Program-made: the position numbers and the translations under genes
From: a virus
IMG/VR virus record: IMGVR_UViG_3300035698_014711
Span: 9,297 to 73,296 of that record
Direction: 5' to 3' (one strand)
DNA length: 64,000 bases
Notes under the pieces: generated by a model
What the model was told of the DNA's origin: nothing
What the model saw: only the letters and a program-made list of their open reading frames with translations
The model's database searches: none
Shown here: piece after piece, positions 1 to 64,000 of the stretch
How the letters are laid out: the number at the start of each line of letters is the position of its first letter
Position numbering within the stretch: the first letter of the stretch is position 1

Positions 1-78
1 ACCTCGAGTTAATAATAGATCTGTTCTGTAGATTGCCGTCTTCAAGAGACAGTGATTTACGTATTGCCATTTATATAT

Positions 79-1914
79 TTATAACATTATTTCAACTAAT
101 TCCGAAGCTTGGAGACTGCCATTATAATAAGTTTCAAGAGATCTATTAAAGGATCCAGCATAACTATCATCCAACTCAGGAAGCTCAATATAAACTCTTG
201 CTCTGATAATACCGTCTGGGTCATAAGTATGATAGTCAAGTCTCAATTTATCAAAGTAAGCAAATTGGCTCCACTGGCGAGCCAAATCAAAAACCTTTGA
301 GTTATCAACTGTGCCGTTTTGATTTATGACTGTGTAAGAAATAGCTCTACCGTTTCTACCGAGATCAGCAAGAGAACCAGTTGCTACAGCTTCACCCTTT
401 TCAGGTCTATAAATTCCTTCATCAATAATGATTCTATGTTTCTTGAATAGTGCTGAATCGGCAAAATATGCTTGGACATGAAGATATTTTGCTACTTCAA
501 GTCTTTCACCTCTTTGCATGTGGTCAAGTGAAGTCCGTTCAGTTGAGCTTCCGAGAAATTTACCCAGAGAAGAACGAGCTGAAACTTTAGTTGATCCGTC
601 TAATGTAAGATCATCCTGTAAAGCAATAGGATCATATGCAATCTGTCCTGTAAACGATTTCTTCGGCGCAGTATTAGAAGTGAATCTTCTTTTCTTAGAA
701 TCAGAACCAATAAGATCTTCACCTCTAATAGTCCCAGAGAATGTTCTACCCAATGCCTGAGGTATAACTCGAACAATAGAGCTATTTAATTTTCCCTCAG
801 CAATTTGAGTTTTCAAAAAATCAGCATTTGAAGAGTGATTAGTATTTCTCAATTTGGAAATTACTTGAGCCGAGGTTAGTGTTTTTGATGTAGCGTTTCC
901 GTTATCTGATGATCTATCTATAGAGTTCTTAATAGAATTATCAGGATCAATCTTTACCTTTGAAACACCAATTGAAGACTTATTAACAGCATCAGAAACA
1001 ATGCCTGAAGTAGGCAGAACAGTAGCTGTATCAGTTCTAGCTGGAACAGAACCTCCCACAACAGCAAGAGGTGCGCCTAAAGCTCTATGAGACAGTTCAG
1101 CATATTCTGCAACGCCAGTAAGGTCGCCGTGAAAGGTAGAAGCATAGGCTACCATTCCTGCTCCACCAATAGTTCCAACTGAACCTATAATAGTCATTGA
1201 AGGGGCACTCATGTTGAGAGACTGTGAAGAGAAACTCATACTGGACTCAGAACTCTGCTTAAGCACACCCGAAGCTGTTATGGATGCACTACCGTCAACG
1301 GCAATAACGGTATCACCCTTAGAGAACAGCTTATACGAGCTTAGGTGTGTTTGCACAGTAGGACCTGCAACAATCATATTACGTGAGCCCTTCACAACTT
1401 CATTGCTATTTCCCATGATATAAGTCTGAGTAGAAAAAGCAATTGTTTCAGATTTAGATCCGCCAACAGTCACATTGTAATTTCCACCCACATCAACTTC
1501 ATAATCTCCATCAACTTTTAGCTTAAGAGATCCTTTGTAGTTCATTTCACCATTGCCTTCAACAATTAGCTTATGTGATCCTGCCACAATTTCTACTTTA
1601 TTACCTCCTGCAACAACAAGAATAGATCCATCGGGCCTAAATTCAATTCCAGCACCTGAGGAATGCTTAATAAGAATTCTCTCATTTCCAAGTGTATCAT
1701 CATACTCAGTTACATGCCCACCTGGAGTCTCGTTAGTTCTCACATTTGGATAAACTGAACCAGAACCCGGCTGTAATTCAAGATCAAGACCTTCAACAGA
1801 ACCTCCAGTCTCTAATTCATGTCTGAAACCTCCCTGCGCGGATAAATTAAGAGAACTTTCACCTCGATAATCATCTCGAGGAAATTCACCATTTATATCT
1901 CTATGATCGCTCAT
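79..1914 (-). CDS. gp5-like baseplate hub/spike, C-terminal part (beta-helix repeats)
   Basis: YPNVRTNETPGGHVTEYDDTLGNERILIKHSSG plus VxGNxxxxVxG repeats typical of T4 gp5; no N-terminal OB fold. Confidence 0.8.
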   Translation of the reverse strand: MSDHRDINGEFPRDDYRGESSLNLSAQGGFRHELETGGSVEGLDLELQPGSGSVYPNVRTNETPGGHVTEYDDTLGNERILIKHSSGAGIEFRPDGSILVVAGGNKVEIVAGSHKLIVEGNGEMNYKGSLKLKVDGDYEVDVGGNYNVTVGGSKSETIAFSTQTYIMGNSNEVVKGSRNMIVAGPTVQTHLSSYKLFSKGDTVIAVDGSASITASGVLKQSSESSMSFSSQSLNMSAPSMTIIGSVGTIGGAGMVAYASTFHGDLTGVAEYAELSHRALGAPLAVVGGSVPARTDTATVLPTSGIVSDAVNKSSIGVSKVKIDPDNSIKNSIDRSSDNGNATSKTLTSAQVISKLRNTNHSSNADFLKTQIAEGKLNSSIVRVIPQALGRTFSGTIRGEDLIGSDSKKRRFTSNTAPKKSFTGQIAYDPIALQDDLTLDGSTKVSARSSLGKFLGSSTERTSLDHMQRGERLEVAKYLHVQAYFADSALFKKHRIIIDEGIYRPEKGEAVATGSLADLGRNGRAISYTVINQNGTVDNSKVFDLARQWSQFAYFDKLRLDYHTYDPDGIIRARVYIELPELDDSYAGSFNRSLETYYNGSLQASELVEIML

Positions 1915-3746
1915 TGCATAATCCTTCTAAGCCAGGCGGGAGCATATCTCGCCCGCGCAGCTCTGCCGCCCCAATATTTAGCTGCTCCAACTCCAGGCTG
2001 TCCGTAAGCAATATCTACATGAATTCCTAAGTTCTGCATATATCCGCCGCCAGCACCAATTGCTGAAATACCATTTGATTTCGCATTTCTACAGAAGCTT
2101 TCTATTTTCGGTAAATCTGCTTCAACAGCAGAACTTAATCTTCTGCCGCCTGAATAGATCCATATGTCTGCTGCATAACCATTGTCATGTCTTCTTGATC
2201 CTGTTCTTCTACCCGATGGCGCTTGGCCGCCAGAATAGATAACAGCACTGAGACCTGCCGAGCGCGCTGCAGACTCAATCATTTCAAAAAGTGATCTCTG
2301 AATGGGCTGATTTCTAATTTTATTTGAAAACCCTGCCACATAAGAAAGAGTATCAGTTGAATTAGATTGTCTGCCTTCAATTAGTGAAGCATTTCTATCA
2401 GCAGTTTCAGTACTAAGTGTAGAGTTTCTATGAGAGCTTGGATTAAAGCCTGGACTTGAGCTATTCTGATTAATTTCGTTTCTACCGAGAACAGAAGTTC
2501 CAGGATAAACTCTAAAGAAGCTTCGTGAAACCATGCGATAAGTATTCATTTGAGCTGGAGTTAATGAAGCAAGAGAAAGAGTACGGTCTTCAGCATGTGC
2601 GCCTGTCATGGCAGCATACCCGCCTACAAATCCTACTATTATATTTGTTCCATCAATTACAACATCAATTGGCACCATTCTCTGAAGATTTCCATTTCTT
2701 AATATCAGATAATGAAAATCATATTGATTTAGTCTCAGAAGGTCTTGTGCTTTAAGATCTTCATCCATAAATGTTTCAGTCCAATCGAGAATAATAGCAT
2801 CAACATTTCTATGTGATGTCCTTAAGTCTGCTTCAAATTCCTGAGAAGTATTGACAAAGGTGAAGATATTGTCTACTGAGTTTTGAGAAGTAATAGGAGT
2901 AGTTATAACTCCATCAAGAACACTCCACAAGTTTGTATTTGACCCAAGTCTTAGTACATCTTCAATTGAATTAATATTAGAAATAGCATCAATTGAAAGA
3001 GTAATAGAAGAAACAACTCCCTCTATCTCAGCAATAGTCATATTTGATGTAGCTTTAAGAAGACTTACTGATTCCTGTATATTTCCCACCATCAAAAGAT
3101 TCACTACCTTATCAGCAGTAACTGAATCAATTGGGGAAGTTAAAACAGAATTGAGTTGGTCTAAAATGCTTGAATTTGTAGGCAGAAGAATACTATTCAG
3201 AATTCCATTGGATGCATTGGGAATTAGACCTGTGAGCTTTCCGACAAGATCAGTAAGACGAGAAGTAAAAATATCTGCTGTACTTAGAATAGTAGAGATA
3301 TCTCTTACAAGAGGAAAGGAGGAAAATTTACCCAATGTTGCTTGAATTTCTCTAGTACTTATTGAGCCTGTGTTTGTTAATAATCCATTAACACCACGAG
3401 GTGTCATAGAACCGATACTGTTATTCAGAAAATCAGCCGTAACTATATCACCAGTTAGACTTGATAATTCTGAAGCAAAAGAACTCTGATTCTGTAAAGA
3501 TGCATCAACTCCGGTCACAGCTGGAGTTAATTGCCCAATTGGAATTCTCGCAAATAAATCATTTGTCTGGGAATCTGCATCAAGAAAAACCGAAATGGCT
3601 TCAATACCGTCTACAATAGTTCCAGCAGAGATAATATTTGTATCAATTGTGCTTAAAAACTCTTGTGAAGAAACTTCAAGCTCAGACATAAATGAACTGA
3701 AGCCTGCTGATCTGCTTACTTGATTAAGTTGGGTAAAATCTATCAT
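1911..3746 (-). CDS. Baseplate-associated protein with degenerate amidase-like region and C-terminal peptidase M15-like domain
   Basis: IILDWTET..FHYLILRNG (amidase_2-like); SRRHDNGYAADI..GIHVD (M15 H-x6-D..HxD). Confidence 0.6.
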   Translation of the reverse strand: MIDFTQLNQVSRSAGFSSFMSELEVSSQEFLSTIDTNIISAGTIVDGIEAISVFLDADSQTNDLFARIPIGQLTPAVTGVDASLQNQSSFASELSSLTGDIVTADFLNNSIGSMTPRGVNGLLTNTGSISTREIQATLGKFSSFPLVRDISTILSTADIFTSRLTDLVGKLTGLIPNASNGILNSILLPTNSSILDQLNSVLTSPIDSVTADKVVNLLMVGNIQESVSLLKATSNMTIAEIEGVVSSITLSIDAISNINSIEDVLRLGSNTNLWSVLDGVITTPITSQNSVDNIFTFVNTSQEFEADLRTSHRNVDAIILDWTETFMDEDLKAQDLLRLNQYDFHYLILRNGNLQRMVPIDVVIDGTNIIVGFVGGYAAMTGAHAEDRTLSLASLTPAQMNTYRMVSRSFFRVYPGTSVLGRNEINQNSSSPGFNPSSHRNSTLSTETADRNASLIEGRQSNSTDTLSYVAGFSNKIRNQPIQRSLFEMIESAARSAGLSAVIYSGGQAPSGRRTGSRRHDNGYAADIWIYSGGRRLSSAVEADLPKIESFCRNAKSNGISAIGAGGGYMQNLGIHVDIAYGQPGVGAAKYWGGRAARARYAPAWLRRIMQ

Positions 3747-4552
3747 TCAAATTGTCCAAATACTATTTCAGCATTTCTTATTCGTGTTTCAGTTGCTGCA
3801 TAAGCAGCGTTAGGTCTTTCAAACTTATCTTGAAAAACAATTGTAGCTTCTCTAATTGTATCTGTAGCTTTTAATTCACTCAGGCCAAGATAAGGTTTTG
3901 TATTCAATTCAAATATAATAAAGTCCAATTGTGTTTCAAGTGATAGATGAGATCTTCTTGTTCTTGAAGCAAAATCCTTTAAAGCATCTAATCTTCCTGC
4001 AGCAGGATTCCATTGAGCAATTCCTAAAGAACCTTCACCAGCTGCAACAATGGTTGGGTTTATATTTATTCCAGACTCTTGCATTAGATTACCAACAATA
4101 CCTGCAGCTTGTTCAGGGCTGAATCCTTTATCAATAAAGTAATTAAATGCCTTCTCAGTATTATCAGCACCTGTTAAGTCTGCTTGCTCTAGAGGAGTAT
4201 CAAACATGTAGTCCGAAAATGCTGGCCCAGTACTTCCTCTAATAGATGCGGAGACTGTTTCTTCAATCTTAGGTATTGTTCCCCAGATAATTGGAGACTG
4301 TGAAGCATTACCGTCTATAAAGTATCCTATAACTGTAGCTCCGGGTAGCACATTGGGATTCAAACCGAGGCCCGAGACTCCAGGCTCAGTAGTAGGAAGA
4401 ATTACTGCAGCCCAGGGAAGTTTACTATTGGGTATCTGGGCTGCAGTACCGTGCAACCCTCTGATTCTAATTAAGATTCTCCCAAGCTTTAATGGATCTC
4501 TATTATCAATTGCTGTTCCGACAAACCAACGGAATTTATCACCGTAGAACAT
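3743..4552 (-). CDS. gp5 N-terminal OB-fold domain fused to phage tail lysozyme
   Basis: WFVG..DPLKLGRILIRIRGLH..LPWA (gp5 OB); QAAGIVGNLMQESG..GIAQW..FERP (tail lysozyme 2). Confidence 0.85.
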   Translation of the reverse strand: MFYGDKFRWFVGTAIDNRDPLKLGRILIRIRGLHGTAAQIPNSKLPWAAVILPTTEPGVSGLGLNPNVLPGATVIGYFIDGNASQSPIIWGTIPKIEETVSASIRGSTGPAFSDYMFDTPLEQADLTGADNTEKAFNYFIDKGFSPEQAAGIVGNLMQESGININPTIVAAGEGSLGIAQWNPAAGRLDALKDFASRTRRSHLSLETQLDFIIFELNTKPYLGLSELKATDTIREATIVFQDKFERPNAAYAATETRIRNAEIVFGQFE

Positions 4553-5880
4553 TAATTATTTCCTTCAGTATTCATAAGTTTTGTCCCAGTAACATTAACT
4601 GAGTACTTAGTTCTAGAAAAGGTATGTTGTGCCGCGTAGATAAGATACAGACCTGATTTCTTTGAGTCATATATGTCATACTCAGAGATATTATCCCCAA
4701 GAGGAACAATGTTCTTCGAGAATCTCATGTGCATCATATTACCCACACAGACTTTATCAGTATCAGTTATAAATTTTCTGCCAGGTACTTCAATAGTAAT
4801 TGGAGATTTCATAATAAGATCACGTAGGTTTTCAGCAAATCTTATCTTAGAAAAATCACCCTCAAACTCTTGATCATGAATAGAGTTAATATGGTCACTG
4901 TATTGTTGAGAAAAGAATAGACGAGAATCATTAACTGAATTAAAGTTATGTAATCCTCCCATAAACTTATCATCATAAAGCTTATTATAGCTATTGGGAA
5001 ACATTTCAGCAATAGTAACATACTGCTGAAGAAGATTCATTCTGAATGTGATTTCTCTCTGATTAGTTAAATTAGTATAGTTCTGAATAGAACCAATAGA
5101 ACCATTCAGAACCTGCTTGAGGGTATTATCTACTTTTGATTCAGAAAATGCAGAGATATTATAGGACTGTATTTCAATATTCAAAGATTCACTCTTCTGT
5201 GCAAGAAGATGGGAATAAGTAAAGGCTTGATCAACTGTATTAATAGGCTCATCAAGAATCATTTGTGCTAAAGAAAGAAAATTCATCCTTTTTCTTGGCG
5301 ATAGTGATGAAAAGAAAAAATAAGGAGTACCAATTGTATCTGTTGATTTATCTCTGATTACTCTAGCTGCATCAAATGCATTTATAGAAGGCACAAGATA
5401 TCTCATTGTTGATTGTGAGCTAATTGTTGAATTAAGTTCTCTATCAATTTCAGCTTCAGCCAGAAGCTTACTCATAATAGCTTCTGGCTTGCCATCAAAT
5501 GACTTAGTAATAATACTTTTTGCCTGCTGAAAATATATGTCTTCAACTATAGCAAAGAATATTAATTCAGAATTATCATTAACCTTTTCTGATACAATTC
5601 TTTCTGTGATAACAAATCTCTTCTCGATGATTACATCAGTCTTATCTTGAAGACAATAACCCACCTCAAAGAACTCAGTACCTGAAAAATCAATAGTGTT
5701 CAAAAAATCAACTGTATCTATTATGGCTAGAGTCCCAGTCAAGTACGGCTTATCAATATGTTCATGAATGTTGAGTTCAGAAATAGCTTCTGTGATATCA
5801 TAAACATCATCAAATCTATCTGCTGATATTTCAGCCTTAGTGAAGTAATATGAATATGGTGAGGAGAAATTATCTGCCAT
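4552..5880 (-). CDS. Baseplate hub protein (gp27-like position)
   Basis: 442 aa, between gp53 and gp5; HEHIDKPYLTG and SGLYLIYAAQHTF motifs. Confidence 0.6.
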   Translation of the reverse strand: MADNFSSPYSYYFTKAEISADRFDDVYDITEAISELNIHEHIDKPYLTGTLAIIDTVDFLNTIDFSGTEFFEVGYCLQDKTDVIIEKRFVITERIVSEKVNDNSELIFFAIVEDIYFQQAKSIITKSFDGKPEAIMSKLLAEAEIDRELNSTISSQSTMRYLVPSINAFDAARVIRDKSTDTIGTPYFFFSSLSPRKRMNFLSLAQMILDEPINTVDQAFTYSHLLAQKSESLNIEIQSYNISAFSESKVDNTLKQVLNGSIGSIQNYTNLTNQREITFRMNLLQQYVTIAEMFPNSYNKLYDDKFMGGLHNFNSVNDSRLFFSQQYSDHINSIHDQEFEGDFSKIRFAENLRDLIMKSPITIEVPGRKFITDTDKVCVGNMMHMRFSKNIVPLGDNISEYDIYDSKKSGLYLIYAAQHTFSRTKYSVNVTGTKLMNTEGNN

Positions 5881-6589
5881 TTGAGCTCATTACTGATTGG
5901 AATTCTTTCACAATGCTTGAAACAGTAGACTTCTTAGGTACTTTAATTTCCTTTAAAGCATCATTAACAGTATGATAATAGTCTGTATTTGAAATAGGAG
6001 TATATGTTCCAGGTTCTACAGAAAATGGATCTATATCAACAGCATTCAGATCTGCATCAACATAATACTTAGTTGCATCTTCTTCATATGAAGAAGTTAC
6101 GAGCTGAATTGAATTAGATCCAGATATGAGAACTTCACCTTCAGAGAAGACATGTCTTCCTTCTACTGTGATTAAACCAAGCTCTAAATTTCTTGAAACA
6201 ACTGTAGTAGAAACACCAGAAGTGCTTCCGGCAAGAGTATCGCCAATGAGAAAGATAATTGAAATATCATCATAAGTACGAATTACAGTATTAGTAAAGT
6301 CCTGAGCTATCTTTTTATTGAGCTCAAACCTAGTTAAAGGCCAGCCTGATTCTTTTATATGATCATTCATAAAGTATAATAGCCAATGATAATCAGGTGA
6401 TTGATAAAACTTCTGAGACAATTGGTCAGCTCTTTCACCTTCCATTATTGTATATGTAGTATAGTAATTAAGTTCATCTTTGATTAAATCAACAATTTCG
6501 GCATAAGCAGACAAATCTTGTGTTTTAGAAACAATGCCGTCCCCAAAAGAATATTCAGTCTTCGGAAAATATTGAAAGAATTTAGCCAT
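5870..6589 (-). CDS. gp53: Baseplate wedge protein gp53
   Basis: FFQYFPKTEY..GERADQLSQKFYQSPDYHWL..WP. Confidence 0.85.
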   Translation of the reverse strand: MAKFFQYFPKTEYSFGDGIVSKTQDLSAYAEIVDLIKDELNYYTTYTIMEGERADQLSQKFYQSPDYHWLLYFMNDHIKESGWPLTRFELNKKIAQDFTNTVIRTYDDISIIFLIGDTLAGSTSGVSTTVVSRNLELGLITVEGRHVFSEGEVLISGSNSIQLVTSSYEEDATKYYVDADLNAVDIDPFSVEPGTYTPISNTDYYHTVNDALKEIKVPKKSTVSSIVKEFQSVMSSNGR

Positions 6590-7407
6590 TAGAATCCACC
6601 TTCTTCTACATCTGCTCGAGTTAACGTCTCGATTTCTTTAAAACTCATAGACAGGTTAATTTGAGCTGGATTTCCGTCTTCATGTAGAGCCGCAGCAGTT
6701 GGATTGTAAGTTGAGTTAACATTTGTCAGATAGCAATCTTTTATCTTATGAGCAAATGTTGTTCCGTTTGCTTCCATCGAGATTCTAAACTTGTTGGGAA
6801 ACCTTAAACCAAGAGGAATACTAAAACTTCCAATTTGAACATCATCAAAATTAATATTACCTAAAATAGTTTCAGGATAGAGTTCTGTTCTAAATAACTT
6901 TATAATTTGTCTAATCTGTTCTGCTTCTTGAGCTGAATCTGGAATTAAAGTAAACTCAAATGTAAACTCTCGAATATTAATTCTCTCAAAGATTGCTCTA
7001 GTATGAGGATTAACAGAAACACCCAGAGCAGCTCTAATACCACCTCGAACACCTGCTCCAGAACCGGTCAACTGCACTGCAGCTAATTTAGCTGCTTCAG
7101 AACCAAAGTTATTAAGGATGGCATCTTTAATATTGGTCATAGAATTAGATATAGAATTAACTGCTGCTCCTGTAATACTAGCACCATTATTGATACCAGT
7201 CATTGTTGCAAATCCCGCTTTACCGAGATCTGTGTTATCAAATGCAACTCCATCTTGGAATTGAATAGCAGGCGGCATATACAATGTTACAATTGGGCCC
7301 GATGGGTCTTCAATTACTGTATCACCTTCTTCAACATTTTTAATCACCTGAAAGATGATAGTTGAATTAAAGCCTTTTTGGTTTAAAGGGTATCTGAGAT
7401 TTGCCAT
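6589..7407 (-). CDS. gp48: Baseplate tail tube cap gp48
   Basis: LRYP..LYMPPAI..VNPHTRAIFE..REFTFEFTLIP..EA..LSMSFKEIE. Confidence 0.85.
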   Translation of the reverse strand: MANLRYPLNQKGFNSTIIFQVIKNVEEGDTVIEDPSGPIVTLYMPPAIQFQDGVAFDNTDLGKAGFATMTGINNGASITGAAVNSISNSMTNIKDAILNNFGSEAAKLAAVQLTGSGAGVRGGIRAALGVSVNPHTRAIFERINIREFTFEFTLIPDSAQEAEQIRQIIKLFRTELYPETILGNINFDDVQIGSFSIPLGLRFPNKFRISMEANGTTFAHKIKDCYLTNVNSTYNPTAAALHEDGNPAQINLSMSFKEIETLTRADVEEGGF

Positions 7408-7415
7408 CTAAATCC

Positions 7416-7423
7416 TATAAATA
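7416..7423 (+). promoter_or_regulatory. T4-type late promoter TATAAATA (gp4 operon)
   Basis: Exact consensus about 30 nt upstream of gp4. Confidence 0.8.
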
Positions 7424-7437
7424 AATTTAAGTATAAT

Positions 7438-7445
7438 TATTTATA
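7438..7445 (-). promoter_or_regulatory. T4-type late promoter TATAAATA (gp48 operon)
   Basis: Exact consensus on the minus strand upstream of gp48. Confidence 0.8.
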
Positions 7446-7454
7446 GGTTCTACC

Positions 7455-7937
7455 GTGGCTAAATCTGGCATTTACAAAGTTAAAAATAGAGAAAAGTATC
7501 GAGGTGATGCTGGAAATATTGTCTACCGAAGCTCTTGGGAAAAGAGAGCATTTGAGTGGTGTGATAGAAATGAAAATGTTATCAAGTTTTCTTCTGAAGA
7601 AGTGATTGTTCCATATTGGTTTGCCGGTGATAAGAAATGGCACAGATATTTTGTTGATCTTAAGATTGTAATGAAAGACGGAACAATAAGACTCATTGAA
7701 ATAAAACCCAAAGCTCAAACTATGAAGCCGAAGTTTCCAGGGAGAAAGACAAAGAGATATCTGACTGAAGCATTAGGCTTTGTTAAGAATCAGAACAAAT
7801 GGGAAGCTGCAGAAAAGTATGCAAAAGACAGAAATTGGACTTGGGAAATATGGACAGAGGATACATTAACTGCTATGAATATTCTCCCCAAAAGACTTAA
7901 AGCTCTACCAAAACTAAGAGGACCGAAGAAGAAATGA
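7455..7937 (+). CDS. gp4: Head completion nuclease gp4 (TnsA-like)
   Basis: KYRGDAGNIVYRSSWE..HRYFVD..LIEIKP..NQNKWEAA. Confidence 0.9.
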   Translation: MAKSGIYKVKNREKYRGDAGNIVYRSSWEKRAFEWCDRNENVIKFSSEEVIVPYWFAGDKKWHRYFVDLKIVMKDGTIRLIEIKPKAQTMKPKFPGRKTKRYLTEALGFVKNQNKWEAAEKYAKDRNWTWEIWTEDTLTAMNILPKRLKALPKLRGPKKK

Positions 7938-8545
7938 TTTCTCTATTTGATAAACTGAAATTAGCAGCATCACAAAAAGGCTTACAGCCTAGATCAAAAG
8001 AGTCTGTAAAATGGTTTCGACAGAGAATCTCAAGTATGAGAGGAAAAGAACTTCGCCGAATTAAAGGTGGAGATCTAATGAAACAAGATGACATAACAAT
8101 TAAGTCTGGCCCTCTACCACGCGTCGGATCAATGGCTATGTTTTTCTATGATCCGAAGCATAAGAAAACACTTCCCTACTATGATGCATTTCCGATGATC
8201 ATTCCTGTTGGGCCTGCTAAGGATGGATTCTATGGGCTTAATGTTCACTATCTTCCTCCTCTCCTGAGAGCAAAGTTTCTTGATGCTTTGCTTGATGTCA
8301 CAAACAATAAAAAGTTTGATGACAGTACAAAGTTTCAGATTTCTTACGGAATGCTTAAGGCTGCTGAAAAGCTAAAGTATTTTAAACCGTGTTTTAAGCA
8401 TTATCTATTTAAGCATGTCAGAAGCAAATTCGGCATTGTATCGCCTGAGGATTGGGAGATTGCTATATTTTTACCATCTGCTGATTGGCAGAAAGGATCT
8501 GGTTCTCAGGTCTATAGAGATTCTAGGAAGATTATCAATGGTTAA
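7934..8545 (+). CDS. gp2: DNA end protector gp2
   Basis: FFYDPKHKKTLPYYDAFP..GLNVHYLPP..CFKHYL. Confidence 0.9.
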   Translation: MISLFDKLKLAASQKGLQPRSKESVKWFRQRISSMRGKELRRIKGGDLMKQDDITIKSGPLPRVGSMAMFFYDPKHKKTLPYYDAFPMIIPVGPAKDGFYGLNVHYLPPLLRAKFLDALLDVTNNKKFDDSTKFQISYGMLKAAEKLKYFKPCFKHYLFKHVRSKFGIVSPEDWEIAIFLPSADWQKGSGSQVYRDSRKIING

Positions 8546-9068
8546 TTTCTCTGTAAATTCCTTCAAGGCTGCAGCTCATAATGGGCTGCTTCCTACCAAT
8601 AAATACCAGGTCATATTACCCGGTGATGTAAGTCCTATCTTTTCCGGGCCTAATTTTTCTGCTACTTGTAAGAATGCATCACTGCCTGGCAAACAGATTA
8701 TGACTTCTGAGAGAATAATAGGCTCGAATGTTCAGAAAATGGCATACGGATTTGCTGTTGAAGATGTAAGTCTTGTTTTTCATATCACAAACGATATGGG
8801 AATTAAGTCATATTTTGAAGATTGGACTAGATTAGCTATTAATACTGATACAGATCCTATCAAAATAGGATATAAAGAAAATTATGCTAGAGATATTACC
8901 ATTAAGCAATATAATAAGGAAAATCTTCTCGTCTATACTTGTATTCTTGAAGATGCATTTCCTATTACTATAAATGGTATTGATCTAGCCAATGACGCAA
9001 ATGCAACTGCTGAATTAACTATTCAGATTGCATATACAAAATGGAGATCTGAATTTGACCCTGCCTAA
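8538..9068 (+). CDS. gp54: Tail tube initiator gp54-like
   Basis: ATG at 8538 overlapping the gp2 stop; CKNASLPGK..YFEDW..DAFPI. Confidence 0.75.
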   Translation: MVNFSVNSFKAAAHNGLLPTNKYQVILPGDVSPIFSGPNFSATCKNASLPGKQIMTSERIIGSNVQKMAYGFAVEDVSLVFHITNDMGIKSYFEDWTRLAINTDTDPIKIGYKENYARDITIKQYNKENLLVYTCILEDAFPITINGIDLANDANATAELTIQIAYTKWRSEFDPA

Positions 9069-9774
9069 ATTAAACGCTTCCCCAAAGTTTACTACCAAGA
9101 TTCCTTCCACAGGTAAATCTGTGAGGTTCCGACCTTATTTAGTTAAAGAAGATAAGGTACTTATGATTGCTTATGAATCAGGAGATTCTGCTACTGTGCT
9201 GAGTACTGTTCTCGATACAATTGAAGCTTGCTACGACGAGATTGATGCTCGGAATCTTACTCTTTTTGACTGCTTACATCTCTTCTCAATATTGAGGTCT
9301 AAATCAGTTGGTGAAGTTGTTGAGCTCAACATTGAATGTGCAGAATGTAATGCACTTAATCCAGTTGATGTTGATCTTGAGAAGTCTGCTATGTATGAAA
9401 TAGAAGGTACTATAGAGTCTGAAACAGCTATAGCTCTTCAGGAAGATATGGACCTTATTGTCGCATGGCCGACTATGAAAGATGTTATTCAGCACCCCGA
9501 GGTCTTTACGAGTAAATCTCAAACAGAGCTTGGCTTGATCATGCTTAAAATAGTTCTTAGAGAAATCAGAACAGAAGAAGAAATAAGTCTCTTCAAGGAA
9601 GCAAGTGATAATGATATTGAAGAGTTTATTGGTTCCTTAAATGCTCGTCAATTTGCCTCAGTAAATTCTTATATTAAGAATCTCCCTGTGATGAAATATA
9701 AGATTGATTTTGAGTGCAGAGAATGTAAGCATAAGAATACTATGGAGCTGGAAGACCCACAAGATTTTTTTTAA
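9055..9774 (+). CDS. Baseplate hub assembly protein (gp26-like)
   Basis: TTG start after GGAGA; LPKL..PSTGKSVRFRPYLVKEDK..LRSKSVGE; CxxC pairs; ends DFF. Confidence 0.85.
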   Translation: MTLPKLNASPKFTTKIPSTGKSVRFRPYLVKEDKVLMIAYESGDSATVLSTVLDTIEACYDEIDARNLTLFDCLHLFSILRSKSVGEVVELNIECAECNALNPVDVDLEKSAMYEIEGTIESETAIALQEDMDLIVAWPTMKDVIQHPEVFTSKSQTELGLIMLKIVLREIRTEEEISLFKEASDNDIEEFIGSLNARQFASVNSYIKNLPVMKYKIDFECRECKHKNTMELEDPQDFF

Positions 9775-9797
9775 TATGGGCATCTCATGATTCTCTG

Positions 9798-9947
9798 ATG
9801 AATCATTTTAAGACCAATGAGATGTTAGTGGCCGAGCATAACTATTCTCTGACTGAGTTGGGAGACATGATGCCTTGGGAAAGAGAAGTCTACGTTATTA
9901 TGATAACGCAACGTAAAGAAGAAGAGGCCAAAAGATGGCAGCAATAA
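9798..9947 (+). CDS. gp51-like small ORF (not in ORF track); possibly expressed by -1 frameshift
   Basis: MNHFKTNEMLVAEHNYSLTELGDMMPWEREVY; frame is open back to the T8 run at 9765-9772. Confidence 0.8.
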   Translation: MNHFKTNEMLVAEHNYSLTELGDMMPWEREVYVIMITQRKEEEAKRWQQ

Positions 9948-11473
9948 AAGATATCACCAAAGCTCTAAAGGCTAATAATAAGGTTAGTGCTAAGGCTTCA
10001 AAAAAGAATGCTAAAGGTATTGAAAAGCTTACTGATGCTATCGGCCAAATGACTTCTAGACTTGAGATGATTGCAGAAAATCAGACCATCATTGCAACTC
10101 GACAGAACAAATGGTTCAAGCCTCTATCCAAGATCATGAATACTCCTAAGCTTATCAAATCAGCTATAAGTATGATAAAAGATAATCCAATTACAAGACT
10201 TACAAGTGCTATTGTAGAAGCTGTGGTGTTTCCATTCAAGACAGTAACTAAAGTGATGAAAAGTATCTTCGGTATGTTTAAGAAAACTTTTTCAATCTTT
10301 ACTGCTCCATTCAAATGGCTATTTGGGAGAAATAAAGAGGGTAAAGAAAATAAGCTCGCTGCTGATATCCAGAATAAGATTCTCGCAGAAGTTAAAAAGC
10401 TAAATGCTCTAATGAGTAAAGCTTTTAGTGAGGATACTAAAGAACAGAAGAAAAAGAAACGAAATAAGAAGCAAGATGATCTTGAGGCAACTGAAACTGA
10501 AAGAGAAAATAAGAGAAAGCCAAGAGTAACTAATAACCCAAGTCTTCCTATCTTACCTATTGTTCCTGCAACAAATGGGGACGGCGAGACTAATACAATT
10601 AATAGTGCTATATCAGGTGCTGTTGCTGGATCTGTTGTTGGAATTGCTGGTCAAATAGCAAAGAAACTAGGTAAAGGTTTAGCTGGTCTTATTGGTTCAG
10701 CAGGCCTCGGCCTCGGGAGTCTTATTGGTTCAGCAGGCCGAGGCCTCGGGAGTCTTATTGGTTCAGCAGGCCGAGGCCTCGGGAGTCTTATCTCTACAGC
10801 ACCTGCTGCAGCACGTGCTGGGTTTGGAAATACTATTAAGACCGCGGCAAGATCACTATCTCCTGGTGGTATTTTAGCCAAACTACTCGGTAAACTTGCT
10901 CTTCCTTTAGCATTAATAGTACCTGATGACCTTGGTGATGGTTCTCTCCAAGAAGGAAATATGACTCCTCGCCAGTTATCAGATCTTGAAGAACAAAGAA
11001 GATTTAGTGGTGCAGAGGCCGCTGCCGAACGTGCCAGGTCTCTGGCCGCTCGTGAAACTGCTTATGATGATTTTGGTTCTGTGATGGATAAATTCAATAG
11101 AAATGGTGCTCAGTTTGATGAAAGACCACCTGTGATTATACCGCAGGAGCCTGCAGCCCGCGAAGCACAAAGAATGCTCCAGAGAAAATCAGCTGTACGT
11201 AGAAGAAGTATAGCTGACCCTCAGCACAATATACCTTCAGCTATGCTTGCTCCTTCATCATTTACTGGAAGAAATTCTATCAGAATGACTTCAGCCTTAG
11301 AAGATCTCAATAAGACAATGGCAGACCTTAAGGCTTATCTAGCAAATCCGTCTGTGAATGTTGTTGATACGAGTAGCTCACAGGTTGTAAATAACAGCGG
11401 TTCAACTGTGAATGTAGGAAAAAGTACCACATCTGGTGACCCATTCAACGGTGGAATTGGTCTTAGGCAGTGA
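9935..11473 (+). CDS. Tape-measure/hub-like protein
   Basis: Helical, Ala/Gly-rich with 11-aa repeats; C-terminal VNVVDTSSSQVVNN; position after gp26/gp51. Confidence 0.6.
   Translation: MAAIKDITKALKANNKVSAKASKKNAKGIEKLTDAIGQMTSRLEMIAENQTIIATRQNKWFKPLSKIMNTPKLIKSAISMIKDNPITRLTSAIVEAVVFPFKTVTKVMKSIFGMFKKTFSIFTAPFKWLFGRNKEGKENKLAADIQNKILAEVKKLNALMSKAFSEDTKEQKKKKRNKKQDDLEATETERENKRKPRVTNNPSLPILPIVPATNGDGETNTINSAISGAVAGSVVGIAGQIAKKLGKGLAGLIGSAGLGLGSLIGSAGRGLGSLIGSAGRGLGSLISTAPAAARAGFGNTIKTAARSLSPGGILAKLLGKLALPLALIVPDDLGDGSLQEGNMTPRQLSDLEEQRRFSGAEAAAERARSLAARETAYDDFGSVMDKFNRNGAQFDERPPVIIPQEPAAREAQRMLQRKSAVRRRSIADPQHNIPSAMLAPSSFTGRNSIRMTSALEDLNKTMADLKAYLANPSVNVVDTSSSQVVNNSGSTVNVGKSTTSGDPFNGGIGLRQ
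10687..10790 (+). repeat. 33-bp tandem repeat (about 3.2 copies) in the tape-measure-like gene
   Basis: GTCTTATTGGTTCAGCAGGCCGAGGCCTCGGGA unit, encoding LIGSAGRGLGS. Confidence 0.9.
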
Positions 11474-11524
11474 GTAGCTGTGTTCTAAGCAGCCTTCTTA
11501 TATAGATCCATAACCATACATACT

Positions 11525-11559
11525 AAAAAAGGAGCCCGCTAAGGCTCCCTTTTCTTTTT
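11525..11559. terminator. Bidirectional intrinsic terminator
   Basis: AAAAAA-GGAGCC-cgctaa-GGCTCC-CTTTTCTTTTT between convergent genes. Confidence 0.85.
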
Positions 11560-11573
11560 AGTGAGATGATAAT

Positions 11574-12488
11574 TTAGTCTTCGTCAGCAAGACTCGAGAA
11601 GAATGATACTGTATCAGCATCCTCTTCATCAATGATAGAATCAATGATTGTTTCATCAGCCTCGCCTTCATCGTAGGAAGACTTTTCTTCCTTACCTAAG
11701 GATTTCACATTTGCCATAGTTGGGGAGCCACCGCCAACCATTTCATCGCCTAGAACAAAGACGAGACGTGCCTTAAGCTCATTATAGGATTTGAATTTGG
11801 ATTCGTCAGTAAAGTCCTTCAACGAGTGGAGTTTACCATAGGCTTCTTCTGCCTGGGCTTCATTGACTTCTGATGGTTTGTCAAATTCAGCCTTATCATA
11901 GTTTGGCCATCCAGCAACCTTCTGCTGGCGAAGCTTAAAGTTAGCTCCTGTCCAAAGATCAAAGACATCAACTGCCAAAACTTCTTCAAGTTCATCTGCA
12001 GCTGGGTTCATTGTGTCCATGATCTTTTCAAAGATCTTTGCACCAAAGCGGTAAAGGAAAACCTTGCCGTTATTCTCTGGTTTTGCAGGATCATTAATCA
12101 CAAGAATGTTAGTTACATAATTAGTCTTACGCTTGTGATTTCTCGCCAACTCCTTGTCAGCATCATTACCGGCATTCCAAAGACGGGAGTTGAGTTCACC
12201 AACTGGATCTTCTTTGCCGATAGTTGTGAGGGAGTTTTCATAATACGTACGATTAGCTCTTTCGCCGTATCCTTTAAAGTAGTGATTCCAGTATTTTGCC
12301 CAAGGTAAATCTTCGCCTTCTGGAGCAGGCATGAAACGAATAACTGCGGCACCAATACCTTCGCCGTTTACAGTTAGTTTCCAATAGCGGTCATCGCCAC
12401 CTTTACCACCACTTACAGCCGCTTCTGCGGCCTTTTGGAGATGGGAGAGGTTATTAGAACGGTTCTTTTTTAGAGAAGCAAATGACAT
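11574..12488 (-). CDS. gp32: Single-stranded DNA-binding protein gp32
   Basis: MSFASLKK..DDRYWK..AVIRFMPA..NSLTT..GANFKL..NYDKAEF; acidic tail. Confidence 0.95.
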   Translation of the reverse strand: MSFASLKKNRSNNLSHLQKAAEAAVSGGKGGDDRYWKLTVNGEGIGAAVIRFMPAPEGEDLPWAKYWNHYFKGYGERANRTYYENSLTTIGKEDPVGELNSRLWNAGNDADKELARNHKRKTNYVTNILVINDPAKPENNGKVFLYRFGAKIFEKIMDTMNPAADELEEVLAVDVFDLWTGANFKLRQQKVAGWPNYDKAEFDKPSEVNEAQAEEAYGKLHSLKDFTDESKFKSYNELKARLVFVLGDEMVGGGSPTMANVKSLGKEEKSSYDEGEADETIIDSIIDEEDADTVSFFSSLADED

Positions 12489-12572
12489 TTAGTAATCCTT
12501 TTAGTACGATTTTGTTCGATTGATTTTTGATTAGTTGGATCATAATATGTATTTCACTTACTATTTATACAG

Positions 12573-12800
12573 TTAAACAGGTAACTGGTTCTCTTTTGGC
12601 AAATAGTTCAAATCTTTTGCCTCGCATTCAATCCTTTCTTTTACTTTGTTTGATAGGAATTTTCGTGAGTTCTCCAATTCAATTTCATGATGCTTACATA
12701 AATCAATTACAGCATCCATGAAGGTTGAACGAGTTTTGAGAACCCTTGCTAATACGAGATCAGAAAAGGCTCTCTTTGTCATAAATTTATCTTCAATCAT
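12573..12800 (-). CDS. gp33: Late transcription coactivator gp33
   Basis: FMDAVIDLC..KERIECEAKDLNYLPK..LPV. Confidence 0.85.
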   Translation of the reverse strand: MIEDKFMTKRAFSDLVLARVLKTRSTFMDAVIDLCKHHEIELENSRKFLSNKVKERIECEAKDLNYLPKENQLPV

Positions 12801-13936
12801 TTAAGCGATACTTTCAAAATTATAGTCTGATCGTTGGTTCTCCCGTTAGGAACCTGAGGCTTTGTAGTCAATCCTGCAATTTCTTTCATGACACGAGGAT
12901 ATGCATTCTTCAATATGACTGATAAGAATTCTTCAGGCTTTCGAAGTCTGATGCTCATTGATTCTTCGGCATTCACCCCTTGAATTGTTGTTCCTCGAAT
13001 CTCAAATTTATCGTCCGTTGATAGAATAGTAAGCATTCTGTTCTTCGTATTGAAAAGATAAACTCTCTTGTTCTGCAGAATGTGAGAAGGATCAATGGAA
13101 GTGACCTTAAACTCTACTGAAGACTTGAGATATTTGAGAGTCTTTGTTTGCTGAGTAACAGATTTGACTTTAACCATACGAGGCTTTCGGACAGCCTGTT
13201 TTGACAACACAAACTTTTCAGCATCAGATACAAGAGCAGCAAAGTATTCAGCCCGACGCTTCCGATGAATAGGTTTAGTCATATCAGTAAACCCACCTTG
13301 AATTTCCTTATCATCAGTACTGACAAGGTAAGCATATTCTGCAGCAATTGGTTTATAATAGTTTAAGACAGCATTAGCCATTTGCTGTGAAGCATCGTGC
13401 TTAAGAAGCTCATCAAATAGAGAGAACTCCATGGCTGATTTATGTTCTGGAAGTGACCCTGGGTTGTGACCATCAATTCGAGTCTCTAACTCAGAGATAA
13501 ACTTGTCAGTCTTACGCTTGATGATCTCAGCTGGAGAAGGTCCGGATCGCAGAACTTCTTTCTTGCCTTCCTTAAGAGTCTTCTCGCCGATCTGGTTGAG
13601 TTCAAAGAAGCCCTTCTTCAAGGCTTTATTAAAGTCCCAACTGGATGGGAAGGCTCTACCTTCTTCTTTCCAATGGATTGTAGCAGCAAGACCTGAACGA
13701 AAAGCAATGAAGGGATCAGGAGCTGAACAGATGTTCTTTTTGCTGGTGCCCTTGAAATTGCTTCGAGTATAGCTTTTGATCTTGTCAATGATTTCCTTTG
13801 CAGCCAACTCATTTCTAACATAGAACAAGAAGTTGCCCCAGTTATCAGAAGGTGCTGCATCAAATCCACCCCGGAGTTTCCGAGAGAAGACTTTCTTTGC
13901 TTTGATTTTTTTCTTTGAAATGCTTCTTACAGACAT
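12797..13936 (-). CDS. Conserved T4-like hypothetical protein
   Basis: C-terminal LRKPEEFL..PNGRTN..IILKV, typical next to gp33. Confidence 0.6.
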   Translation of the reverse strand: MSVRSISKKKIKAKKVFSRKLRGGFDAAPSDNWGNFLFYVRNELAAKEIIDKIKSYTRSNFKGTSKKNICSAPDPFIAFRSGLAATIHWKEEGRAFPSSWDFNKALKKGFFELNQIGEKTLKEGKKEVLRSGPSPAEIIKRKTDKFISELETRIDGHNPGSLPEHKSAMEFSLFDELLKHDASQQMANAVLNYYKPIAAEYAYLVSTDDKEIQGGFTDMTKPIHRKRRAEYFAALVSDAEKFVLSKQAVRKPRMVKVKSVTQQTKTLKYLKSSVEFKVTSIDPSHILQNKRVYLFNTKNRMLTILSTDDKFEIRGTTIQGVNAEESMSIRLRKPEEFLSVILKNAYPRVMKEIAGLTTKPQVPNGRTNDQTIILKVSLK

Positions 13937-13956
13937 AGAAATCTCCTTAAAGATCA

Positions 13957-13987
13957 ATTATAACATAAACTGATACCGAGGTAAACA
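13957..13987 (-). promoter_or_regulatory. Early promoter (GTTTAC..TATGTTATAAT)
   Basis: One of about 17 copies of this sigma70-like motif in the window. Confidence 0.75.
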
Positions 13988-14052
13988 ACTATTTATACAT
14001 CATTTAATTGGAATAAAATCTACATCTGAGAATATGTCTTTATCGTTGTTCA

Positions 14053-14607
14053 TTATTTGTTTCTCTCCCAACGTAGAAAGGAATAAGCACTGATAAGCTT
14101 ACCGATATTGATATTGTACTTGACTGCTAGCTTTGCAACCCGCGCTGGTGACATACCGGTTTTATCTGCACCAATATTGCATACCATATCAGCCATCTTT
14201 ACCTCAACAGTAGTTACATCACCTGTTGCAATAATGGCTTCAATGAACTCGTCATAGCTCATGCCTTCATACTGAGGAGAGTTTTTCGAGACATTTGCTA
14301 CTGCTGTTGCTACCTTTTCACCAAAGAGATGAGAAATAAACTTTCGGTCATATGAGGTATCCTCAATGATATCATGACAAAGAGCTGCAATATATGAATC
14401 AGCATAGCTTTCCAAAGTATTGTGATCAGCTCGATTGATATGTGAAGCAACCGCTAAGGGATGAGTCCAGTAAGGTTGGTTGCCATACATCTGAGACCCG
14501 TGAGCATTCATCATCCATTTGACAGCTTCTTTCATCCGACGATTCTGATGGTAGGTCTGCAGTGCTTTAAACTGAATATCTTTCATCATTTTGCTACCTA
14601 TTATCAA
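14053..14607 (-). CDS. HD-domain hydrolase (RelA/SpoT hydrolase or Mesh1-like)
   Basis: AHGSQMYG..PYWTHP..AALCHDIIEDT..VKMAD. Confidence 0.8.
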   Translation of the reverse strand: MIIGSKMMKDIQFKALQTYHQNRRMKEAVKWMMNAHGSQMYGNQPYWTHPLAVASHINRADHNTLESYADSYIAALCHDIIEDTSYDRKFISHLFGEKVATAVANVSKNSPQYEGMSYDEFIEAIIATGDVTTVEVKMADMVCNIGADKTGMSPARVAKLAVKYNINIGKLISAYSFLRWERNK

Positions 14608-15328
14608 TTAAAATTACTCGATCAGATTTGGCAGCATAGTGCCGAATACAATCATACATATTGTCAATGTGTTCTTCGCCGCAGGTTCCGAGAGGATCAG
14701 TGATTACAGGCTGATCTCCGCGCCACATGATGTTACTTTCATGGATATCAAACATCATAGGAAGGTTGAATTTTTGGAATGTCTCAGAAAGAAAATCGAA
14801 TACTAACTGAGCATAGACTTTATCTTGAACTTCTTCGTAAGCATCAAAAGCCCTGCACTCAGAAAACACTTGAACTCGATGAAAAGTCTGACCGTAGAAT
14901 TCAGTAAGGTCTTCCACTTTCTGACTATCAGTATTCATATTGATAAGACCGCCATGGTCGCTCTCAGTCTGCCTGTGAATATTATTTTTCAATGGTGACA
15001 ATTCTTCAATCACGGTCCAAGCTTCCTTGGTCTCAAGATTGATATACATAGCATCAAAATTTGGCATCCAGGCCTGGATATCTTTCTCATCAGCAGAGAT
15101 AACTGCAAGAGCATAGAGAATCCACATATCATTGATATGTTCTTTCCGGTTTGTGCAGAACTTCTTGATGACTTTTTTCTCAACATTCGACTTATAAACG
15201 TGAGAATGGACCCCACCGCCAATTATTTTGATATAGTCTTCTGAGGCTTTTTGGTCGGGATTCTCAATAAGACAGACTGGGTTGGTTGAAAGCTTTGAGA
15301 GTAGATCTTGCATGGTCACATTCTCCAT
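14594..15328 (-). CDS. Ser/Thr protein kinase-like
   Basis: IGGGVHSHVY..VIKK..DIHESNIMWRG..VITDP. Confidence 0.7.
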   Translation of the reverse strand: MENVTMQDLLSKLSTNPVCLIENPDQKASEDYIKIIGGGVHSHVYKSNVEKKVIKKFCTNRKEHINDMWILYALAVISADEKDIQAWMPNFDAMYINLETKEAWTVIEELSPLKNNIHRQTESDHGGLINMNTDSQKVEDLTEFYGQTFHRVQVFSECRAFDAYEEVQDKVYAQLVFDFLSETFQKFNLPMMFDIHESNIMWRGDQPVITDPLGTCGEEHIDNMYDCIRHYAAKSDRVILIDNR

Positions 15329-15361
15329 AATGTATATGAAGACTATAACACATGCAAGGTC

Positions 15362-16009
15362 TTATGTAAATGGCTTTATTTCACCAAATTCAAATGTTTT
15401 CTCATCAAATTCGATGGTGCTAAGCTCGTTGAGACAGATGAAACGAGTCCCGTTGATGACCTTATCAACATCATGATGCCAGTGCCCAAAGACCCAAGTA
15501 CCGGGTCTATGAAGTTCAAACATTGATTGAAATGCCTTTCTTGTCCGAGAGTCAAAATCTCTTCTATAGAAAGGAAAGAGAGCAACTGCCACTTCTTCAG
15601 GACATTCATGAGTAACCATCACTCGTGGCTTTGCTTCCTCATAGATATCATTTAGATTGAAGAGTTCATCATAGGAAAGCTCTTCATCTTCCCACCAGTT
15701 CCAGCCTTGCAACCGAGCATAAGCATCAATAGAAAGTGCTCCGCCAATATACATCACATTATTTTCAATTGTGCCGTCAGAAATCCAAGACTTCATTGCT
15801 TTGCAAGCTTCGGGATTATCATGATTTCCGCGAATGAATCTACCTCCTGAGGCTATGCATGCTTCATCAAGACCTTCAGTAACGTTCTTATGCCAGTCAC
15901 CAAACCCTACACCAAAATCTCCTATTTGTACAGTCTTATTAGAATTCAATGACCTGATGAGATCAATGTAGTTCCTATGCTTTCCGTGGACATCACCAAT
16001 AAAGTGCAT
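15362..16009 (-). CDS. Calcineurin-like metallophosphoesterase
   Basis: GDVHG, GDFG, GNHD, THECP, GHWH. Confidence 0.9.
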   Translation of the reverse strand: MHFIGDVHGKHRNYIDLIRSLNSNKTVQIGDFGVGFGDWHKNVTEGLDEACIASGGRFIRGNHDNPEACKAMKSWISDGTIENNVMYIGGALSIDAYARLQGWNWWEDEELSYDELFNLNDIYEEAKPRVMVTHECPEEVAVALFPFYRRDFDSRTRKAFQSMFELHRPGTWVFGHWHHDVDKVINGTRFICLNELSTIEFDEKTFEFGEIKPFT

Positions 16010-16026
16010 TATTTAAACTCCAGTTT

Positions 16027-16428
16027 CTAAGGGAAGAGAATGAAATTAGTTCTCAACATCTTTTTAATATTAGGTCTAACCACAGTATCATACTCGATAG
16101 TCGGAATAAAAACATAACCGCAAGTTAACATAGGGGTGACATAAGGTTTACCAAAGATAGGTTTAATTGGATAGGACTTATCAACCACAATGCCTCCATA
16201 ATCAGCACCATAAGCACCAACTGTTACAGAATAAACTTCTTCAATGGCTTTTTCTGTACCGAGCAAAGTAATAGTTGTGCCGAAGCCCGGGCCTTCTGCA
16301 AGCCAAGTATTGTAATCATCAAAATCTACAAGTTTTTCAGCGGCCATGGACTGAGCGTGCGCGCCCTGGGCAATAGCCTTGCCTGCATTTAAATCAGGAA
16401 TATCTTCACGCATTAGAATATATAGCAT
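16027..16428 (-). CDS. Peptidyl-tRNA hydrolase (PTH2-like)
   Basis: LYILMREDI..NAGKAIAQGAHA. Confidence 0.75.
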   Translation of the reverse strand: MLYILMREDIPDLNAGKAIAQGAHAQSMAAEKLVDFDDYNTWLAEGPGFGTTITLLGTEKAIEEVYSVTVGAYGADYGGIVVDKSYPIKPIFGKPYVTPMLTCGYVFIPTIEYDTVVRPNIKKMLRTNFILFP

Positions 16429-16527
16429 TTAATCATTTTAACTCCATGATATGTTTCGTAATGATACACTAACACAACTAGAGGTTGCTGTAAACCCTAG
16501 TCTGTTATAAACCAAATTTATGTTAGA

Positions 16528-16698
16528 TCATTCATTATCTAGCTCCTCCAGAGCAGCTCTAACTGCTTTGATAACTGGATCAATATAGCTATCAAAAACT
16601 GGAATCCAATCAGGATGAACAAGACCGTTTGCAATCTTTGGTTGTAGGTTTGTAAGATTCCTATCTGCCAGCATTAATGCTTCATATGTTGTTTTCAT
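16528..16698 (-). CDS. Small hypothetical protein (56 aa, not in track)
   Basis: MKTTYEALMLADRNL..; own RBS. Confidence 0.5.
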   Translation of the reverse strand: MKTTYEALMLADRNLTNLQPKIANGLVHPDWIPVFDSYIDPVIKAVRAALEELDNE

Positions 16699-16792
16699 TG
16701 TCTACTCTTTCTAGACTAATTAATATGCTGTTACGGCTTAATGATGACATAACACCTAAAGCTCTATCACGGTCTGCGGCCAGTACTTCATT

Positions 16793-17353
16793 TTACCCTC
16801 TTTGATGAAAACCTCGGCCGACGCCATCAGCACCAAAGCTAGCAGCAAAAGCATCAGGCTTGAGCTTAATCTTCTCTTTAGATAGACCTGTCATACCTAG
16901 AACATAACCTGCAGCTTCAACTGCAGCACAAGAAGAACCGTGTTTAGGGTCGGTTGCAATATCAAGGTGAACTTCCACATCAAACTCACGAATCACAAGA
17001 TTGCCTTTTTTATCTTCAACAATCTCTGCCAGTTCTTCAATGAATGGAATAAGCTGGTTGTATGCAGCACACACTTTCATGCTTTCATTCATCATTCGAG
17101 TCTTTGGACGATTCTTTTTCACATCGTAATCTGGTTCTACAGATGTATGGCTAAATAGCTTACAGCCATTCTTACCATTTCTGTGGATGATTACAACAGT
17201 AGCATACCGAGCGAACCAACGATTGTCTTTTCTGAATTTTACAGAATCACAACCGAAATAGATCTTAGTATCAGACCCAAGATCTTGTAGCATACTTACA
17301 ATTTCACTAATTTGTTCTTTACTAAACACTTCTTCATTTCCTTCTTGTTTCAT
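16793..17353 (-). CDS. RNase H-like protein (YkuK family)
   Basis: IYFGCDS..YATVVIIH..RMMNE..EVHLDI..KPDAFAASFGAD. Confidence 0.75.
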   Translation of the reverse strand: MKQEGNEEVFSKEQISEIVSMLQDLGSDTKIYFGCDSVKFRKDNRWFARYATVVIIHRNGKNGCKLFSHTSVEPDYDVKKNRPKTRMMNESMKVCAAYNQLIPFIEELAEIVEDKKGNLVIREFDVEVHLDIATDPKHGSSCAAVEAAGYVLGMTGLSKEKIKLKPDAFAASFGADGVGRGFHQRG

Positions 17354-17405
17354 TGTATTCTAGGTTTGTTTATATGACAAGTCATTTCTCCTTTAAAGAT
17401 ATACT

Positions 17406-17480
17406 TGGTAGAAGATAGAGGTTACGCTCCCCTGCCCGAAACGTTATGAGCGTTTTGTGCTACTATTACACCAATCTTCC
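17406..17480 (-). tRNA. tRNA-Met/Ile2 (CAT), atypical T loop
   Basis: GGAAGAT/ATCTTCT acceptor, CTCATAA loop, CCA; late promoter at 17488-17495. Confidence 0.75.
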
Positions 17481-17490
17481 GTTATGGTAT

Positions 17491-17757
17491 TTATACAGCT
17501 TTCAATTTTTTCCAGTCAGCAACAGCAACAGTTTCAGTAATAGACTGTGAGTTAAAATCAAAGTCAAAAGTGTGAACTTCTGAATTGACTCCCTCATAGA
17601 ATCTATCTCTATTGTTTGTGATATGGCAAGTTACAGCACTTCTACTATCCCAAAAATGAGGATGATCTCTCCATTTCAAAGAATGAAGGCCGTTCTGAGC
17701 ACCAGAGCTAAATTTACCTGTGTCTTTATCTCGGATTACAAAGAGCTTCATGCCCAA
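17491..17757 (-). CDS. Hypothetical protein
   Basis: Coupled ORF in early operon. Confidence 0.55.
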   Translation of the reverse strand: MGMKLFVIRDKDTGKFSSGAQNGLHSLKWRDHPHFWDSRSAVTCHITNNRDRFYEGVNSEVHTFDFDFNSQSITETVAVADWKKLKAV

Positions 17758-18254
17758 TTTCCTATAATTGATTTGGCGTGCAGCATATGTTTATACAGCA
17801 GGCCGTCAGTTCCACTTGTTTGAACGAGTCTTTTAACTCCAAGAATCTCATCAAATCCGAAGTCAATATCATCAAAGATAATAAAGTCTCCGTAAGGATG
17901 CTCTGCCAAGTAATCCTTGATCTCATGAGCCCTTCCATTATACAGCCCTTGATACATTGGAGTTGCAATGTCTTCGGCAAATTTTCCTGTGAATCCTGCG
18001 TTTCGGAATGCTGCCTCAATCCACATCTTTTCCATTTCTCCAATGATCATATAATCCTTCCAAGTAGAAGAGATCACAAACTCCACCGGAGAACGGTAAA
18101 AGTTAATAGCAGTTTTAGACATCTCAGGAATAGTATTGAGAAACTTAATAGCTATTGGATCAAAGGTAGTCATAGAATCAAGGTGGCTAGGTTCTCCCAT
18201 CCATACTCTATTAGAAGTAAAAACTCCATCAATATCTAAAAATACATAATTCAT
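17748..18254 (-). CDS. HAD-family phosphatase (RNA-repair-associated type)
   Basis: FLDIDGV..VISSTW..RAHEI..IIFDD. Confidence 0.8.
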   Translation of the reverse strand: MNYVFLDIDGVFTSNRVWMGEPSHLDSMTTFDPIAIKFLNTIPEMSKTAINFYRSPVEFVISSTWKDYMIIGEMEKMWIEAAFRNAGFTGKFAEDIATPMYQGLYNGRAHEIKDYLAEHPYGDFIIFDDIDFGFDEILGVKRLVQTSGTDGLLYKHMLHAKSIIGNWA

Positions 18255-19177
18255 TTGTAATAGCTTCCGTCCTTAAAGAATGATTCATCAAAATCAGAAT
18301 TAGTTACTTCCATATGTTCACTTGCCAGATATGCAGTACCAGACATTGGCCCTTTGTGCTCAGGATCATAAGATCTGTCAACAATAACTTTATCATACTG
18401 ACCCTTATATTTACCGTGGACAACAGAGCATGCTTTCTTACCTTTCAGCTCTTCACAGCCATTAATTTTACCTTCATAGAGGCTGCCATAGACATGCTTT
18501 GCTACTCGAGTGCTAATAAGAACTATTGGCTGATCTGGATGTGTAACATATGTATACCGCATCTGTCTTTCTCTATAGACATAAGTTACCATTCGGTCGG
18601 AAAATGGGTTGACATAAAGTTCTGCAGTATGTTCTGGGTGATATACTCTGACAAACCTCTTGCCGAGATATACATATTTGCCAAGGGTATTCTCAATGAT
18701 ATCTCCTGGCGAATGACTCAGTCTACTCTTTGCTGGGTCTTTACCTGTTGCAGGAATATCCACCAGTCCAGTTAAACGAGGGCTGGTCTCAGAAACAAGC
18801 CAATTGTTAGCTCCATCACGAAGCCAGACCAGATGATCCAAAATTGTCCCACAAGAAATAGTAGTTTCTTTGATGAGTTCTACAACATTTGCAATTGATA
18901 CTTCAACCTGTAGACCAGTTGGGTCTAAGAGAACCACAAACTTATTGTCTGTTCTGTAACGGTCAGCAAAGGTGTCAAAGATATAATTATTCTTGGAAGT
19001 ATTGTCAACAATCTTGCCTGGCTTGTCAAGAGGTTGTACTTGGCCATATGCATAGCCCCGAGCCCAACGTTCAGCAGTCTCAATCCGCTTTTTACCTGCT
19101 GACGTAGTATCATAAGGCACTACAAAAGCTTTGCCTGCTCTATTGGCAATCACAAATAGTTTTTCATACTTAATCAT
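18251..19177 (-). CDS. Hypothetical protein
   Basis: 308-aa coupled ORF. Confidence 0.6.
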   Translation of the reverse strand: MIKYEKLFVIANRAGKAFVVPYDTTSAGKKRIETAERWARGYAYGQVQPLDKPGKIVDNTSKNNYIFDTFADRYRTDNKFVVLLDPTGLQVEVSIANVVELIKETTISCGTILDHLVWLRDGANNWLVSETSPRLTGLVDIPATGKDPAKSRLSHSPGDIIENTLGKYVYLGKRFVRVYHPEHTAELYVNPFSDRMVTYVYRERQMRYTYVTHPDQPIVLISTRVAKHVYGSLYEGKINGCEELKGKKACSVVHGKYKGQYDKVIVDRSYDPEHKGPMSGTAYLASEHMEVTNSDFDESFFKDGSYYK

Positions 19178-19545
19178 TATAAATCCTTTTCAATCATCAT
19201 AGGTTCAAAGCCTGCGGCGCGGGCTTGCTTTACCATATTAGCAGTACCAGAACCGCCTGGAAAGGCAATCACAATATCAATGGGATAGTCGTCGAGCATT
19301 TTCTTATTACGCACAGGCCCAGCACTTTTCTTGTATTTATCCCAGTCAGCAGGCTCAGGTTTTACCTCGAACCCATATTGTTTAGCTACAAATCCAGCCA
19401 CAGTATCGAGACCTGCCGCGTCACCATGGACTAAGACAATCTTTAGATTTGGGTCCTTGGGAATAAACTGTCCTAGAACCTTCTCTACTTTATCAAAGTC
19501 AAAATAGTCTCTACCGCCTGTGACCAGAATTGTATATTCTTTCAT
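19177..19545 (-). CDS. SLOG/YspA-like (DUF2493) protein
   Basis: LVTGGRDY..VHGDAAG..AGPVRN..AFPGGSGTANM. Confidence 0.85.
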   Translation of the reverse strand: MKEYTILVTGGRDYFDFDKVEKVLGQFIPKDPNLKIVLVHGDAAGLDTVAGFVAKQYGFEVKPEPADWDKYKKSAGPVRNKKMLDDYPIDIVIAFPGGSGTANMVKQARAAGFEPMMIEKDL

Positions 19546-20138
19546 TAGATCAGGCCAAGCTGAACATTCAGAATTGCAATCTGTACTACCGGAAGCTTTA
19601 CTTCTGCCTTTTGAATTGGGTAAAATTTCATCACCTCTGGCCAGCCTTCTTCAAGCTGCTTGCTTGTATTGAATTTTTCCAAAGCATTCATAACCAAAGC
19701 AAAATCAGTATCGCAATCATCTCGGAATGTAATCAATTCTTCATTTAACTCAGTCACAGCAAGTCCGATCTTGCTTAGTGATGCAAACTTATCATTCAAA
19801 ATGGTAAACGGCATCGGCAGGAAAATACCCCGGTCAGATGACCACGGTCGGTCACCCCAAACATTTGCCGAACGGAGCCTGTAAGAGTCTCCGGAGAAAG
19901 ATAGACTGTGGTGTTCCCCTCCAACATAAACACTGATAGAAGGAGACTTTCTAAACCAATGCTTTGGTGCCGATAGAAAACTCAGACGTTCGGAAGCCGA
20001 AAACACAGTTTCATATGCTTGATTTGCAATTAGCTTGGATTTAGCATAGAGAGCTACACGTTTCCAGCTGTACTTGTTCTTAACCAACGTTTGAGCAATT
20101 TGCTTTTTAGTATGATTAGTCAGACGTTCAGATTTCAT
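19545..20138 (-). CDS. Nmad5-like nucleotide-modification-associated protein
   Basis: RLTNHTKKQI..TSKQLEEGWPE..LPVV..LNVQLGL. Confidence 0.65.
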   Translation of the reverse strand: MKSERLTNHTKKQIAQTLVKNKYSWKRVALYAKSKLIANQAYETVFSASERLSFLSAPKHWFRKSPSISVYVGGEHHSLSFSGDSYRLRSANVWGDRPWSSDRGIFLPMPFTILNDKFASLSKIGLAVTELNEELITFRDDCDTDFALVMNALEKFNTSKQLEEGWPEVMKFYPIQKAEVKLPVVQIAILNVQLGLI

Positions 20139-20170
20139 TTCAAAGCTCCGCTTCTATTTTGTCACATAGG

Positions 20171-20629
20171 TTAGTCACTAACCGATATATACTCCCATTC
20201 AAGAATAGGAGTAGGTATTGATACATCCGCAAGCTTTGAAAAGACCGTAAACTTTTTCTGACAATCAGCACTGATCTCTTTTGTGATAAAGATCTCTGCT
20301 TTACACAGATCAAGAAGGGGAGTGCATAGGCCGTTCCTACTGTTCATAACAATTACATTATATTCATTGCCGGGTTCTACTTTAGGTTCATTCGAGGCAA
20401 CAACAAGCAGGAAGTTAGATGCTTTCATAGCACCTCCGCCGCCTGAGACTGTGATCAAGACATTCCTGCTGGATGTGATCACATCCGTTACCTTATAAGT
20501 TTTGCCGGCATTAACATTCTGGTACCGGCCTGATTGGCGGCGATACGATGACGAGACTTTCGGCCGGTCAATGAGTTTTACTGTGTCGCCAATCTTTGGT
20601 AATTGACCTGACGAGTATTTAAGTGACAT
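20171..20629 (-). CDS. Hypothetical protein
   Basis: Coupled ORF. Confidence 0.55.
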   Translation of the reverse strand: MSLKYSSGQLPKIGDTVKLIDRPKVSSSYRRQSGRYQNVNAGKTYKVTDVITSSRNVLITVSGGGGAMKASNFLLVVASNEPKVEPGNEYNVIVMNSRNGLCTPLLDLCKAEIFITKEISADCQKKFTVFSKLADVSIPTPILEWEYISVSD

Positions 20630-21338
20630 TTGGTTCTCCTGTTATAGTTACAAAGTTTAGTGTTTCTGCCAGTGCGTAGAGCTTCTCAATATTGAAGCCC
20701 TTGATAATATGGAATGGATCAATCAATACAATTTCACCATTCTTCCGATACATCCAGTTCTCATCATGCGCGTCGAGAAAGAAGCCGTTGTTAGCTGGGT
20801 ACTTAGTGCTTGTGTTAGTATGATCAGTCGGCTTTGGCCCAAAAATATCAGGATCATGCTTATCTATTATGATATCATGCAAAAAGTTCCTGAAGTTTTT
20901 ATGAGTAACTGTTTCTATTGGGTCTCTGCAATTATCTTTCTTCAGAAATTCTGGACGAAGATACTGTTTATATGAGAAGTTCTCAACATCTTCTTCATTT
21001 TCAAACCGCTTGTGGAATCTGATTTTTGTTGACATTTCAGTATCAATAGTATCAAGAGCTTTACATTGAGTCAATAGATCTTCCATGAGAACATAAAGCT
21101 CTTCTTTATCAACATCAATATGGACAGCAAAGATCTTGGGAAATAGACGGTTGGGCTGCGATGTAAGCACCTTGTAAAGAAAATAGGTATAACCATCGCA
21201 CTTAAAATCATTTGTTACTTTTAGAACAGTGCCCTTAACCTGACCCTCATAGACCGTGGAATGCATACCTTTACCAGATTGACTATCTGATCCGTGCGAG
21301 CCAATCGGGTCTTTACTAAAGTTTCCAATATCTAACAT
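20619..21338 (-). CDS. Second Ser/Thr kinase-like protein
   Basis: GKGMHSTVY..VLKV..MEDL..DAHDENWM..VLIDP; own early promoter at 21371-21400. Confidence 0.7.
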   Translation of the reverse strand: MLDIGNFSKDPIGSHGSDSQSGKGMHSTVYEGQVKGTVLKVTNDFKCDGYTYFLYKVLTSQPNRLFPKIFAVHIDVDKEELYVLMEDLLTQCKALDTIDTEMSTKIRFHKRFENEEDVENFSYKQYLRPEFLKKDNCRDPIETVTHKNFRNFLHDIIIDKHDPDIFGPKPTDHTNTSTKYPANNGFFLDAHDENWMYRKNGEIVLIDPFHIIKGFNIEKLYALAETLNFVTITGEPNVT

Positions 21339-21436
21339 TTTCACTGTCCCATAATAAAGTATAGAAATACTTATACCATACAACTGTGATCATGTAAACA
21401 AAAAAGTCCTGGTTTCCCAAGACTTTTTCTTAGTTG

Positions 21437-21730
21437 TTATTTATCAAACCTGACTGAGGCTTTGTTGCTTGGTCCTGTTGGAACCTCAGGTGACGCAACA
21501 AGCTTAAAGTAAGGTTTCATGTTTTCTATATTCATATTGTCTTGGAACCAGTCTAAAATTTCAACCGGATCATCTTTAGCTTCAGCAATTTCTTCAGCAA
21601 AGACTTTATTGTAATCTCCACCGTGTTTTTTAGCTAAGCTTGCATAGTAGTCAGCTCGGTTCAGGACAATAGGCATAGTTGGGATAGACCAAATATAACC
21701 CAATTCTTCAATATATAGAATTTTAGCCAA
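21437..21730 (-). CDS. Hypothetical protein
   Basis: ORF followed by terminator-like hairpin at 21401-21430. Confidence 0.55.
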   Translation of the reverse strand: MAKILYIEELGYIWSIPTMPIVLNRADYYASLAKKHGGDYNKVFAEEIAEAKDDPVEILDWFQDNMNIENMKPYFKLVASPEVPTGPSNKASVRFDK

Positions 21731-22136
21731 TTGCTTCCCTTTCTATCAAAGAATTTATAAGCTTAGGCCGGATCATACCTAGAACCTCAGCAGCATAAGA
21801 AATTGCCTCATATTGCTTGAACCACCGAGACTTTAGCAATGAATAAGCGTCAAGAGTTTCTTTAGTACCATCAGTCTTTAGTTTCTTGTCATACATAAAG
21901 TGAAAGCCCGAACGTTCAAACTTGCTGCCATAAAGATAGTTGATGGCAATCTCAAGACCATAAATCTTGCAGGACAAATTGTACTTCTTTTGATCTGCAG
22001 CTGATTGCTCATCTGGTGAATGATGCGAAGGATATAGTCGGCCTTCCTTCTGGGTTGCTACCTTACTGGCAAGAATTGACTTTAAGACTAAGATTTGAGC
22101 CTTGTTGGGGTTATTAGTAACTGCATCGAGTTTCAT
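21723..22136 (-). CDS. Hypothetical protein
   Basis: ORF with RBS. Confidence 0.55.
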   Translation of the reverse strand: MKLDAVTNNPNKAQILVLKSILASKVATQKEGRLYPSHHSPDEQSAADQKKYNLSCKIYGLEIAINYLYGSKFERSGFHFMYDKKLKTDGTKETLDAYSLLKSRWFKQYEAISYAAEVLGMIRPKLINSLIEREAIG

Positions 22137-22213
22137 TTTTAATTCCTAAAATAAGTTGCATTGTGAAAAGATCGAGATGGATTTTAGGGAGGCTTTTGAA
22201 TCTAGAACATAGT

Positions 22214-22459
22214 CTAATATCCCTCTACGAGGCTGTACTCATGCTGCTGAGGTGCACCATAGATTGCCCGGTCTACCTTTTCAGTCTCTGCTATTGCTGC
22301 AATTCTTGTGTCATATTTCTTTGCAAAAGCATCAGCATACCTAAAGCAATCATCTGTCAGTTCAGAAATAGAACCATCCCAAGAACCTGTAGCACTGCCG
22401 GCAGCTAAAACACCAACCGCAAACTTTACAGCAATATCTAATTTTTCTTTTTCTGTCAT
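22214..22459 (-). CDS. Hypothetical protein
   Basis: ORF with GAGGA RBS. Confidence 0.5.
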   Translation of the reverse strand: MTEKEKLDIAVKFAVGVLAAGSATGSWDGSISELTDDCFRYADAFAKKYDTRIAAIAETEKVDRAIYGAPQQHEYSLVEGY

Positions 22460-22475
22460 TATATCCTCTTATATT

Positions 22476-22544
22476 TGGTGCAGCTGATGAGAGTTCAACT
22501 CTCATCATGGATTTTAGAGATCCCTGCATATCCTGCTGAGCTAC
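22476..22544 (-). tRNA. Compact tRNA-like gene with CTA (amber) anticodon
   Basis: GTAGCT/AGCTGC acceptor, GGAT-CTCTAAA-ATCC anticodon arm, GATGAGA/TCTCATC T arm, ACCA end. Confidence 0.55.
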
Positions 22545-22560
22545 GGGGTGATGTTAGATG

Positions 22561-22992
22561 TTAGCCTAGTCCTTTTTTGCCGGCACGAATATCATTCATA
22601 CATTCAGCAACAAAGAGAGAATGGCCTCCTTTGAGAAGCACTGTGACACCAAGTTCTGCTTTAACCCAATCGGGATAAAAGGCCACAATTGAAGTCACGT
22701 CAACATCAACTGGAGCGTTCTCAGGGGGGAGAGTGAGAGTGATCATATTTGGAAACAAGTGTTTACGTTCCGACGCCTTAGCTGCAGCCTCATCTTCCAT
22801 GGCTAATACCGCCGAAGCCTCATTGAGCCACTCGGCCCGCGCATCATCACCCCTGCCCATCTTGCGCTTGATGATTGGAGCAGTAATAGAGTCTGCAGTC
22901 TCGATAAACCGCTGCCGAGCCGCATGTTCGAACATACGCCAATCATCGGTTGAGCTTGCAAGCAACATCTGTGTTTCGGTCATGACATACAT
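22561..22992 (-). CDS. Hypothetical protein
   Basis: Preceded by PeSL-like promoter. Confidence 0.55.
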   Translation of the reverse strand: MYVMTETQMLLASSTDDWRMFEHAARQRFIETADSITAPIIKRKMGRGDDARAEWLNEASAVLAMEDEAAAKASERKHLFPNMITLTLPPENAPVDVDVTSIVAFYPDWVKAELGVTVLLKGGHSLFVAECMNDIRAGKKGLG

Positions 22993-22995
22993 AAT

Positions 22996-23044
22996 TCACT
23001 CCTTGGTTGATTATTTATACCATAACCAAGGAGTGATGTAAACC
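22996..23044 (-). promoter_or_regulatory. Early promoter with stem-loop (PeSL-like)
   Basis: 13-bp inverted repeat TCACTCCTTGGTT/AACCAAGGAGTGA linking promoter spacer and RBS. Confidence 0.75.
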
Positions 23045-23045
23045 C

Positions 23046-23324
23046 TTAATCTGCAATCTTTTGAACTTTGTCCCGAAGGACCATCACCTGAACAAGCCGA
23101 CGCTTTTCTGTGAGTTCTAATACAACTTCTTCAGCCAACTCTTCCCAGATCTCGTTGTGCAATTTGATATCACAAACCTTTGAGATCTGAAAATAAGACT
23201 CAAGACACCGGCGAGGAGAAATAAGACCGGGAAGTTCAACAGCAGACTTATTTGAGACCATATTCATCACTCGATGATAAGCTACTGCAAGACGGGCTGC
23301 ATTCAGTGTTGATACATTAGACAT
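23046..23324 (-). CDS. Hypothetical protein
   Basis: Lies between two PeSL-like elements. Confidence 0.55.
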   Translation of the reverse strand: MSNVSTLNAARLAVAYHRVMNMVSNKSAVELPGLISPRRCLESYFQISKVCDIKLHNEIWEELAEEVVLELTEKRRLVQVMVLRDKVQKIAD

Positions 23325-23327
23325 AAT

Positions 23328-23378
23328 TCACTCCTTGGTTAAGTTAAGTATAACCTATCCAAGGAGCAGTGTAAACAC
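23328..23378 (-). promoter_or_regulatory. Early promoter with stem-loop (PeSL-like)
   Basis: CTCCTTGG/CCAAGGAG inverted repeat plus GTTTACA -35. Confidence 0.7.
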
Positions 23379-23383
23379 CTAAG

Positions 23384-24823
23384 TTACTTTCTTTTCTTAA
23401 GCCATGGCTTGTCAATCTCACCAGCCATCATAGAACCCAAAGGAAGGATTTCATCTACAATGTTAGCAAGCTTATAGTCTTCAATTTGACGGCGGACTTC
23501 TGCTGCAGACTTATAGGCGCCGGGAAGTTCAGAAGGATCTGGCATCCCAGTATAGAACCTAGCATCAATATGACCAGCCTGTTCCTCCATAATCTGAGCA
23601 GTAGTCTTATGAGCATTCAATTTCTTGAATTTAGTCCGAGACATATTCCGTCCAGCCCCATGAGGAGCAAACCCGAACTCATTCTTTTCATGATCTTTTA
23701 CAATCAAGATAGGCTCGCCCATGTTTAAGGGAATAATAGTTCTTCCGTGGATATCTGCGTCGTGAGCGTGTTGACCGAACACAGGTGTAGAACCCTTGGC
23801 ATGGTAGAAGTTTTCTCCTTGCTTAAAGACAAAGTTATGCTCATTCCAGAAACGGTCGATAATGTTTGGAGTATCCATATTCATTGCACGCATCACAGCA
23901 TCATGGATCACAGTATGGTTCCACTTTGTCCATTCTCGAATGATTTGCAAAGCTTCCCAATATTCCTTACCTTCTTCGGTATCATATGGAATCCAAGCAT
24001 TGTGCTTTGGAATGTCTGGAGCAATTTCTCTCCGAACAAGTTCAGCTGCAATCATGCCATTCTTATATAACAAAGCTCCAGGCTTACGAGACCCGTGATG
24101 AGTAATGAAAACAAGCTTTCCGTCAGACTTTGCTTTGCCTACATAGAAGAAGTGGTTTCCATCACCCTGAGTTCCAAGATGATCAGACATTGCTTTAAGC
24201 ATTTGAACTGATGCAAGGAAACGGTTATCTTTTGCTCGGTTGGTGATAGGACCAGAATGTTCCATCGACAGGTCTTTTCTTCCCCCAGGCCCAAAATGAG
24301 ACTGAGCTTGGACATGATCAAGAATATCAGCCACATCAAATTCGTCTGCATCAAAATCAAACTTTGTCAAAAACATTGAGCAGCAAATATCAGCAGAGTG
24401 CATTCCTGGATGGATAGCATTCTTAGCTACTGCTACAGCCCCAACAGGAATAGTTCCTAATGTGCCCCCAGCTGGACAAGCATCAGGGAGTATAGCAGCA
24501 TCTACAATGGTGGGAATTCTCATCAATTCAGCCATATGCTCATGGACTGCAGACATGTTTTCTTTTTCATACTCATTGTTGCCAGCATCAGCAAAGACAT
24601 GGTAGGGCTTCTTAAATTTCTCATCCAAAAAGACCATGTTCTCTGCTCGGTCACGGCGAATAGTTTCCTCCATATCATTATGCTCTTGAATCATCTCAAA
24701 CATTGCTTCTTCGATGATAGTTTCTTCAATATCATTCTCATGCAAGGCTGCAGCAACTGCTAACATGTCTGCAAAATGTGGCCCGGGTTTACACCCGAGC
24801 TCTATTAGTCTGTTTCCGTCCAT
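23384..24823 (-). CDS. rtcB: RtcB RNA 3'-phosphate ligase
   Basis: PDAC..IPVG..SADICC..GTQGDGNHF..HHGSR..NEHN..HGAGR..ELPGAYK. Confidence 0.92.
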   Translation of the reverse strand: MDGNRLIELGCKPGPHFADMLAVAAALHENDIEETIIEEAMFEMIQEHNDMEETIRRDRAENMVFLDEKFKKPYHVFADAGNNEYEKENMSAVHEHMAELMRIPTIVDAAILPDACPAGGTLGTIPVGAVAVAKNAIHPGMHSADICCSMFLTKFDFDADEFDVADILDHVQAQSHFGPGGRKDLSMEHSGPITNRAKDNRFLASVQMLKAMSDHLGTQGDGNHFFYVGKAKSDGKLVFITHHGSRKPGALLYKNGMIAAELVRREIAPDIPKHNAWIPYDTEEGKEYWEALQIIREWTKWNHTVIHDAVMRAMNMDTPNIIDRFWNEHNFVFKQGENFYHAKGSTPVFGQHAHDADIHGRTIIPLNMGEPILIVKDHEKNEFGFAPHGAGRNMSRTKFKKLNAHKTTAQIMEEQAGHIDARFYTGMPDPSELPGAYKSAAEVRRQIEDYKLANIVDEILPLGSMMAGEIDKPWLKKRK

Positions 24824-24834
24824 AACTTTTCCTA

Positions 24835-25488
24835 TTATGTTTTTGGTCGCTTGACCAAGGCATCCTTTGACGGACAATTATTCCCTGGCTTGTAAGAGCT
24901 CATGAAGTTTACCCGTGCTTCATCTCCACCATTTTCAATCCAGATACCCTCTGTTTTTCCACCCCAGGCCTGATACGTTGGTTTTGCTTCATAGATAAAG
25001 GCATCACCATCACCGTCTACTGCCAAATATTGGAACTTAGGATCAATTTGGCTCCAGTCAATAGAAGGCTTTACAACTGGCTTTGTCACGAGACGATAGA
25101 CTCGGTTGGGGAGCAATTTAAAGACAGAGCCTTGCTTCCAGATTCCATCACCACCTATACGGTGCCCCGCATATGTCTTTACTACTTCAGTCCATGCACC
25201 AAGTTTCGTATAGACTTCAATTGGTCCTGCAGATTCAGCAAAGGCATCCTGCATCTCTTTTGACAATAGCCCGTAAGCAGTTGTGTTCTCAACAAGCTGC
25301 TTAGTGCATCGCGGGACAAGTTCAAAATAGCCCGCGGTGCTGCTCCACTGATTGATAACCTCAATTGCGCCGGCATATGGTACGTCTAGAACTACGTACT
25401 CAGTACCGACAATACCGAAGCGGCTGGGATCATGTGACTCTACAGTCCTGATAACCGTATCACCTACATTAAAATTATGCTTATTCAT
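24835..25488 (-). CDS. Hypothetical protein
   Basis: C-terminal KPSIDWSQI..YLAVDGDG..KP module common in phages. Confidence 0.55.
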   Translation of the reverse strand: MNKHNFNVGDTVIRTVESHDPSRFGIVGTEYVVLDVPYAGAIEVINQWSSTAGYFELVPRCTKQLVENTTAYGLLSKEMQDAFAESAGPIEVYTKLGAWTEVVKTYAGHRIGGDGIWKQGSVFKLLPNRVYRLVTKPVVKPSIDWSQIDPKFQYLAVDGDGDAFIYEAKPTYQAWGGKTEGIWIENGGDEARVNFMSSYKPGNNCPSKDALVKRPKT

Positions 25489-25669
25489 AGCAAATCTCCT
25501 AGATTTTTACATATTTTCTAACAAAGAGAGCAAATCTCTTAATTAGTTTGGATCGAATTCGTTGCCTAATGAATGCCATGAAGCCTCTTTTCCATAAGGC
25601 TTTAATAGGCCACCAGTAAGAAAGAACTTTATAGAAAAACATTAAGTATCTCCAGATTTCAATATCTCG

Positions 25670-26026
25670 TTAGAGAATTGCTTTCCAATGTTTATTAAAC
25701 TCTGTCATATATGACTGAATATTTTCTGCTCCAACCGGATTAGCACTATGCACATGCCAGCTAAAGTCAGGGTCATATTTTACTTTTTGGTCTAGAATAT
25801 AATCACAGATCCATTTTGCAAAGGTGAAGCCGGTCTTTTCTTCGTAGAATTTGCCGACATCAGCCAGATCGTGATCAAAGCTAACAAAGCTTGGAAGTCC
25901 GTATTGCGTGACTGCCCAAACAGCATCATTCATTGACCGGCAGATTACTAGCTCTTTAAGAGGAGCATAGTCATATTTTACTTGAGATGGAAAGCGGATA
26001 TCATCTAAGAAAAGTTTCCAGTTCAT
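25670..26026 (-). CDS. Cyclic-phosphate-processing receiver-like domain protein
   Basis: KLFLDDIR..SFDHDL..TG..VHSANPVG. Confidence 0.8.
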   Translation of the reverse strand: MNWKLFLDDIRFPSQVKYDYAPLKELVICRSMNDAVWAVTQYGLPSFVSFDHDLADVGKFYEEKTGFTFAKWICDYILDQKVKYDPDFSWHVHSANPVGAENIQSYMTEFNKHWKAIL

Positions 26027-26098
26027 TCTGTTTCACTCCTTGTTGAGACCATACTATACTAAAATGGGCACAAAGTAAACACTTCATGCCCATTCTTT

Positions 26099-26575
26099 TT
26101 ACCAAAAGTCGTAATAAAATTGCTTGCTAGAGCGGCGGGTAGGAAGAGGAATTTTCTCCCACTCATCTTTAATAACTTTGTTGCAAAACTCTTTATTTTC
26201 ACGCCGAAGAAGCTTCTTGCCAGCATTCTTATAGCCAGTCTTTCTTCCAGTCTCAGTGACACCATCACGGGTGTACTTATCTCTAAATGCCTTCCTATCA
26301 GAAAGCTGCTCTTCAAAAGAATATGGAACAGTAACCATTTTCCATTGGGAGACATGAGCCTTGTGAAACCAATTGAAAAGACGTTCAATAAGAGTTGCAT
26401 TTTTCAAAGCAATGGCATAATCAAGATCTGCTTTCTTGATAAGAATCTCAATTTCATCAGCAGTCCGACGTTTGCGCCCGCACCGAGTCTCATCCTCATG
26501 AAAGTAGCAGTCATTGAGATAGTTGATTTCACTTTCCCGCTCAATAAAGTGGGTCTTTCTGTAAGTTCTAGACAT
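26099..26575 (-). CDS. Basic hypothetical protein
   Basis: MSRTYRK..W; strong RBS. Confidence 0.6.
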   Translation of the reverse strand: MSRTYRKTHFIERESEINYLNDCYFHEDETRCGRKRRTADEIEILIKKADLDYAIALKNATLIERLFNWFHKAHVSQWKMVTVPYSFEEQLSDRKAFRDKYTRDGVTETGRKTGYKNAGKKLLRRENKEFCNKVIKDEWEKIPLPTRRSSKQFYYDFW

Positions 26576-26804
26576 TCTTTTCTCCTAAGCTAAATAGCTT
26601 AAGCGTTGATGTCATTCTCATAGTAGTTCATTTTGTTTCCTTATCTGTAAATAACTAAATGTTACCTTTAACCCAATCAATCTTTTGATGCCAACCGATC
26701 TTTTGGGCTTCTGTATAATCATTATTCCAATCGCCGGCGTTGACGCGCAGTGCTAACTTTTTAGCTAAGTTTTTAGTATGATCAGAGAATTTCATAGTTG
26801 CTCC

Positions 26805-26878
26805 TGGATACCCGGGCTGGACTCGAACCAGCATTAACAGATTCAGAGCCTGCTTTCCTGCCATTAGAAGACCGGGTA
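26805..26878 (-). tRNA. tRNA-Gln (CTG)
   Basis: Full cloverleaf, GGTTCGAGTCC, CCA. Confidence 0.9.
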
Positions 26879-26881
26879 ATG

Positions 26882-27124
26882 TTATGCTTCAATATCAGTA
26901 TTACCTGAACGTAGAAACTCCATTCTTTCTATAGTTTCTTCTTGTGTCATACAATAAAAGCCTTCCAGAACTACACCTGTGGGTAATACAAAGTCTGTAG
27001 CTTCTAATGAAGCAACCGTTGCTTCGCATTGCTCCATACTTACTTGAGGGTGAGGCAATACCTGAGGGTGAAAAGATGCTTGTCCGTTAATGAAGAAGAT
27101 AGTAACTAAGAATAAAGTTTTCAT
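26882..27124 (-). CDS. Hypothetical protein
   Basis: 80-aa ORF between tRNAs. Confidence 0.5.
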   Translation of the reverse strand: MKTLFLVTIFFINGQASFHPQVLPHPQVSMEQCEATVASLEATDFVLPTGVVLEGFYCMTQEETIERMEFLRSGNTDIEA

Positions 27125-27139
27125 TTAAGTTTCCTTTTT

Positions 27140-27231
27140 TGGCAGAAGCAGGGAGAATCGAACTCCATACGCCGAGAGACGCACGATAAGATTAGCAATC
27201 CCTCCTAGGAACCATCCTAGTTCTTACTTCC
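27140..27231 (-). tRNA. tRNA-Ser (GCT)
   Basis: TTGCTAA loop, long variable arm, G73-CCA. Confidence 0.8.
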
Positions 27232-27234
27232 ATT

Positions 27235-27310
27235 TGGAGTTAGTGCCCGGACTCGAACCGGGGCCTCAAGGATTTGCAATCCTGCGCATTAACCGCTTTG
27301 CTACACCAAC
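27235..27310 (-). tRNA. tRNA-Cys (GCA)
   Basis: Canonical cloverleaf, U73-CCA. Confidence 0.92.
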
Positions 27311-27331
27311 ATATTTCTTAAGTATTTATAA

Positions 27332-27406
27332 TGGTGCTTCCAGCAAGAATCGAACTTGCGGCTGACCCTTACCAAAGGTCTGTTTTACCATTGAAACTAT
27401 GGAAGC
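27332..27406 (-). tRNA. tRNA-Thr (GGT)
   Basis: Canonical cloverleaf. Confidence 0.92.
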
Positions 27407-27409
27407 GTA

Positions 27410-27497
27410 TGGAGGAGAGACAGGGAATCGAACCCTGGAGACACTCGCATGCCTTACTGATTTCCAACCAGCTGCCTTACCGCTCGGCCACCTCTCC
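27410..27497 (-). tRNA. tRNA-Ser (GGA)
   Basis: Class II cloverleaf. Confidence 0.88.
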
Positions 27498-27501
27498 GTA
27501 T

Positions 27502-27629
27502 TGGCCCTTGCTGCGGGAATCGAACCCTAGTAAATAACTGCTTCATGTAGAGCTCGAGTTAACATGAAACATCTATCTACAACTTCCATCCGCTTTCACA
27601 CGGCTACTCTACCATTGAGCTAAACAAGG
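27502..27629 (-). ncRNA. 128-nt tRNA-like RNA with very long variable hairpin
   Basis: CCTTGTT/AGCAAGG acceptor, canonical D arm, GGTTCGATTCC, CCA; about 55-nt insertion. Confidence 0.65.
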
Positions 27630-27708
27630 ATATTAAGTTAAGTTACAGGTCGAGCCGACAAAGTCATATTACTACCTTTCACGAGTGAGCTGATAGCCCG
27701 TAACTTAT

Positions 27709-27782
27709 TGGTGGACCGGGTGGGGATTGAACCCACGTCCTGGGATTAAGAGTCCCGTGCTATACCACTCAGCTACCGGTCC
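27709..27782 (-). tRNA. tRNA-Lys (CTT)
   Basis: Canonical cloverleaf. Confidence 0.92.
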
Positions 27783-27892
27783 GTATTCTTATGCACCGTC
27801 ATCATCACGAAGATCATCTTCATCATCTGTCTGGATTGTGCCATCTTCATCATAAAACCAAAAATCATCCATCATCATTCCATTCTATAAGT

Positions 27893-27984
27893 TGGTAGAA
27901 GTGCCAGGAGTTGAACCTGGTCGAGAACGGTAATCTGCCGCTGAAAGACTTATAAGATCTCCCTGTGTACCAACACCCACTTCC
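27893..27984 (-). tRNA. tRNA with TAT (Ile) anticodon and long variable arm
   Basis: GAGAT-CTTATAA-GTCTT; class II body; A73-CCA. Confidence 0.75.
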
Positions 27985-27990
27985 GTTATT

Positions 27991-28077
27991 TGGTATAAGC
28001 GTGAAGGTATTGAACCTTGGAATACCGCTTTACTAGCTCGCAAATATTCCAGCAGACCACACTGCCATACGCCCTCA
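27991..28077 (-). ncRNA. Atypical tRNA-like gene (anticodon unresolved)
   Basis: D-like GCAG/CTGC, T-like AAGGTTCAATACCTT, CCA; extended GGAATA/TATTCC arm. Confidence 0.45.
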
Positions 28078-28081
28078 GTTA

Positions 28082-28351
28082 TTACATTTTATGTGATCTC
28101 TCACATTGTTCTGTAATTGCAGCATCAGACAAATCGAGATTAGGACGTGTCAGACCCTCATAGCAAATCAGGTCCTGTTTAAACCCAAAGTCATTTTCTG
28201 AGTTAACATACATTTGGATGAACCGTCCAGCACCATTAGGATAGCTCAATAGAAACCTTGCAGAAAGTATACCTAAGGCAATCTCCTGTGAGATAAACTT
28301 ACCGGTGAAGTGTCCTCGAAGACAGTTCCCTAGGGTATATGACTTTTCCAT
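28082..28351 (-). CDS. Hypothetical protein
   Basis: ORF in operon. Confidence 0.45.
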   Translation of the reverse strand: MEKSYTLGNCLRGHFTGKFISQEIALGILSARFLLSYPNGAGRFIQMYVNSENDFGFKQDLICYEGLTRPNLDLSDAAITEQCERSHKM

Positions 28352-28352
28352 A

Positions 28353-28559
28353 TCAAGTAGTCTCTACTGTCTCCATGACAGCCTGCAAAAGTTTGTCATA
28401 ATCACCTGACATTGCTTTAGTCTCAAACTCTGCAATATCATCTGCAGAACAACCACCGCGGCGCATTGCTTTCGCGGTGCGTCCGATGACAGAGAAAGCA
28501 TTACCGTCTTCGCCTACAAGACACACGATAACATTTGGAAATTTAACAGTCATGATCAT
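28353..28559 (-). CDS. Conserved small phage protein
   Basis: LVGEDGNAFSVIG..AMSGDYDKLL; early promoter at 28587-28615. Confidence 0.7.
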   Translation of the reverse strand: MIMTVKFPNVIVCLVGEDGNAFSVIGRTAKAMRRGGCSADDIAEFETKAMSGDYDKLLQAVMETVETT

Positions 28560-28616
28560 ATCCTCATTGTGTTTTGTTAAGACTAAACTAACATACAACA
28601 GGGCCAATGTAAACCA

Positions 28617-29276
28617 TTATTTTGATTTTTCTTTACGGAAGCTTTTCACATAGTCAAAGCCTGCTTTTTGGATCTTATCTTTATCAGCCAGAGGTTTGAT
28701 GTCAGGATTATTTGCAATGATACCCGAGACATATTGAAAGATCTCTTGGTGACAGGAGAATGCATCTAGGATAGAAGGAAGCCCTAAGGAGACAAGCCCA
28801 TCGCAGTTGATAGTATGGATCCATTTACCTTTCTCACGTTTAGCAAAAGAGACTGAGGTCACAATCCTATTGTCAATCAAAAACTTCTGGTAGGTTTCTC
28901 TATTAATTCCAAGAAATTCATCGATAGCAGGAATGATTTGCTTTCTCTTGTAGCGTGAGAGAATCTTTGTTAGCTTCTTATCACGAGTATAATGAAAGCC
29001 ATGGTGTGTTTCAACAAAGGGATAGCACTTAGTAGCTACTGTCACATACCCAAACCGGATATGAAAGGTATGACTACCGCACCAGAGACCTTGGTCTTTT
29101 TTGTCAAAGGTGTATGAAAGATTGGGGACATAACCGGGCCTACCAAAGCCGACACTCGGTAGAGCAAATGGGAGCTTAGCATTATCTACTTCAGTATTTG
29201 TTCTTTTAAACACATAAGCTTTATCAATACCATAGCCACATCCATCATAGTAATCGTGGCCTCGAATAATAAGCAT
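28617..29276 (-). CDS. Conserved phage hypothetical protein
   Basis: MLIIRGHDYYD..DKDKIQKAGFD..SFRK. Confidence 0.65.
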   Translation of the reverse strand: MLIIRGHDYYDGCGYGIDKAYVFKRTNTEVDNAKLPFALPSVGFGRPGYVPNLSYTFDKKDQGLWCGSHTFHIRFGYVTVATKCYPFVETHHGFHYTRDKKLTKILSRYKRKQIIPAIDEFLGINRETYQKFLIDNRIVTSVSFAKREKGKWIHTINCDGLVSLGLPSILDAFSCHQEIFQYVSGIIANNPDIKPLADKDKIQKAGFDYVKSFRKEKSK

Positions 29277-29488
29277 ATCACTTCTCCATTATAAAGAGCA
29301 TATACTGGCAAACATCTCATATTCTTCTATTATCAATTCTATAGTTTTGTGTGTATCTCTTGATTGTCTGTAAGCTCTATGTAAATGGACCCATTCAACA
29401 GGAAAATTAGATTCATAGAGTGCCCAATTCAAAAGATCATTGGGAAGATTTTCTCTTATAAGCAATTCATCCATAATACACCTGTAAT

Positions 29489-29560
29489 TGGAGCGGACAG
29501 AGGGAATCTAACCCTCTCCTTAAGTTTGGAAAACTATTTGGCTAACATAGCCCTGCCCGC
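29489..29560 (-). tRNA. tRNA-Gly (TCC)
   Basis: GCGGGCA/TGTCCGC acceptor, TTTCCAA loop, U73-CCA; short D arm. Confidence 0.8.
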
Positions 29561-29563
29561 ATA

Positions 29564-29616
29564 ACCGTGGAGTGTTGAGTTTTTATGCAATAAAATTAAG
29601 GAACACTCTTTACGGT
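29564..29616 (-). ncRNA. Bulged-stem RNA unit A (GTTCCTTA motif)
   Basis: ACCGT-AAA-GAGTGTT-CCTTA..AACACTC-C-ACGGT; late promoter at 29624-29631. Confidence 0.7.
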
Positions 29617-29634
29617 AGAATAGTATTTATAAGA

Positions 29635-29862
29635 TTAACATCGCATTTTTGGATCAGAATGAAAAGGACTCATTCCAGTTTTACCTGCATGAGCTTCATT
29701 AAGCTTTTCTTGTTGATCAGCTGGATAGCTTGGATCAATTTCATGAAGAAAAACCATATTCAAGTGTCTCTTGATTAGATCCACTTGCTGAGAGTTAATA
29801 TTAACAGGCTCGGCTACTTCAAAGAAGCCCTGTAGCCAATAGCAAAATTCTGTAGATTTCAT
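29635..29862 (-). CDS. Conserved small phage protein
   Basis: MKSTEFCYWLQGFFE..IKRHLNMVF; start set at 29862 after AAGGA. Confidence 0.75.
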   Translation of the reverse strand: MKSTEFCYWLQGFFEVAEPVNINSQQVDLIKRHLNMVFLHEIDPSYPADQQEKLNEAHAGKTGMSPFHSDPKMRC

Positions 29863-29877
29863 GTCAGTATCCTTAAA

Positions 29878-30067
29878 TGGCGAGTTGTAATTTGGTGGCA
29901 CGCAAGGGCCTTGCTTGATGTAAGGAACAACTTGTGCCGATGTGAATATGCCGGAGTGTAAGGTTTCTAAAATGAATGAATAAGGAACACTCTTTGGCAA
30001 TATGTTAATGATGAGCTGTTAAAAATCGGAGGTTGGTCCGACCACGAGTAAGGAACAGCTTTTATCA
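29878..30067 (-). ncRNA. Three tandem bulged-stem RNA units B, C, D (GTTCCTTA motif)
   Basis: Units at 29878-29939, 29949-29999 and 30009-30067 with compensatory stem changes. Confidence 0.7.
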
Positions 30068-30073
30068 AATTTC

Positions 30074-31819
30074 TTAAAGAGACAACAAAGCCTCCAATTT
30101 ATCATAGCTGAATGATGAATAAGTCAGATCGTAATCATACTCAACACCAGGTACAGCTACTTTATCATAGCCTACGCCAATCAGGCCAAGAACTTCTTGA
30201 AGAGTAAAGACAGAGTTAAGACCTTTTTCAATCAGAGGGTTCTTTCCGTTTGATGAAACATGCCTATTTCCCGTCCGTCCTGTAAACACAGTAAAGGTTG
30301 TGCCCTTGACAAAGCCAAGGATAACTTCCTTAGACTGCATAGTGAATTCTTCCTGAATGATTGGGTTCTGAATCCACTCCCCTTTGGTCTTTTGACCTAC
30401 AATCAATGAAGCCTTACAGCCAATTTCACCAGAGTAAATATTAACATTAAGACCATATTCAGAACCAGAAGAGGAGGTCATGAATTCCATAGCATCAGGG
30501 GTAGGTGTAACAACATCACCAGAATAGATAATCTGTCCGTCAGTATATCCACCAGTGCCGCCCCAGCCTATACGATTTCCATCTTTATCAATAGAAGATA
30601 AGTCAAGATCTCGAGCTCCACCGTCTTTATGCCAATAGATACCAGAAGAGATAGATTCTGCAGCAACGTGGATCTTTGTGCCAAAAGGTAGATTACCCAG
30701 AGTCTGCTTCTGAGAGATTGGAAGACCATAGTCAACATTAGTATCCAGAAGGATTTTCTTATCTTTCAGGTATTCTAGATCAACTTTAATAGAAGAAATA
30801 ATAGTATTCTGAAGCTGACCTAATACTTTCAGATCATAGACTTTAACATCTGCAGTCTTTACAAAGAGCTTGCCATTCCGAATATTGAAAACATCTACAT
30901 CTAGCTGCTTGCATTTATACTCAACCAGGTTAAGAAATTTGAACTTATCTCGCAGAGAAGCTTTAGATAATAGATCAAGGGGATCTGTAATCTTACCTGC
31001 AATAGCATCAGCAATGAAGGTCTTTGTCCATGACTGCTTGAGCGGAATATGAACTGTTTTGCTCAACCTAGAGATATAGTTAATCTGAGTTTTATTGCTC
31101 TTATGCTTGACAGACATAATTACTGCTTTGTGTCGGTTAAAGACTTGAGCAAGAGCAAGAGCGTTACGGCTATAAAAGCTTGAAGGAATAAGAGCGGCTG
31201 ACATTTTGCAAGCCTGGAGAACTTCTTTTGATTTAATCAGAAGAGTATCACCTGTTGCTCGATAGATAATATAGCGGACTGCATCATCACCACAATCAAA
31301 AGTGTCATTGTTAGCATCAAAGAGCAATACTCTAAGCTCGTTATTCTCAACAAGATTGACATTGAACTGAATGAGATACCTATCAATGATAGCTTTCAGA
31401 CCAAGGACATCCTTGACCGGAGCATTGCTATACATGAGCTTCCGAACTTTATCACCAAGTTCTTCTTCAGTAATGCCGATAACAAACTTTAGAGTAAAAG
31501 TAGGCTCTTGAGTCTCATTTATGATAGTAAAAGAACCACCAAGACCGTCAAGACCCATGCCATAAACTTCGAGATAATGGATGAACTGTGTGGTCAGAAG
31601 GTAAGGAAGTGAAGCCTTTTGTCGTTCTTCCACTGTAAAAAGAGTACGAACTGGGAGCCCACGATCATTATGCTTGAAAAACAATTGTTGCTCAGGAGAT
31701 GGGTTAAAGTTTAAAACATAACCATGCGCAATCATAGTAGTAACAAATGCATCTCTTGAAACCTGATCAGCATCAATTACAGTAGCATTAAATAGGTCTA
31801 GAACTTCTTTCATAATCAT
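30074..31819 (-). CDS. 581-aa protein with helical middle region and C-terminal TerD-like domain
   Basis: QFIHYLEVYG..FNRHK..GNLPFGT..GIYW..DLDLS..IGW..YSGDVV..AMEF. Confidence 0.65.
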   Translation of the reverse strand: MIMKEVLDLFNATVIDADQVSRDAFVTTMIAHGYVLNFNPSPEQQLFFKHNDRGLPVRTLFTVEERQKASLPYLLTTQFIHYLEVYGMGLDGLGGSFTIINETQEPTFTLKFVIGITEEELGDKVRKLMYSNAPVKDVLGLKAIIDRYLIQFNVNLVENNELRVLLFDANNDTFDCGDDAVRYIIYRATGDTLLIKSKEVLQACKMSAALIPSSFYSRNALALAQVFNRHKAVIMSVKHKSNKTQINYISRLSKTVHIPLKQSWTKTFIADAIAGKITDPLDLLSKASLRDKFKFLNLVEYKCKQLDVDVFNIRNGKLFVKTADVKVYDLKVLGQLQNTIISSIKVDLEYLKDKKILLDTNVDYGLPISQKQTLGNLPFGTKIHVAAESISSGIYWHKDGGARDLDLSSIDKDGNRIGWGGTGGYTDGQIIYSGDVVTPTPDAMEFMTSSSGSEYGLNVNIYSGEIGCKASLIVGQKTKGEWIQNPIIQEEFTMQSKEVILGFVKGTTFTVFTGRTGNRHVSSNGKNPLIEKGLNSVFTLQEVLGLIGVGYDKVAVPGVEYDYDLTYSSFSYDKLEALLSL

Positions 31820-31832
31820 TCCTCTTTCAAAT

Positions 31833-31906
31833 TGGATGTGCGAGCTGGGATCGAACCAGCATTAACGGGGTCAAAGGCCGCTTTCCTGCCATTAGAAGAT
31901 CGCACA
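31833..31906 (-). tRNA. tRNA-Gln (TTG)
   Basis: Canonical; paralog of the 26805 tRNA. Confidence 0.9.
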
Positions 31907-31910
31907 ATAA

Positions 31911-32045
31911 TCAATACTTAGTTTTCAGATCAATCTTATCCAGACGTCTCTGAGCTTTCTTTGTTTTTCCGTGAGCTCCACTCTTCCGAAAATGGGCATG
32001 GGCTGCAAACGGATTTCTGTTCTTTGGGCTTGGGCTCTTTTTCAT
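31911..32045 (-). CDS. 44-aa basic peptide (not in track)
   Basis: MKKSPSPKNRNPFAAHAHFRKSGAHGKTKKAQRRLDKIDLKTKY; RBS and early promoter at 32067-32097. Confidence 0.65.
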   Translation of the reverse strand: MKKSPSPKNRNPFAAHAHFRKSGAHGKTKKAQRRLDKIDLKTKY

Positions 32046-32310
32046 AATCATTTCCTCTGAATATTAACTATAACATAAAGAGGGCATGATGTAAACCTAT
32101 CTTTTTGTTTCTCGTGCCTTACATGCTTCATAAATAATCTGATTTCTGTCAGCGTCAGGCAATTTGCTACTTGTTACAAAACAAGAGACTCCCATGAAAC
32201 CTTTGATAGTAATTGGAGTTATCTCACGCATCAAGTTATCGAGACTTGTACGGAGTAAGAGCTTCTCAACATCAAATGATTTAGCTGTCATGTTCTATCC
32301 ATTGTTAAAT

Positions 32311-32387
32311 TGGTACCCAAGGTGAGAATTGAACTCACAATATTCAATCTTGTAAGAATCGATGGTCCACCAGGACGCGGCTCGGGC
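32311..32387 (-). tRNA. tRNA-Val (TAC)
   Basis: CTTACAA loop, T arm, CCA. Confidence 0.75.
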
Positions 32388-32396
32388 ATATAGTAT

Positions 32397-32480
32397 TGGT
32401 GCTGGCCATAGGATTCGAACCTATGACGTTGTTATAACGGATTACAAAACCGTTCCTTTCGGCCTCTCAGGCAGACCAGC
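32397..32480 (-). tRNA. tRNA-Thr (TGT), enlarged variable loop
   Basis: TTTGTAA loop, class II-like D arm. Confidence 0.8.
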
Positions 32481-32484
32481 ATTA

Positions 32485-32763
32485 TTATTCAGGCAGTACC
32501 ACGCAGGACAAACCTACAGGACCGGCGTCACCAAAGGCCATCACACAGAAAACATTGTCTGCAGTGGCAGCAGGGAATTCATAGACACGAACATCCCTGC
32601 CAAGTGCCTCAACTCGATAGCCTGTGCTTTCCTGTGTAGGAAGATCACCAACATCAGTTGAGAACCAACCCGCTCCTGCGGCACCAGACATTGAACTAAC
32701 AGTTATTAGAACAACACCAGCGGCAATAGCTAACAAACCTGATGGCTTAACAAAATTCAACAT
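32485..32763 (-). CDS. Small secreted/membrane protein
   Basis: Signal-like N-terminus; VRVYEF..C..C. Confidence 0.6.
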   Translation of the reverse strand: MLNFVKPSGLLAIAAGVVLITVSSMSGAAGAGWFSTDVGDLPTQESTGYRVEALGRDVRVYEFPAATADNVFCVMAFGDAGPVGLSCVVLPE

Positions 32764-32788
32764 AGATTCACTCCGTTTAATTTAGATA

Positions 32789-32875
32789 TGGAGGACAGGG
32801 TGGGATTCGAACCCACGATGGATGTTACTCAACGAATTAAAAGCCCGCTCCTTCGGCCGCTCAGGTCACCTGTCC
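32789..32875 (-). tRNA. tRNA-Lys (TTT) with long variable arm
   Basis: GCGGG-CTTTTAA-TTCGT, U73-CCA. Confidence 0.75.
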
Positions 32876-33318
32876 ATATGATGTTGGCAATGTTCCGCAG
32901 AACTTCTTAGCTACTCTCCGCTCGTAGCACCATTAGTCTAGTTAATTTCTTTTTCTTTTTCTTGTAGCATTGCTTTTAAAATAGCAATCAGGAAAGCCTG
33001 GCCTGCACTTTCAGATTTACCTTCGGCATAAGTAGTGCCGGGTCCGCCGGAGAAAGCATTGGTGAGCAGATCTAGGTTTGCTCACCTTATAGTTTAGAAA
33101 GTATATTTTACTTCAAGACCTGCCTGTGTGTTGTCTGAAGCTGTATCAAAGGACCGTCGGAGGTAGGAATGACTGTCACTTTATTTATGACCGCCACATC
33201 AAGTCCGAGTTCAACATACCCGCCTGCTCTTGCAAACTGATTGCTTGCATTGAAGCTATAACCTGCTTCAGAGAAGGCAGTTACTTCACCAGAGAAGGCA
33301 TAAGCATGGTTAGGCAAT

Positions 33319-33390
33319 TGGTAGTGTCACCGGGTATCGAACCCAGCCTATTCAGATATGAACCAAACGTCTGAACCTATCAGTGACACC
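33319..33390 (-). tRNA. Atypical tRNA-Met (CAT), possible 8/4 fold
   Basis: GGTGTCAC/GTGACACT acceptor, TTCATAT loop. Confidence 0.6.
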
Positions 33391-33399
33391 ATATTAACT

Positions 33400-33470
33400 T
33401 GGAACCCCCGGGGAGAATCGAACTCCCCGTCATCGGCTTCGAAAGCCTAGGCCGTCCCAGCGGCGGAGGT
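33400..33470 (-). tRNA. tRNA-Arg (TCG), short D arm
   Basis: GGC-TTTCGAA-GCC, T arm, CCA. Confidence 0.7.
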
Positions 33471-33476
33471 ATAAAT

Positions 33477-33550
33477 TGGCACAGATCTGAGGAATCGAAC
33501 CCCTTGTCAGATGGTTTGGAAGCATCCGTCTACCCAGTAGACATTAGACT
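33477..33550 (-). tRNA. tRNA-Trp (CCA), damaged 5' acceptor strand
   Basis: TTCCAAA loop, G73-CCA, poor acceptor pairing. Confidence 0.55.
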
Positions 33551-33600
33551 AGACCTATATTGTCTATAATATTTGTAGTTTTGTAGATGGTATAGAACAT
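33544..33600 (-). pseudogene. Seg-like GIY-YIG homing endonuclease 5' remnant
   Basis: MFYTIYKTTNIIDN then stop; preceded by a late promoter inside an inverted repeat. Confidence 0.65.
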
Positions 33601-33656
33601 GGTTTGTACTCATAGTTTTATTGTCACTACTATTTATACAAACCATGCTCTCTAAG

Positions 33657-33728
33657 TGGACCGCCGGGGAATCGAACCCCGTGACAGCAATCTTGCAAGG
33701 ATCGCCCGCTACCCCATAGACGCAGCCC
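33657..33728 (-). tRNA. tRNA-Ala (TGC), no encoded CCA
   Basis: G3-U70, CTTGCAA loop. Confidence 0.8.
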
Positions 33729-33736
33729 ATATTCTT

Positions 33737-33813
33737 TGGTACCCAAGGAGGGACTCGAACCCTCAAGACCTTCCGTTTGGGGAAGTATGCTATTCCTCTT
33801 ACGTTGCCTGGGC
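33737..33813 (-). tRNA. tRNA-Leu-like (CAA?) with 6-nt anticodon loop
   Basis: CTTCC-CCAAAC-GGAAG; 3' 28 nt identical to Leu-TAG at 35164. Confidence 0.55.
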
Positions 33814-33958
33814 ATATTATTGCTACCTACTCCATAGCTTTCCGATACTCTCTCCTTACGAGTATGACCTCGGAACACGGTGCTCGCGCAGACCTAAGAA
33901 GTTACCTTCTTCTCATATTTAAAGACCCTCAGGCTGAAACAGGGTCGTAGAAAACTTC

Positions 33959-34033
33959 TGGTGTTGTGCCGGGGAATCGAACCACCGTTGGACCGACCTA
34001 TACGGCCGCGCATTAACATTATGCTAGCACAAC
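33959..34033 (-). tRNA. tRNA with aberrant anticodon loop (GTA/TAT unresolved)
   Basis: Good acceptor and D arms; CGGCC-GTATA-GGTCG. Confidence 0.55.
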
Positions 34034-34037
34034 ATAT

Positions 34038-34127
34038 TGGCGGATGGAGAGGGAGTCGAACCCTCACGGCGCTTAAAGCCCTAACTGCTTTCAAAACAGC
34101 GGCCACCCCCAATTGGCTTGCCCATCC
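34038..34127 (-). tRNA. tRNA-Ser (TGA)
   Basis: Class II cloverleaf, G73-CCA. Confidence 0.9.
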
Positions 34128-34138
34128 GTATCTTATAA

Positions 34139-34540
34139 TCAATCGAAGTATGTTGGATCATCATGAGGATTACGCTTTTTTGGAGCTCTAGTTGTCTTCT
34201 TCTTTTTCCTCAGTTCATCTGATATTTCATAGTCTATACCAATACCATCATATTCGTCTTCTTCAGCAAAGTTATATGAAATTGCAATGACACCTCTAAT
34301 ACTAGGAGTCTCAAAAGATTCGTAATCGCCGTTTTTCTTATATGTCCACTTGGAATCACTTTTAAGAGTGGCAATTAATTTCTTAAGCTTCTTACGGTCG
34401 GCTTCATATACATCCGTGAAATTCTTGTCTGCTTTTTCAGTTGTCCCGCCAGTTATTTTCACGGCCATTTTAATAACAGTAGCTAAATCTTCTGTATTAG
34501 CTTCATTAAGAGAATGCATCAATTCTTTAAAGGTTTTCAT
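34139..34540 (-). CDS. Putative internal head protein
   Basis: MKTFKELMHSLNE/A capsid-targeting-like N-terminus; late promoter at 34567-34574. Confidence 0.6.
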   Translation of the reverse strand: MKTFKELMHSLNEANTEDLATVIKMAVKITGGTTEKADKNFTDVYEADRKKLKKLIATLKSDSKWTYKKNGDYESFETPSIRGVIAISYNFAEEDEYDGIGIDYEISDELRKKKKTTRAPKKRNPHDDPTYFD

Positions 34541-34594
34541 ACGATATCCTATTCTATGATTTAAAGTATTTATACATTCATACATTCAAAGAAT

Positions 34595-34675
34595 TGGTAC
34601 TAGGTGGTAGGTGGTAGAATTGAACTACGCATCAACATCCTTCACAGGGATGAGACCTCACCAGAGGAACCTAGC
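34595..34675 (-). tRNA. tRNA-His (GTG) with 7-nt tandem duplication
   Basis: CATCC-CTGTGAA-GGATG; CTACCAC twice at the T/acceptor junction. Confidence 0.6.
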
Positions 34676-34827
34676 ATGATAAACTTGTGGGTCTTATACA
34701 TTCGGTTAACCCTTCAGCTGATTGAGTTTCAACACCAGCGAGTAAAGCGCGTTGCGAACATCACGCGGCATGGTAGAAATTGGACCGATACAATGTCCTA
34801 AGCGTCTTTCGATAATCTGTCGGGCAG

Positions 34828-35085
34828 TCATTCGCAGGCCCCCATAAGCATTTCATCTGATGGGCCATTAATGTAATTTTGTGTTTCCAGTAAATCACCG
34901 GCAGTACCAAAGTAAAGCATTAATGAATTGTCATGGTATTCATCAAATGCTGGGCCACCTACGAGGTTAGGGCCACTTTCAGCATTACCATTGTCATGAT
35001 AATCTTCATTATAGGCAGTGTGCGTGAAGCCTGCTTCAATCAAGAAAGCGTGGGACGTGCTAAACGGTGTTCTATTATCAGACAT
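34828..35085 (-). CDS. Acidic hypothetical protein
   Basis: RBS and early promoter at 35117-35147. Confidence 0.55.
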   Translation of the reverse strand: MSDNRTPFSTSHAFLIEAGFTHTAYNEDYHDNGNAESGPNLVGGPAFDEYHDNSLMLYFGTAGDLLETQNYINGPSDEMLMGACE

Positions 35086-35163
35086 TTGGTTAATCCTTTG
35101 GTTTGGTTATAAGTTAACCATAACATAACCAGAGACATATGTAAACAACTAAATGATATATTT

Positions 35164-35241
35164 TGGTACCCAAGGAGGGACTCGAACCCTCAGACCTCAC
35201 CTTCTAAGGGTGATATGCTATTCCACTTACATCGCAGGGGC
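35164..35241 (-). tRNA. tRNA-Leu (TAG), short variable loop
   Basis: TCACC-CTTAGAA-GGTGA. Confidence 0.8.
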
Positions 35242-35251
35242 ATGATAAACT

Positions 35252-35327
35252 TGGTACCTGAGGAGGGAATTGAACTCTCTCATAAACACTAATCAGGTGC
35301 TCGTCTTTCCATTAGACAGTCTCAGGC
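35252..35327 (-). tRNA. tRNA-Ile (GAT)
   Basis: CTGATTA loop, CCA. Confidence 0.8.
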
Positions 35328-35331
35328 ATAT

Positions 35332-35406
35332 TGGTAGCGGGGTCAGGAATTTAACCTGAAGGAAGACGTGGTAATGAGCCAGTCTTGAGAAACATCTCTC
35401 CCCGCA
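35332..35406 (-). tRNA. tRNA-Met (CAT), initiator-like 1:72 mismatch
   Basis: TGCGGGG/CCCCGCT, CTCATTA loop. Confidence 0.65.
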
Positions 35407-35436
35407 CAAACTTTATAAGGTTCTTCCAGGGTGCCA

Positions 35437-35494
35437 GCCCTATGTAAATCATACCATTGATTATATTAGTAGTTTTGTAAATTGTGTAGTGCAA
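35437..35494 (-). pseudogene. Second Seg-like GIY-YIG remnant
   Basis: (TTG)HYTIYKTTNIINGMIYIG, then frame runs into a tRNA gene. Confidence 0.7.
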
Positions 35495-35550
35495 GAGAAG
35501 TACCTATAGTTTTACCATATAGTACTATCTATACTTCTCTTGCACTCTAT

Positions 35551-35623
35551 TAAAGCATACGGGATTCGAACCCGTGTTCACCGGGTGAAAACCGGCGCGT
35601 CCTTTCCAATAGACGAATGCTTC
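35551..35623 (-). tRNA. tRNA-Glu (TTC), no encoded CCA
   Basis: GCCGG-TTTTCAC-CCGGT, canonical T arm. Confidence 0.82.
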
Positions 35624-35676
35624 ATAATGATGAAATTTATTATAACATAATCTAATGCCTATGTAAACAAAAGATT

Positions 35677-35771
35677 TGGTAGGCGCGGTGGGCATCGAAC
35701 CCACGGTGTGATCATTAATCTGTAGCAGATTTTAAGTCTGCCGCGTTTCAGCCAAACTTCGCCACGCGCCC
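35677..35771 (-). tRNA. tRNA-Leu (TAA)
   Basis: Class II cloverleaf. Confidence 0.9.
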
Positions 35772-35779
35772 GTTGTAAT

Positions 35780-35853
35780 TGGTGCTCCCGGAAGGAATCG
35801 AACCTTCGTGCGTCGGCTTAGAAGACCTTGCTTGGTAAACCACCAGCGGGAGC
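35780..35853 (-). tRNA. tRNA-Arg (TCT)
   Basis: CTTCTAA loop, T arm, CCA. Confidence 0.8.
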
Positions 35854-35860
35854 AATTAGT

Positions 35861-35936
35861 TGGTGCTGCCCCACAGAATTGAACTGTGGTTTTCGGCTCT
35901 TCAGACCGACGTGAGCACCAGCCTCACCAGAGCAGC
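35861..35936 (-). tRNA. tRNA-Phe (GAA)
   Basis: Canonical cloverleaf. Confidence 0.88.
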
Positions 35937-35942
35937 ATATTT

Positions 35943-36018
35943 TGGTCACTGTGGTAGGTCTCGAACCTACGATCTCCTAGTTCCAAACCAGGCGACTTAC
36001 CTACTAGCCTACACAGAG
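35943..36018 (-). tRNA. tRNA-Pro (TGG)
   Basis: Canonical cloverleaf. Confidence 0.9.
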
Positions 36019-36025
36019 ATAATCT

Positions 36026-36110
36026 TGGTGGGAGAGTGAGAAGTTGAATCTCTCGCTTTTACACTCAGGGTTTACAGTCCGTCTGTGGATACCCTCCACT
36101 GAACCCTCCC
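36026..36110 (-). tRNA. tRNA-Tyr (GTA)
   Basis: CTGTAAA loop, long variable arm. Confidence 0.75.
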
Positions 36111-36124
36111 AGGTTCTTAGTTAT

Positions 36125-36198
36125 TGGCGGCCCTGTGGGTAATCGAAACCCAATCTTCTCGCAGACAACGAGTAATAATACCTTTATACGACAGGGCC
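36125..36198 (-). tRNA. tRNA-Asp (GTC)
   Basis: CTCG-TTGTCTG-CGAG, G73-CCA. Confidence 0.85.
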
Positions 36199-36250
36199 AA
36201 ATGTCAGCCGGGAAATTCTTTATTGCCGCCGGATCGGTCAAATTGCAATT

Positions 36251-36321
36251 TGGAGCGGGTAGAGGGAATCGAACCCTCTCCTTGAGTGTGGCACACTTGT
36301 TGGCTCCATAGCCTTACCCGC
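36251..36321 (-). tRNA. tRNA-Gly (GCC)
   Basis: Paralog of Gly-TCC at 29489. Confidence 0.8.
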
Positions 36322-36336
36322 ATTTAAACTACATTG

Positions 36337-36422
36337 CTCTCCACCTTGGAATCGAACCAAGCATCGGATCTCTCACGTCAACTGATTAACAGTCAGCTCG
36401 CCCACCTTGAGCGCTGTAGAGA
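36337..36422 (-). tRNA. tRNA-Asn (GTT) with long variable arm, no CCA, extended acceptor helix
   Basis: GCTGA-CTGTTAA-TCAGT; flanks pair for about 20 bp. Confidence 0.7.
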
Positions 36423-36605
36423 GCAATATAGTTTATTGTATTACCATTAGTCTTCCACGGGCATTACAGCCGGTGTTCCTGTCCTCTCAACGGATATCCT
36501 CACGGGCCGAAGTAGAGTTAGAAGGGTCACTCCCGAGGTGGTTAGTCCTCATTATGACGAGCTGATGTGGAACTTATTGTTCCGACCCTGTGTTTCCTTA
36601 ATTAT

Positions 36606-36636
36606 TGTATAACATAACCTTTTGTCACTGTAAACC
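36606..36636 (-). promoter_or_regulatory. Early promoter at the head of the tRNA array
   Basis: GTTTACA..TATGTTATAC. Confidence 0.75.
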
Positions 36637-36644
36637 ACTAAATG

Positions 36645-36679
36645 CAAAAACCTCAGTCTTTTTAGAAGACTGAGGTTGC
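36645..36679 (-). terminator. Intrinsic terminator (candidate attenuator)
   Basis: AACCTCAGTCTT-ctaaa-AAGACTGAGGTT-TTT. Confidence 0.8.
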
Positions 36680-36704
36680 AAAATTACTTTATGTAAATTT
36701 GATC

Positions 36705-36791
36705 TCAGCAGCAGTATACCTCAATATCTCTCCCAAAGGAGAGGCGTGTCGGTAAGCCTGAATAATTTGATTTTTGCCAATGGGCTGTCAT
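36705..36791 (-). CDS. 28-aa leader peptide containing all 20 amino acids
   Basis: MTAHWQKSNYSGLPTRLSFGRDIEVYCC*; CAGGA RBS; late promoter upstream, terminator downstream. Confidence 0.75.
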   Translation of the reverse strand: MTAHWQKSNYSGLPTRLSFGRDIEVYCC

Positions 36792-36836
36792 AATAGTTCC
36801 TGTTGGGAGGAATAATTCCCTGCCCTTTTATATACT

Positions 36837-36844
36837 TATTTATA
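36837..36844 (-). promoter_or_regulatory. Late promoter TATAAATA in the loop of a 12-bp inverted repeat
   Basis: ATTCCCTGCTCT..TATAAATA..AGGGCAGGGAAT. Confidence 0.75.
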
Positions 36845-36888
36845 CAACTAGAGCAGGGAATGTGTCTTTTTCTTATCTTTTTTGCAAC

Positions 36889-38268
36889 TTAAATTGCTGC
36901 ATTTTTCCGAACTGTTGAGAAGGAAGTATCACGTAGAAGCTTTCCATCAAGAAAGACATCCTCAAGAAGATTTACTTCCCCAGCCTTGAGATCACTTTCA
37001 CGGAATGTTTCCTTACCATTGTAGGCGAGACGGCCTCTCTTGGAAGTTTTACCTCCGTGGATAGGATCTTTCCAAGTATCAATCCAAGCTTCGCCTTTAT
37101 GAATTGCAGAAGCTTTCATTGCATAGCCAAGAGTGTCTCGGCTTACATTCTGGAGAAGTCCTCCACCCATTCCGAAGGCAATATTCTCAGTTGAGATTCC
37201 TTGAATTTCAAGATTATCAAGGATTTTTGGAAGTGATGTAGAATCAATGCCGTCACCTTGAATGACTCGAATATAAGGAGGAAGTACTTTATAGCCTTTT
37301 GAATTGGTAGTATATCCGAACTCTTCCATTAGAATTTTAATGACTTCAATCGGAACAACGGTTGGAGAGCCTGAGTCTGGACGGATAACAAGAGTGCCGC
37401 CTGAGTTGATAATCATATCTTTAAACTCTCGGCCTACAATGTTCCTTGCCATATTGTAGATATCATAGGAATCAGACACCATGGCCAGGAGTTTTCCCTC
37501 ACCAGAGAAAAGTGTCATCATATTTTTAAGAGCTTCTGCTTCGCCTTCACGGCCCCATGAAGTCACGGTGGAGTGTTCTGAGGCGGGAATAGAGAATCCT
37601 GCCATATCTTCACCATAGTAGTGACGAGCTCCAAGAAGACCGGCAACTGTGTCGGTTCCCATAAAGTTCACAAGGTGAGCGGTTCCACCAAGCATTGCTT
37701 GTTCAAGACAAGTAGCACCACGAGCACCAAAGTCATGCAATTTGAAAGCAATCTGATCAGCAACTGGCACATCAGACGTAATTTCAAGTGCATTGGCGAT
37801 GTGTAGCTTCATGTTTCTCGATACTGTTGCAACTGTTGACGGATACCACACAGCTCGAAGCAAGGCAGTTTCAATAAAGCTTGGCAACCAAGAGCAATTT
37901 TCATCAGTATTGATAATCTGGACTTGCACATTTGAAGATTCCATAACAGTTCCTTCTGGAACAGCCTGGATTCTCAGGGGTAAATAGCCACTGTGTTCTA
38001 GCAAAATGTATTCCCAATCTTCCCGATAGAAAGGGAGACCGTGAGCTAGGATAATCATTTCCGCTTCATTGATATCAGCTTGGGTGAAAGGTTCTAGAAG
38101 ATATTCTTTAATGAACATCTGCAATCCAAAGAACACAGTCACCTTATCAGCCTTGCGAGCTTCAATATATGAGTTTACAAACTTGATGTCTGGAGCCCAT
38201 TGCCGGGGTTGGCTATACTTATAGCTATCAGAATTGAGAATTAGATTGGCGATTAGATTATTTCTCAT
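36889..38268 (-). CDS. nadV: Nicotinamide phosphoribosyltransferase
   Basis: SDSYKYSQ..HDFGARG..PASEHS..SDSYD..IRPDSG..IQGDG..AFGMGG. Confidence 0.95.
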   Translation of the reverse strand: MRNNLIANLILNSDSYKYSQPRQWAPDIKFVNSYIEARKADKVTVFFGLQMFIKEYLLEPFTQADINEAEMIILAHGLPFYREDWEYILLEHSGYLPLRIQAVPEGTVMESSNVQVQIINTDENCSWLPSFIETALLRAVWYPSTVATVSRNMKLHIANALEITSDVPVADQIAFKLHDFGARGATCLEQAMLGGTAHLVNFMGTDTVAGLLGARHYYGEDMAGFSIPASEHSTVTSWGREGEAEALKNMMTLFSGEGKLLAMVSDSYDIYNMARNIVGREFKDMIINSGGTLVIRPDSGSPTVVPIEVIKILMEEFGYTTNSKGYKVLPPYIRVIQGDGIDSTSLPKILDNLEIQGISTENIAFGMGGGLLQNVSRDTLGYAMKASAIHKGEAWIDTWKDPIHGGKTSKRGRLAYNGKETFRESDLKAGEVNLLEDVFLDGKLLRDTSFSTVRKNAAI

Positions 38269-38297
38269 GTTACAAAACTTCCTTTTGTATCTTTAAC

Positions 38298-39323
38298 TTA
38301 ACTGATGCTTGTGAACCAGTCGATGATATGAAAATGGTCTTCAGATAGTTGGGTTGGATCGATATTACTTAGAGACATCCAAAATGCCTTCTTTGCATCA
38401 TCACCACCTTTTACCTTGGGCAACTTCTTTTGGAAGCCAAGGTCAATGTGATATGCTGTAGTGATGGTCCGTCCTCGAGTTGATCTTTGAGGATAATCGA
38501 AAGTCTTAATAGATTTGATACTTCCGTCCAGAACCTTTTTGGGAACTTTCAGACATGTCTCTTCTTCAAGCTCACGGAGTGCTGCATTTCTGAGAGTCTC
38601 ATACTCATTGATGAAACCTCCTGGAAGAGCAAGAAGGCCTTTACCTGGGTTATTCGCCCGTTCAACCATCAAGACACAGCCGGAGCAAGTCACAACTGAA
38701 TCTGCAGTCTGAAAGATTGGAGGGTATTTACCTGTAGAAGTTGTCTGCTTATAGATCCGAGTTTCTTCATATTCATCTCGAAGAAGAGACCAGAAAGGCT
38801 GCTGAGTCTGAGTCTTGAAAATCTGAAAAGCAGCATCAGGCATCAGACTCGTGACTTCATCAGATCGATCACTTAGATAATGAGTATAAGCAAAGTTTCG
38901 GATGTCGGTAGCATTGACATCACCAAACGAATCTACTTCAATCTTGTCCCAGAAGGGAAACATATCCAGATAGAAAGTGGTCTCGTCTTTGCCGTGCCCA
39001 AGAATTGCAATCTTAAGAGGCAGATTTTGCCAGTTGATCTCAATAGATTCATGGACTGCAGTCTGAACTCGGGCTACCCATTTGTGATCATCATAAGGAC
39101 AATCTTGGACAGCAGCGGTCTGTACTGAATACTCAGGAAAAACTGCTTTGAGCTGAGCTCTTCGTTCATTATATGTGAGGGGATTGCGTAAGTCTCTAGC
39201 TTGGTTAGTGGATCCATAGACCCAAATAACATGTTTGCCTTTTTCTTTGGCACATTTAACTAGATGCTCATGTGCCTTTGAGAACGGCGAGGCACGGCCG
39301 ATAATTACTATTACGTCATACAT
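38298..39323 (-). CDS. Bifunctional NMN adenylyltransferase / Nudix hydrolase (NadM-Nudix)
   Basis: IGRASPFSKAH..RNPL..NATDIR; LALPGGF..ALRELEEET..GGDDA. Confidence 0.92.
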   Translation of the reverse strand: MYDVIVIIGRASPFSKAHEHLVKCAKEKGKHVIWVYGSTNQARDLRNPLTYNERRAQLKAVFPEYSVQTAAVQDCPYDDHKWVARVQTAVHESIEINWQNLPLKIAILGHGKDETTFYLDMFPFWDKIEVDSFGDVNATDIRNFAYTHYLSDRSDEVTSLMPDAAFQIFKTQTQQPFWSLLRDEYEETRIYKQTTSTGKYPPIFQTADSVVTCSGCVLMVERANNPGKGLLALPGGFINEYETLRNAALRELEEETCLKVPKKVLDGSIKSIKTFDYPQRSTRGRTITTAYHIDLGFQKKLPKVKGGDDAKKAFWMSLSNIDPTQLSEDHFHIIDWFTSIS

Positions 39324-39471
39324 GCAAAACTTCCTTTTGCTTCATTTGTATAGTTATTTATCAAGATAGACACCTTCTTTGAGTATATCTAAGATTTGTT
39401 TTCGAGTTGAATCTGGGATTGCATCACTACTTGTCAGATACTTATAACATACTCAAGGAGTGATGTAAACC

Positions 39472-39705
39472 TTACTTTACAGCACTAATAGGATATTCCA
39501 TCTGAATGGCTTTCATATCAATTTCCTTAAGTTGTAGCTCAAGGGCAGTTTCATATGTGTAGCCCTTCTTTTCAATACGCTTTTTAGCAACACTGTGCTG
39601 GTGACGGAGATATGCCAACTCAACAATTGCATCACCAGCACCCTTCTTAAAGACAGATGAAAGATTATATCCGCAGATCTGAGCAAGTATTTTAGTCTTA
39701 GCCAT
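39472..39705 (-). CDS. Hypothetical protein
   Basis: Coupled ORF. Confidence 0.5.
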   Translation of the reverse strand: MAKTKILAQICGYNLSSVFKKGAGDAIVELAYLRHQHSVAKKRIEKKGYTYETALELQLKEIDMKAIQMEYPISAVK

Positions 39706-40090
39706 TGTACTGATCCTTTATAAGTTGCAACATTTTCTGTAGAAAGTTATAAGTCTTGGGTGATTTTTCTTCCATCATAGATAATCCGGTGCCAATGCCG
39801 TCACTTGGTAGAACAATAATCTTACCGAGCTTTAGATTATTCAGAACTCTCTCGAAGTCTGTTGTCATATGTTTTACATTCTGATGGAAGTGCTCATCAT
39901 CAAAGAATGCATCCTCATCCATGCTTGGGCTTTTCTTTGTAGCAATGCCTATTGCGTTCGGTTCACCTCGCATCTCTTTGGCTTGGCCGCCATAACCTCG
40001 GCGCTCCAGATTGTCTCCAAAGATGTAGAGCTTGTCTTTGTTCTCTCGAACATCAGCTCTGGTGATAAATTTTTGATAGATAATAGGCAT
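39698..40090 (-). CDS. Conserved phage protein, macrodomain-like
   Basis: YIFGDN..GYGGQA..RGEPNAIGIATK..DGIGTGL. Confidence 0.65.
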   Translation of the reverse strand: MPIIYQKFITRADVRENKDKLYIFGDNLERRGYGGQAKEMRGEPNAIGIATKKSPSMDEDAFFDDEHFHQNVKHMTTDFERVLNNLKLGKIIVLPSDGIGTGLSMMEEKSPKTYNFLQKMLQLIKDQYNG

Positions 40091-40271
40091 TGAATTCCTT
40101 ATTTAAACTCCCATGGGTCACTGTTATCAACAATCTTATAGTCTTCGCCATTCTTTTCAATATATGCATAATTAGATTCAGTTGTAACCATAATCTTACT
40201 TATCACATAAACAATACCAAAGACAGTAAGAGCAATGATCATAAGAATTGTAAGCAAAGCAATATATTCCA

Positions 40272-40739
40272 TTAGATGTATTCTCCACGTTTTGCAATTT
40301 CATTTAAGTCCTGACCGAAGAAGATAATCTTATTCAGATCATAGTCTTCTGTTGCACCTTCTTTTTGACCGAGTCTATACAAAGCCTTGAAGATATCTGA
40401 TCTTGATTTACCCATTGCTGAGTAGCTAATCAGATGCCTAAGTTCACACGTATGCTCCGGTATTGCAGCCTTCTCGTAATCAACTCTAGGAAATGTATAA
40501 AATGGCTCAATAGTCTCAGCGTTTGGGCTTTTAATCAATTGGCTCAAGTAGTAAATAGAGGCCAAGGTCTGACGCTTTACCATATATTCCTCACAGAAAG
40601 AATACAGATAGCATAAACAGAATAGATCTAAGCGGGCACCAGACATTCCCTTATATTCGCCTACTTCTTGAATTGTCTTGAACTCTGTAGGGATCTCATA
40701 GTATGATGAAGAACCTCCATCAGATTTAAATTTAGTCAT
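40272..40739 (-). CDS. DUF3310-like protein
   Basis: SDGGSSSYY..IFKALYRLGQK..YDLNKI. Confidence 0.55.
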   Translation of the reverse strand: MTKFKSDGGSSSYYEIPTEFKTIQEVGEYKGMSGARLDLFCLCYLYSFCEEYMVKRQTLASIYYLSQLIKSPNAETIEPFYTFPRVDYEKAAIPEHTCELRHLISYSAMGKSRSDIFKALYRLGQKEGATEDYDLNKIIFFGQDLNEIAKRGEYI

Positions 40740-41107
40740 TAATCATCCTATTTTTCTTAACATTAACTTCAGCAGTGCCCATGTCTTGATCAAACTTAAT
40801 CTCAAGCAATACCGTGACAGAATTGTCTTTCATAGCACTATCGCGCCATTGGGGAAGATGGATAAGAGATTGGGCATAAGTGCCACCACGACCTAATGCA
40901 ACCCAATAAGTTTCGGTTGACATACTATTTATCATATAAATTCATATGTTATTCAATTCTTCCTGGATAGAAACTGCAGCATACAGTTCCTTTCCGGACT
41001 CAACATGTTCTAACATTAGCAAGATTTCATCAACGGATACACCATTGAAGATTGCATCACACAGAGCTGCTCGAGTCCAAGCAAAATCATTGTTCGGATC
41101 TATATAC

Positions 41108-41386
41108 TCAGACACCAGTATCTCCCATCTCGATGCACCAGAGCTGCTTGCTCATGTCCCAGATATAATAGACAGGACCGTAGTAGTCCGTGTGAAGAAA
41201 GAAAGAAGTATCTGTGATCTTTTCAACACGGTCAGGAAATAGTGACAGGAAGTTCTCAAAAAGAGCTACCTCCTCGAAACACATCTCTGCCGCGGAAAAT
41301 GGGATGTGTACTTCTTGAGCATATGCTGGAGCTGAACTACAGGTAGCGAGAGCTCCAAGAAGAGCCATTGCAAAATAATTTTTCAT
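41108..41386 (-). CDS. Secreted hypothetical protein
   Basis: Signal peptide ending AYA. Confidence 0.5.
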   Translation of the reverse strand: MKNYFAMALLGALATCSSAPAYAQEVHIPFSAAEMCFEEVALFENFLSLFPDRVEKITDTSFFLHTDYYGPVYYIWDMSKQLWCIEMGDTGV

Positions 41387-41387
41387 A

Positions 41388-41711
41388 TTACAGACCTCGG
41401 TTCAAAAATGCAGTAACAGTTATATGGCCGTTGTGCCAGGAAGTTGCAAACAGATGTTCAAGAGCGCCGCTGAGATTGGATGAAACTATCTCTTCTTTCC
41501 AGGTCTGTCCTGAGATTCGACTTTTTGCTTCATAAGCATCATTATAGGTGGCGGTGCCTCTAAAGAAATTTGCGATGATCTTAAAATCAGGCCGATATTT
41601 TGTGAAGCGTGCCCGCGATGCATACAGAGCAATGTCTACAAAGGCAGCCTTGCGCTCGGCTCGGAATTTAGCTTCATCAGCTTGTGTCATATACATAGGC
41701 ATTTGATTCAC
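41388..41711 (-). CDS. Hypothetical protein
   Basis: Strong AAGGAG RBS. Confidence 0.55.
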   Translation of the reverse strand: MNQMPMYMTQADEAKFRAERKAAFVDIALYASRARFTKYRPDFKIIANFFRGTATYNDAYEAKSRISGQTWKEEIVSSNLSGALEHLFATSWHNGHITVTAFLNRGL

Positions 41712-41967
41712 TCCTTACCGTGGGGGGCGTTTACGATAAGAGTATCTAGAATTTGACCCGGAGTTTGGTAGCCGTCAGATGCCTCAAGAACCCGGCCCAA
41801 ATAACCCAAAGTTATTGTACGCTTGATGCCGTCTCCACAAATTACCTCAATTGTATGAGTCTCAACATGGGGAATAATATCAAACATAGAAGCTGGTACA
41901 TTGGGCTGATATGTAGTGAGATTGAATGATGTAGTGAGGGTCATTTTAGTTGAATGTTTCATTTGGT

Positions 41968-42017
41968 TCACTCCTTGGTTAAGTATACTTTAACACAACC
42001 AAGGAGCAATGTAAACC
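41968..42017 (-). promoter_or_regulatory. Early promoter with stem-loop (PeSL-like)
   Basis: CTCCTTGGTT/AACCAAGGAG inverted repeat. Confidence 0.7.
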
Positions 42018-42169
42018 ATTATTTTAATTATTTTTAGATAGAAGGGCTTGTGGCACCTACAAAAGAAGTCCTTTCAGACTTTAGTCTCGCAGATCATGAG
42101 TTTTCTCTCCAGACCTAATAGCCTGGAAAAAATGATTCCACGATTTTACTGTGTGTACAGTAGGTTCCA

Positions 42170-42568
42170 TTAGTACTTCTTTCCGCCTTCGGCTTTACGG
42201 TTGGCGAGCTTATGGTCAGCTCGGCTCTTATTAAACCGGTTCTTCTCGATGAAGGAACCTGCAATATCAAGAGCATTTGCTCCTGCTGTATCCATCATAC
42301 GGATCATACAATCAGCAAACTCTACTTCAGTTCCAGGACGGCCGGGGAGTTTATCATCCATAAGACCTTTTCGGTCAGCTTCAAGAGCTTCAGAAAGTTC
42401 GGAGTGCATCAGTGCTACAACTTCACCAAAGTTCCGTTCAACCAATCCACCTGTTACAGGATCAACATACCATCCAGCATCGGTGGCAGTCTTATGTGCA
42501 AGCATTTGAGCCATTATAAGACCGTCATAAGCAATCTTTTCTTCGTTAGTCATGTTCTCGGGAATCAT
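42170..42568 (-). CDS. MazG-like NTP pyrophosphohydrolase
   Basis: ALMHSELSEALEADRK..EVEFADCMIR. Confidence 0.85.
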   Translation of the reverse strand: MIPENMTNEEKIAYDGLIMAQMLAHKTATDAGWYVDPVTGGLVERNFGEVVALMHSELSEALEADRKGLMDDKLPGRPGTEVEFADCMIRMMDTAGANALDIAGSFIEKNRFNKSRADHKLANRKAEGGKKY

Positions 42569-42870
42569 TATTCTACCTTTTCATAAGTTGCTTCAAAAAT
42601 ATCAGGCTTGCAAGGATATAGTTCACCCTGAACTCCCTGAATAATATAGTCACCCCAAGTTACTCGATGAGTTCCTTCGAGAGTAACAATATCCAATTCA
42701 TCTTCGCCCTTTGAGCTAGGATAATCAGAAGGCTCCAGAGACCCAGATGTGCCATGTTCAGTTTGCCATGCAGCGTGCATCCACTGCGGCCAATCTGCAT
42801 TAGATTTTCTTCGTTCCATTGTCATCTGAAAAGCTTCAATGACAATAGGCTTTTTACGGTACTTGTTCAT
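42568..42870 (-). CDS. Conserved phage protein
   Basis: KYRKKPIVIEA..TLEG..GDYIIQGVQGELYPCKPDIFEATYE. Confidence 0.8.
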   Translation of the reverse strand: MNKYRKKPIVIEAFQMTMERRKSNADWPQWMHAAWQTEHGTSGSLEPSDYPSSKGEDELDIVTLEGTHRVTWGDYIIQGVQGELYPCKPDIFEATYEKVE

Positions 42871-43913
42871 CAGTCACCACCTTTTAGGAGAAATTTATTT
42901 GAGATTACCTTGAAGCTTGTGTCAGTGAAGTTATTCTTCCACACAAGGCCTTCCCTGTATTTATGGGTCAGAGAGGCCCCATCTGCATATTCAAGTGCAT
43001 TTTCTACGGAAGTTGGGTAGTAACCTTTACTATCTAGAATTGGAACTGTAACAAGTCCATTCTGGGAGATAAATGTCCAACGGGCATCAGGAAGTAGATA
43101 AGCTTGGTTCTGAATATCAAAGATATCAAAGATAAAGAACTCACATTCAGATAGTTTCTCACGGTTACCTTGAACTCCAGGGCCCATAATTTCACCTTGG
43201 AAAGCAAACCCTAGTTCTACTTTATCGCCATACTTTAGAGCTTGTTTGACATAGACATTTTCTTTGGTTGATTCTTCAATACGGATTTCCATGTTTCGGC
43301 CCGCAACATGCAGACCTTCATCATCACGCCAGATTGTGCAAGAAGTTCCATCGAGCTTAAGAGAGATTTCCCAGCTATCATGTGTATAATCTGAGAGTTT
43401 TTCAAAACAGTTCTGAATTCGTTCCTGATCTGTTTTAGGAATAAAGCTTGGAAATGTTCCCTTTGCGAGTCCTTGCATTTCAGCAGGGATAGCCTTTTCC
43501 CATTTCTGAATATTAAGAGCTTCGGTAACATCATCACCAGACTCGACAAAAACCATCATTCCACTTCCAGCCCCGTCTGTGTGATGGAAACCGACAACAA
43601 ATCTTCGGTCGCGGACTCTCTCAACGATGTTCAGAATGAGACCTTGGCTGACCTGACCTCGAAGCTTAATTGTCCGAAGACGTTCACCAGCAACCCCATT
43701 ATATTCTCGAGGTGTATGCTCTCTTGAAAGAAAGGGAGCCAAATCATGAGGTACCCAACTATCAATCTCAAGATAAACTACTAGATCACCAATTGTAAAT
43801 TCGCCCTTTTTGACAACTACTTTCCAGCCGTCTACTGTAGCCACTTCAATTGCATCTGCGCCTTCAATTGGATCAAGACCAATGATAGTTCTGACTGTTG
43901 CTAGTTGTCTCAT
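42870..43913 (-). CDS. ATP-dependent RNA ligase (Rnl2/DRB0094 family) with N-terminal OB domain
   Basis: FPSFIPKTDQERIQN..KLDGTS..QGEIMG..FDI..REGLVWK..SFKVISN. Confidence 0.92.
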   Translation of the reverse strand: MRQLATVRTIIGLDPIEGADAIEVATVDGWKVVVKKGEFTIGDLVVYLEIDSWVPHDLAPFLSREHTPREYNGVAGERLRTIKLRGQVSQGLILNIVERVRDRRFVVGFHHTDGAGSGMMVFVESGDDVTEALNIQKWEKAIPAEMQGLAKGTFPSFIPKTDQERIQNCFEKLSDYTHDSWEISLKLDGTSCTIWRDDEGLHVAGRNMEIRIEESTKENVYVKQALKYGDKVELGFAFQGEIMGPGVQGNREKLSECEFFIFDIFDIQNQAYLLPDARWTFISQNGLVTVPILDSKGYYPTSVENALEYADGASLTHKYREGLVWKNNFTDTSFKVISNKFLLKGGD

Positions 43914-44314
43914 AGTTCATCCGCTGCTTTTGTCAAAGCTTCTACTTTTTCCTTAAGTCTGTCCTTCATGCAAGAGGTTTGGTATGCTGAATTTACATAT
44001 TCTGCTCTCGCTTTCCAAACATCAAGAATAAGACTATGCATGGGTGTTTTCTCAGGCTCTACTTCCTCAGGCTCTGCATTCATGGCAGACTCAATGTATG
44101 TATCAATATTAGCAAACATGACTGTATTCCATTTACGGTCTTCATCACCTACAAACGATACTGTTGAAGATGAGCATCCAACCTCAATAGAACTTACTGT
44201 GTATTGCAGGCCGGGTTTAAATACCTTCTTCGCAGCTGCTAGTTGGAAATCATACCCATTTCTACCTAGAAAATAGACACTCTCTCCAGGCTTTGTATCT
44301 AGTCGCATTGTCAT
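43910..44314 (-). CDS. Hypothetical protein
   Basis: Coupled ORF. Confidence 0.55.
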   Translation of the reverse strand: MTMRLDTKPGESVYFLGRNGYDFQLAAAKKVFKPGLQYTVSSIEVGCSSSTVSFVGDEDRKWNTVMFANIDTYIESAMNAEPEEVEPEKTPMHSLILDVWKARAEYVNSAYQTSCMKDRLKEKVEALTKAADEL

Positions 44315-44702
44315 TATTTTCCATTCTCTTTCTAAGCTCTGATGAGCTGAAGTTATGATACCTACTGTTGTAAAAGATCTTTGTGATATGCATACCGGTA
44401 AATGATTTGTTCTTATATTCCATTCCGATAAAGCGGATATCAGGTCTAATCAGTCTCAACATATCAGTTAAATCTTGTTCAGTCTCATATGGGACAATCT
44501 CATCAATATATGATACTGCCTTGAGCTGAATATAGCGTTCAACTAATGATTGAATAGGCTTATTCTTTTCCGGTCTATCAATTGTTGGATCAGTTTGTAA
44601 ACCGACAATTAGTCGGTCACAGTTCTCTTTTGATTCTCTAAGCATAGCAATATGGCCAGCGTGGAGTAAATCAAAGGAGCTGAAGGTAATTCCTGTCTTC
44701 AT
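44262..44702 (-). CDS. Glycerol-3-phosphate cytidylyltransferase-like
   Basis: FDLLHAGH..LIVGLQTDP..RYIQL..FSSSELR. Confidence 0.88.
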   Translation of the reverse strand: MKTGITFSSFDLLHAGHIAMLRESKENCDRLIVGLQTDPTIDRPEKNKPIQSLVERYIQLKAVSYIDEIVPYETEQDLTDMLRLIRPDIRFIGMEYKNKSFTGMHITKIFYNSRYHNFSSSELRKRMENNDNATRYKAWRECLFSR

Positions 44703-44829
44703 CCATTTTCACCAGTCATGAGAAAGAAAAGAAGTAAACCCGAAAAGATCACAAAGACCAAAGGAAACCCGATGATCATACCTAAGAGATACCAGAGCAC
44801 AAAGCCCATGAAAAACATAAAGATAAAGC

Positions 44830-45180
44830 TCATTCTTTTTCCTCCACAAACTTAACAGCTAGCGGACCAAGTATGTTTTCTCCGATACAATATCTACCAT
44901 TGAGATACCAAAGTACCCTTGGCTCGCGATATACTTCTATTGCTCGGAAGAATTTGATATTCGGCCAATCTGCATGCTGAGCTCGAGACCATCCAGGATG
45001 GCCGCCCTCGCCATCCTGAGACCAGAAATATTCTAAAATTGTTTCATCATGTATAGAATCAGGTTGGTAATCAGGTTCCACAGAGTCAGCTTTCCAAGGA
45101 TGCCATTCTCCATCATTAACATCAAGCTTTGGCTTCCGGGTGCACCGAGGCCATCCATTAAGTGAATTATCAGGTCCCAT
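44830..45180 (-). CDS. Hypothetical protein
   Basis: Coupled ORF. Confidence 0.5.
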   Translation of the reverse strand: MGPDNSLNGWPRCTRKPKLDVNDGEWHPWKADSVEPDYQPDSIHDETILEYFWSQDGEGGHPGWSRAQHADWPNIKFFRAIEVYREPRVLWYLNGRYCIGENILGPLAVKFVEEKE

Positions 45181-45587
45181 TATTTATCTCCAAATTTAAG
45201 GGCTAATTTGTCAAATGTTGCTCGTTCAGAAGCTTCAGCTCGGGCTGCTTTCTTTTCAGCAATGCCTACACGGAAGGTGCATTCCAAGTCTGTTTCCATA
45301 CGAGTGCCATACAGTATCATTGATGCAGAACATAAGCAATCATGATGACAGCCGCAATCCATTTCTGCTCGGAAGTGGAGATTGTTATATTCTTTGCCGT
45401 ACAATTTATCAAGTTCAAACATTTTATCAATGATCTCGGTTGGGGATCGGCCGAAGTCAGCCGTCACGTAACCATGAGAATACACAAGCTTTTCACCATC
45501 TAAAACATTCATAGATAGTTCTGCGCCAAAGACCTTCATAGCCTTAGCAACAGTCCCAACCTTGGTAGTGATAGGTTTATTGTCCAT
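45180..45587 (-). CDS. Hypothetical protein
   Basis: Downstream of early promoter at 45610-45641. Confidence 0.55.
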   Translation of the reverse strand: MDNKPITTKVGTVAKAMKVFGAELSMNVLDGEKLVYSHGYVTADFGRSPTEIIDKMFELDKLYGKEYNNLHFRAEMDCGCHHDCLCSASMILYGTRMETDLECTFRVGIAEKKAARAEASERATFDKLALKFGDK

Positions 45588-45647
45588 ACTTTTTCCTAAC
45601 CATTTTTATAACCATAACACAGTGACTATGACTTGTAAACCATTATT

Positions 45648-45827
45648 TTAAATAAATCTAAACGTAGTGTGTATTTCTTTTTCTTCTTTTGATAACCACC
45701 AGTAATCACAAGAACACATTTCTCGTGTGTTACCGTTATTGTCTCTAACAGCAACTTCATTACACCCGTCAGGCATAGATTCTGTTGATAACCATTCCCA
45801 TGGAGCATAATATTCAGGCTTAGTCAT
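45648..45827 (-). CDS. 59-aa hypothetical protein flanked by duplicated promoters (not in track)
   Basis: MTKPEYYAPWEWLSTESMPDG.. Confidence 0.55.
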   Translation of the reverse strand: MTKPEYYAPWEWLSTESMPDGCNEVAVRDNNGNTREMCSCDYWWLSKEEKEIHTTFRFI

Positions 45828-46288
45828 TTAATAATCTAATTGATATTTTATAGTTATAACATAATGACTATGACTTGTAAACTATTATTTTTAAATTCTT
45901 TCTACTTTACCTTCCAACCAACAACTATCATTGTTTTCTTAGAAGCACACACTTTGCCATCCGAAGAGACAAGTGTGTGCTTGAGTTTTGTTTACTCGTC
46001 GGCATTCACACTCTGATATGAGCAACTCTTGCGAGGAAGGGCGGTCAGCCGAATACCTTTTAAGCTCAGTTTGCATACTGACGGCAATTTTCCCAAGCCT
46101 ATCAGACGACAACAGGGAAAATTTGATGGTTGATGTGTTCATTGCCATCATCGTGACTATAATATTTAGACAGCATTTAGACTTGGCTGTATCATGGTGT
46201 AATTTGTGCCCTAACTGAGCCCAAGGACTATGTCCTTTCTTCAGGTTTGGCTACTCACTTGAGGCTATGCCTCTATGTTAGCAGAATA

Positions 46289-46885
46289 TCAATGTTTGAT
46301 ATATTCTACATTAGCTCCTGTCTTAATCTTTGGAGCTCCGTCTATGTGGTGAAACACAAACTGTGTCTCTGAAAACTCTTTAAACAGTCCTTCCCAAATA
46401 GGTCTCCAGTTACCTGTTAACCTTGCAGTTGCTTGCTGATCTCTTTGAGAATGCAGAATAAGATCAGTAGTACTCGTTAAATCAAAGCTAAAAAGAGAAT
46501 CGAATCCATAAAGATGAATTTCTTCTGCTTTGAGTTTATTTGCTACATAATGAGTAGCAACATGTCCACAATTGAAGTCTGTATGATTTGCAGCATAAGG
46601 TGGTAGGTCTGTATAGAAGGCCTTCACTTTTGGAGCAATCTTCATATAAAACTGAGGATGTTTTTCCAGCCAGATCTTTGGTCTCATACCTAAGATCCAT
46701 TCTCCTGGAATAATAAGACTTCCTTCTGTGATAGCTTTCATCATCTTGAAATCAACAATTGTTGATGCGTAAGCATTATGAATATCGAAGGGAGCAAGAT
46801 TGCAGGTCATTCTAAGACCTATAGTTCTGTTATCAAAAAGGGCACATGATTTGCCGTTGCCGATAATATGTGCTACTTTAGCCAT
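46289..46885 (-). CDS. Glycosyltransferase-like / Rossmann-fold protein
   Basis: AHIIGNGKS..FNCGH..IHLYGFDS. Confidence 0.55.
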   Translation of the reverse strand: MAKVAHIIGNGKSCALFDNRTIGLRMTCNLAPFDIHNAYASTIVDFKMMKAITEGSLIIPGEWILGMRPKIWLEKHPQFYMKIAPKVKAFYTDLPPYAANHTDFNCGHVATHYVANKLKAEEIHLYGFDSLFSFDLTSTTDLILHSQRDQQATARLTGNWRPIWEGLFKEFSETQFVFHHIDGAPKIKTGANVEYIKH

Positions 46886-47519
46886 TCATCATTTCTCTTA
46901 TTTTGATTTTGCCTTTGGGACCAGTCCAATGCACAATTTTAGCATTCCTGTCAGTTAATCCATCCAAAAAATCCAATCTTAGAAAATTGTATTCGGATGA
47001 AACCTCGTTAATATATATAAGCTTCTGCAGAGGATCTGATAACATTTCTTGTAAAACCTCTTGATCTCCAACTTTATTTTGGCTAATGCATCTTTGGGAC
47101 CAAAGCTTGAGAATGGGAGGGTTATGAATAACTCCAACAACCCCTGAGTTATACCAGAGCTCACCTCGGCGGCGACTCCAAGGTCTATCTTGGCACATAC
47201 TCAATTTGCTCTCAAGAAGAAGATCAAACATCTCGTTAAGATTACCCCGAACTTCACAATCAACATCAAGCCAGATCTTCTTATCAGCCTTAATGTCTAA
47301 TATGGCTTTAGGCTTATAGAACCAAGCTTTAATGTTTGTATTAATCTTATCTGTAATCTTAATACCATATGCTGCAGCATGATCAATACCTTTTTGACTT
47401 AATCCAAAATCAACAACTTTAATATTAGCAGTAGGATTATGTTTAAAAAAGTTTGAAAGAAACCAAGGAAGCATCCATTCCTGCTGAGCATCACAACCTG
47501 TTATGAATGTATTAAGCAT
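46878..47519 (-). CDS. GT-A glycosyltransferase (GT8-like)
   Basis: WFYKP..WLDVD..YNSGVV..GDQEVL..YN..IVHWTG. Confidence 0.8.
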   Translation of the reverse strand: MLNTFITGCDAQQEWMLPWFLSNFFKHNPTANIKVVDFGLSQKGIDHAAAYGIKITDKINTNIKAWFYKPKAILDIKADKKIWLDVDCEVRGNLNEMFDLLLESKLSMCQDRPWSRRRGELWYNSGVVGVIHNPPILKLWSQRCISQNKVGDQEVLQEMLSDPLQKLIYINEVSSEYNFLRLDFLDGLTDRNAKIVHWTGPKGKIKIREMMNG

Positions 47520-47708
47520 TTGTAAGCCTTGTGATCATACCTAAGATACTCTGGCATTCTTTTTTTCTGGTATTAGCATCATGTATGTCTGAAACAGAAG
47601 CACCATGACCGAGACCGGAAAGTGTATATTTGTATTCTAAAAGTAAATCAAATCTATTAATTCTACTAGTAATGTCAGTTTTTATCTTAAGTAGAGTATC
47701 AGTATCAG

Positions 47709-48362
47709 TCATAGTATTTTAAACTCCGCATTATAGTTATGCTTAGCTAAACAGCCTCGTTTATGCTGGATTGAGCTAAAGTTATCTTTTACCTTTACAA
47801 TCCAAGGATAGTACTCTTGAACATTAAAATCATTCTTATTAATGAACAGATCAGTTGGAACACCGCCGTCAGCTTGAGCTTTATCAAGAAGTTTTCTTGC
47901 ACCCCGGGGTGTAATCATATAAGCATGAGCTCCAGGTAGATAAGTCTTCGAAGTAAGGGTATTAACACCTAAAAGAGAAGGAGTATTAAACTTACCGTAA
48001 GAAGGAGCTCCAATAGAACATATGTCTTTGAAGGGTATTCTATCATAATCTAAAGAACCAGTGAATATGGCATCATGTTCTAGAATTAGGATCTTTTTGT
48101 TTGATTGGTATGCATACCACCAAAGAGAAACGTGAGAAGCAAATGCAGCAATGCATGGTTCTGTTCTCGAATAGATACTATCTGCTTCAAACTTACTTAC
48201 TGAAATACCATTTACAGCCAAATACTTTCTTGGGTTTTCAGCCGGCGTAAAACCCGGCCAGATTTCAGCAACAATCTTTCCAATGTCTTCAGCACTTTTT
48301 AGACATTTCTGCGCTGCAGTCTGAGATTCTTCTTTATCAATAGCAATTATATAAGCTTTCAT
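47709..48362 (-). CDS. GT25-like glycosyltransferase
   Basis: FASHVSLW..ILEHDA..GAHAYMITP..PTD. Confidence 0.8.
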   Translation of the reverse strand: MKAYIIAIDKEESQTAAQKCLKSAEDIGKIVAEIWPGFTPAENPRKYLAVNGISVSKFEADSIYSRTEPCIAAFASHVSLWWYAYQSNKKILILEHDAIFTGSLDYDRIPFKDICSIGAPSYGKFNTPSLLGVNTLTSKTYLPGAHAYMITPRGARKLLDKAQADGGVPTDLFINKNDFNVQEYYPWIVKVKDNFSSIQHKRGCLAKHNYNAEFKIL

Positions 48363-49072
48363 GATGACGTTGTAGACCTCGTTCTTTGAACTTTTGTGTA
48401 ATAAGTTGTAGTGATACCTAGATCTGAAAACATCTGTTGATTCAATAGAGCATCATTAGGCCAAACTCCATGTTCTTTAACAGCAGCAATAGCACTTTTT
48501 GCAAATCTAGGTTTAATGATATAAGCAGAGTTACCGGCAAGACCTTGAGGAATCATATACTTATCCACAATAGGCGGCCTGATGAATTTCTTTCCTGAAG
48601 TCTTAGCATTTTTGACATGAGCATCATATATTGAGGCTCGTCTTGTAGCACCAATAGGAGAGTTTAGACCTATACATCCGTATTTAGAATCTAGGATCTC
48701 TTCAATAGGAGGATTCTTAATAAAGAAGGCATCGTGCTCGAGAATCAAGATAGGCTCTTTACTGTCAACAGATACCTGCCAGAGAAAGTAATGGGAAAGG
48801 GCACAAGCAATCCGAGCATTTAAGTTAACTGTAGGGTATGCTGAAAGTTTCAATCCAGTAGCAATATCAAGTCTTGATCCACTGCTTGGGTATGTCCATT
48901 TAAGCTTTTCTTGTTTCAGCATTGGTTGTGCTTCATCAGCAGTTACCGCGTTCACTGTCATAACAGGAGCTAATTTGGTATTTGATTTAGCAGAAGCAAT
49001 ACAGTTCTGTGATGCTGTAATAGATATACTATTGAGTGCCAGAGTTATTACGTAAGCTTTAAGAGATTGCAT
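48359..49072 (-). CDS. GT25-like glycosyltransferase
   Basis: ACALSHYFLW..ILEHDA..GNSAYIIKP..PND. Confidence 0.8.
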   Translation of the reverse strand: MQSLKAYVITLALNSISITASQNCIASAKSNTKLAPVMTVNAVTADEAQPMLKQEKLKWTYPSSGSRLDIATGLKLSAYPTVNLNARIACALSHYFLWQVSVDSKEPILILEHDAFFIKNPPIEEILDSKYGCIGLNSPIGATRRASIYDAHVKNAKTSGKKFIRPPIVDKYMIPQGLAGNSAYIIKPRFAKSAIAAVKEHGVWPNDALLNQQMFSDLGITTTYYTKVQRTRSTTSS

Positions 49073-49676
49073 AAATCACACTATCTAATTCGCCAGTCTT
49101 ATTTGTATTATCATGAATAGTAATATTTGTGTTCTGAATTGCATCATGGAATAAAGCAAACTCTTGTTTATTATAATCAGATGGCCGAGACTTAATCCAT
49201 TTATTCTGCCATTCTGCAAATCCGAATTTATCAATACGGAATACATCCTCAACAAAATATATCCCGTCCTTCTTAAGCATAGGCTTAAAATTCTCATAGG
49301 TCTGTCTATTTGCTTTAGGAGTGTGCTTTCCGTCATCAATTATGAAATCAAAAGAAGGCCATTTTTCATTCTTCATGACATCAGCCCAACCCTTTCTAGT
49401 GCTGTCACCTTTTATATAAGAGAATCTCTCATTGGTATTCAGATCACCAAGTTCTTCAGGCTGCAGTCTTGAGAAAATATCAATTCCATACATATTAGCA
49501 TTCGGCATATAGTCTAGAAATGCTCTTGTTGAAGCTCCATGAAATACTCCAATCTCAAGAATGTTGAGCTTTTTATCTGCAACAGGTGCAAAATATTTAC
49601 TGTAGATGGTATGATACTGATGCTTTTTAGCTTTATCACATCCATATTTATTAAACAGATCTTTTAGTTCACTCAT
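49059..49676 (-). CDS. Class I SAM-dependent methyltransferase
   Basis: ILEIGV..GIDI..FDFIIDDGKH..GIYFVED. Confidence 0.85.
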   Translation of the reverse strand: MSELKDLFNKYGCDKAKKHQYHTIYSKYFAPVADKKLNILEIGVFHGASTRAFLDYMPNANMYGIDIFSRLQPEELGDLNTNERFSYIKGDSTRKGWADVMKNEKWPSFDFIIDDGKHTPKANRQTYENFKPMLKKDGIYFVEDVFRIDKFGFAEWQNKWIKSRPSDYNKQEFALFHDAIQNTNITIHDNTNKTGELDSVIYAIS

Positions 49677-50355
49677 TCCAATAGTTCCTCTTAGGTCCGC
49701 TATCAAAATCATAACCCCAGTAATCAATATCTTTCTGATACCAGTCTGCTACAATTTGGGTTGTTTCTGGAGTATATAAATCCATATAACTCCCTTTATT
49801 TAGGGCTGTTACATTTCTTGCTCTAGACATCTGAGGAATGTTAAAATATTTGCATATGTCCTCATTGTAATTTTCAAATCTGATAATCTTAGCCATACAT
49901 TTTAGACCATTTTTATCAGAAACGTGATCCCAAGCTGGATACCATCCACGAATAGCTCTATGCCACATGAACTCGTTGGCTCCCCATTTATATCTTTCTT
50001 CTAGGAAGGCTTCAAATGATGAAACATCAGCATAAGAATTGGAAACTTTCTTCTCTACTTCTATTACCTTCTTGGCGAAAAAGTATCGAGAAACAACTCT
50101 GTCCCAAGGATTTCTTACAATTGCAAATGCATCATATTGTGATGTATACTGGGTATTTATATCTCTCCATCTGCTGTGTTCATTTCCGTGGTGATCACCA
50201 AGCATAGTCATGACTGTATTGAGAGAGTTAGTGTAATCGGGGTTCTTATGTAAATGAGCTCCTGCAATAATTATTTTGTCTCTCAGAAATGGAGAATGCC
50301 GAATAGTCATGCCGCCATTCTTTGGAATATGAATAAAGATCTTTTTATGCAGCAT
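49669..50355 (-). CDS. Sulfotransferase family 2
   Basis: FIHIPKNGG..VRNPWDRVVSRY..RFEN..D..WGY. Confidence 0.88.
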   Translation of the reverse strand: MLHKKIFIHIPKNGGMTIRHSPFLRDKIIIAGAHLHKNPDYTNSLNTVMTMLGDHHGNEHSRWRDINTQYTSQYDAFAIVRNPWDRVVSRYFFAKKVIEVEKKVSNSYADVSSFEAFLEERYKWGANEFMWHRAIRGWYPAWDHVSDKNGLKCMAKIIRFENYNEDICKYFNIPQMSRARNVTALNKGSYMDLYTPETTQIVADWYQKDIDYWGYDFDSGPKRNYWNE

Positions 50356-50576
50356 GTTTTTGTTTCTCTATTTCATGATTAAAATGTTCTTCTGCGAAGA
50401 TTCTGCTCAGTATATGTGATCCATCAGAAGCTCTTCTGATTTCTTTATAATTAAAGTATAATACCGCAGTATCAAATACTGTCCTCATACAGTAGTAATT
50501 GCCTATTATAGTTTCAGCTGAGTAGCTATCCAATAGAGAATCTCTATGCCAATCAAGTTTCCATGATTTAGATTTT

Positions 50577-51368
50577 TCAGACATATTTCATAAGCTCCTT
50601 TACGTTTTCACCTCTTTGGGGCAATTTATCCTTGAGAAAGAAATGCACAAAATGAGCCTTCTTCATCTGATCTTCTCTGATAGCACTATAAAGAGCATTG
50701 AATCTCCAGTCAAGATTCTTGATCTTCAGTCCGTTCTTTTCTTCTGATCTGATCCAAGTATTGAGAAGGGTCTGATCTGTTGACCATTTCCAATTTCCCA
50801 CTCCATCAATAAACGGTTTGAACTCAGGTCTTGAGAGAAATTGTATAGGTGTCTGTCCTCGTAGATAATCATCAACAAGCTTTTGATTCATTACCATAAT
50901 ACCCATATTCATAAACTGGGCACCAAAGCTATTCCATTTCCAGTCTACATTTCTAATATTAGAATACTGCATTTTAGAATAGTTCTGAATTTTAGTTTTA
51001 TATTGAGAGGTGATAGGCATTTCTCTCTCAACAACTCCTCCAAAGTGATATTCATCAGAAAGCTCATTAAAGATATTTGGAGCTCCAGGTTTAATAAAGA
51101 CATCTGAGTCAACTACTGCAACCTGTTTTCTGGTCTTCAGATAAGTAAAGGCATTTTCTTTTTCATATATTGGAAGATATCCTAGTCTCTCCACAGCATC
51201 TTTAGACCTATTTGTAGTAAATGGGTCTGGCCTTACTTTAAGAATAGGAGTTTTTTGAACAGCGTGTTCAATGCCATGCAGCTTACAGTATTGAGCTACA
51301 GACTCTACACAATGATCATAAAGTTTAGATCTTTTTCCAACATAAACTTGATAGATTAGAGTTTTCAT
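50577..51368 (-). CDS. GT-A glycosyltransferase
   Basis: VDSDV..MNMG..TDQTLLN..FN..FVHF. Confidence 0.75.
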   Translation of the reverse strand: MKTLIYQVYVGKRSKLYDHCVESVAQYCKLHGIEHAVQKTPILKVRPDPFTTNRSKDAVERLGYLPIYEKENAFTYLKTRKQVAVVDSDVFIKPGAPNIFNELSDEYHFGGVVEREMPITSQYKTKIQNYSKMQYSNIRNVDWKWNSFGAQFMNMGIMVMNQKLVDDYLRGQTPIQFLSRPEFKPFIDGVGNWKWSTDQTLLNTWIRSEEKNGLKIKNLDWRFNALYSAIREDQMKKAHFVHFFLKDKLPQRGENVKELMKYV

Positions 51369-51370
51369 TA

Positions 51371-51688
51371 TTAATTCTCATCTTCTTCTTGCGTTTCTTC
51401 TGTTTCTCGATGCCCAGCAACACCACTAAGTTTTTCTTGGCCTCTTGACCAAGCTGTTACGCCAAGAATACCGCCCATTGAAACGTGGAATAACCCACCA
51501 CTCGAAAGAGTAATAGGTTCCCATTGTTCAACAATAGAAGTATCGTTGGTGATATCTGGATTCTCGAGAAGATAAACTTGGAGTATAGGCCAAAAAATGG
51601 GTGCTATTAGGAAGTCAAACATAACAATAATCATGTAAACCCAACCCATCATAGGCCGCCATTTATTTTGAATCCATGTTTCTTTCAT
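51371..51688 (-). CDS. Holin-like membrane protein
   Basis: KWRPMMGWVY..GILGVTAWSRGQEK; late promoter at about 51695-51702. Confidence 0.7.
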   Translation of the reverse strand: MKETWIQNKWRPMMGWVYMIIVMFDFLIAPIFWPILQVYLLENPDITNDTSIVEQWEPITLSSGGLFHVSMGGILGVTAWSRGQEKLSGVAGHRETEETQEEDEN

Positions 51689-52283
51689 ATTTGTATTTAT
51701 AGAGTTTGAGTGACAGTCTTACAAATTTCTGTGGCTTTATCAAACTCAGCTCTGAACCGATTTCGTTTCATTCCTGAACTCAAAAAGTATTTCATGTTCT
51801 GAATAGTACCCTGATTCTTACCAGAAAGCTTATATGATCTTACAATCTCTTCAAATTCATTTCTGAGTTTTAAGTAATTAAAAATGTTCATCCGAATCCA
51901 TATGCAGACATAATCTTCATAGTCTGTTCTTGCTTGCTTGTTCAATTAAAAAGTTGACAGTAGGAGGAATAGGGTAGAAGTACTCGATGATAGAATCACT
52001 ATTTATCTTTGTGAATTTAATACATTTAGTTCCTTCTGGAATACCTGATTGTGCCATAGAATTTCCCATAATACACAAGCCCCAGTCTCGAGGCCAGCCG
52101 TCTTCTGCCTTTTCTTTCAATGAAAGATCCGGTAGAGTTCGAAAGGGCATTGCTCGCTGAATCCAATCATTTGGAGCACCCGCGCGGCTTTGATATCTCT
52201 GAAATGGCGGCTCAGCCCCGAACTCATTGCCTGTTGCTTCGGCTGCTTCACCAGTACCGGCGCAGAGATCGCATGTATACTTA

Positions 52284-52760
52284 TTAAACATCGTGATATT
52301 CCTCATCAGCTAATACATGAAGGTGAGTTTTCATTGTCCAAATTGCATCAGACAGTGCATTGTGTTCTTTTTCATTTGCAAAAGGAGATTTATCAGCACC
52401 TACTTGATCCATAAATTGCTTTAGGTCTCGGCAATACATTGGCCAACCTTTAGGTAGATCCATCATTGTTCCAAAGAGCTGACGTAATACAACCCAATCA
52501 TAGGATGCATAGTAGGCCCAGAACTCTGGATTCGGACCAGCAAATTCAAGAACTTTCTGAGCAATCTCTTTCTTTGGAATTGCATCACCTGTCATAAAGG
52601 GAATCACATTATCTGTGACCCACTGACTAGCAAGAGAATGATCACAGTCTGAATTTTCCAGATAGAGCTGAGCACCTTTATCATCAATCATACCTATTGA
52701 AAGAAGCTCAATGGTCTTACCATCTTCAATAAACTCTGTATCAAACCAAATTTTACTCAT
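52284..52760 (-). CDS. DEDD 3'-5' exoribonuclease-like protein
   Basis: FDTEFIE..YDWV..HNALSDA. Confidence 0.85.
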   Translation of the reverse strand: MSKIWFDTEFIEDGKTIELLSIGMIDDKGAQLYLENSDCDHSLASQWVTDNVIPFMTGDAIPKKEIAQKVLEFAGPNPEFWAYYASYDWVVLRQLFGTMMDLPKGWPMYCRDLKQFMDQVGADKSPFANEKEHNALSDAIWTMKTHLHVLADEEYHDV

Positions 52761-53350
52761 ATGATGTCCTCATAGATCTCTTTCCAATTTGCAACCCTTG
52801 TAACCATTGGATGTTCATCATTCTTATTATGATCTCCATCCATCAGATAGCAATTCAGGCCAAGATCAACCCCTTGAATAGCATTACTCATATGATCTTC
52901 TACCCAGACACATCCTGTATCTTTATAAGCTTTAAGATAATGTGACTTATTAGCATTCTGATTTATACAAGTCATCTTTTCAAATGCAGTTTTACCAAAC
53001 AGTCTTTCACAATTAAATTCTCGAAGCCTTATTGCCATAGGATCATCCCCGAGTTTAGTGATACAATGAAACACAAACCCGTGTTCTTCATGTAGTTTAC
53101 GGATATATTTAACTGAGTCTCGAAGAGGGCTTAAATAAGCAATACCAGCTGATTCATTAAACATACCGACATAGGTCTGAATCTGTGTGTCAGAAATGTC
53201 ATTGTATCTTTGCTCAATCCGATGACCAACATGATCAAAGTGATCTTGATTATAGCCATGCCGAGCTAGAAATTGGGTAAAACCGTAAACCCAATCAGCA
53301 AGAACTCCATCATAGTCCGTGAGGATTACTTTTTCATTGATATTCATCAT
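52757..53350 (-). CDS. HAD 5'(3')-deoxyribonucleotidase-like protein
   Basis: ILTDYDGVLADW..WVED..HN..NWKEI. Confidence 0.8.
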   Translation of the reverse strand: MMNINEKVILTDYDGVLADWVYGFTQFLARHGYNQDHFDHVGHRIEQRYNDISDTQIQTYVGMFNESAGIAYLSPLRDSVKYIRKLHEEHGFVFHCITKLGDDPMAIRLREFNCERLFGKTAFEKMTCINQNANKSHYLKAYKDTGCVWVEDHMSNAIQGVDLGLNCYLMDGDHNKNDEHPMVTRVANWKEIYEDII

Positions 53351-53618
53351 AAATTCCTTCATAATTGATGTAAATTGGCTCAATTCCTTGAGCTTTATTT
53401 CTAATACGCTTGGTGCTAATCCAAAAGCTCCAACATTCTTCACAGTGCTCAGAATCATTACAGATTATGTTAATAATCCAAACAAAGTTGATTCTCTGTT
53501 CTATTTTCCACTGCCAATTTCTAGCAGAAAATGTTTGATTACTTGATCCACCAAGGATCACATTTATCAGAACAGAAATTGCAATTAGTATTCTATAGAG
53601 ATAATGCTTTAATATCAT
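53334..53618 (-). CDS. Small membrane protein
   Basis: LIAISVLINVILGG..TFSAR..HC. Confidence 0.6.
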   Translation of the reverse strand: MILKHYLYRILIAISVLINVILGGSSNQTFSARNWQWKIEQRINFVWIINIICNDSEHCEECWSFWISTKRIRNKAQGIEPIYINYEGIYDEYQ

Positions 53619-54267
53619 CTTCGTAATCTCTTATTCTTGTGATGAGTTTATTCGCCCAATTATCTCTTTTTTCAATAAAGACGCGAGGCGCGTGGTAATC
53701 AACGTCCATAATTATAACAAGTTTGCTGATTGGTATTCCTGTTCTTTCTTCCCACATAATAGAGTATGCAGTCATCTGAAGAAAGTAGTCTTCAATCCAT
53801 TCTTTTTTCTTAATCTTTCTGCTGGTCTTAAAATCAATAATAGCAACAGAACCGTTTAGCTCTGCAATTAAATCAACTCGCCCAGCAAGTCTTAGATAAT
53901 TGGAATAGAGAGGAACTTCTTGTGCCCAGATCTCTCCGAGATTTTTATCGAGATATCTGGAAATCTTATTAAAACCTGAACGAGCCATTGGCATCATTTT
54001 CGGAACAGTCTCATTGTCTAGGTATTTTTCCAAACAATCATGGAGTTCTGTTCCACGGTTGGCAGCAAACCTGCTAATCTTATCAGCTTCTGCATGACCG
54101 ACTCGATCACGCCACTCCTGCAGCCATTCCTTATTTCCGTGTCCTAGGACTGTGGTAATAGAAGGGTACTGTTTGCCTTCTGGAGTAGTATATTTTCTAC
54201 CTTGAGGTGTAGTTGAGACTTCGAGGTTCTGAATACCAAAGTCTCGAGTGGAATGTATAAATGCCAT
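53593..54267 (-). CDS. PD-(D/E)XK exonuclease (Cas4-like)
   Basis: YPSITTVL..RGTELH..AGRVD..IIDFKTS..QMTAY; start set at ATG 54267. Confidence 0.88.
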   Translation of the reverse strand: MAFIHSTRDFGIQNLEVSTTPQGRKYTTPEGKQYPSITTVLGHGNKEWLQEWRDRVGHAEADKISRFAANRGTELHDCLEKYLDNETVPKMMPMARSGFNKISRYLDKNLGEIWAQEVPLYSNYLRLAGRVDLIAELNGSVAIIDFKTSRKIKKKEWIEDYFLQMTAYSIMWEERTGIPISKLVIIMDVDYHAPRVFIEKRDNWANKLITRIRDYEDDIKALSL

Positions 54268-54721
54268 TAAATGATTGTAAGAACAAATAATACAGTTGCA
54301 ATAACAGTAACAATAACAGTAATAACAAAAACCCAAGCAACAAACTTAAATACTTCCGCTGCTGCGAGTGCCGCCAGTGAATTTCCATTAATCATTATAT
54401 AACTCCTAAAATGCCAACCAGAACAAAATTACCCAAAATTGCAACAATAGCTACAATTACCGTTTCAACCTTTTCAAATTTACTCATTTTCTTCCTCATA
54501 ATACTTAGAGACAGCAGCTTCCTGCCAGCTCTTCTCATATTTTAGTCTACGAGTGTTTGAATCTACAGTATCTTTGATCCTGTGATCCTGTTGCTGGGCA
54601 CTTCGTCGCTGATCTTTACGTCGGTTCTCAGCAGAGCCCCTTGAATATTTAGCCATAACTTCCTTCTTTTGACTAACCTTGATAAGTGCACCTTAACACA
54701 TCACCAAGGCTTTGTAAACAA

Positions 54722-55297
54722 TTAAATTCTTTTTTCTGTATCAATGGTTGCAAAGATAAGTGCTCTTGCAATTTCTTCCATCTCGGACTCTTGGTCAGTT
54801 GCCTTAAGGTCAGCAGCATTTGAGCCGAAGAAAGGTTCAACAATCACAGCAGGTGCTCGTCCAGCAACAAGAGACATATAGCCTCTGCCTTTTGTTCTAG
54901 AATTCCGAACTTTAATGCCACGATTTATCCTACCCATTGCCTGAAGAAGTTGTTCTTGGATTTCCTCAGCAAAGATAAGAGAATTTTTTGAGCCGCTGGA
55001 AAGTGTTTCTGTTCCACCTGCTGATGTTGCAGCTGCAGAGTTAAAGTGTAGTTCCATTGAGAGATCAGCTCCCCATGCATCTACTTCTTTATAGACTTTT
55101 CTAATTTCTCGTGTGTATCCTAGGCCTGCAGTTCTGATGAAAATATTAACATCAATACCGACATCTTTGCCTGAGTTTACAATCATGTCAGCAAGTCTGC
55201 TATTATAGCTAAACTCAGTCTCACCTGTGTCTCGTCTTACAGCACCTTGGCTTCTAACATTGTGGCCGACCACAACAGCTAATTTAAGTTTACTCAT
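54722..55297 (-). CDS. N-acetylmuramoyl-L-alanine amidase (Amidase_3), probable endolysin
   Basis: VGH..E..ELHFNS..VEPFF. Confidence 0.88.
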   Translation of the reverse strand: MSKLKLAVVVGHNVRSQGAVRRDTGETEFSYNSRLADMIVNSGKDVGIDVNIFIRTAGLGYTREIRKVYKEVDAWGADLSMELHFNSAAATSAGGTETLSSGSKNSLIFAEEIQEQLLQAMGRINRGIKVRNSRTKGRGYMSLVAGRAPAVIVEPFFGSNAADLKATDQESEMEEIARALIFATIDTEKRI

Positions 55298-55946
55298 CCA
55301 TCTGTTCCTTTGTTATAATATAGTCCCTGACAATATCTGATCTGATAATGTCTGACCAATTGAATTCAATAAGTTTAAAGTATTTCATCTGTTCAATAAT
55401 AGATATGAATCTAAGAATACCGTTTTTATCATCTTGTCTAATCAAGTCTGATTGCTTAAAATCACCTGCAAAGATGATCTTTGTGTTAACCCCAATTCTA
55501 GTCATGATTGAATCAAACTCATGAAAGGTTAAGTTCTGACACTCATCAACAATTATGATACAGTTATCAAGAGTAAGCCCTCGAATAAATGATGTTGACA
55601 AGAACTCAATTCTTTTAGAGCTTGTCAGTTTATTGTAGGACTGCTTATCATCAAAAAGTTCATTCACAATTGCTCGGTAAGGAGCTGTGTATGGATCAAA
55701 TTTCTCTTCAATAGTTCCAGGTAAGAAGCCGGCATCCCGAGTAGGAACAATGGATCTCACAATGTAGATTTTCCTTGCGTCACCTTTGGTGAACACAGAC
55801 TGGAAAGCTAAATACATAGCAAGAAAGGTCTTGCCAGTACCCGCAGACCCAAATAGACCTAAATGATATCCTGCATCCCAAGCTTCTTTAGCTTTACTTT
55901 GATTTAATGTCTTAGGTTCTATCTTACCTAGCTCATGAGCGGGCAT
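55290..55946 (-). CDS. phoH: PhoH-like ATPase
   Basis: GSAGTGKT..GFLPG..FIRGLT..DECQN..GD..QSD..RS. Confidence 0.92.
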   Translation of the reverse strand: MPAHELGKIEPKTLNQSKAKEAWDAGYHLGLFGSAGTGKTFLAMYLAFQSVFTKGDARKIYIVRSIVPTRDAGFLPGTIEEKFDPYTAPYRAIVNELFDDKQSYNKLTSSKRIEFLSTSFIRGLTLDNCIIIVDECQNLTFHEFDSIMTRIGVNTKIIFAGDFKQSDLIRQDDKNGILRFISIIEQMKYFKLIEFNWSDIIRSDIVRDYIITKEQMDE

Positions 55947-55968
55947 ATTCAAAGTATTGTTTTTCTTT

Positions 55969-56205
55969 CTACTTAACGTTGATGGTGTTTCCACGTCCAG
56001 ATCCTTTCTTAACGGCACCAAGTAAATCATTCCAACTGTCTGGTGTTTTGGAAAGCAAAGAGCCAGCCTGTGACACAATTTTTGGTGCACATAGCTTTTG
56101 TTTCATATTAGGATCTTCAGCAAGAATCACTTTGAGCTCTTCATGAGAACAGATGATATGATTCACTTCTTCAGTTTCTTTATTGATTAATGTATAGCTT
56201 GGCAT
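55969..56205 (-). CDS. FmdB-like small protein
   Basis: MPSY..PDSWNDLL..GNTIN; late promoter at 56231-56238. Confidence 0.65.
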   Translation of the reverse strand: MPSYTLINKETEEVNHIICSHEELKVILAEDPNMKQKLCAPKIVSQAGSLLSKTPDSWNDLLGAVKKGSGRGNTINVK

Positions 56206-56241
56206 AATATACCCTTATTGTTTACAATGGTATTTATACAC

Positions 56242-56781
56242 CTAGAACCACTCTGGTACTTTTCTCTTTGTCCATTCCATCTTGAATCTGTGTTGCTTTG
56301 TTTTATAAAATTCTCGATAGGCTGATACAGGCTCAAGAGCATATAGATGAGGCTGATCTTTCATGGCAAGTTTCCAGGGAGTTTGCAAACCTACTGGAAT
56401 ATGTGTTGGAGCAGTGAGTAGCAACTGTCTAAACAGTTCGTCGCATCTATGGGTCCGGTTATACCTAAAACTATACTCATCGCAGAGAGCTATGAAGTGC
56501 TGATAATGCCAGTTGTAATTTTCGGATGTCTCTGTAGTCCATACTGTGCAAGGGTGTTTCTCATGAACTGACTTATATAGAACAGTATCGAGGCTTGGAT
56601 GCTCCCAGTAAGTCCTAAGAGTCTTGCCCGATTTGGATCTGCGTTTGGTTGGATTACCATCAAGAAGCCTATGGACTGTGCACAGCATCTGTGCTGACTC
56701 AGTTGGCATTTTGACAACATGTTTATTGCATTGCATCTGCGCAGCAATAATCGGATCGGGGTGTAATGCAAATATGTTCAT
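56242..56781 (-). CDS. Pyrimidine dimer DNA glycosylase-like protein
   Basis: MNIF..KHVVKM..ESAQML..HPCTVW..AYR.FY..WTKR..PEWF. Confidence 0.8.
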   Translation of the reverse strand: MNIFALHPDPIIAAQMQCNKHVVKMPTESAQMLCTVHRLLDGNPTKRRSKSGKTLRTYWEHPSLDTVLYKSVHEKHPCTVWTTETSENYNWHYQHFIALCDEYSFRYNRTHRCDELFRQLLLTAPTHIPVGLQTPWKLAMKDQPHLYALEPVSAYREFYKTKQHRFKMEWTKRKVPEWF

Positions 56782-57054
56782 GCTTGTATCATATCAAAAT
56801 CTTAGGCCTTGTAAACAAAAAGGCCCCGATTTCTCGAGGCCCTTAATATTTTGTTATGCAGGAAGTAAGCTCAACTCTTTGATTTTTTCATCTACTATAT
56901 TTCTTCGTGATAGAATTTTTCTCATAAGAATTTCCTGTCCTTCTTTTTCAAGAATCTCTGCATATGCAAGCAATGAGTCAGAGTCTTTTTGAAGTCTTTC
57001 GAGTTGAGTTATAAGCATATTTATCTCCTGTTACAGTGTATTATACTAAATAGA

Positions 57055-57486
57055 TCACTCCGGAAGTAGTCCGGGGAAAGCCTCCTTTACCACTGCTTTT
57101 GTGATACCCTTTGGAGCTTTCTTATTCACCATATCAATGACTAAGGTTGCGTCATTGGGATGAATTCCTTCTAAGATCTCAATATATTTCCGTTCTCTCT
57201 GAACTTGAGGAAGCTTATTTCCTGCTGGTGTATTGCAAAGATACATAAATTGTCGATGCATTTTGGAAAGGGTTGTTGGGTGATTATGGCCTTCTGAAGC
57301 AGTAAAAGGCACATCCCAGCCAGTCGGTACAAGAAACCTAATTCGGTCATCAAATGTGCCGCGAAGAATGTCAAGCATTGCATCTGTTTTATTTACTCTC
57401 AGATATTCTGCTTTCTCTTTCTTGGTCTTTTTCTGTGAGGCTTGAACAATAAGCTCAGAGGTATTATAGGTGATATTCGGATTCAA
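57055..57486 (-). CDS. Conserved T4-like hypothetical protein
   Basis: RERKYIEILEGIHPNDA..VKEAFPGL. Confidence 0.7.
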   Translation of the reverse strand: MNPNITYNTSELIVQASQKKTKKEKAEYLRVNKTDAMLDILRGTFDDRIRFLVPTGWDVPFTASEGHNHPTTLSKMHRQFMYLCNTPAGNKLPQVQRERKYIEILEGIHPNDATLVIDMVNKKAPKGITKAVVKEAFPGLLPE

Positions 57487-58343
57487 TTTACAAACTCCTG
57501 CACTCTCTCGAGTAGCATTTTCATTCTGTTTTTCAGTAGATAAGGCATAACTTTTTTACCATATCCGGTTTTATCTTGATTTACAAATGTATTTATACAC
57601 TCTTGCTTTAAGTTAGCTGGTGTATAGCTAAGATCAATCATCATTTGGTTACGTTTAAAGTTCTTGTATTGTTCGGTTCCCAAGTCTGCTTCTAGGTTGT
57701 CAGATGCAAGCATCTTTTCAATCATCTTCTTGGAGATAGGTTTTGCTCTTGATTCCTTTTTCACTAGGAAATCATCAGCCGAGCGGACATTAGGAACGCC
57801 GTCTCCTGAATCACCCTTGAGAAGCATCTCAAACAAGAAGCCGGAAGGATCATCAACTTGCATAATCTTTTTAGTCCGTAGAGAGAACTGAGAGACATTA
57901 GAGTATTTGTGTAGTTGTTTAAAGTCCTTATCAGAAGAGATAATCATAATCTTCTCATTCTTACCAAATTCTTGAGTAAGATCTACCAAAGCTCCGATTA
58001 CATCATCGCCTTCACATCCATCAACTTTAACAGTCTTGTAGGGAAAGTGGTTCTCCAGATCATCCCGAGTCTCATTCACAATCTTAAAAACGAGATTCCA
58101 ATCAATTGTGGAATCATCTCGATTCGTCTTACGGTTAGCTTTATATTCTTTAAAGAAACCATACCGCCAGTTATTTGGGCCATCACAGCAGATTACAATC
58201 TCACCATATTCGGCCTTAAACTTTGACCGATACATACGGATTTGGTTGAGAATCATATGACGGATCATATCTTCATTATCAGACATATCTGGGTTGACAA
58301 GAACAGTAGCAAATGCCAATGCAGAGTAATCAATTAATATCAT
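57483..58343 (-). CDS. rnh: T4-type RNase H (5'-3' flap nuclease)
   Basis: ILID..CCDG..WR..YKANR..EGDDVI..SSDKDF..GDSGDGVPN. Confidence 0.92.
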   Translation of the reverse strand: MILIDYSALAFATVLVNPDMSDNEDMIRHMILNQIRMYRSKFKAEYGEIVICCDGPNNWRYGFFKEYKANRKTNRDDSTIDWNLVFKIVNETRDDLENHFPYKTVKVDGCEGDDVIGALVDLTQEFGKNEKIMIISSDKDFKQLHKYSNVSQFSLRTKKIMQVDDPSGFLFEMLLKGDSGDGVPNVRSADDFLVKKESRAKPISKKMIEKMLASDNLEADLGTEQYKNFKRNQMMIDLSYTPANLKQECINTFVNQDKTGYGKKVMPYLLKNRMKMLLERVQEFVN

Positions 58344-58759
58344 AATTTATCCTGTTTCAAGTGTTTCAAGTGTTTCGAGTTAATCCTACAGCCTATATAG
58401 CCATTGTGATACATCTTATCATAAAGCACGTGCTTTGTAAACTGCTCATATGCCTCCCAGTAGGAACATTCACCTTTTGTTTCACATAATCGCAGAATTT
58501 GTCTGTCAAATGCAGCAGAGCCTTTTTCTTCTACTAGCTTTTTGAGTGCTTCGTTAGAGCCGTGGTAGGATTTCCAATCTGACTCGGTCACCTTGACTCG
58601 TTTTCTCTTTTTACCTTTCAAAGGAGGAAGCCTCTTAGTTGACCTAAACAGCTTCTTTCCGATGTATTTCATTCCATCTGGGTCTGTAATTAGATAAACA
58701 AACCCTACATAATCATTAATCATCTCTGAGGTAAATTCTTTTCCCTCATAATACCACAT
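58340..58759 (-). CDS. GIY-YIG domain protein
   Basis: GFVYLIT..KYIGKK..ESDWKSYHGS. Confidence 0.8.
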   Translation of the reverse strand: MWYYEGKEFTSEMINDYVGFVYLITDPDGMKYIGKKLFRSTKRLPPLKGKKRKRVKVTESDWKSYHGSNEALKKLVEEKGSAAFDRQILRLCETKGECSYWEAYEQFTKHVLYDKMYHNGYIGCRINSKHLKHLKQDKL

Positions 58760-59013
58760 TACTTTTTTGGTTCTGCTTTTGTAAGATCTTCATTATCTTC
58801 CCAACCAGTACCTGTGTTCTTATCCTTATCTTTAGGTGTCACAATCTTGACTGTATTTCCGATGTTCCTATTCTGTCTGAACATAATCATATGCTCAGCA
58901 TTCTTATACTCAAAAGACCATTGGTCTAAAACCCAAGCATAAGATGGTTTAATTCTTTGAGATGGTAGAGACTTATCAAAAGCCTCCACCAGATAATTGT
59001 TGAAAGAATACAT
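58759..59013 (-). CDS. Hypothetical protein, possible internal head protein
   Basis: MYSFNNYLVE/A N-terminus. Confidence 0.5.
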   Translation of the reverse strand: MYSFNNYLVEAFDKSLPSQRIKPSYAWVLDQWSFEYKNAEHMIMFRQNRNIGNTVKIVTPKDKDKNTGTGWEDNEDLTKAEPKK

Positions 59014-59147
59014 TAAGATTCCTCCACATTGTCCACTTCATTGGAACAAATTGGACAATAAATCGGCTCTTCTGCGTCAGGTGATTCAATTATCTCAACA
59101 GTGGTGATTGATTCACAATCAGAACAAGATAGTGTATATGTTTTCAT
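59013..59147 (-). CDS. 44-aa zinc-ribbon protein (not in track)
   Basis: CSDC..CPIC. Confidence 0.6.
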   Translation of the reverse strand: MKTYTLSCSDCESITTVEIIESPDAEEPIYCPICSNEVDNVEES

Positions 59148-59180
59148 GTAATTTTCCTTTATTGAGATATTTATTAAACC

Positions 59181-61394
59181 TTAAAAATCAATCTCACAAC
59201 CGTTTCCTGCACATGCTATTGCACCAAGCGTATTAATATCAATAAAGTCTCTCTTACCGAGTTCTGTTGACCACTGAATGTCCTTAAAGTTATTCTGAAT
59301 CTTATTCCATTTATGGAAGAGATAGCTATCCTTTAAGCAATATTCAGTCTTTTTCAGATCACCTTCGAGATAGTTATCAGCAAACTGTTTAAACCTACGA
59401 ACCCAATCTCTCTTGGCTGCATTCTCTGAACTATCAAGAGACAGATCTTTCCCAAATCCTTGAGCAGTAAGACACGCATCCCAAACTGTATTAAAGGTTG
59501 ATAGCCCATCAACAACAAGACCTGATGCAAAAATAGCAGCAGTTCCGTATTTCTCTACCATCTGTTCAGCATCAATCACTTCTGTATTAGGAGCTTGATT
59601 AAAGTCCTTGTCTCCATAGTCACCAAGAAGGGAAATACCAGCAAAGAATTCTCTATTATTATAGATATATTCTTCAATTTCATCCCAATCTGTCACAGTA
59701 ATTGTATTGGAAACATTATGACTCAATCCTGGAGCTGCACAGAGTTCTTCATTAGTTCCTTCAAGTACCCAGTTCTTTTGAACCTTCTTGACTAATTCAA
59801 GATGGTCTACACCCATTGCATCATTTCTGAACATCGAGCCTTTTTTAGGAATGACAGGAAATGAAACTGTATAATCAGTACCGTGAGAAGAACCTACTGT
59901 ATCCTCTACCATATGAGGATTGGTTTCTTTAATCAGCTTTGCTACTTCACTGTCTTTTGTGAGTGTTACATTTCTGATAAACATAGGAGAGTGATCGGGG
60001 TGAATACCTGAAGCTGTCTTAAGAAGAACTGAAGCATTTCCACTGGGTTTCACACAGGTTGTCCGCGCAGCAGGATTAATCCCAATGATTGCAGCTACTT
60101 CTCTATTGACTTCTTTTACGATTTTTGCTCCACGTTGAAGAATCTTCTCATCAAATAGTACTTTTGGATTATTCATCCAACCAGTAATGGAAACACCAAG
60201 TAGAGCTTCTCTCTCGAAGATTTTCTTAGTAGTCTCACCGAGGAATTTGAAATTAGTATAAGCAGCCTGAAGAGTTCCGAGAATAGCACCAGATCTACAA
60301 GCTTCATAGAATACTTCTTCTGATGAGCACATGCCGCCATTAATCTCAGTTAGGTTACAACCCTGCCATCCAGACACACCATCAAGCTGAGGATACATGC
60401 CGATTTCTACACAGGGGTTTACCGTGAACTCAGTTGATTCAGAAAACACAAAACCAGGTTCTCCAAATGTTTTTGTTCTAGTAATAATTTCCTTAAACTG
60501 TTCTCTGGTAATATTAGACCTTACAATTAATGCAGAGTTATTAGACCGAGCACGTTGAGGATGTTTCTTATGCCAGTTTGGAGTTGATTTTGCTTCCATC
60601 ATTTCCATATCATCAGGAGAGAAGAGACAGATAGTAGCTGATCTTCGTACACCACCGGCAAGCACTGCATCGGCCATAAACATACAGATATCATAAACAT
60701 GGATTGGACGCAAACGTGATTCACCAGCTAAGATGACAGTTTGGATAAGGTGTTCAATTTGGTCAAGGGCAATACGGAGAGGTTCCGGGCCCGGAGCTTT
60801 AAAGTTTCCTGCTACAACAGTACCTTTTCTTCTGATATTTGTTAGGTCAAAGTAAACTCTTCGACCCTCAAAGTCAGGTCTCTTACCGCCGCCCTCGAAA
60901 TATGAAGAAAGAAGAACATCAGCACACTCAGCCCATCCCTCAATGTCATCAGTAGCAACATGAGTCTTTGCTTGACCCTTTCTGGCTTTCACATCGGCAA
61001 TTTTAGCTACGTGATGTCTCTGAACTGAGAAACCAGCCCCAGCCCCACATAGAAGAATATAGAAGAACTCTCCGAAGAACGCCTCACGGTCAGCATAGCT
61101 AGAAGTACAATTATACATCTTCATCTCGTGCTTAAGAAGGTGATCGCCTCCAAATTGTAGAGATCTTTGTGCAGCTAGAACTAATTGCTTCTTATAAGCA
61201 CCACGAGCTTCTTCTAGGTATGGCTGTAGCTTCTCGTTGTTTTTAAAGTAGTCTTCATGCATAGAAATAACTCTATCAACAGATTCCTCCCATGTCTCAT
61301 ATCTTTCTTTATCATCCATATATCTGGAATAGCCATCATGAAATTTTGCTTCTGACATGAGCGAACGCGTATCGATGAACTTATTGTCTATCAT
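59181..61394 (-). CDS. nrdJ: Class II (B12-dependent) ribonucleotide reductase
   Basis: YNC..GGVRRSA..RARSNNS..NPCVEI..CNLTE..TCVKPSG; C-terminal CAGNGC. Confidence 0.9.
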   Translation of the reverse strand: MIDNKFIDTRSLMSEAKFHDGYSRYMDDKERYETWEESVDRVISMHEDYFKNNEKLQPYLEEARGAYKKQLVLAAQRSLQFGGDHLLKHEMKMYNCTSSYADREAFFGEFFYILLCGAGAGFSVQRHHVAKIADVKARKGQAKTHVATDDIEGWAECADVLLSSYFEGGGKRPDFEGRRVYFDLTNIRRKGTVVAGNFKAPGPEPLRIALDQIEHLIQTVILAGESRLRPIHVYDICMFMADAVLAGGVRRSATICLFSPDDMEMMEAKSTPNWHKKHPQRARSNNSALIVRSNITREQFKEIITRTKTFGEPGFVFSESTEFTVNPCVEIGMYPQLDGVSGWQGCNLTEINGGMCSSEEVFYEACRSGAILGTLQAAYTNFKFLGETTKKIFEREALLGVSITGWMNNPKVLFDEKILQRGAKIVKEVNREVAAIIGINPAARTTCVKPSGNASVLLKTASGIHPDHSPMFIRNVTLTKDSEVAKLIKETNPHMVEDTVGSSHGTDYTVSFPVIPKKGSMFRNDAMGVDHLELVKKVQKNWVLEGTNEELCAAPGLSHNVSNTITVTDWDEIEEYIYNNREFFAGISLLGDYGDKDFNQAPNTEVIDAEQMVEKYGTAAIFASGLVVDGLSTFNTVWDACLTAQGFGKDLSLDSSENAAKRDWVRRFKQFADNYLEGDLKKTEYCLKDSYLFHKWNKIQNNFKDIQWSTELGKRDFIDINTLGAIACAGNGCEIDF

Positions 61395-61445
61395 AAGAAC
61401 TCCCTTTTCTTCTTGGTTTTGTGTATGTGTTTTATTTATAACTAG

Positions 61446-61787
61446 TTAGTCTGTCAAACTGTTCTCATAGAAAACAATGATGTCTTTTTGCTGTTTAATA
61501 TAACGGCTTAGTTCTGCCACATTTAGGGCTAAATTTTCATAATCATCAACAGAAAGAGCATAAAAAGCCCAATTTTCTCCTGAGGTAGTAACCCATTCTT
61601 CCAGAACTTCTGAAATATTTTCACTAGTAATGACTTTAAATTGAACATTGTTTAAGTCAACGCCGCGAGGGGCAGGCTGAATCTGAATCTGTTCTTCAAT
61701 AAAAACCGACTCTGTTATAATTTCTTTATCCGTTGTTAAGCAAGCACTAACGACTAGTAATAGACTCAAGATTGCTAAAAACTTCAC
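61446..61787 (-). CDS. o-spanin-like lipoprotein
   Basis: Lipobox VSAC; YENLALN..RYIKQQ. Confidence 0.75.
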   Translation of the reverse strand: MKFLAILSLLLVVSACLTTDKEIITESVFIEEQIQIQPAPRGVDLNNVQFKVITSENISEVLEEWVTTSGENWAFYALSVDDYENLALNVAELSRYIKQQKDIIVFYENSLTD

Positions 61788-62127
61788 GGGTACCATCATT
61801 GATTCTTCTTTCTATTAGACCAGGTTTTGATATGCTTAAGTATTCTAAATCATGTTCAGCCAAAAGTACAATCAATTCTCTTGATTCTGTCTCTCTTTCT
61901 GATAGTGATTCTGCTAATTCAAAGCTTCTTAAAGCATTTGATTCTGCTGAATTCTTTAATGCTTTAATTGTAGCTGTGTTGCTTCTATTAGAAGAAATCA
62001 GTTGAGCTTGAGCTGTGATTAATTCTTCTATCTTATTCTGAGATGAGTTGTAATACCATCCGAAGCCTAGGATGAGTATTAAACCAGCACCAATAAAGAT
62101 TTTAGTCGGACTTAGAAAACTGAGCAC
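61747..62127 (-). CDS. i-spanin-like protein
   Basis: N-terminal TM plus coiled coil; HDL..KPGLIE.RIN.GT. Confidence 0.75.
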   Translation of the reverse strand: MLSFLSPTKIFIGAGLILILGFGWYYNSSQNKIEELITAQAQLISSNRSNTATIKALKNSAESNALRSFELAESLSERETESRELIVLLAEHDLEYLSISKPGLIERRINDGTREVFSNLESITSR

Positions 62128-62431
62128 GTTTGAACACCTTCTTTTTCTTTTTTACTATAACTGTTTCTGAATCATCACCAGCACCAGGAACTGAGCCTGT
62201 ATTGGTGGCCGGGGCTTCTTCATATAGATTTTTATAGATAGAAGCTAATTCCCGAGCTGTCATATCAGTTTTAAATTCTCTTGTTACTGCATAAGCAGCA
62301 GTAGCTACAGTTTCTTTTTTGGGATTATCTTTAACAATCTCTTTGATTCTATCCATCAAAGCCTTATCGAATCTTTCTTTTGTCTTAGTTGAAGCATCAC
62401 TTTCTGTCACATACTTCTTAAAGTTGTCCAT
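62102..62431 (-). CDS. Hypothetical protein (virion-processing-like motifs)
   Basis: MDNFKKYVTE/S and YEEAPATNTG. Confidence 0.55.
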   Translation of the reverse strand: MDNFKKYVTESDASTKTKERFDKALMDRIKEIVKDNPKKETVATAAYAVTREFKTDMTARELASIYKNLYEEAPATNTGSVPGAGDDSETVIVKKKKKVFKRAQFSKSD

Positions 62432-62796
62432 TAGATTTTCCTAAGCTTTTCTATTACATCTTTATTCATATCTATATCTAAATAATCTGTTTCTTTAGTA
62501 TATTTTAAATACAGAAGGAATGGTTTTATTACTTCCATTTGTGTATCATCAAACGAAGCTTCGCACATAATGAGAGATGGCTTAATACCAAAAGAATTAA
62601 AGATAACTATCAAATGGTTTAGTATTAATCTCTCAGCTAATTCAGTTCCAGTTAGAAACTTTGTAATTAATCTTTTTATATATTTGAATCTGAGAAGATC
62701 CTCCTTAAAGTCTTCTATATCTGCTGACTTTGGATTATAGTAATGCAAAGCAGCAAAGTTCATAAACTCTTCACTAAAAGTATTTTGTTTGATCAT
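62431..62796 (-). CDS. Conserved T4-like hypothetical protein
   Basis: YYNP..F.EDL.RFKYIKRL..ERLILNH. Confidence 0.75.
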   Translation of the reverse strand: MIKQNTFSEEFMNFAALHYYNPKSADIEDFKEDLLRFKYIKRLITKFLTGTELAERLILNHLIVIFNSFGIKPSLIMCEASFDDTQMEVIKPFLLYLKYTKETDYLDIDMNKDVIEKLRKI

Positions 62797-63139
62797 ATCT
62801 TCTAATTTCTGTCCATAAGGTTACAGCAATTGCCATGAATAGAGCTTTAGCAAAACTAGCATCATTCTTTAAGGCCGCGCCGTACCATTCACCAGCTGCC
62901 ACAAAAGGTCTGTAGTTTTCCTCAAGCATTTTATCGTGAACACATGCAGAAAGAAGATATTTAGGGTCATGAGGATTTAAAATCCACGTGAGAAACTTAG
63001 GGACAGAACTTTCAAATTTAAAGCCCGGAGATATAAGCAGAATACAGTCACTATTTTTCTTACCCTTGCTCCAAGTAATTACTTTTGTTGTTTCATATCT
63101 ATCCTCTTCAGGGAGATATTTGCACCAAGTATTACTCAT
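62774..63139 (-). CDS. DUF1353-like protein
   Basis: PGFKFESSVP..SACVHD. Confidence 0.7.
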   Translation of the reverse strand: MSNTWCKYLPEEDRYETTKVITWSKGKKNSDCILLISPGFKFESSVPKFLTWILNPHDPKYLLSACVHDKMLEENYRPFVAAGEWYGAALKNDASFAKALFMAIAVTLWTEIRRYDQTKYF

Positions 63140-63383
63140 TCGTATCTTTACGCATATCTTCTTTTCTGTGTTGCTATTGATGTAGGATTAATAAGAGAAA
63201 TCTTTGCCAATTTTCTTCCTACTTCATTTGAGTTTGAGGAATCTGTTTCACCATAAGATGTCCAAAGAATACCGATACTTTGCCAGCTTTCGGCGTCTTG
63301 CCATTGCTTTAGCAGTTAAGTATTCAATCAGATCAAGTTGAAGAGGAGACTTAAAGCCTCCGATAAACTGCGAAATCAATTAT

Positions 63384-63761
63384 TTAAATGTCTTGTGGTA
63401 AATGCGTCAGCCCCATCGCGGCGAGCGTTGCCAGCGCGTCGTCACCCACACAGGCCGTCAACTTGTTGGGCATGGCCGTCACAGGCGTCAGGCTGAACAC
63501 CAGCGCCGCTTGTGCGCGATTAGCACCTGCCATGCTTATTATGTTGTCAGTGTCCCAAGCAGGGCGTTGTAAGTTGCTCTGTGCCGCCGTTGTGAATGTG
63601 TCGGACACTGGTAGGCTTGCGACGGCGTAAAGGTTGCCGTCAGCATCTTGCCAGTTCAATGCGCCGTAGGTTAGCGCGTCCGGTGCGCCGAAGCCAAGCA
63701 CCATGGCCAGTTGATTGGAGTCAGTCCGCATCAATTCGGGGCATGCGATTGTTAGTCTCAT
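63384..63761 (-). CDS. Tail-fibre-associated hypothetical protein
   Basis: Coupled to the upstream gene (TAATG); GC-richer composition. Confidence 0.6.
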   Translation of the reverse strand: MRLTIACPELMRTDSNQLAMVLGFGAPDALTYGALNWQDADGNLYAVASLPVSDTFTTAAQSNLQRPAWDTDNIISMAGANRAQAALVFSLTPVTAMPNKLTACVGDDALATLAAMGLTHLPQDI

Positions 63762-64000
63762 TAGAATCCTCCTGTGACTGATACAGTCCAGCCGCGTGAC
63801 CGGAGTGTAGTGATAGCAGCCTCGCCAGTTGATGAGGGGGCCGACCCGCCCGATTGATCGAATACCCTCGTCCCGGCTGCGATACCGGATGCAACGAGCG
63901 ACACCAGAATGTTATCGATGCTGGTTTGGGTTAAAGCGGTGTCGGTAAATGCGTTGGTAAAGTTACCGCCACTTATATTGTCGAAGGCATTAGCTGGGAA
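63761..64000 (-). CDS. 3' end of probable tail fibre/receptor-binding protein (partial)
   Basis: ..PANAFDNISGGNFTNAFTDTALTQTSIDNILVSL..LRSRGWTVSVTGGF*. Confidence 0.55.
   Translation of the reverse strand, partial: FPANAFDNISGGNFTNAFTDTALTQTSIDNILVSLVASGIAAGTRVFDQSGGSAPSSTGEAAITTLRSRGWTVSVTGGF

Follow-up and report, generated by a model that had tools for sequence, protein, structure and literature searches.

Bulged-stem RNA units beside a TerD-like phage protein: a candidate counterpart of the Ro60/Y-RNA system

The locus and its four RNA units

The window, which is the whole 64,000-nucleotide stretch of viral DNA analysed here (IMG/VR record IMGVR_UViG_3300035698_014711, positions 9,297 to 73,296), contains a gene for a 581-residue protein and four small RNA units, named A to D, all on the minus strand. 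This module sits within a phage tRNA cluster, and its features are given in Table 1. The four units (29564-30067, minus strand) have a common shape, which runs from an outer stem, through an AAA bulge with one C opposite, into an inner stem of 6 bp that is followed by GUUCCUUA. The exact sequence TGTTCCTTA is found four times in the window, always on the minus strand and always inside a unit, and the complete record of 73,296 bases contains these four copies only. Each unit folds alone into the outer stem, the 3-nt bulge, the inner stem and the C bulge, and the folding z-scores of the four units are -3.40, -3.93, -1.81 and -3.60. A preliminary description of this DNA had proposed four bulged-stem units on this strand, and it is borne out by the sequence, by the individual folds and by a scan of both strands of the window with a covariance model, named R1, which returned exactly units A to D (E 1.9e-11 to 2.7e-4). 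The boundaries agree as well: the earlier unit B (29878-29939) had one extra unpaired base on each side, and the array begins, as had been described, with unit D at 7 nt past the TAA stop codon of the 581-residue ORF. Unit B ends 16 nt ahead of the ATG of a 75-residue ORF, which is not kept beside the module in other loci.

Table 1 Features of the module and of its surroundings in the window.
Feature	Positions	Strand	Description	Match or score
RtcB RNA ligase gene	23384-24877	minus	5.2 kb downstream of the 581-aa gene, same strand	PF01139, E 9.5e-35
cREC_REC (cyclic-phosphate processing receiver) domain protein	25670-26026	minus		PF20274, E 4.3e-21
tRNA	29492-29560	minus	encoded CCA; 3 nt after unit A	Rfam RF00005, 32.6 bits
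Unit A	29564-29616	minus	between promoter-like octamer and tRNA	R1 48.2 bits, E 1.1e-10
T4-late-promoter-like octamer, TATAAATA	29624-29631	minus	7 nt upstream of unit A	
75-aa ORF	29635-29862	minus	between units B and A; unknown function	phrog_28500/35763
Unit B	29879-29938	minus	small G+C hairpin in loop	R1 26.1 bits, E 2.7e-4
Unit C	29949-29999	minus	loop short, A/U-rich	R1 50.8 bits, E 1.9e-11
Unit D	30009-30067	minus	7-bp hairpin in loop	R1 30.2 bits, E 1.8e-5
581-aa protein gene	30074-31819	minus	ORF	
tRNA-Gln(UUG)	31833-31906	minus	directly upstream of the 581-aa gene	

Unit A had been credited with a promoter of its own, and the octamer found upstream of it is promoter-like by sequence. 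This octamer, which we take to be the T4 late promoter consensus, has 17 copies in the window where 4.4 are expected, and 16 of them are on the strand of unit A. The preliminary description had also placed unit A against a tRNA-Gly. The tRNA is there and is recognised by its Rfam model, while its assignment as Gly(UCC) was made by inspection, from the triplet UCC in an anticodon arm whose pairing is unusual, and ARAGORN did not call this tRNA. Because it lies so close past unit A, a cut by RNase P at this tRNA would generate the 3' end of unit A. RtcB is a tRNA-splicing ligase, and together with the cREC protein it gives the window an RNA-repair context. When the DNA of the region was compared with phage records, the sole similarity was a 51-nt piece of tRNA. 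The sequencing data listed for this stretch were DNA contigs, with no RNA run among them.

The RNA family and its linkage to the protein family

The R1 model was built from 33 units. In these units 97.0% of the cells pair, and changes on both sides are found in 10 of the 11 pairs. The covariation score is 0.908, compared with 0.246 for shuffled alignments and 0.10-0.16 when the alignment was slid. The 73 units found by the model gave similar values, with 95.8% paired and a covariation score of 0.866 versus 0.240 after shuffling, and RNAalifold, used unaided, produced the identical 11 pairs. The conserved core is composed of two bulges, AAA and C, and the sequence GUUCCU(U/A)A. That the conserved element is RNA and not DNA is indicated by its G-U pairs and by its fixed strand. 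Rfam scans with permissive thresholds, a check that the preliminary description had proposed, matched no family to the four window units (E up to 1). In a text search of the literature, neither the RNA family nor the protein family was found described; Burroughs and Aravind reportedly compiled a catalogue of RtcB neighbours in 2016, which may list the family. The units are members of a large RNA family with no earlier description found.

R1 units adjoin the gene in 19 of 21 viral loci with a homologue of the 581-residue protein, the other two being without the flank. They are also found in all three named phages, which are the Synechococcus phages S-CRM01 and S-CBWM1 and the gut phage Phass-1, and in 48 of 52 bacterial loci (143 matches), nearly all from Bacteroidota. 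One bacterial locus, L166, has an intact upstream flank and no R1 match. The strand of the units is always that of the gene. In the reverse test, 80 viral loci were fetched by a 15-base seed; R1 matched 11 of these, and the protein was directly adjacent in nine, the remaining two being contigs of about 4 kb. No other conserved protein neighbour was found among 20 regions, comprising the window and 19 loci. The co-occurrence that the preliminary description had proposed to test is seen in both directions, and the RNA family is tightly linked to the 581-residue protein family.

Adjacent and on the same strand, RtcB is found in 37 of the 52 bacterial loci, and in Bacteroidota the module is operonic with RtcB. 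RtcB as a conserved neighbour in phages was rejected: it is present in one of 10 records, far from the module, and in none of 28 locus flanks.

In a minority of relatives the loop encloses a tRNA-like domain. In units of L021 (two), L147 and S-CRM01 (two) the T arm comes first, then a closed acceptor stem and then the D arm, which is the order of YrlA, and these units match the YrlA model RF02553 with 33.1, 39.2 and 35.9 bits, respectively, all below the gathering score of 69. The domain is partial in L014. A strict T arm was present in 4 of the 77 scanner units, and the four window units have no tRNA-like domain. Bacteroidota have a second form (13 of 20 loci), in which the first element of the array is a 108-119-nt tRNA with the motif, circularly permuted, as an insert of 40-48 nt. 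Membership in the Y RNA or YrlA families (RF00019, RF02553) was rejected by score, no unit reaching 69 bits. The tRNA-like domains in YrlA topology and the sub-threshold YrlA matches lend independent support to an analogy with Y RNAs.

The 581-residue protein

The protein belongs to an unannotated family with 1352 representative relatives (clusters at 50% identity). The 581-residue sequence had no match in Pfam or PHROG, NCBIfam gave nothing useful, and 54 members of the family compared with Pfam at E up to 1 matched neither TROVE nor TerD. The family profile matched nothing among PDB sequences, either at full length or with the C-terminal domain, and a search of the ESM Atlas with the N-terminal 352 residues returned no named family. 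No recognised RNA-binding domain was found in the protein, and the sequence, profile and fold searches showed no nuclease fold or motif.

The AlphaFold2 model (pLDDT 80.6) can be described as an N-terminal α/β part, a helical middle, a TerD-like β-sandwich and a helical tail. Compared with the PDB by Foldseek, the full-length model gave matches at chance level (TM at most 0.13), with no Ro60 among the 50 matches listed. The C-terminal 190 residues (model pLDDT 79.4, pTM 0.80) have as best PDB fold match the TerD structure 3ibz, with E 2.4e-5, probability 1.00 and TM 0.47-0.50, and 2qng is a second match (Foldseek, E 8.1e-4). The predicted C-terminal domain is TerD-like by fold, as the preliminary description had it, a TM near 0.5 being a moderate match.

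The TROVE-like fold that had been considered for the protein did not hold up. TROVE/Ro60 membership by sequence was rejected, with none of the 54 members matching in Pfam and a probability of 2% in hhalign against the TROVE protein of Bxz1; as a positive control, this Bxz1 protein matched Ro60 structures at about 1e-99. An architecture of a HEAT-repeat ring and a vWA domain was rejected on the AlphaFold2 model, which has a helical middle but an all-β C-terminal domain. TROVE is absent from all 10 of the module-bearing viral records and from four of five bacterial genomes, the fifth having a partial match to the TROVE model about 5 kb from the module.

Interpretation and comparison with known systems

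Since the RNA family travels with the protein family in many phages and in Bacteroidota, and in the latter adjoins an RNA-repair ligase, the pair looks like a new counterpart of Ro60/Y RNA. We consider it probable, at roughly 60%, that the small-RNA genes and the 581-residue protein make a non-TROVE ribonucleoprotein analogous to Ro60/Y RNA, with a putative role, alongside RtcB-type ligation, in the surveillance or repair of RNA. The units would be genes of non-coding RNAs of about 50-60 nt, presumably expressed as discrete RNAs. A conserved handle is common to them: the ends pair in the outer stem, AAA faces a single C in an asymmetric internal loop, and a 6-bp helix closing with G-C and U-A pairs leads to a single-stranded UCCU(U/A)A. 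What remains of the loop is a free module, ranging from a short A/U linker or a hairpin to an entire tRNA-like domain in relatives. The protein, with its helical part and its TerD-like β-sandwich, would bind the handle, and the particle would be built as Ro60/Y RNA is, from unrelated parts. In phages, where it lies in the tRNA cluster, its likely role would be to maintain tRNA and the translation machinery while the infection proceeds, tRNA-cutting nucleases of the host being one example of what it might counter.

A wider version of this reading is offered tentatively, and we lean slightly against it. The Ro60/Y-RNA principle may have been invented a second time, independently, by a protein family unrelated to TROVE, with a handle of its own grafted in either circular permutation on tRNA bodies, hairpins and linkers. 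It would have served as an RtcB-linked repair particle in Bacteroidota and would have been taken up by many phage lineages, including T4-like cyanophages, gut phages and jumbo phages, to protect or mimic tRNAs. Arrays of different handles would then serve as decoys or adaptors, directing a single protein to a number of RNA or enzyme targets.

The close association of units and gene could also be read as cis-regulation, the units being operators in the leader or trailer by which the protein would repress or stabilise the mRNA that encodes it. It would suit this reading that the units are always on the strand of the gene and abut it, that no other neighbour is conserved, and that the usual position is at the start of the gene, with 10-40 nt between the end of the last unit and the start codon in most clades (L021, L187 and S-CBWM1 are examples). 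However, the units come after the stop codon in L146 and in the clade of the window, flank the gene on both sides in S-CRM01, and in Phass-1 form a group of six that lies 1.3 kb downstream, beyond two other ORFs. S-CBWM1 has a unit 2.5 kb upstream, within a tRNA array, and unit A of the window lies beyond another ORF, with its own promoter-like octamer ahead of it and a tRNA after it. An operator would not be expected to occur in arrays of as many as six units or to carry tRNA-like cargo. We regard cis-regulation as an unlikely explanation of the units; autoregulation could exist alongside a role in trans.

Quite improbable is a role of the bulged helix in processing, as a signal akin to the archaeal bulge-helix-bulge, at which the protein would cut and RtcB would rejoin to give permuted or interrupted tRNAs or circular RNAs. 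The bulges are of 3 and 1 nt and lie 6 bp apart, against the 3-4-3 arrangement of the bulge-helix-bulge, and the archaeal type (two 3-nt bulges, a 4-bp helix, an intron at 37/38) was rejected. In L187, L171 and L021, the cases examined, a 7-nt anticodon loop does not result from taking the motif out, whichever end of the inner helix is used; most units, with loops of 20-33 nt, enclose nothing tRNA-like, and the searches found no nuclease signature in the protein. The neighbouring RtcB of the bacterial loci, the permuted tRNA body enclosed by some units and the tRNAs with inserts of Bacteroidota would fit such a signal. Least credible to us is that the units are base-pairing small RNAs, in which UUCCU pairs with Shine-Dalgarno-like AGGAA, the loop gives the target specificity and the protein is a chaperone. 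AGGA would be the complement of the invariant UCCU, which is single-stranded and resembles the 3' end of 16S rRNA, and the loops beside it vary. For targets within the 64-kb window, however, no complement of at least 12 nt to any of the four loops was found elsewhere, the trivial antisense strand aside, and the tRNA-like cargo and the permuted form embedded in tRNA would be left unexplained.

A ribonucleoprotein analogous to Ro60/Y RNA, which we prefer, would bear on several questions. To our knowledge, Ro60/Y RNA is the only well-studied case in which modular small RNAs that mimic tRNA serve a protein in RNA quality control, and the function of Ro60/Y RNA in bacteria is still poorly understood. 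A large unannotated protein family is now coupled to an RNA family that covaries strongly and lies outside Rfam; cultured phages (S-CRM01, S-CBWM1) have the pair, and so do culturable Bacteroidota, with the RtcB operon. These are systems in which one can ask by what means the substrates of RNA-repair machines are recognised, which functions belong to the unexplained small RNAs of phage tRNA clusters, and which job a TerD-like domain has outside tellurite resistance. The units are currently unannotated, or lie under a hypothetical ORF as in Phass-1, and the present reading would correct this annotation.

TerD domains are Ca-binding stress proteins, and we know of no TerD protein that is an RNA binder or has an RNA partner. 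The present family resembles TerD (PF02342; 3ibz, from Streptomyces coelicolor) in the predicted C-terminal fold and in the conserved DLDLS and SGD motifs seen in alignments, and a relative in BFVD is labelled 'putative tellurium resistant like protein'. It differs from TerD in having no Pfam TerD match and in the fusion of the domain to about 350 residues. Residues 27-581 also resemble, in the ESM Atlas, the MXAN_6230/SCO0854 RING-domain family of Actinomycetota (NF041916; TM 0.63 by query), whose members are longer, about 990 residues, with a RING domain at the N terminus. By sequence, the match to this family is negligible (at best E 0.039, 12 bits versus a cut-off of 600 bits, in one of four members), and a literature search on it found no function or RNA partner. 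The T4 species 1 and 2 RNAs are small structured RNAs that are encoded and processed among phage tRNA genes, and we know of no partner protein for them. The units resemble them by description, as small structured RNAs in a phage tRNA cluster. In phage CKA15, which is related to Listeria phage P100, Y RNAs have been proposed beside an Rsr-like protein (PMC12282133). This lead was rejected as unconnected, because neither TROVE nor the profile of the present family matches P100.

The closest comparison is with Ro60 (Rsr) and Y RNA, including the YrlA system, on which Hughes and colleagues reportedly wrote in 2020. The rsr-yrlBA-rtcBA RNA-repair operon, with Ro60 (Rsr), Y RNAs and both bacterial and phage YrlA, is described by Chen et al. 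(2014, PMC4201824), who give the Ro-binding motif of the terminal stem as GGUCCGA or GNCGAAN0-1G. This is not the conserved motif here, where AAA/C and GUUCCU(U/A)A stand in its place, and a further difference is that the single C bulge of the present units is on the 3' strand. The protein family is non-TROVE, with a predicted all-β TerD-like C-terminal domain where Ro60 has its vWA domain. In its organisation the module is nevertheless like Ro60/Y RNA: a gene for a protein of about 550-600 residues lies beside one to several small RNAs, and the 5' and 3' ends of these RNAs are in a bulged stem with a variable module at the far end. In some members this far module is tRNA-like and has the same permuted order as YrlA (partial RF02553 matches of 33-39 bits), and in bacteria RtcB is adjacent, as in the rsr-rtc operon.

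Units A-D and the RNA family

The viral record behind the window is 73 kb long, with an estimated completeness of 37%, and the minus strand of the window carries at least 19 tRNA genes. The preliminary description had proposed four bulged-stem RNAs, units A to D, with a common shape and motif, a promoter-like octamer and a tRNA neighbour; it proved correct in all details that could be checked, since the coordinates, the exact motif, the folds, the octamer and the tRNA flank were confirmed. Folded singly, the units share one architecture: a 3-5 bp outer stem leads through an A-rich bulge of 3 nt to an inner stem, and the 3' strand has one bulged C. The fold z-scores are -3.40, -3.93, -1.81 and -3.60. 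Exact TGTTCCTTA is found in all four, with no further copy in the window or the whole record. The octamer TATAAATA, which we take to be the T4 late promoter consensus, sits 7 nt 5' of unit A; it is enriched four-fold, with 17 copies in all, 16 of them on the units' strand. A tRNA (RF00005, 32.6 bits) begins 3 nt 3' of unit A. The window has two tRNA-like genes with encoded CCA, whose anticodon arms are pairable down to a 3-nt loop (UCC and GCC, glycine triplets) and which receive no ARAGORN call and Rfam scores of 32.6 and 28.3 bits. A 121-aa ORF starting with TTG spans units B and C and is gene-like only in its final 75 codons, beginning with the ATG at 29862.

Coordinates of features in the window and in the compared loci (L005 to L187, fetched loci; G019, a Chryseobacterium genome)
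Feature	Location	Strand	Remark
RtcB ligase gene	window 23384-24877	minus	
cREC (cyclic-phosphate processing receiver) protein gene	window 25670-26026	minus	
tRNA-like gene	window 29492-29560	minus	
Unit A	window 29564-29616	minus	far side of 75-aa ORF
121-aa TTG ORF	window 29635-30000	minus	
Unit B	window 29879-29938	minus	one of three units 3' of 581-aa ORF
Unit C	window 29949-29999	minus	one of three units 3' of 581-aa ORF
Unit D	window 30009-30067	minus	starts 7 nt past stop of 581-aa ORF
581-aa ORF	window 30074-31819	minus	
tRNA-like gene	window 36254-36321	minus	
Nicotinamide phosphoribosyltransferase gene	window 36889-38268	minus	
Phage tmRNA	L005 4846-5244		directly 3' of last unit
Phage tmRNA	L150 6068-6506		directly 3' of last unit
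Phage tmRNA	L016 4549-4803		directly 3' of protein gene
Phage tmRNA	L014 3530-3806		
Phage tmRNA	L010 6873-7239		
Phass-1 hypothetical CDS	L150 5602-5901 (record 92744-93043)		
Tandem repeat	L187 4183-5174		directly 3' of protein gene
Partial TROVE match	G019 contig 1, 936568-936951		
Short loop with UUGGAA or near variant	L017 4878-4931		
Short loop with UUGGAA or near variant	L024 2600-2653		

Loci encoding homologues of the 581-aa protein were scanned for the same architecture, which gave 53 clear units; 33 short-loop units made a clean alignment, A4. A covariance model, R1, was built, and alignment A6 holds 73 model-found units, about 40 of them outside the training set. Pairing is seen in 97.0% of the cells of A4, a percentage inflated because the scanner demanded pairing, which leaves the double changes unaffected, and in 95.8% of those of A6. 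In each alignment, 10 of the 11 pairs are changed on both sides. The covariation score is 0.908 for A4 and 0.866 for A6, against 0.246 and 0.240 for shuffles and 0.10-0.16 and 0.09-0.19 with the partner slid by 1-3 columns. RNAalifold, run unguided, gave the identical 11 pairs. Sequence is invariant or nearly so at the AAA bulge, at the bulged C, in the closing pairs (G-C and U-A) and in the UCCU after them. The constant strand and the G-U pairs indicate that the units act as RNA. The RNA family is real, and the covariation first claimed from four units is borne out. Rfam 15 holds no family matching the units, even with E up to 1, and our literature search, with the main catalogue of RtcB neighbours outside the comparison, found no description of the RNA family or the protein family. 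By eye, about one third of the short loops have UUGGAA or a near variant at mid-loop (A4 columns 30-40), which could pair with the invariant UUCC as an alternative or tertiary contact.

Linkage to one protein family

Neither Pfam nor PHROG gave a match to the 581-aa protein. Its relatives number 308 in a word-indexed search and 1352 representatives, with E up to 0.001, in an exhaustive one. The proposed co-occurrence of motif and homologue was observed: R1 finds units beside the homologue in 19 of 21 loci on viral contigs, in 3/3 named phages and in 48 of 52 bacterial loci (143 matches). In the viral set, the match at L010 appears only with an unfiltered search, and the relevant flank is absent from L019 and L025. 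Of the three named phages, Synechococcus phage S-CRM01 has units on either side of its homologue g174, S-CBWM1 encodes the homologue as gp22, and gut phage Phass-1 has six units. Of the bacterial loci, 51 are labelled Bacteroidota and 28 are Chryseobacterium; three of the four without a match are truncated or fragmentary, and the fourth, L166, has its flank present. The matches always share the strand of the protein gene. Most clades have the units just 5' of the gene; in L146 and the clade of the window they are just 3' of it.

In the reverse test, R1 was run on 80 viral loci fetched with a 15-base seed and matched in 11. The protein lies inside the fetched stretch in eight of these; the ninth (L027) begins just past the protein gene, and the last two are small contigs (about 4 kb). 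R1 matched none of the 69 others (about 600 kb), including L062, which encodes the protein and has only a weak unit. Across the 20 regions compared, the window and 19 loci, no second protein is conserved next to the module. In Phass-1, a hypothetical CDS that overlies four of the six units is probably not a real gene. In the Chryseobacterium chromosome locus L187, a 107-nt tandem unit is repeated 9.4 times with 93% matches.

The full AF2 model of the protein (pLDDT 80.6, pTM 0.55) comprises an alpha/beta start, a helical part [118-353], an all-beta part [356-515] and terminal helices; a PDB fold search with the whole model returned noise only. Modelled apart, residues 350-539 (pLDDT 79.4, pTM 0.80) match TerD of Streptomyces coelicolor (3ibz) with E 2.4e-5, probability 1.00 and TM of about 0.5. 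Because of this match, the C-terminal region is TerD-like at the level of the predicted fold, as had been suggested, though Pfam TerD matches none of 54 family members. Structural relatives are uncharacterised proteins of Campylobacter phages and Lactobacillus phage LpeD and, among actinobacterial proteins with a RING domain, the MXAN_6230/SCO0854 family (TM 0.63). The suspected TROVE-like identity did not hold: Pfam gives a match for 0/54 family members, and hhalign to the Bxz1 TROVE protein gives 2%, while that protein, as positive control, finds Ro60 structures at about 1e-99. TROVE is missing in all ten viral records tested and in four of five bacterial genomes. The remaining genome, G019, shows a partial match near the module: a 321-aa frame about 5 kb away matches only TROVE model positions 274-389 (38.2 bits).

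Genomic setting

The expected vicinity of RtcB stands for Bacteroidota and for the window, where its gene lies 5.2 kb downstream, but not for phages. In Bacteroidota, 37 of 52 loci have RtcB next to the module and on its strand, 5' of the RNAs or 3' of the protein gene; as a conserved phage partner it was rejected, being present in 1/10 records and 0/28 locus flanks. The order in L187 is rtcB, a motif-bearing tRNA, three units and the protein, and beyond these are ordinary chromosomal genes (CobS, histidine phosphatase). In phages the module recurs beside clustered tRNA genes, often accompanied by a phage tmRNA; five loci have a tmRNA, once of permuted type, at 0.1-2.5 kb from the module. In the window, RtcB, cREC and nicotinamide phosphoribosyltransferase flank the tRNA cluster, in what looks like an RNA-repair/NAD island.

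tRNA-like cargo and interpretation

The unit loops are mostly 20-33 nt and A/U-rich, and some units contain a tRNA-like domain. In L021 this domain runs from the 3' strand of the anticodon stem through the variable region, the T arm, the 3' strand of the acceptor, a loop, the 5' strand of the acceptor and the D arm to the 5' strand of the anticodon stem. Bacteroidota arrays usually open with a tRNA of 108-119 nt above the Rfam tRNA threshold (13 of 20 loci examined). The one heading the L187 array scores 50.3 bits, and its 46-nt insert is the motif of the units in circularly permuted order: inner 3' strand, C, capped outer stem, AAA, inner 5' strand and UCCUAUAAA. Of 15 such tRNAs, 10 have the permuted motif in its strict form, and the other five, by eye, have one mismatched inner pair; some motif-bearing tRNAs, on inspection, retain a CAU anticodon hairpin. 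Since tRNA bodies are joined in both permutations, the handle is, judged from these sequences, a portable module.

A covarying handle that accompanies a single protein family in phages as well as bacteria, with tRNA-like cargo and with RtcB beside it, would most simply be accounted for by a ribonucleoprotein analogous to Ro60/Y RNA and made of unrelated parts, whose binding, expression and function we infer. The tRNA chimeras and the scattered unit positions bear on three other explanations, none of which accounts for both jointly. That the units are self-regulation elements of the protein's own mRNA is unlikely; a cut-and-rejoin processing signal formed by the bulged helix is about half as probable as that, and base-pairing small RNAs are the most doubtful of the three.

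The units with a tRNA-like domain can be set beside the bacterial YrlA Y RNAs. The Rfam YrlA model matches L021 (33.1 bits, E 2.3e-5), L147 (39.2 bits) and S-CRM01 (35.9 bits) below its threshold of 69 bits. These units have the same topology as YrlA, as set out by Chen et al. (2014, PMC4201824).

What the first reader, a model, noticed from the sequence alone, without database searches (positions are those of the whole stretch)
36645..36861. Leader peptide with all 20 amino acids plus attenuator at the head of the tRNA array: candidate general tRNA-depletion sensor
Seen (minus strand, in order): late promoter TATAAATA (36837-44); RBS CAGGA; ORF 36791-36705, MTAHWQKSNYSGLPTRLSFGRDIEVYCC*; a 12-bp terminator hairpin with U tract (36645-79); then about 34 tRNA genes covering all 20 amino acids. 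The 28 codons encode every amino acid and use 25 distinct codons, and repeated residues mostly switch codon (Leu TTA/CTC, Arg CGC/AGA, Gly GGC/GGG). Under uniform usage about 4.8 residues (20 x 0.95^28) would be expected missing. The ORF 3' end TTGAGGT is complementary to the terminator 5' arm ACCTCAG, giving an antiterminator. Established: trp/his-type attenuators enrich ONE amino acid. Inference: this is the inverse design. A stall from loss of almost any tRNA (e.g. host anticodon nuclease) would leave GAGGT free and allow late read-through into the phage tRNAs, while full translation masks it and terminates. Caveats: D, I, E, V and C occur only in the last codons, where a stalled ribosome would cover the antiterminator; a separate early promoter (36606-36) lies downstream of the terminator.
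Basis: partly seen in the sequence, partly recalled or inferred. Interest (0 to 1): 0.92.

Follow-up and report, generated by a model that had tools for sequence, protein, structure and literature searches.

The report
All-amino-acid leader before phage tRNAs
A 28-codon mini-gene that uses all 20 amino acids, followed by a transcription stop signal, sits in front of an uncultured phage's tRNA genes and probably lets late transcription run on into those genes when ribosomes decode slowly.

Summary
The sequence features are real. On the minus strand lie a T4-type late promoter (36844-36837), an AGGA ribosome site, a 28-codon ORF with all 20 amino acids (36791-36705), a 12-bp intrinsic terminator (36677-36649), a sigma70-like promoter and then the tRNA module. 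I found about 30 tRNA genes for 19 amino acids, not 34 for 20.

An all-20 ORF of 28 codons or fewer is expected 0.003-0.006 times in this 73-kb contig. No relative of this phage could be fetched, so the locus has no conservation or covariation evidence of its own. Its alternative pairing is short (6-7 bp, marginal against shuffles).

The scan had noted such leaders before on other DNA, so I tested that lead myself. In 76 phage tRNA-array heads from IMG/VR, an ORF plus terminator lay on the sense strand in 9 and on the antisense strand in 1. Five of the nine ORFs had 18-20 amino acids in 28-47 codons. One family of 53 loci shares the window's layout. It keeps 18-20 amino acids in 28 of 30 distinct peptides and has a covarying antiterminator inside the ORF.

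The window is therefore most likely a new, sequence-unrelated and very compact member of an unpublished class of pan-amino-acid leader attenuators (confidence 0.6). The closest published parallel in how it works is the whiB7 uORF.

The parts
36837..36844 (-). T4-type late promoter motif TATAAATA, preceded by TG
   Evidence: The motif is enriched (17 against 4.4 expected) and lies mostly before gene starts on this strand.
36798..36801 (-). Shine-Dalgarno AGGA, 6 nt before the ATG
   Evidence: the same motif and spacing as before many long genes. It is predicted about 50% unpaired in local context and 10-27% unpaired in the full leader.
36705..36791 (-). Leader ORF: 28 codons plus TGA, all 20 amino acids
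36728..36743 (-). Hairpin inside the ORF (CUCUCC-UUUG-GGAGAG, codons 17-22). A role as a pause hairpin is inferred only.
   Evidence: Present in the MFE and centroid folds.
36718..36724 (-).
   Evidence: Seven pairs with 36676-36670, -8.8 kcal/mol when forced. It is not the pairing the ensemble prefers.
36704..36709 (-). GCUGAG across the stop codon, the alternative partner of the terminator's 5' arm that folding prefers
   Evidence: Pair probabilities of 0.8-1.0 with 36674-36669 when the 3' arm is absent.
36680..36700 (-). Small A/U hairpin between the stop codon and the terminator, with CAUAAAG (36693-36687) in its loop
36640..36677 (-). Intrinsic terminator: 12-bp stem (36677-36649), loop CUAAA, U-rich tail
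   Evidence: It is one of about four strong minus-strand terminator-like hairpins in the 64 kb; another (26092-26065) closes the tRNA module.
36601..36628 (-). Sigma70-like promoter GTGACA-16-AATAAT just downstream of the terminator
   Evidence: consensus match only.
36423..36600 (-). Spacer of about 175 nt before the first tRNA; no known RNA family and no significant fold
   Evidence: (z-score -0.19).
34603..36422 (-). First block of the tRNA module: 11 tRNA genes (Asn to His). It has no TATAAATA of its own.
   Evidence: Late transcription of this block would have to come through the terminator (inference).

Best explanation
The element is a leader-peptide transcription attenuator at the head of the phage's tRNA module.

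Proposed mechanism (inferred, none of it shown for this locus):
1. Late in infection the TATAAATA promoter starts a transcript of about 190 nt, and ribosomes load at AGGA and translate the 28-codon ORF.
2. If translation runs to the stop codon, the ribosome covers the ORF's last 20 nt or so. That stretch holds both segments that can pair with the terminator's 5' arm. The 12-bp terminator then forms and the transcript ends at about 36645.
3. If the ribosome lags at an earlier codon because any of many aminoacyl-tRNAs is scarce, one of those segments pairs with the 5' arm, the terminator fails, and RNA polymerase continues into the first 11 tRNA genes.
4. Early expression of the tRNAs comes from sigma70-like promoters downstream of the terminator, so the leader gates only the late contribution.
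5. Because the ORF carries every amino acid once or twice, it reports general decoding capacity, not the supply of one amino acid.

Shown here: the parts and their order, the rarity of the composition, and the recurrence of the same design at other phage tRNA arrays.

Inferred: translation of the ORF, conditional read-through, and what is sensed.
For: Anatomy and composition at this locus:
1. Promoter, SD, ORF, 27-nt gap, terminator and tRNAs lie in attenuator order.
2. The terminator lies downstream of a late promoter that has nothing else to drive except the ORF. The first 11 tRNA genes have no other TATAAATA.
3. All 20 amino acids in 28 codons has P of about 7e-5, and 0.003-0.006 such ORFs are expected in the contig.

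Independent recurrence, tested here on a sample not chosen for leaders (80 loci with three tandem tRNA T-loops):
4. Of 76 array heads, the best sense-strand short ORF had 19 or more amino acids in 9, against 3 on the antisense strand. It had all 20 in 3 against 0, and P<=0.05 in 7 against 2.
5. An ATG ORF followed within 60 nt by a terminator occurred in 9 heads on the sense strand and 1 on the antisense strand.
6. Five of those nine ORFs (L136, L137, L147, L151, L193) have 18-20 amino acids in 28-47 codons.

The L147 family:
7. Of 55 loci, 53 could be analysed, and all 53 have an ORF of 32-37 codons, a 23-32 nt gap and a terminator. In 51 of the 53, TATAAATA lies 18-22 nt before the ATG.
8. 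Of 30 distinct peptides, 28 have 18 or more amino acids and 21 have 19 or more. The null for 33 codons is 15.65 +/- 1.44, with P(>=19) = 0.018.
9. Subfamily peptides share only 5-10 of about 33 residues, and ORF lengths differ by whole codons.
10. A helix between ORF codons 23-26 or so and the terminator's 5' arm is paired in 80.3% of cells, against 49-65% when slid. Five of 11 pairs show compensatory changes. The covariation score is 0.352 against 0.186 +/- 0.016, with 0 of 500 shuffles as high.

Comparison of the window with that family:
11. The window's gain from alternative pairing (-6.3 to -6.7 kcal/mol) is larger than the family's median of -3.3 (range -13.2 to -1.4).
12. The family also has a promoter-like TTGACA downstream of its terminator, so the window's downstream promoter fits the design.

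Context:
13. RtcB, an RNA ligase and NAD salvage genes lie in the same window.
Against: 1. No relative of this phage could be examined, so there is no conservation or covariation for this locus.
2. The alternative pairing is only 6-7 bp. Shuffled upstream sequence did as well in 24 of 400 and 38 of 400 trials and 9 of 300 trials.
3. The first 21 codons hold 15 amino acids (P(>=15) = 0.10). D, I, E, V and C first appear at codons 22-27, where a stalled ribosome would cover the candidate antiterminator. The proposed mechanism therefore does not itself explain the completeness. The L147 family has the same feature: by my reading's peptides, two amino acids occur only at or after its antiterminator segment.
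4. Codon usage matches random synonymous choice and is poorer than gene-like draws (index 0.54 against 0.687 +/- 0.07; 1.4% of draws as low).
5. The SD is partly sequestered in predicted folds.
6. The tRNA module has three sigma70-like promoters in its first block and four more TATAAATA further on, so read-through is not needed for tRNA expression as such.
7. There is no sequence or model similarity to the L147 family. Local alignments were no better than shuffles beyond TATAAATAA. The family's covariance model scores the window's leader at 7.7 bits, E = 4.1, fifth of 13 noise-level hits.
8. Five NAMPT-carrying giant phages with 26-47 tRNA matches each showed no such leader at their array heads, so the design is not universal.
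Confidence: 0.6

Rival explanations
1. An ordinary operon junction. The terminator simply ends transcripts of the NAD-salvage operon (NAMPT, NMNAT-Nudix) and of the late promoter, and insulates the tRNA module, which has its own promoters. The 28-codon ORF is a chance reading frame or an inconsequential one, and its composition is coincidence.
For: - Strong terminators bracket the tRNA module at both ends (36675 and 26092).
- A sigma70-like promoter follows at once, and the module has more promoters of both kinds.
- Codon usage looks random.
- The alternative pairing is marginal.
- All-20 28-residue windows occur at the rate expected somewhere in the contig's six frames (2.0 expected, 2 seen).
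- A scan of very many windows will meet chance all-20 ORFs. My own estimate from the 0.003-0.006 per contig is that this would happen often.
Against: - A consensus late promoter with TG and an SD at gene-like spacing point at this ORF.
- A terminator placed downstream of that promoter would make the promoter pointless unless the ORF or read-through matters.
- The expected number of such ORFs in the contig is 0.003-0.006.
- The same layout with diverse peptides recurs at other phage tRNA arrays, far more often on the sense strand than the antisense strand.
Confidence: 0.22
2. A genuine small late gene. The unit makes a 28-residue peptide with a job of its own, and the terminator is simply the end of that gene. 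There is no regulatory link to the tRNAs.
For: It is a complete monocistronic unit of promoter, SD, ORF and terminator.
Against: - The peptide has no family match in PHROGs or Pfam.
- Its codon usage is unlike that of the phage's genes.
- A peptide with every amino acid and no repeated pattern does not suggest a fold or a membrane segment (my reading).
- In the L147 family the peptides drift almost freely (5-10 of about 33 residues shared between subfamilies) while the RNA pairing and the diversity are kept. That speaks for the act of translation, not the product.
Confidence: 0.13

Closest known systems
Leader-peptide attenuators of amino-acid operons (trpL, hisL, pheL, thrL, ilv leaders)
   Same: A short translated ORF upstream of an intrinsic terminator. 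Ribosome position on the ORF's 3' part decides between terminator and alternative pairing. (Recalled textbook knowledge; pheL seen only as a search listing, PMC3082878.)
   Different: Those leaders carry runs of one or a few regulatory codons and control biosynthetic genes. This one has every amino acid once or twice, no runs, and precedes tRNA genes of a phage.
whiB7 uORF attenuator of mycobacteria
   Same: A uORF plus a Rho-independent terminator and antiterminator. Efficient translation terminates and stalled translation reads through. It responds to lack of many amino acids, tRNAs and synthetases according to the uORF's composition, and the M. smegmatis uORF has every amino acid except Cys (PMC10274678; abstract and passages read).
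   Different: It controls a transcription factor in a bacterium. Its uORF is alanine-rich (25-40% Ala per the paper), whereas this one is maximally even. There is no sequence relation.
toiL uORF of E. coli topAI-yjhQ
   Same: A multipurpose uORF that senses ribosome stalling at different positions (PMC12121999, abstract read).
   Different: It acts through RBS occlusion and Rho-dependent termination, and it was defined with antibiotics rather than tRNA supply.
Inducible tRNA array (trn operon) of Anabaena sp. PCC 7120
   Same: A horizontally spread array of 23-26 tRNA genes that is silent by default and induced when translation is impaired (PMC8421152, abstract read; PMC10272220, search listing only).
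   Different: According to the 2023 title and abstract start it is controlled by a protein repressor (TrcR), not by a leader peptide. It is cellular, not viral.
T-box riboswitches
   Same: A terminator/antiterminator switch that reports tRNA charging. (Recalled; not looked up here.)
   Different: They bind one specific uncharged tRNA directly, involve no translation, and control synthetase and amino-acid genes.
L147 family of leaders before phage tRNA arrays
   Same: TATAAATA, a short ATG ORF beginning MT or MS, a 23-32 nt gap, a strong terminator with an A-rich loop, a promoter-like site and then tRNAs. The ORFs hold 18-20 amino acids.
   Different: There is no detectable sequence or covariance-model similarity. 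The window's ORF is shorter (28 against 32-37 codons), has an SD and a 45-nt 5' UTR (family: 18-22 nt and no evident SD), and has a much shorter alternative helix (6-7 against 10-14 bp).

Membership tests
Leader-peptide transcription attenuator (general class) | Short ORF with a translation start, on the same transcript and upstream of the regulated genes | tested here: met
   ATG at 36791 with AGGA 6 nt upstream, 45 nt after the late-promoter motif, and tRNA genes downstream.
Leader-peptide transcription attenuator (general class) | Intrinsic terminator between the ORF and the regulated genes | tested here: met
   A 12-bp stem plus U tract at 36677-36640, 27 nt after the stop codon.
Leader-peptide transcription attenuator (general class) | Alternative (antiterminator) pairing that uses the ORF's 3' part and excludes the terminator | tested here: inconclusive
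   Two candidates of 6-7 bp exist. The pairing gain is -6.3 to -6.7 kcal/mol against -2.7 to -3.5 in shuffles; 24 of 400, 38 of 400 and 9 of 300 shuffles did as well.
Leader-peptide transcription attenuator (general class) | Regulatory codons: enrichment of the sensed amino acid(s) | tested here: not met
   No residue occurs more than three times and there are no runs. The composition is maximally even instead. This is the point of difference, shared with the L147 family.
Leader-peptide transcription attenuator (general class) | Translation-dependent read-through | not testable with these tools
   No RNA data are available. It needs Term-seq, Ribo-seq or reporters.
Pan-amino-acid leaders before phage tRNA arrays (L147 family and look-alikes; unpublished) | Position and order: promoter, ORF of about 30 codons, about 25-nt gap, terminator, second promoter, tRNA array | tested here: met
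   Window gap is 27-29 nt against 23-32 in 53 of 53 family loci, with the same order of parts.
Pan-amino-acid leaders before phage tRNA arrays (L147 family and look-alikes; unpublished) | Amino-acid diversity well above expectation | tested here: met
   Window: 20 of 20 in 28 codons, P of about 7e-5. Family: 28 of 30 distinct peptides with 18 or more.
Pan-amino-acid leaders before phage tRNA arrays (L147 family and look-alikes; unpublished) | Homology in sequence or structure to the family | tested here: not met
   Local alignment is no better than shuffles. The covariance model R1 gives 7.7 bits, E = 4.1, rank 5 of 13 noise hits. The window works like this family but is not shown to be a member by descent.
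Pan-amino-acid leaders before phage tRNA arrays (L147 family and look-alikes; unpublished) | Diversity and pairing conserved among relatives | not testable with these tools
   No relatives of the window's phage were found in the phage, IMG/VR, metagenome or genome collections.

The most novel reading that the evidence does not exclude
The 28-codon ORF is a minimal 'one of each' test message. By reading every amino acid in about 85 nt, it lets a T4-type phage measure the cell's overall supply of charged tRNA late in infection. It opens transcription into the phage's own replacement tRNAs whenever any tRNA is depleted, for instance by a host anticodon nuclease.

Together with the sequence-unrelated L147 and L136/L137 leaders found here, this would be a widespread and so far unpublished class of phage regulatory element, one that arose more than once or has diverged beyond recognition.
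Probability: 0.4. Interest if true: 0.85.

Novelty: new variant of a known kind. Interest (0 to 1): 0.68.

Why it matters
Phage tRNA genes are now understood partly as a counter to tRNA-cleaving defences. I saw this only as search listings and abstract starts (PMC10264068, PMC11555353, PMC11464382). How phages regulate those genes is hardly known.

A leader that samples all amino acids would give phages a general gauge of decoding capacity wired directly to their spare tRNAs. The idea can be tested directly with reporter fusions.

The window adds a third lineage that is unrelated in sequence and the most compact example (28 codons, 20 amino acids). That argues the composition, not the peptide, is what selection keeps. 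If the ORF turns out to be chance, the locus is an ordinary promoter/terminator junction.

Tried and rejected
Searches for relatives of this phage:
- DNA of the locus against the phage collection: no match.
- NAMPT by tblastn in the phage collection: best 56.7% identity.
- NAMPT in IMG/VR: at most 56-60%. In metagenome contigs: at most 60%. In GTDB genomes: at most 60%.
- Tail protein: one phage record at 24% and none in IMG/VR.
- The 581-aa protein: none.
- A degenerate back-translation of the first 10 codons in IMG/VR: 0 hits.
- Earlier findings searched by sequence: none.

Sequencing runs:
- No RNA holder was listed.
- Laying four runs gave only three identical 151-nt contigs and two 31-nt pieces, with no variants and no cover of the ORF.

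Family searches on the leader itself:
- Rfam found no family for the leader or the spacer.
- PHROGs and Pfam found nothing for the peptide.
- No repeats of the region occur in the contig.

Other arrays examined:
- NAMPT-linked arrays: 7 heads (5 distinct) had no diverse ORF.
- SCTP-2 and XacN1 have no tRNA array near NAMPT.
- Five giant phages, 554 short ORFs: the lowest P was 0.006, for a 38-codon all-20 ORF in G001 with a TTG start and no SD or terminator. I rejected it as chance.

Readings I changed or withdrew:
- A translation-initiation 'opening cost' is withdrawn as evidence, because its window overlapped an upstream hairpin. One search replaces it and is neutral.
- Until my reading was 'ordinary junction, chance ORF'. 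The lead from earlier notes, and my own test of it, reversed that.
Full report
**What is there**

The window is a 64-kb part of a 73.3-kb IMG/VR virus record rated 37% complete. Runs labelled salt lake metagenome hold it: 4 of the 14 listed hold half or more of the sampled words, and the best holder may be the source sample.

On the minus strand the parts lie in this order:
- NAMPT (38268-36889) and, upstream of it, an NMNAT-Nudix gene (39323-38298).
- TATAAATA at 36844-36837.
- AGGA at 36801-36798.
- A 28-codon ORF at 36791-36705.
- A 27-nt gap.
- A 12-bp hairpin with a U tract at 36677-36640.
- A sigma70-like promoter at 36628-36601.
- A spacer of about 175 nt.
- The tRNA module, which runs down to about 26800.

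tRNA genes: 19 by ARAGORN at default settings, 28 at a relaxed threshold and 2 more in targeted scans. That makes about 30 genes for 19 amino acids. I found no tRNA-Tyr.

**Are the signals real?**

- TATAAATA occurs 17 times against 4.43 +/- 2.28 expected (0 of 100 shuffles reach 17). Sixteen copies are on the gene strand, many just before gene starts, and 8 of those 16 are preceded by TG, as this one is. The phage therefore uses T4-type late promoters.
- AGGA at 6-8 nt is the usual ribosome site of its long genes.
- The hairpin (-16.7 kcal/mol) is one of about four strong minus-strand terminator-like sites in the 64 kb. Another closes the tRNA module at 26092-26065.

**How rare is the composition?**

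- P(all 20 in 28 codons) is 4.3e-4 with uniform usage and 5e-5 to 1e-4 with this genome's usage.
- Among ORFs of 20-60 aa the next shortest with all 20 has 49 residues.
- Expected all-20 ORFs of 28 codons or fewer in the contig: 0.003-0.006.
- Against that, among 41,560 stop-free 28-residue six-frame windows 2.0 all-20 windows are expected and 2 are seen, both here.
- The first 21 codons hold an unremarkable 15 amino acids (P = 0.10). D, I, E, V and C come only at codons 22-27.
- Twenty-five distinct codons, and 5 of 8 repeated residues changing codon, are what chance gives. Codon usage looks like random synonymous choice.

**RNA alternatives**

- The full leader folds with the terminator intact (z-score -3.4).
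- Without the 3' arm, the 5' arm pairs best with GCUGAG across the stop codon (36709-36704).
- The gain from any such pairing is -6.3 to -6.7 kcal/mol against about -3 in shuffles. Shuffles did as well in 24 of 400, 38 of 400 and 9 of 300 trials.
- On its own this evidence is marginal.

**No relatives**

Every route to relatives of this phage failed. Laid contigs showed no variants. Up to this point I read the locus as an ordinary junction with a chance ORF.

**The lead and my test of it**

A word search of earlier notes showed that other agents of this scan had reported 'pan-amino-acid leader attenuators' before tRNA arrays of other uncultured phages. Those are unchecked AI notes, so I tested the claim on data of my own choosing.

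They hold 91 arrays of 4 or more tRNAs, and 76 heads had enough upstream sequence.
- The best sense-strand short ORF had 19 or more amino acids in 9 of 76 heads, against 3 of 76 on the antisense strand. It had all 20 in 3 against 0, and P<=0.05 in 7 against 2. Several of the nine are longer ORFs at ordinary P, and one looks like an endonuclease fragment.
- An ATG ORF followed within 60 nt by a terminator lay on the sense strand in 9 heads and on the antisense strand in 1.
- Five of the nine (L147, L151, L193, L136, L137) have 18-20 amino acids in 28-47 codons. The other four are ordinary (14 of 25, 18 of 44, 13 of 22, and 11-18 of 54-60).

*The L147 family.* L147, L151 and L193 have the window's order of parts, including TATAAATA and a promoter-like TTGACA after the terminator. 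A 22-position motif from their spacer drew 55 loci.
- 53 loci were analysable, and all 53 have the unit. In 51, TATAAATA lies 18-22 nt before the ATG.
- The 30 distinct peptides have 16 (1 peptide), 17 (1), 18 (7), 19 (17) or 20 (4) amino acids in 32-37 codons. The null for 33 codons is 15.65 +/- 1.44.
- Four subfamilies share only 5-10 residues, and their lengths differ by whole codons.
- On a 35-row alignment, the helix between ORF codons 23-26 or so and the terminator's 5' arm is paired in 80.3% of cells (49-65% when slid). Five of 11 pairs have changes on both sides, and no shuffle reaches its covariation score. The terminator itself is paired in 91.2%. Relatedness of the rows inflates such counts, but the slid controls keep relatedness.

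That family is therefore a well-supported leader-peptide attenuator with an unusually diverse leader.

**What this does to the window**

- The window shares the design, but not the sequence, with that family. Local alignment finds nothing beyond TATAAATAA, and the family's covariance model scores the window's leader at noise level (7.7 bits, E = 4.1, rank 5 of 13).
- Three of my earlier objections lose force. The family also has a promoter downstream of its terminator. By my reading's peptides, it also has amino acids that occur only at or after the antiterminator segment. Its 5'-arm pairing gain (median -3.3) is smaller than the window's.
- Given that such a class exists at array heads, an all-20 ORF of 28 codons in exactly that position is far better explained by membership of the class in function than by chance.
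- What remains open is everything specific to this locus: translation, conditional read-through, which helix competes, and whether codons 22-28 are sensed.
- The first 11 tRNA genes have no late motif of their own. So late transcription of them would have to pass the terminator. This is inference.

**Compared with what is known**

- Classic leaders (trpL and the like) sense one or a few amino acids.
- The whiB7 uORF already shows the general version. Read-through on stalled translation has a sensitivity set by uORF composition, and the M. smegmatis uORF lacks only Cys (PMC10274678, passages).
- toiL senses stalling at several positions (PMC12121999, abstract).
- A cellular tRNA array induced by translational stress is known in Anabaena (PMC8421152, abstract). 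By the listing of PMC10272220 it is under a protein repressor.
- My five literature searches found no paper describing a leader peptide before phage tRNA genes. The library lacks most subscription journals, and I opened no supplements.

**Verdict**

- Best reading: a pan-amino-acid leader-peptide attenuator that gates late read-through into the phage's tRNA module (0.6).
- Rivals: an ordinary junction with a chance ORF (0.22), and a small late gene with no regulatory role (0.13).
- It is a new variant of a known kind. The scan had found the design before on other DNA. This locus adds a sequence-unrelated and more compact instance in a different phage.

Noticed in passing
window 36423-36600 (-): A spacer of about 175 nt lies between the sigma70-like promoter and the first tRNA. 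It has no Rfam match and no fold better than shuffles, and ARAGORN at a very low threshold calls nothing credible there. The L147 family also has a spacer after its terminator, there with a conserved GGTGG...CCACC motif.
   Followed up: partly
window 36687-36693 (-): CATAAAG sits in the loop of a small hairpin between the stop codon and the terminator. All four subfamilies of the L147 family have CATAAAAGC, CATAAAGC or CATAAGC at the same relative place. The heptamer occurs 16 times in the window on both strands, so a chance hit in a 27-nt gap has odds of about 0.002. This was noticed post hoc.
   Followed up: partly
window 23384-24877 (-) and 42870-43913 (-): An RtcB-type tRNA-splicing ligase and an RNA ligase (PHROG E-values of 1e-86) flank the tRNA module. 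Together with NAMPT and NMNAT-Nudix, this gives the phage tRNA repair, tRNA replacement and NAD salvage all in one 20-kb stretch.
   Followed up: partly
window 27323-27330 (-): A TATAAATA lies 13 nt before tRNA-Cys, between two tRNA genes, so late promoters drive tRNAs directly elsewhere in the module. Further copies lie at 29631, 33638 and 34574.
   Followed up: partly
window 26065-26092 (both strands): A 12-bp hairpin with T tracts on both sides closes the far end of the tRNA module, so the module is bracketed by strong terminators.
   Followed up: no
window 26800-36422 (-): Many tRNAs score poorly: Rfam at gathering score and ARAGORN at default against 28-30 when relaxed. Several have unusual lengths, and no tRNA-Tyr was found.
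   Followed up: partly
L136:4703 and L137:5717 (array heads): This is a second, TATAAATA-less lineage of diverse leaders: 47 codons with 20 amino acids, and 28 codons with 18. Each is followed after 31-32 nt by a terminator and then a TTGACA promoter and tRNAs. Both peptides begin MTQ and share an LGF motif.
   Followed up: partly
L164, L172, L179, L192 (array heads): Four further sense-strand ORF-plus-terminator units lie before tRNA arrays, with ordinary amino-acid diversity (14 of 25, 18 of 44, 11-18 of 54-60, 13 of 22). They may be leaders of another kind or chance.
   Followed up: no
G001:C1:41048-41164 (-): A 38-codon all-20 ORF lies 64 nt before a tRNA-Cys inside a giant phage's array, but it has a TTG start, no SD and no terminator. 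I judged it chance (P = 0.006 among 126 ORFs).
   Followed up: yes
leader peptides of window, L147, L193, L136, L137, L171: Six of the short ORFs before arrays begin Met-Thr (ATGAC...). This may reflect a preference at the second codon or be chance. I did not test it.
   Followed up: no
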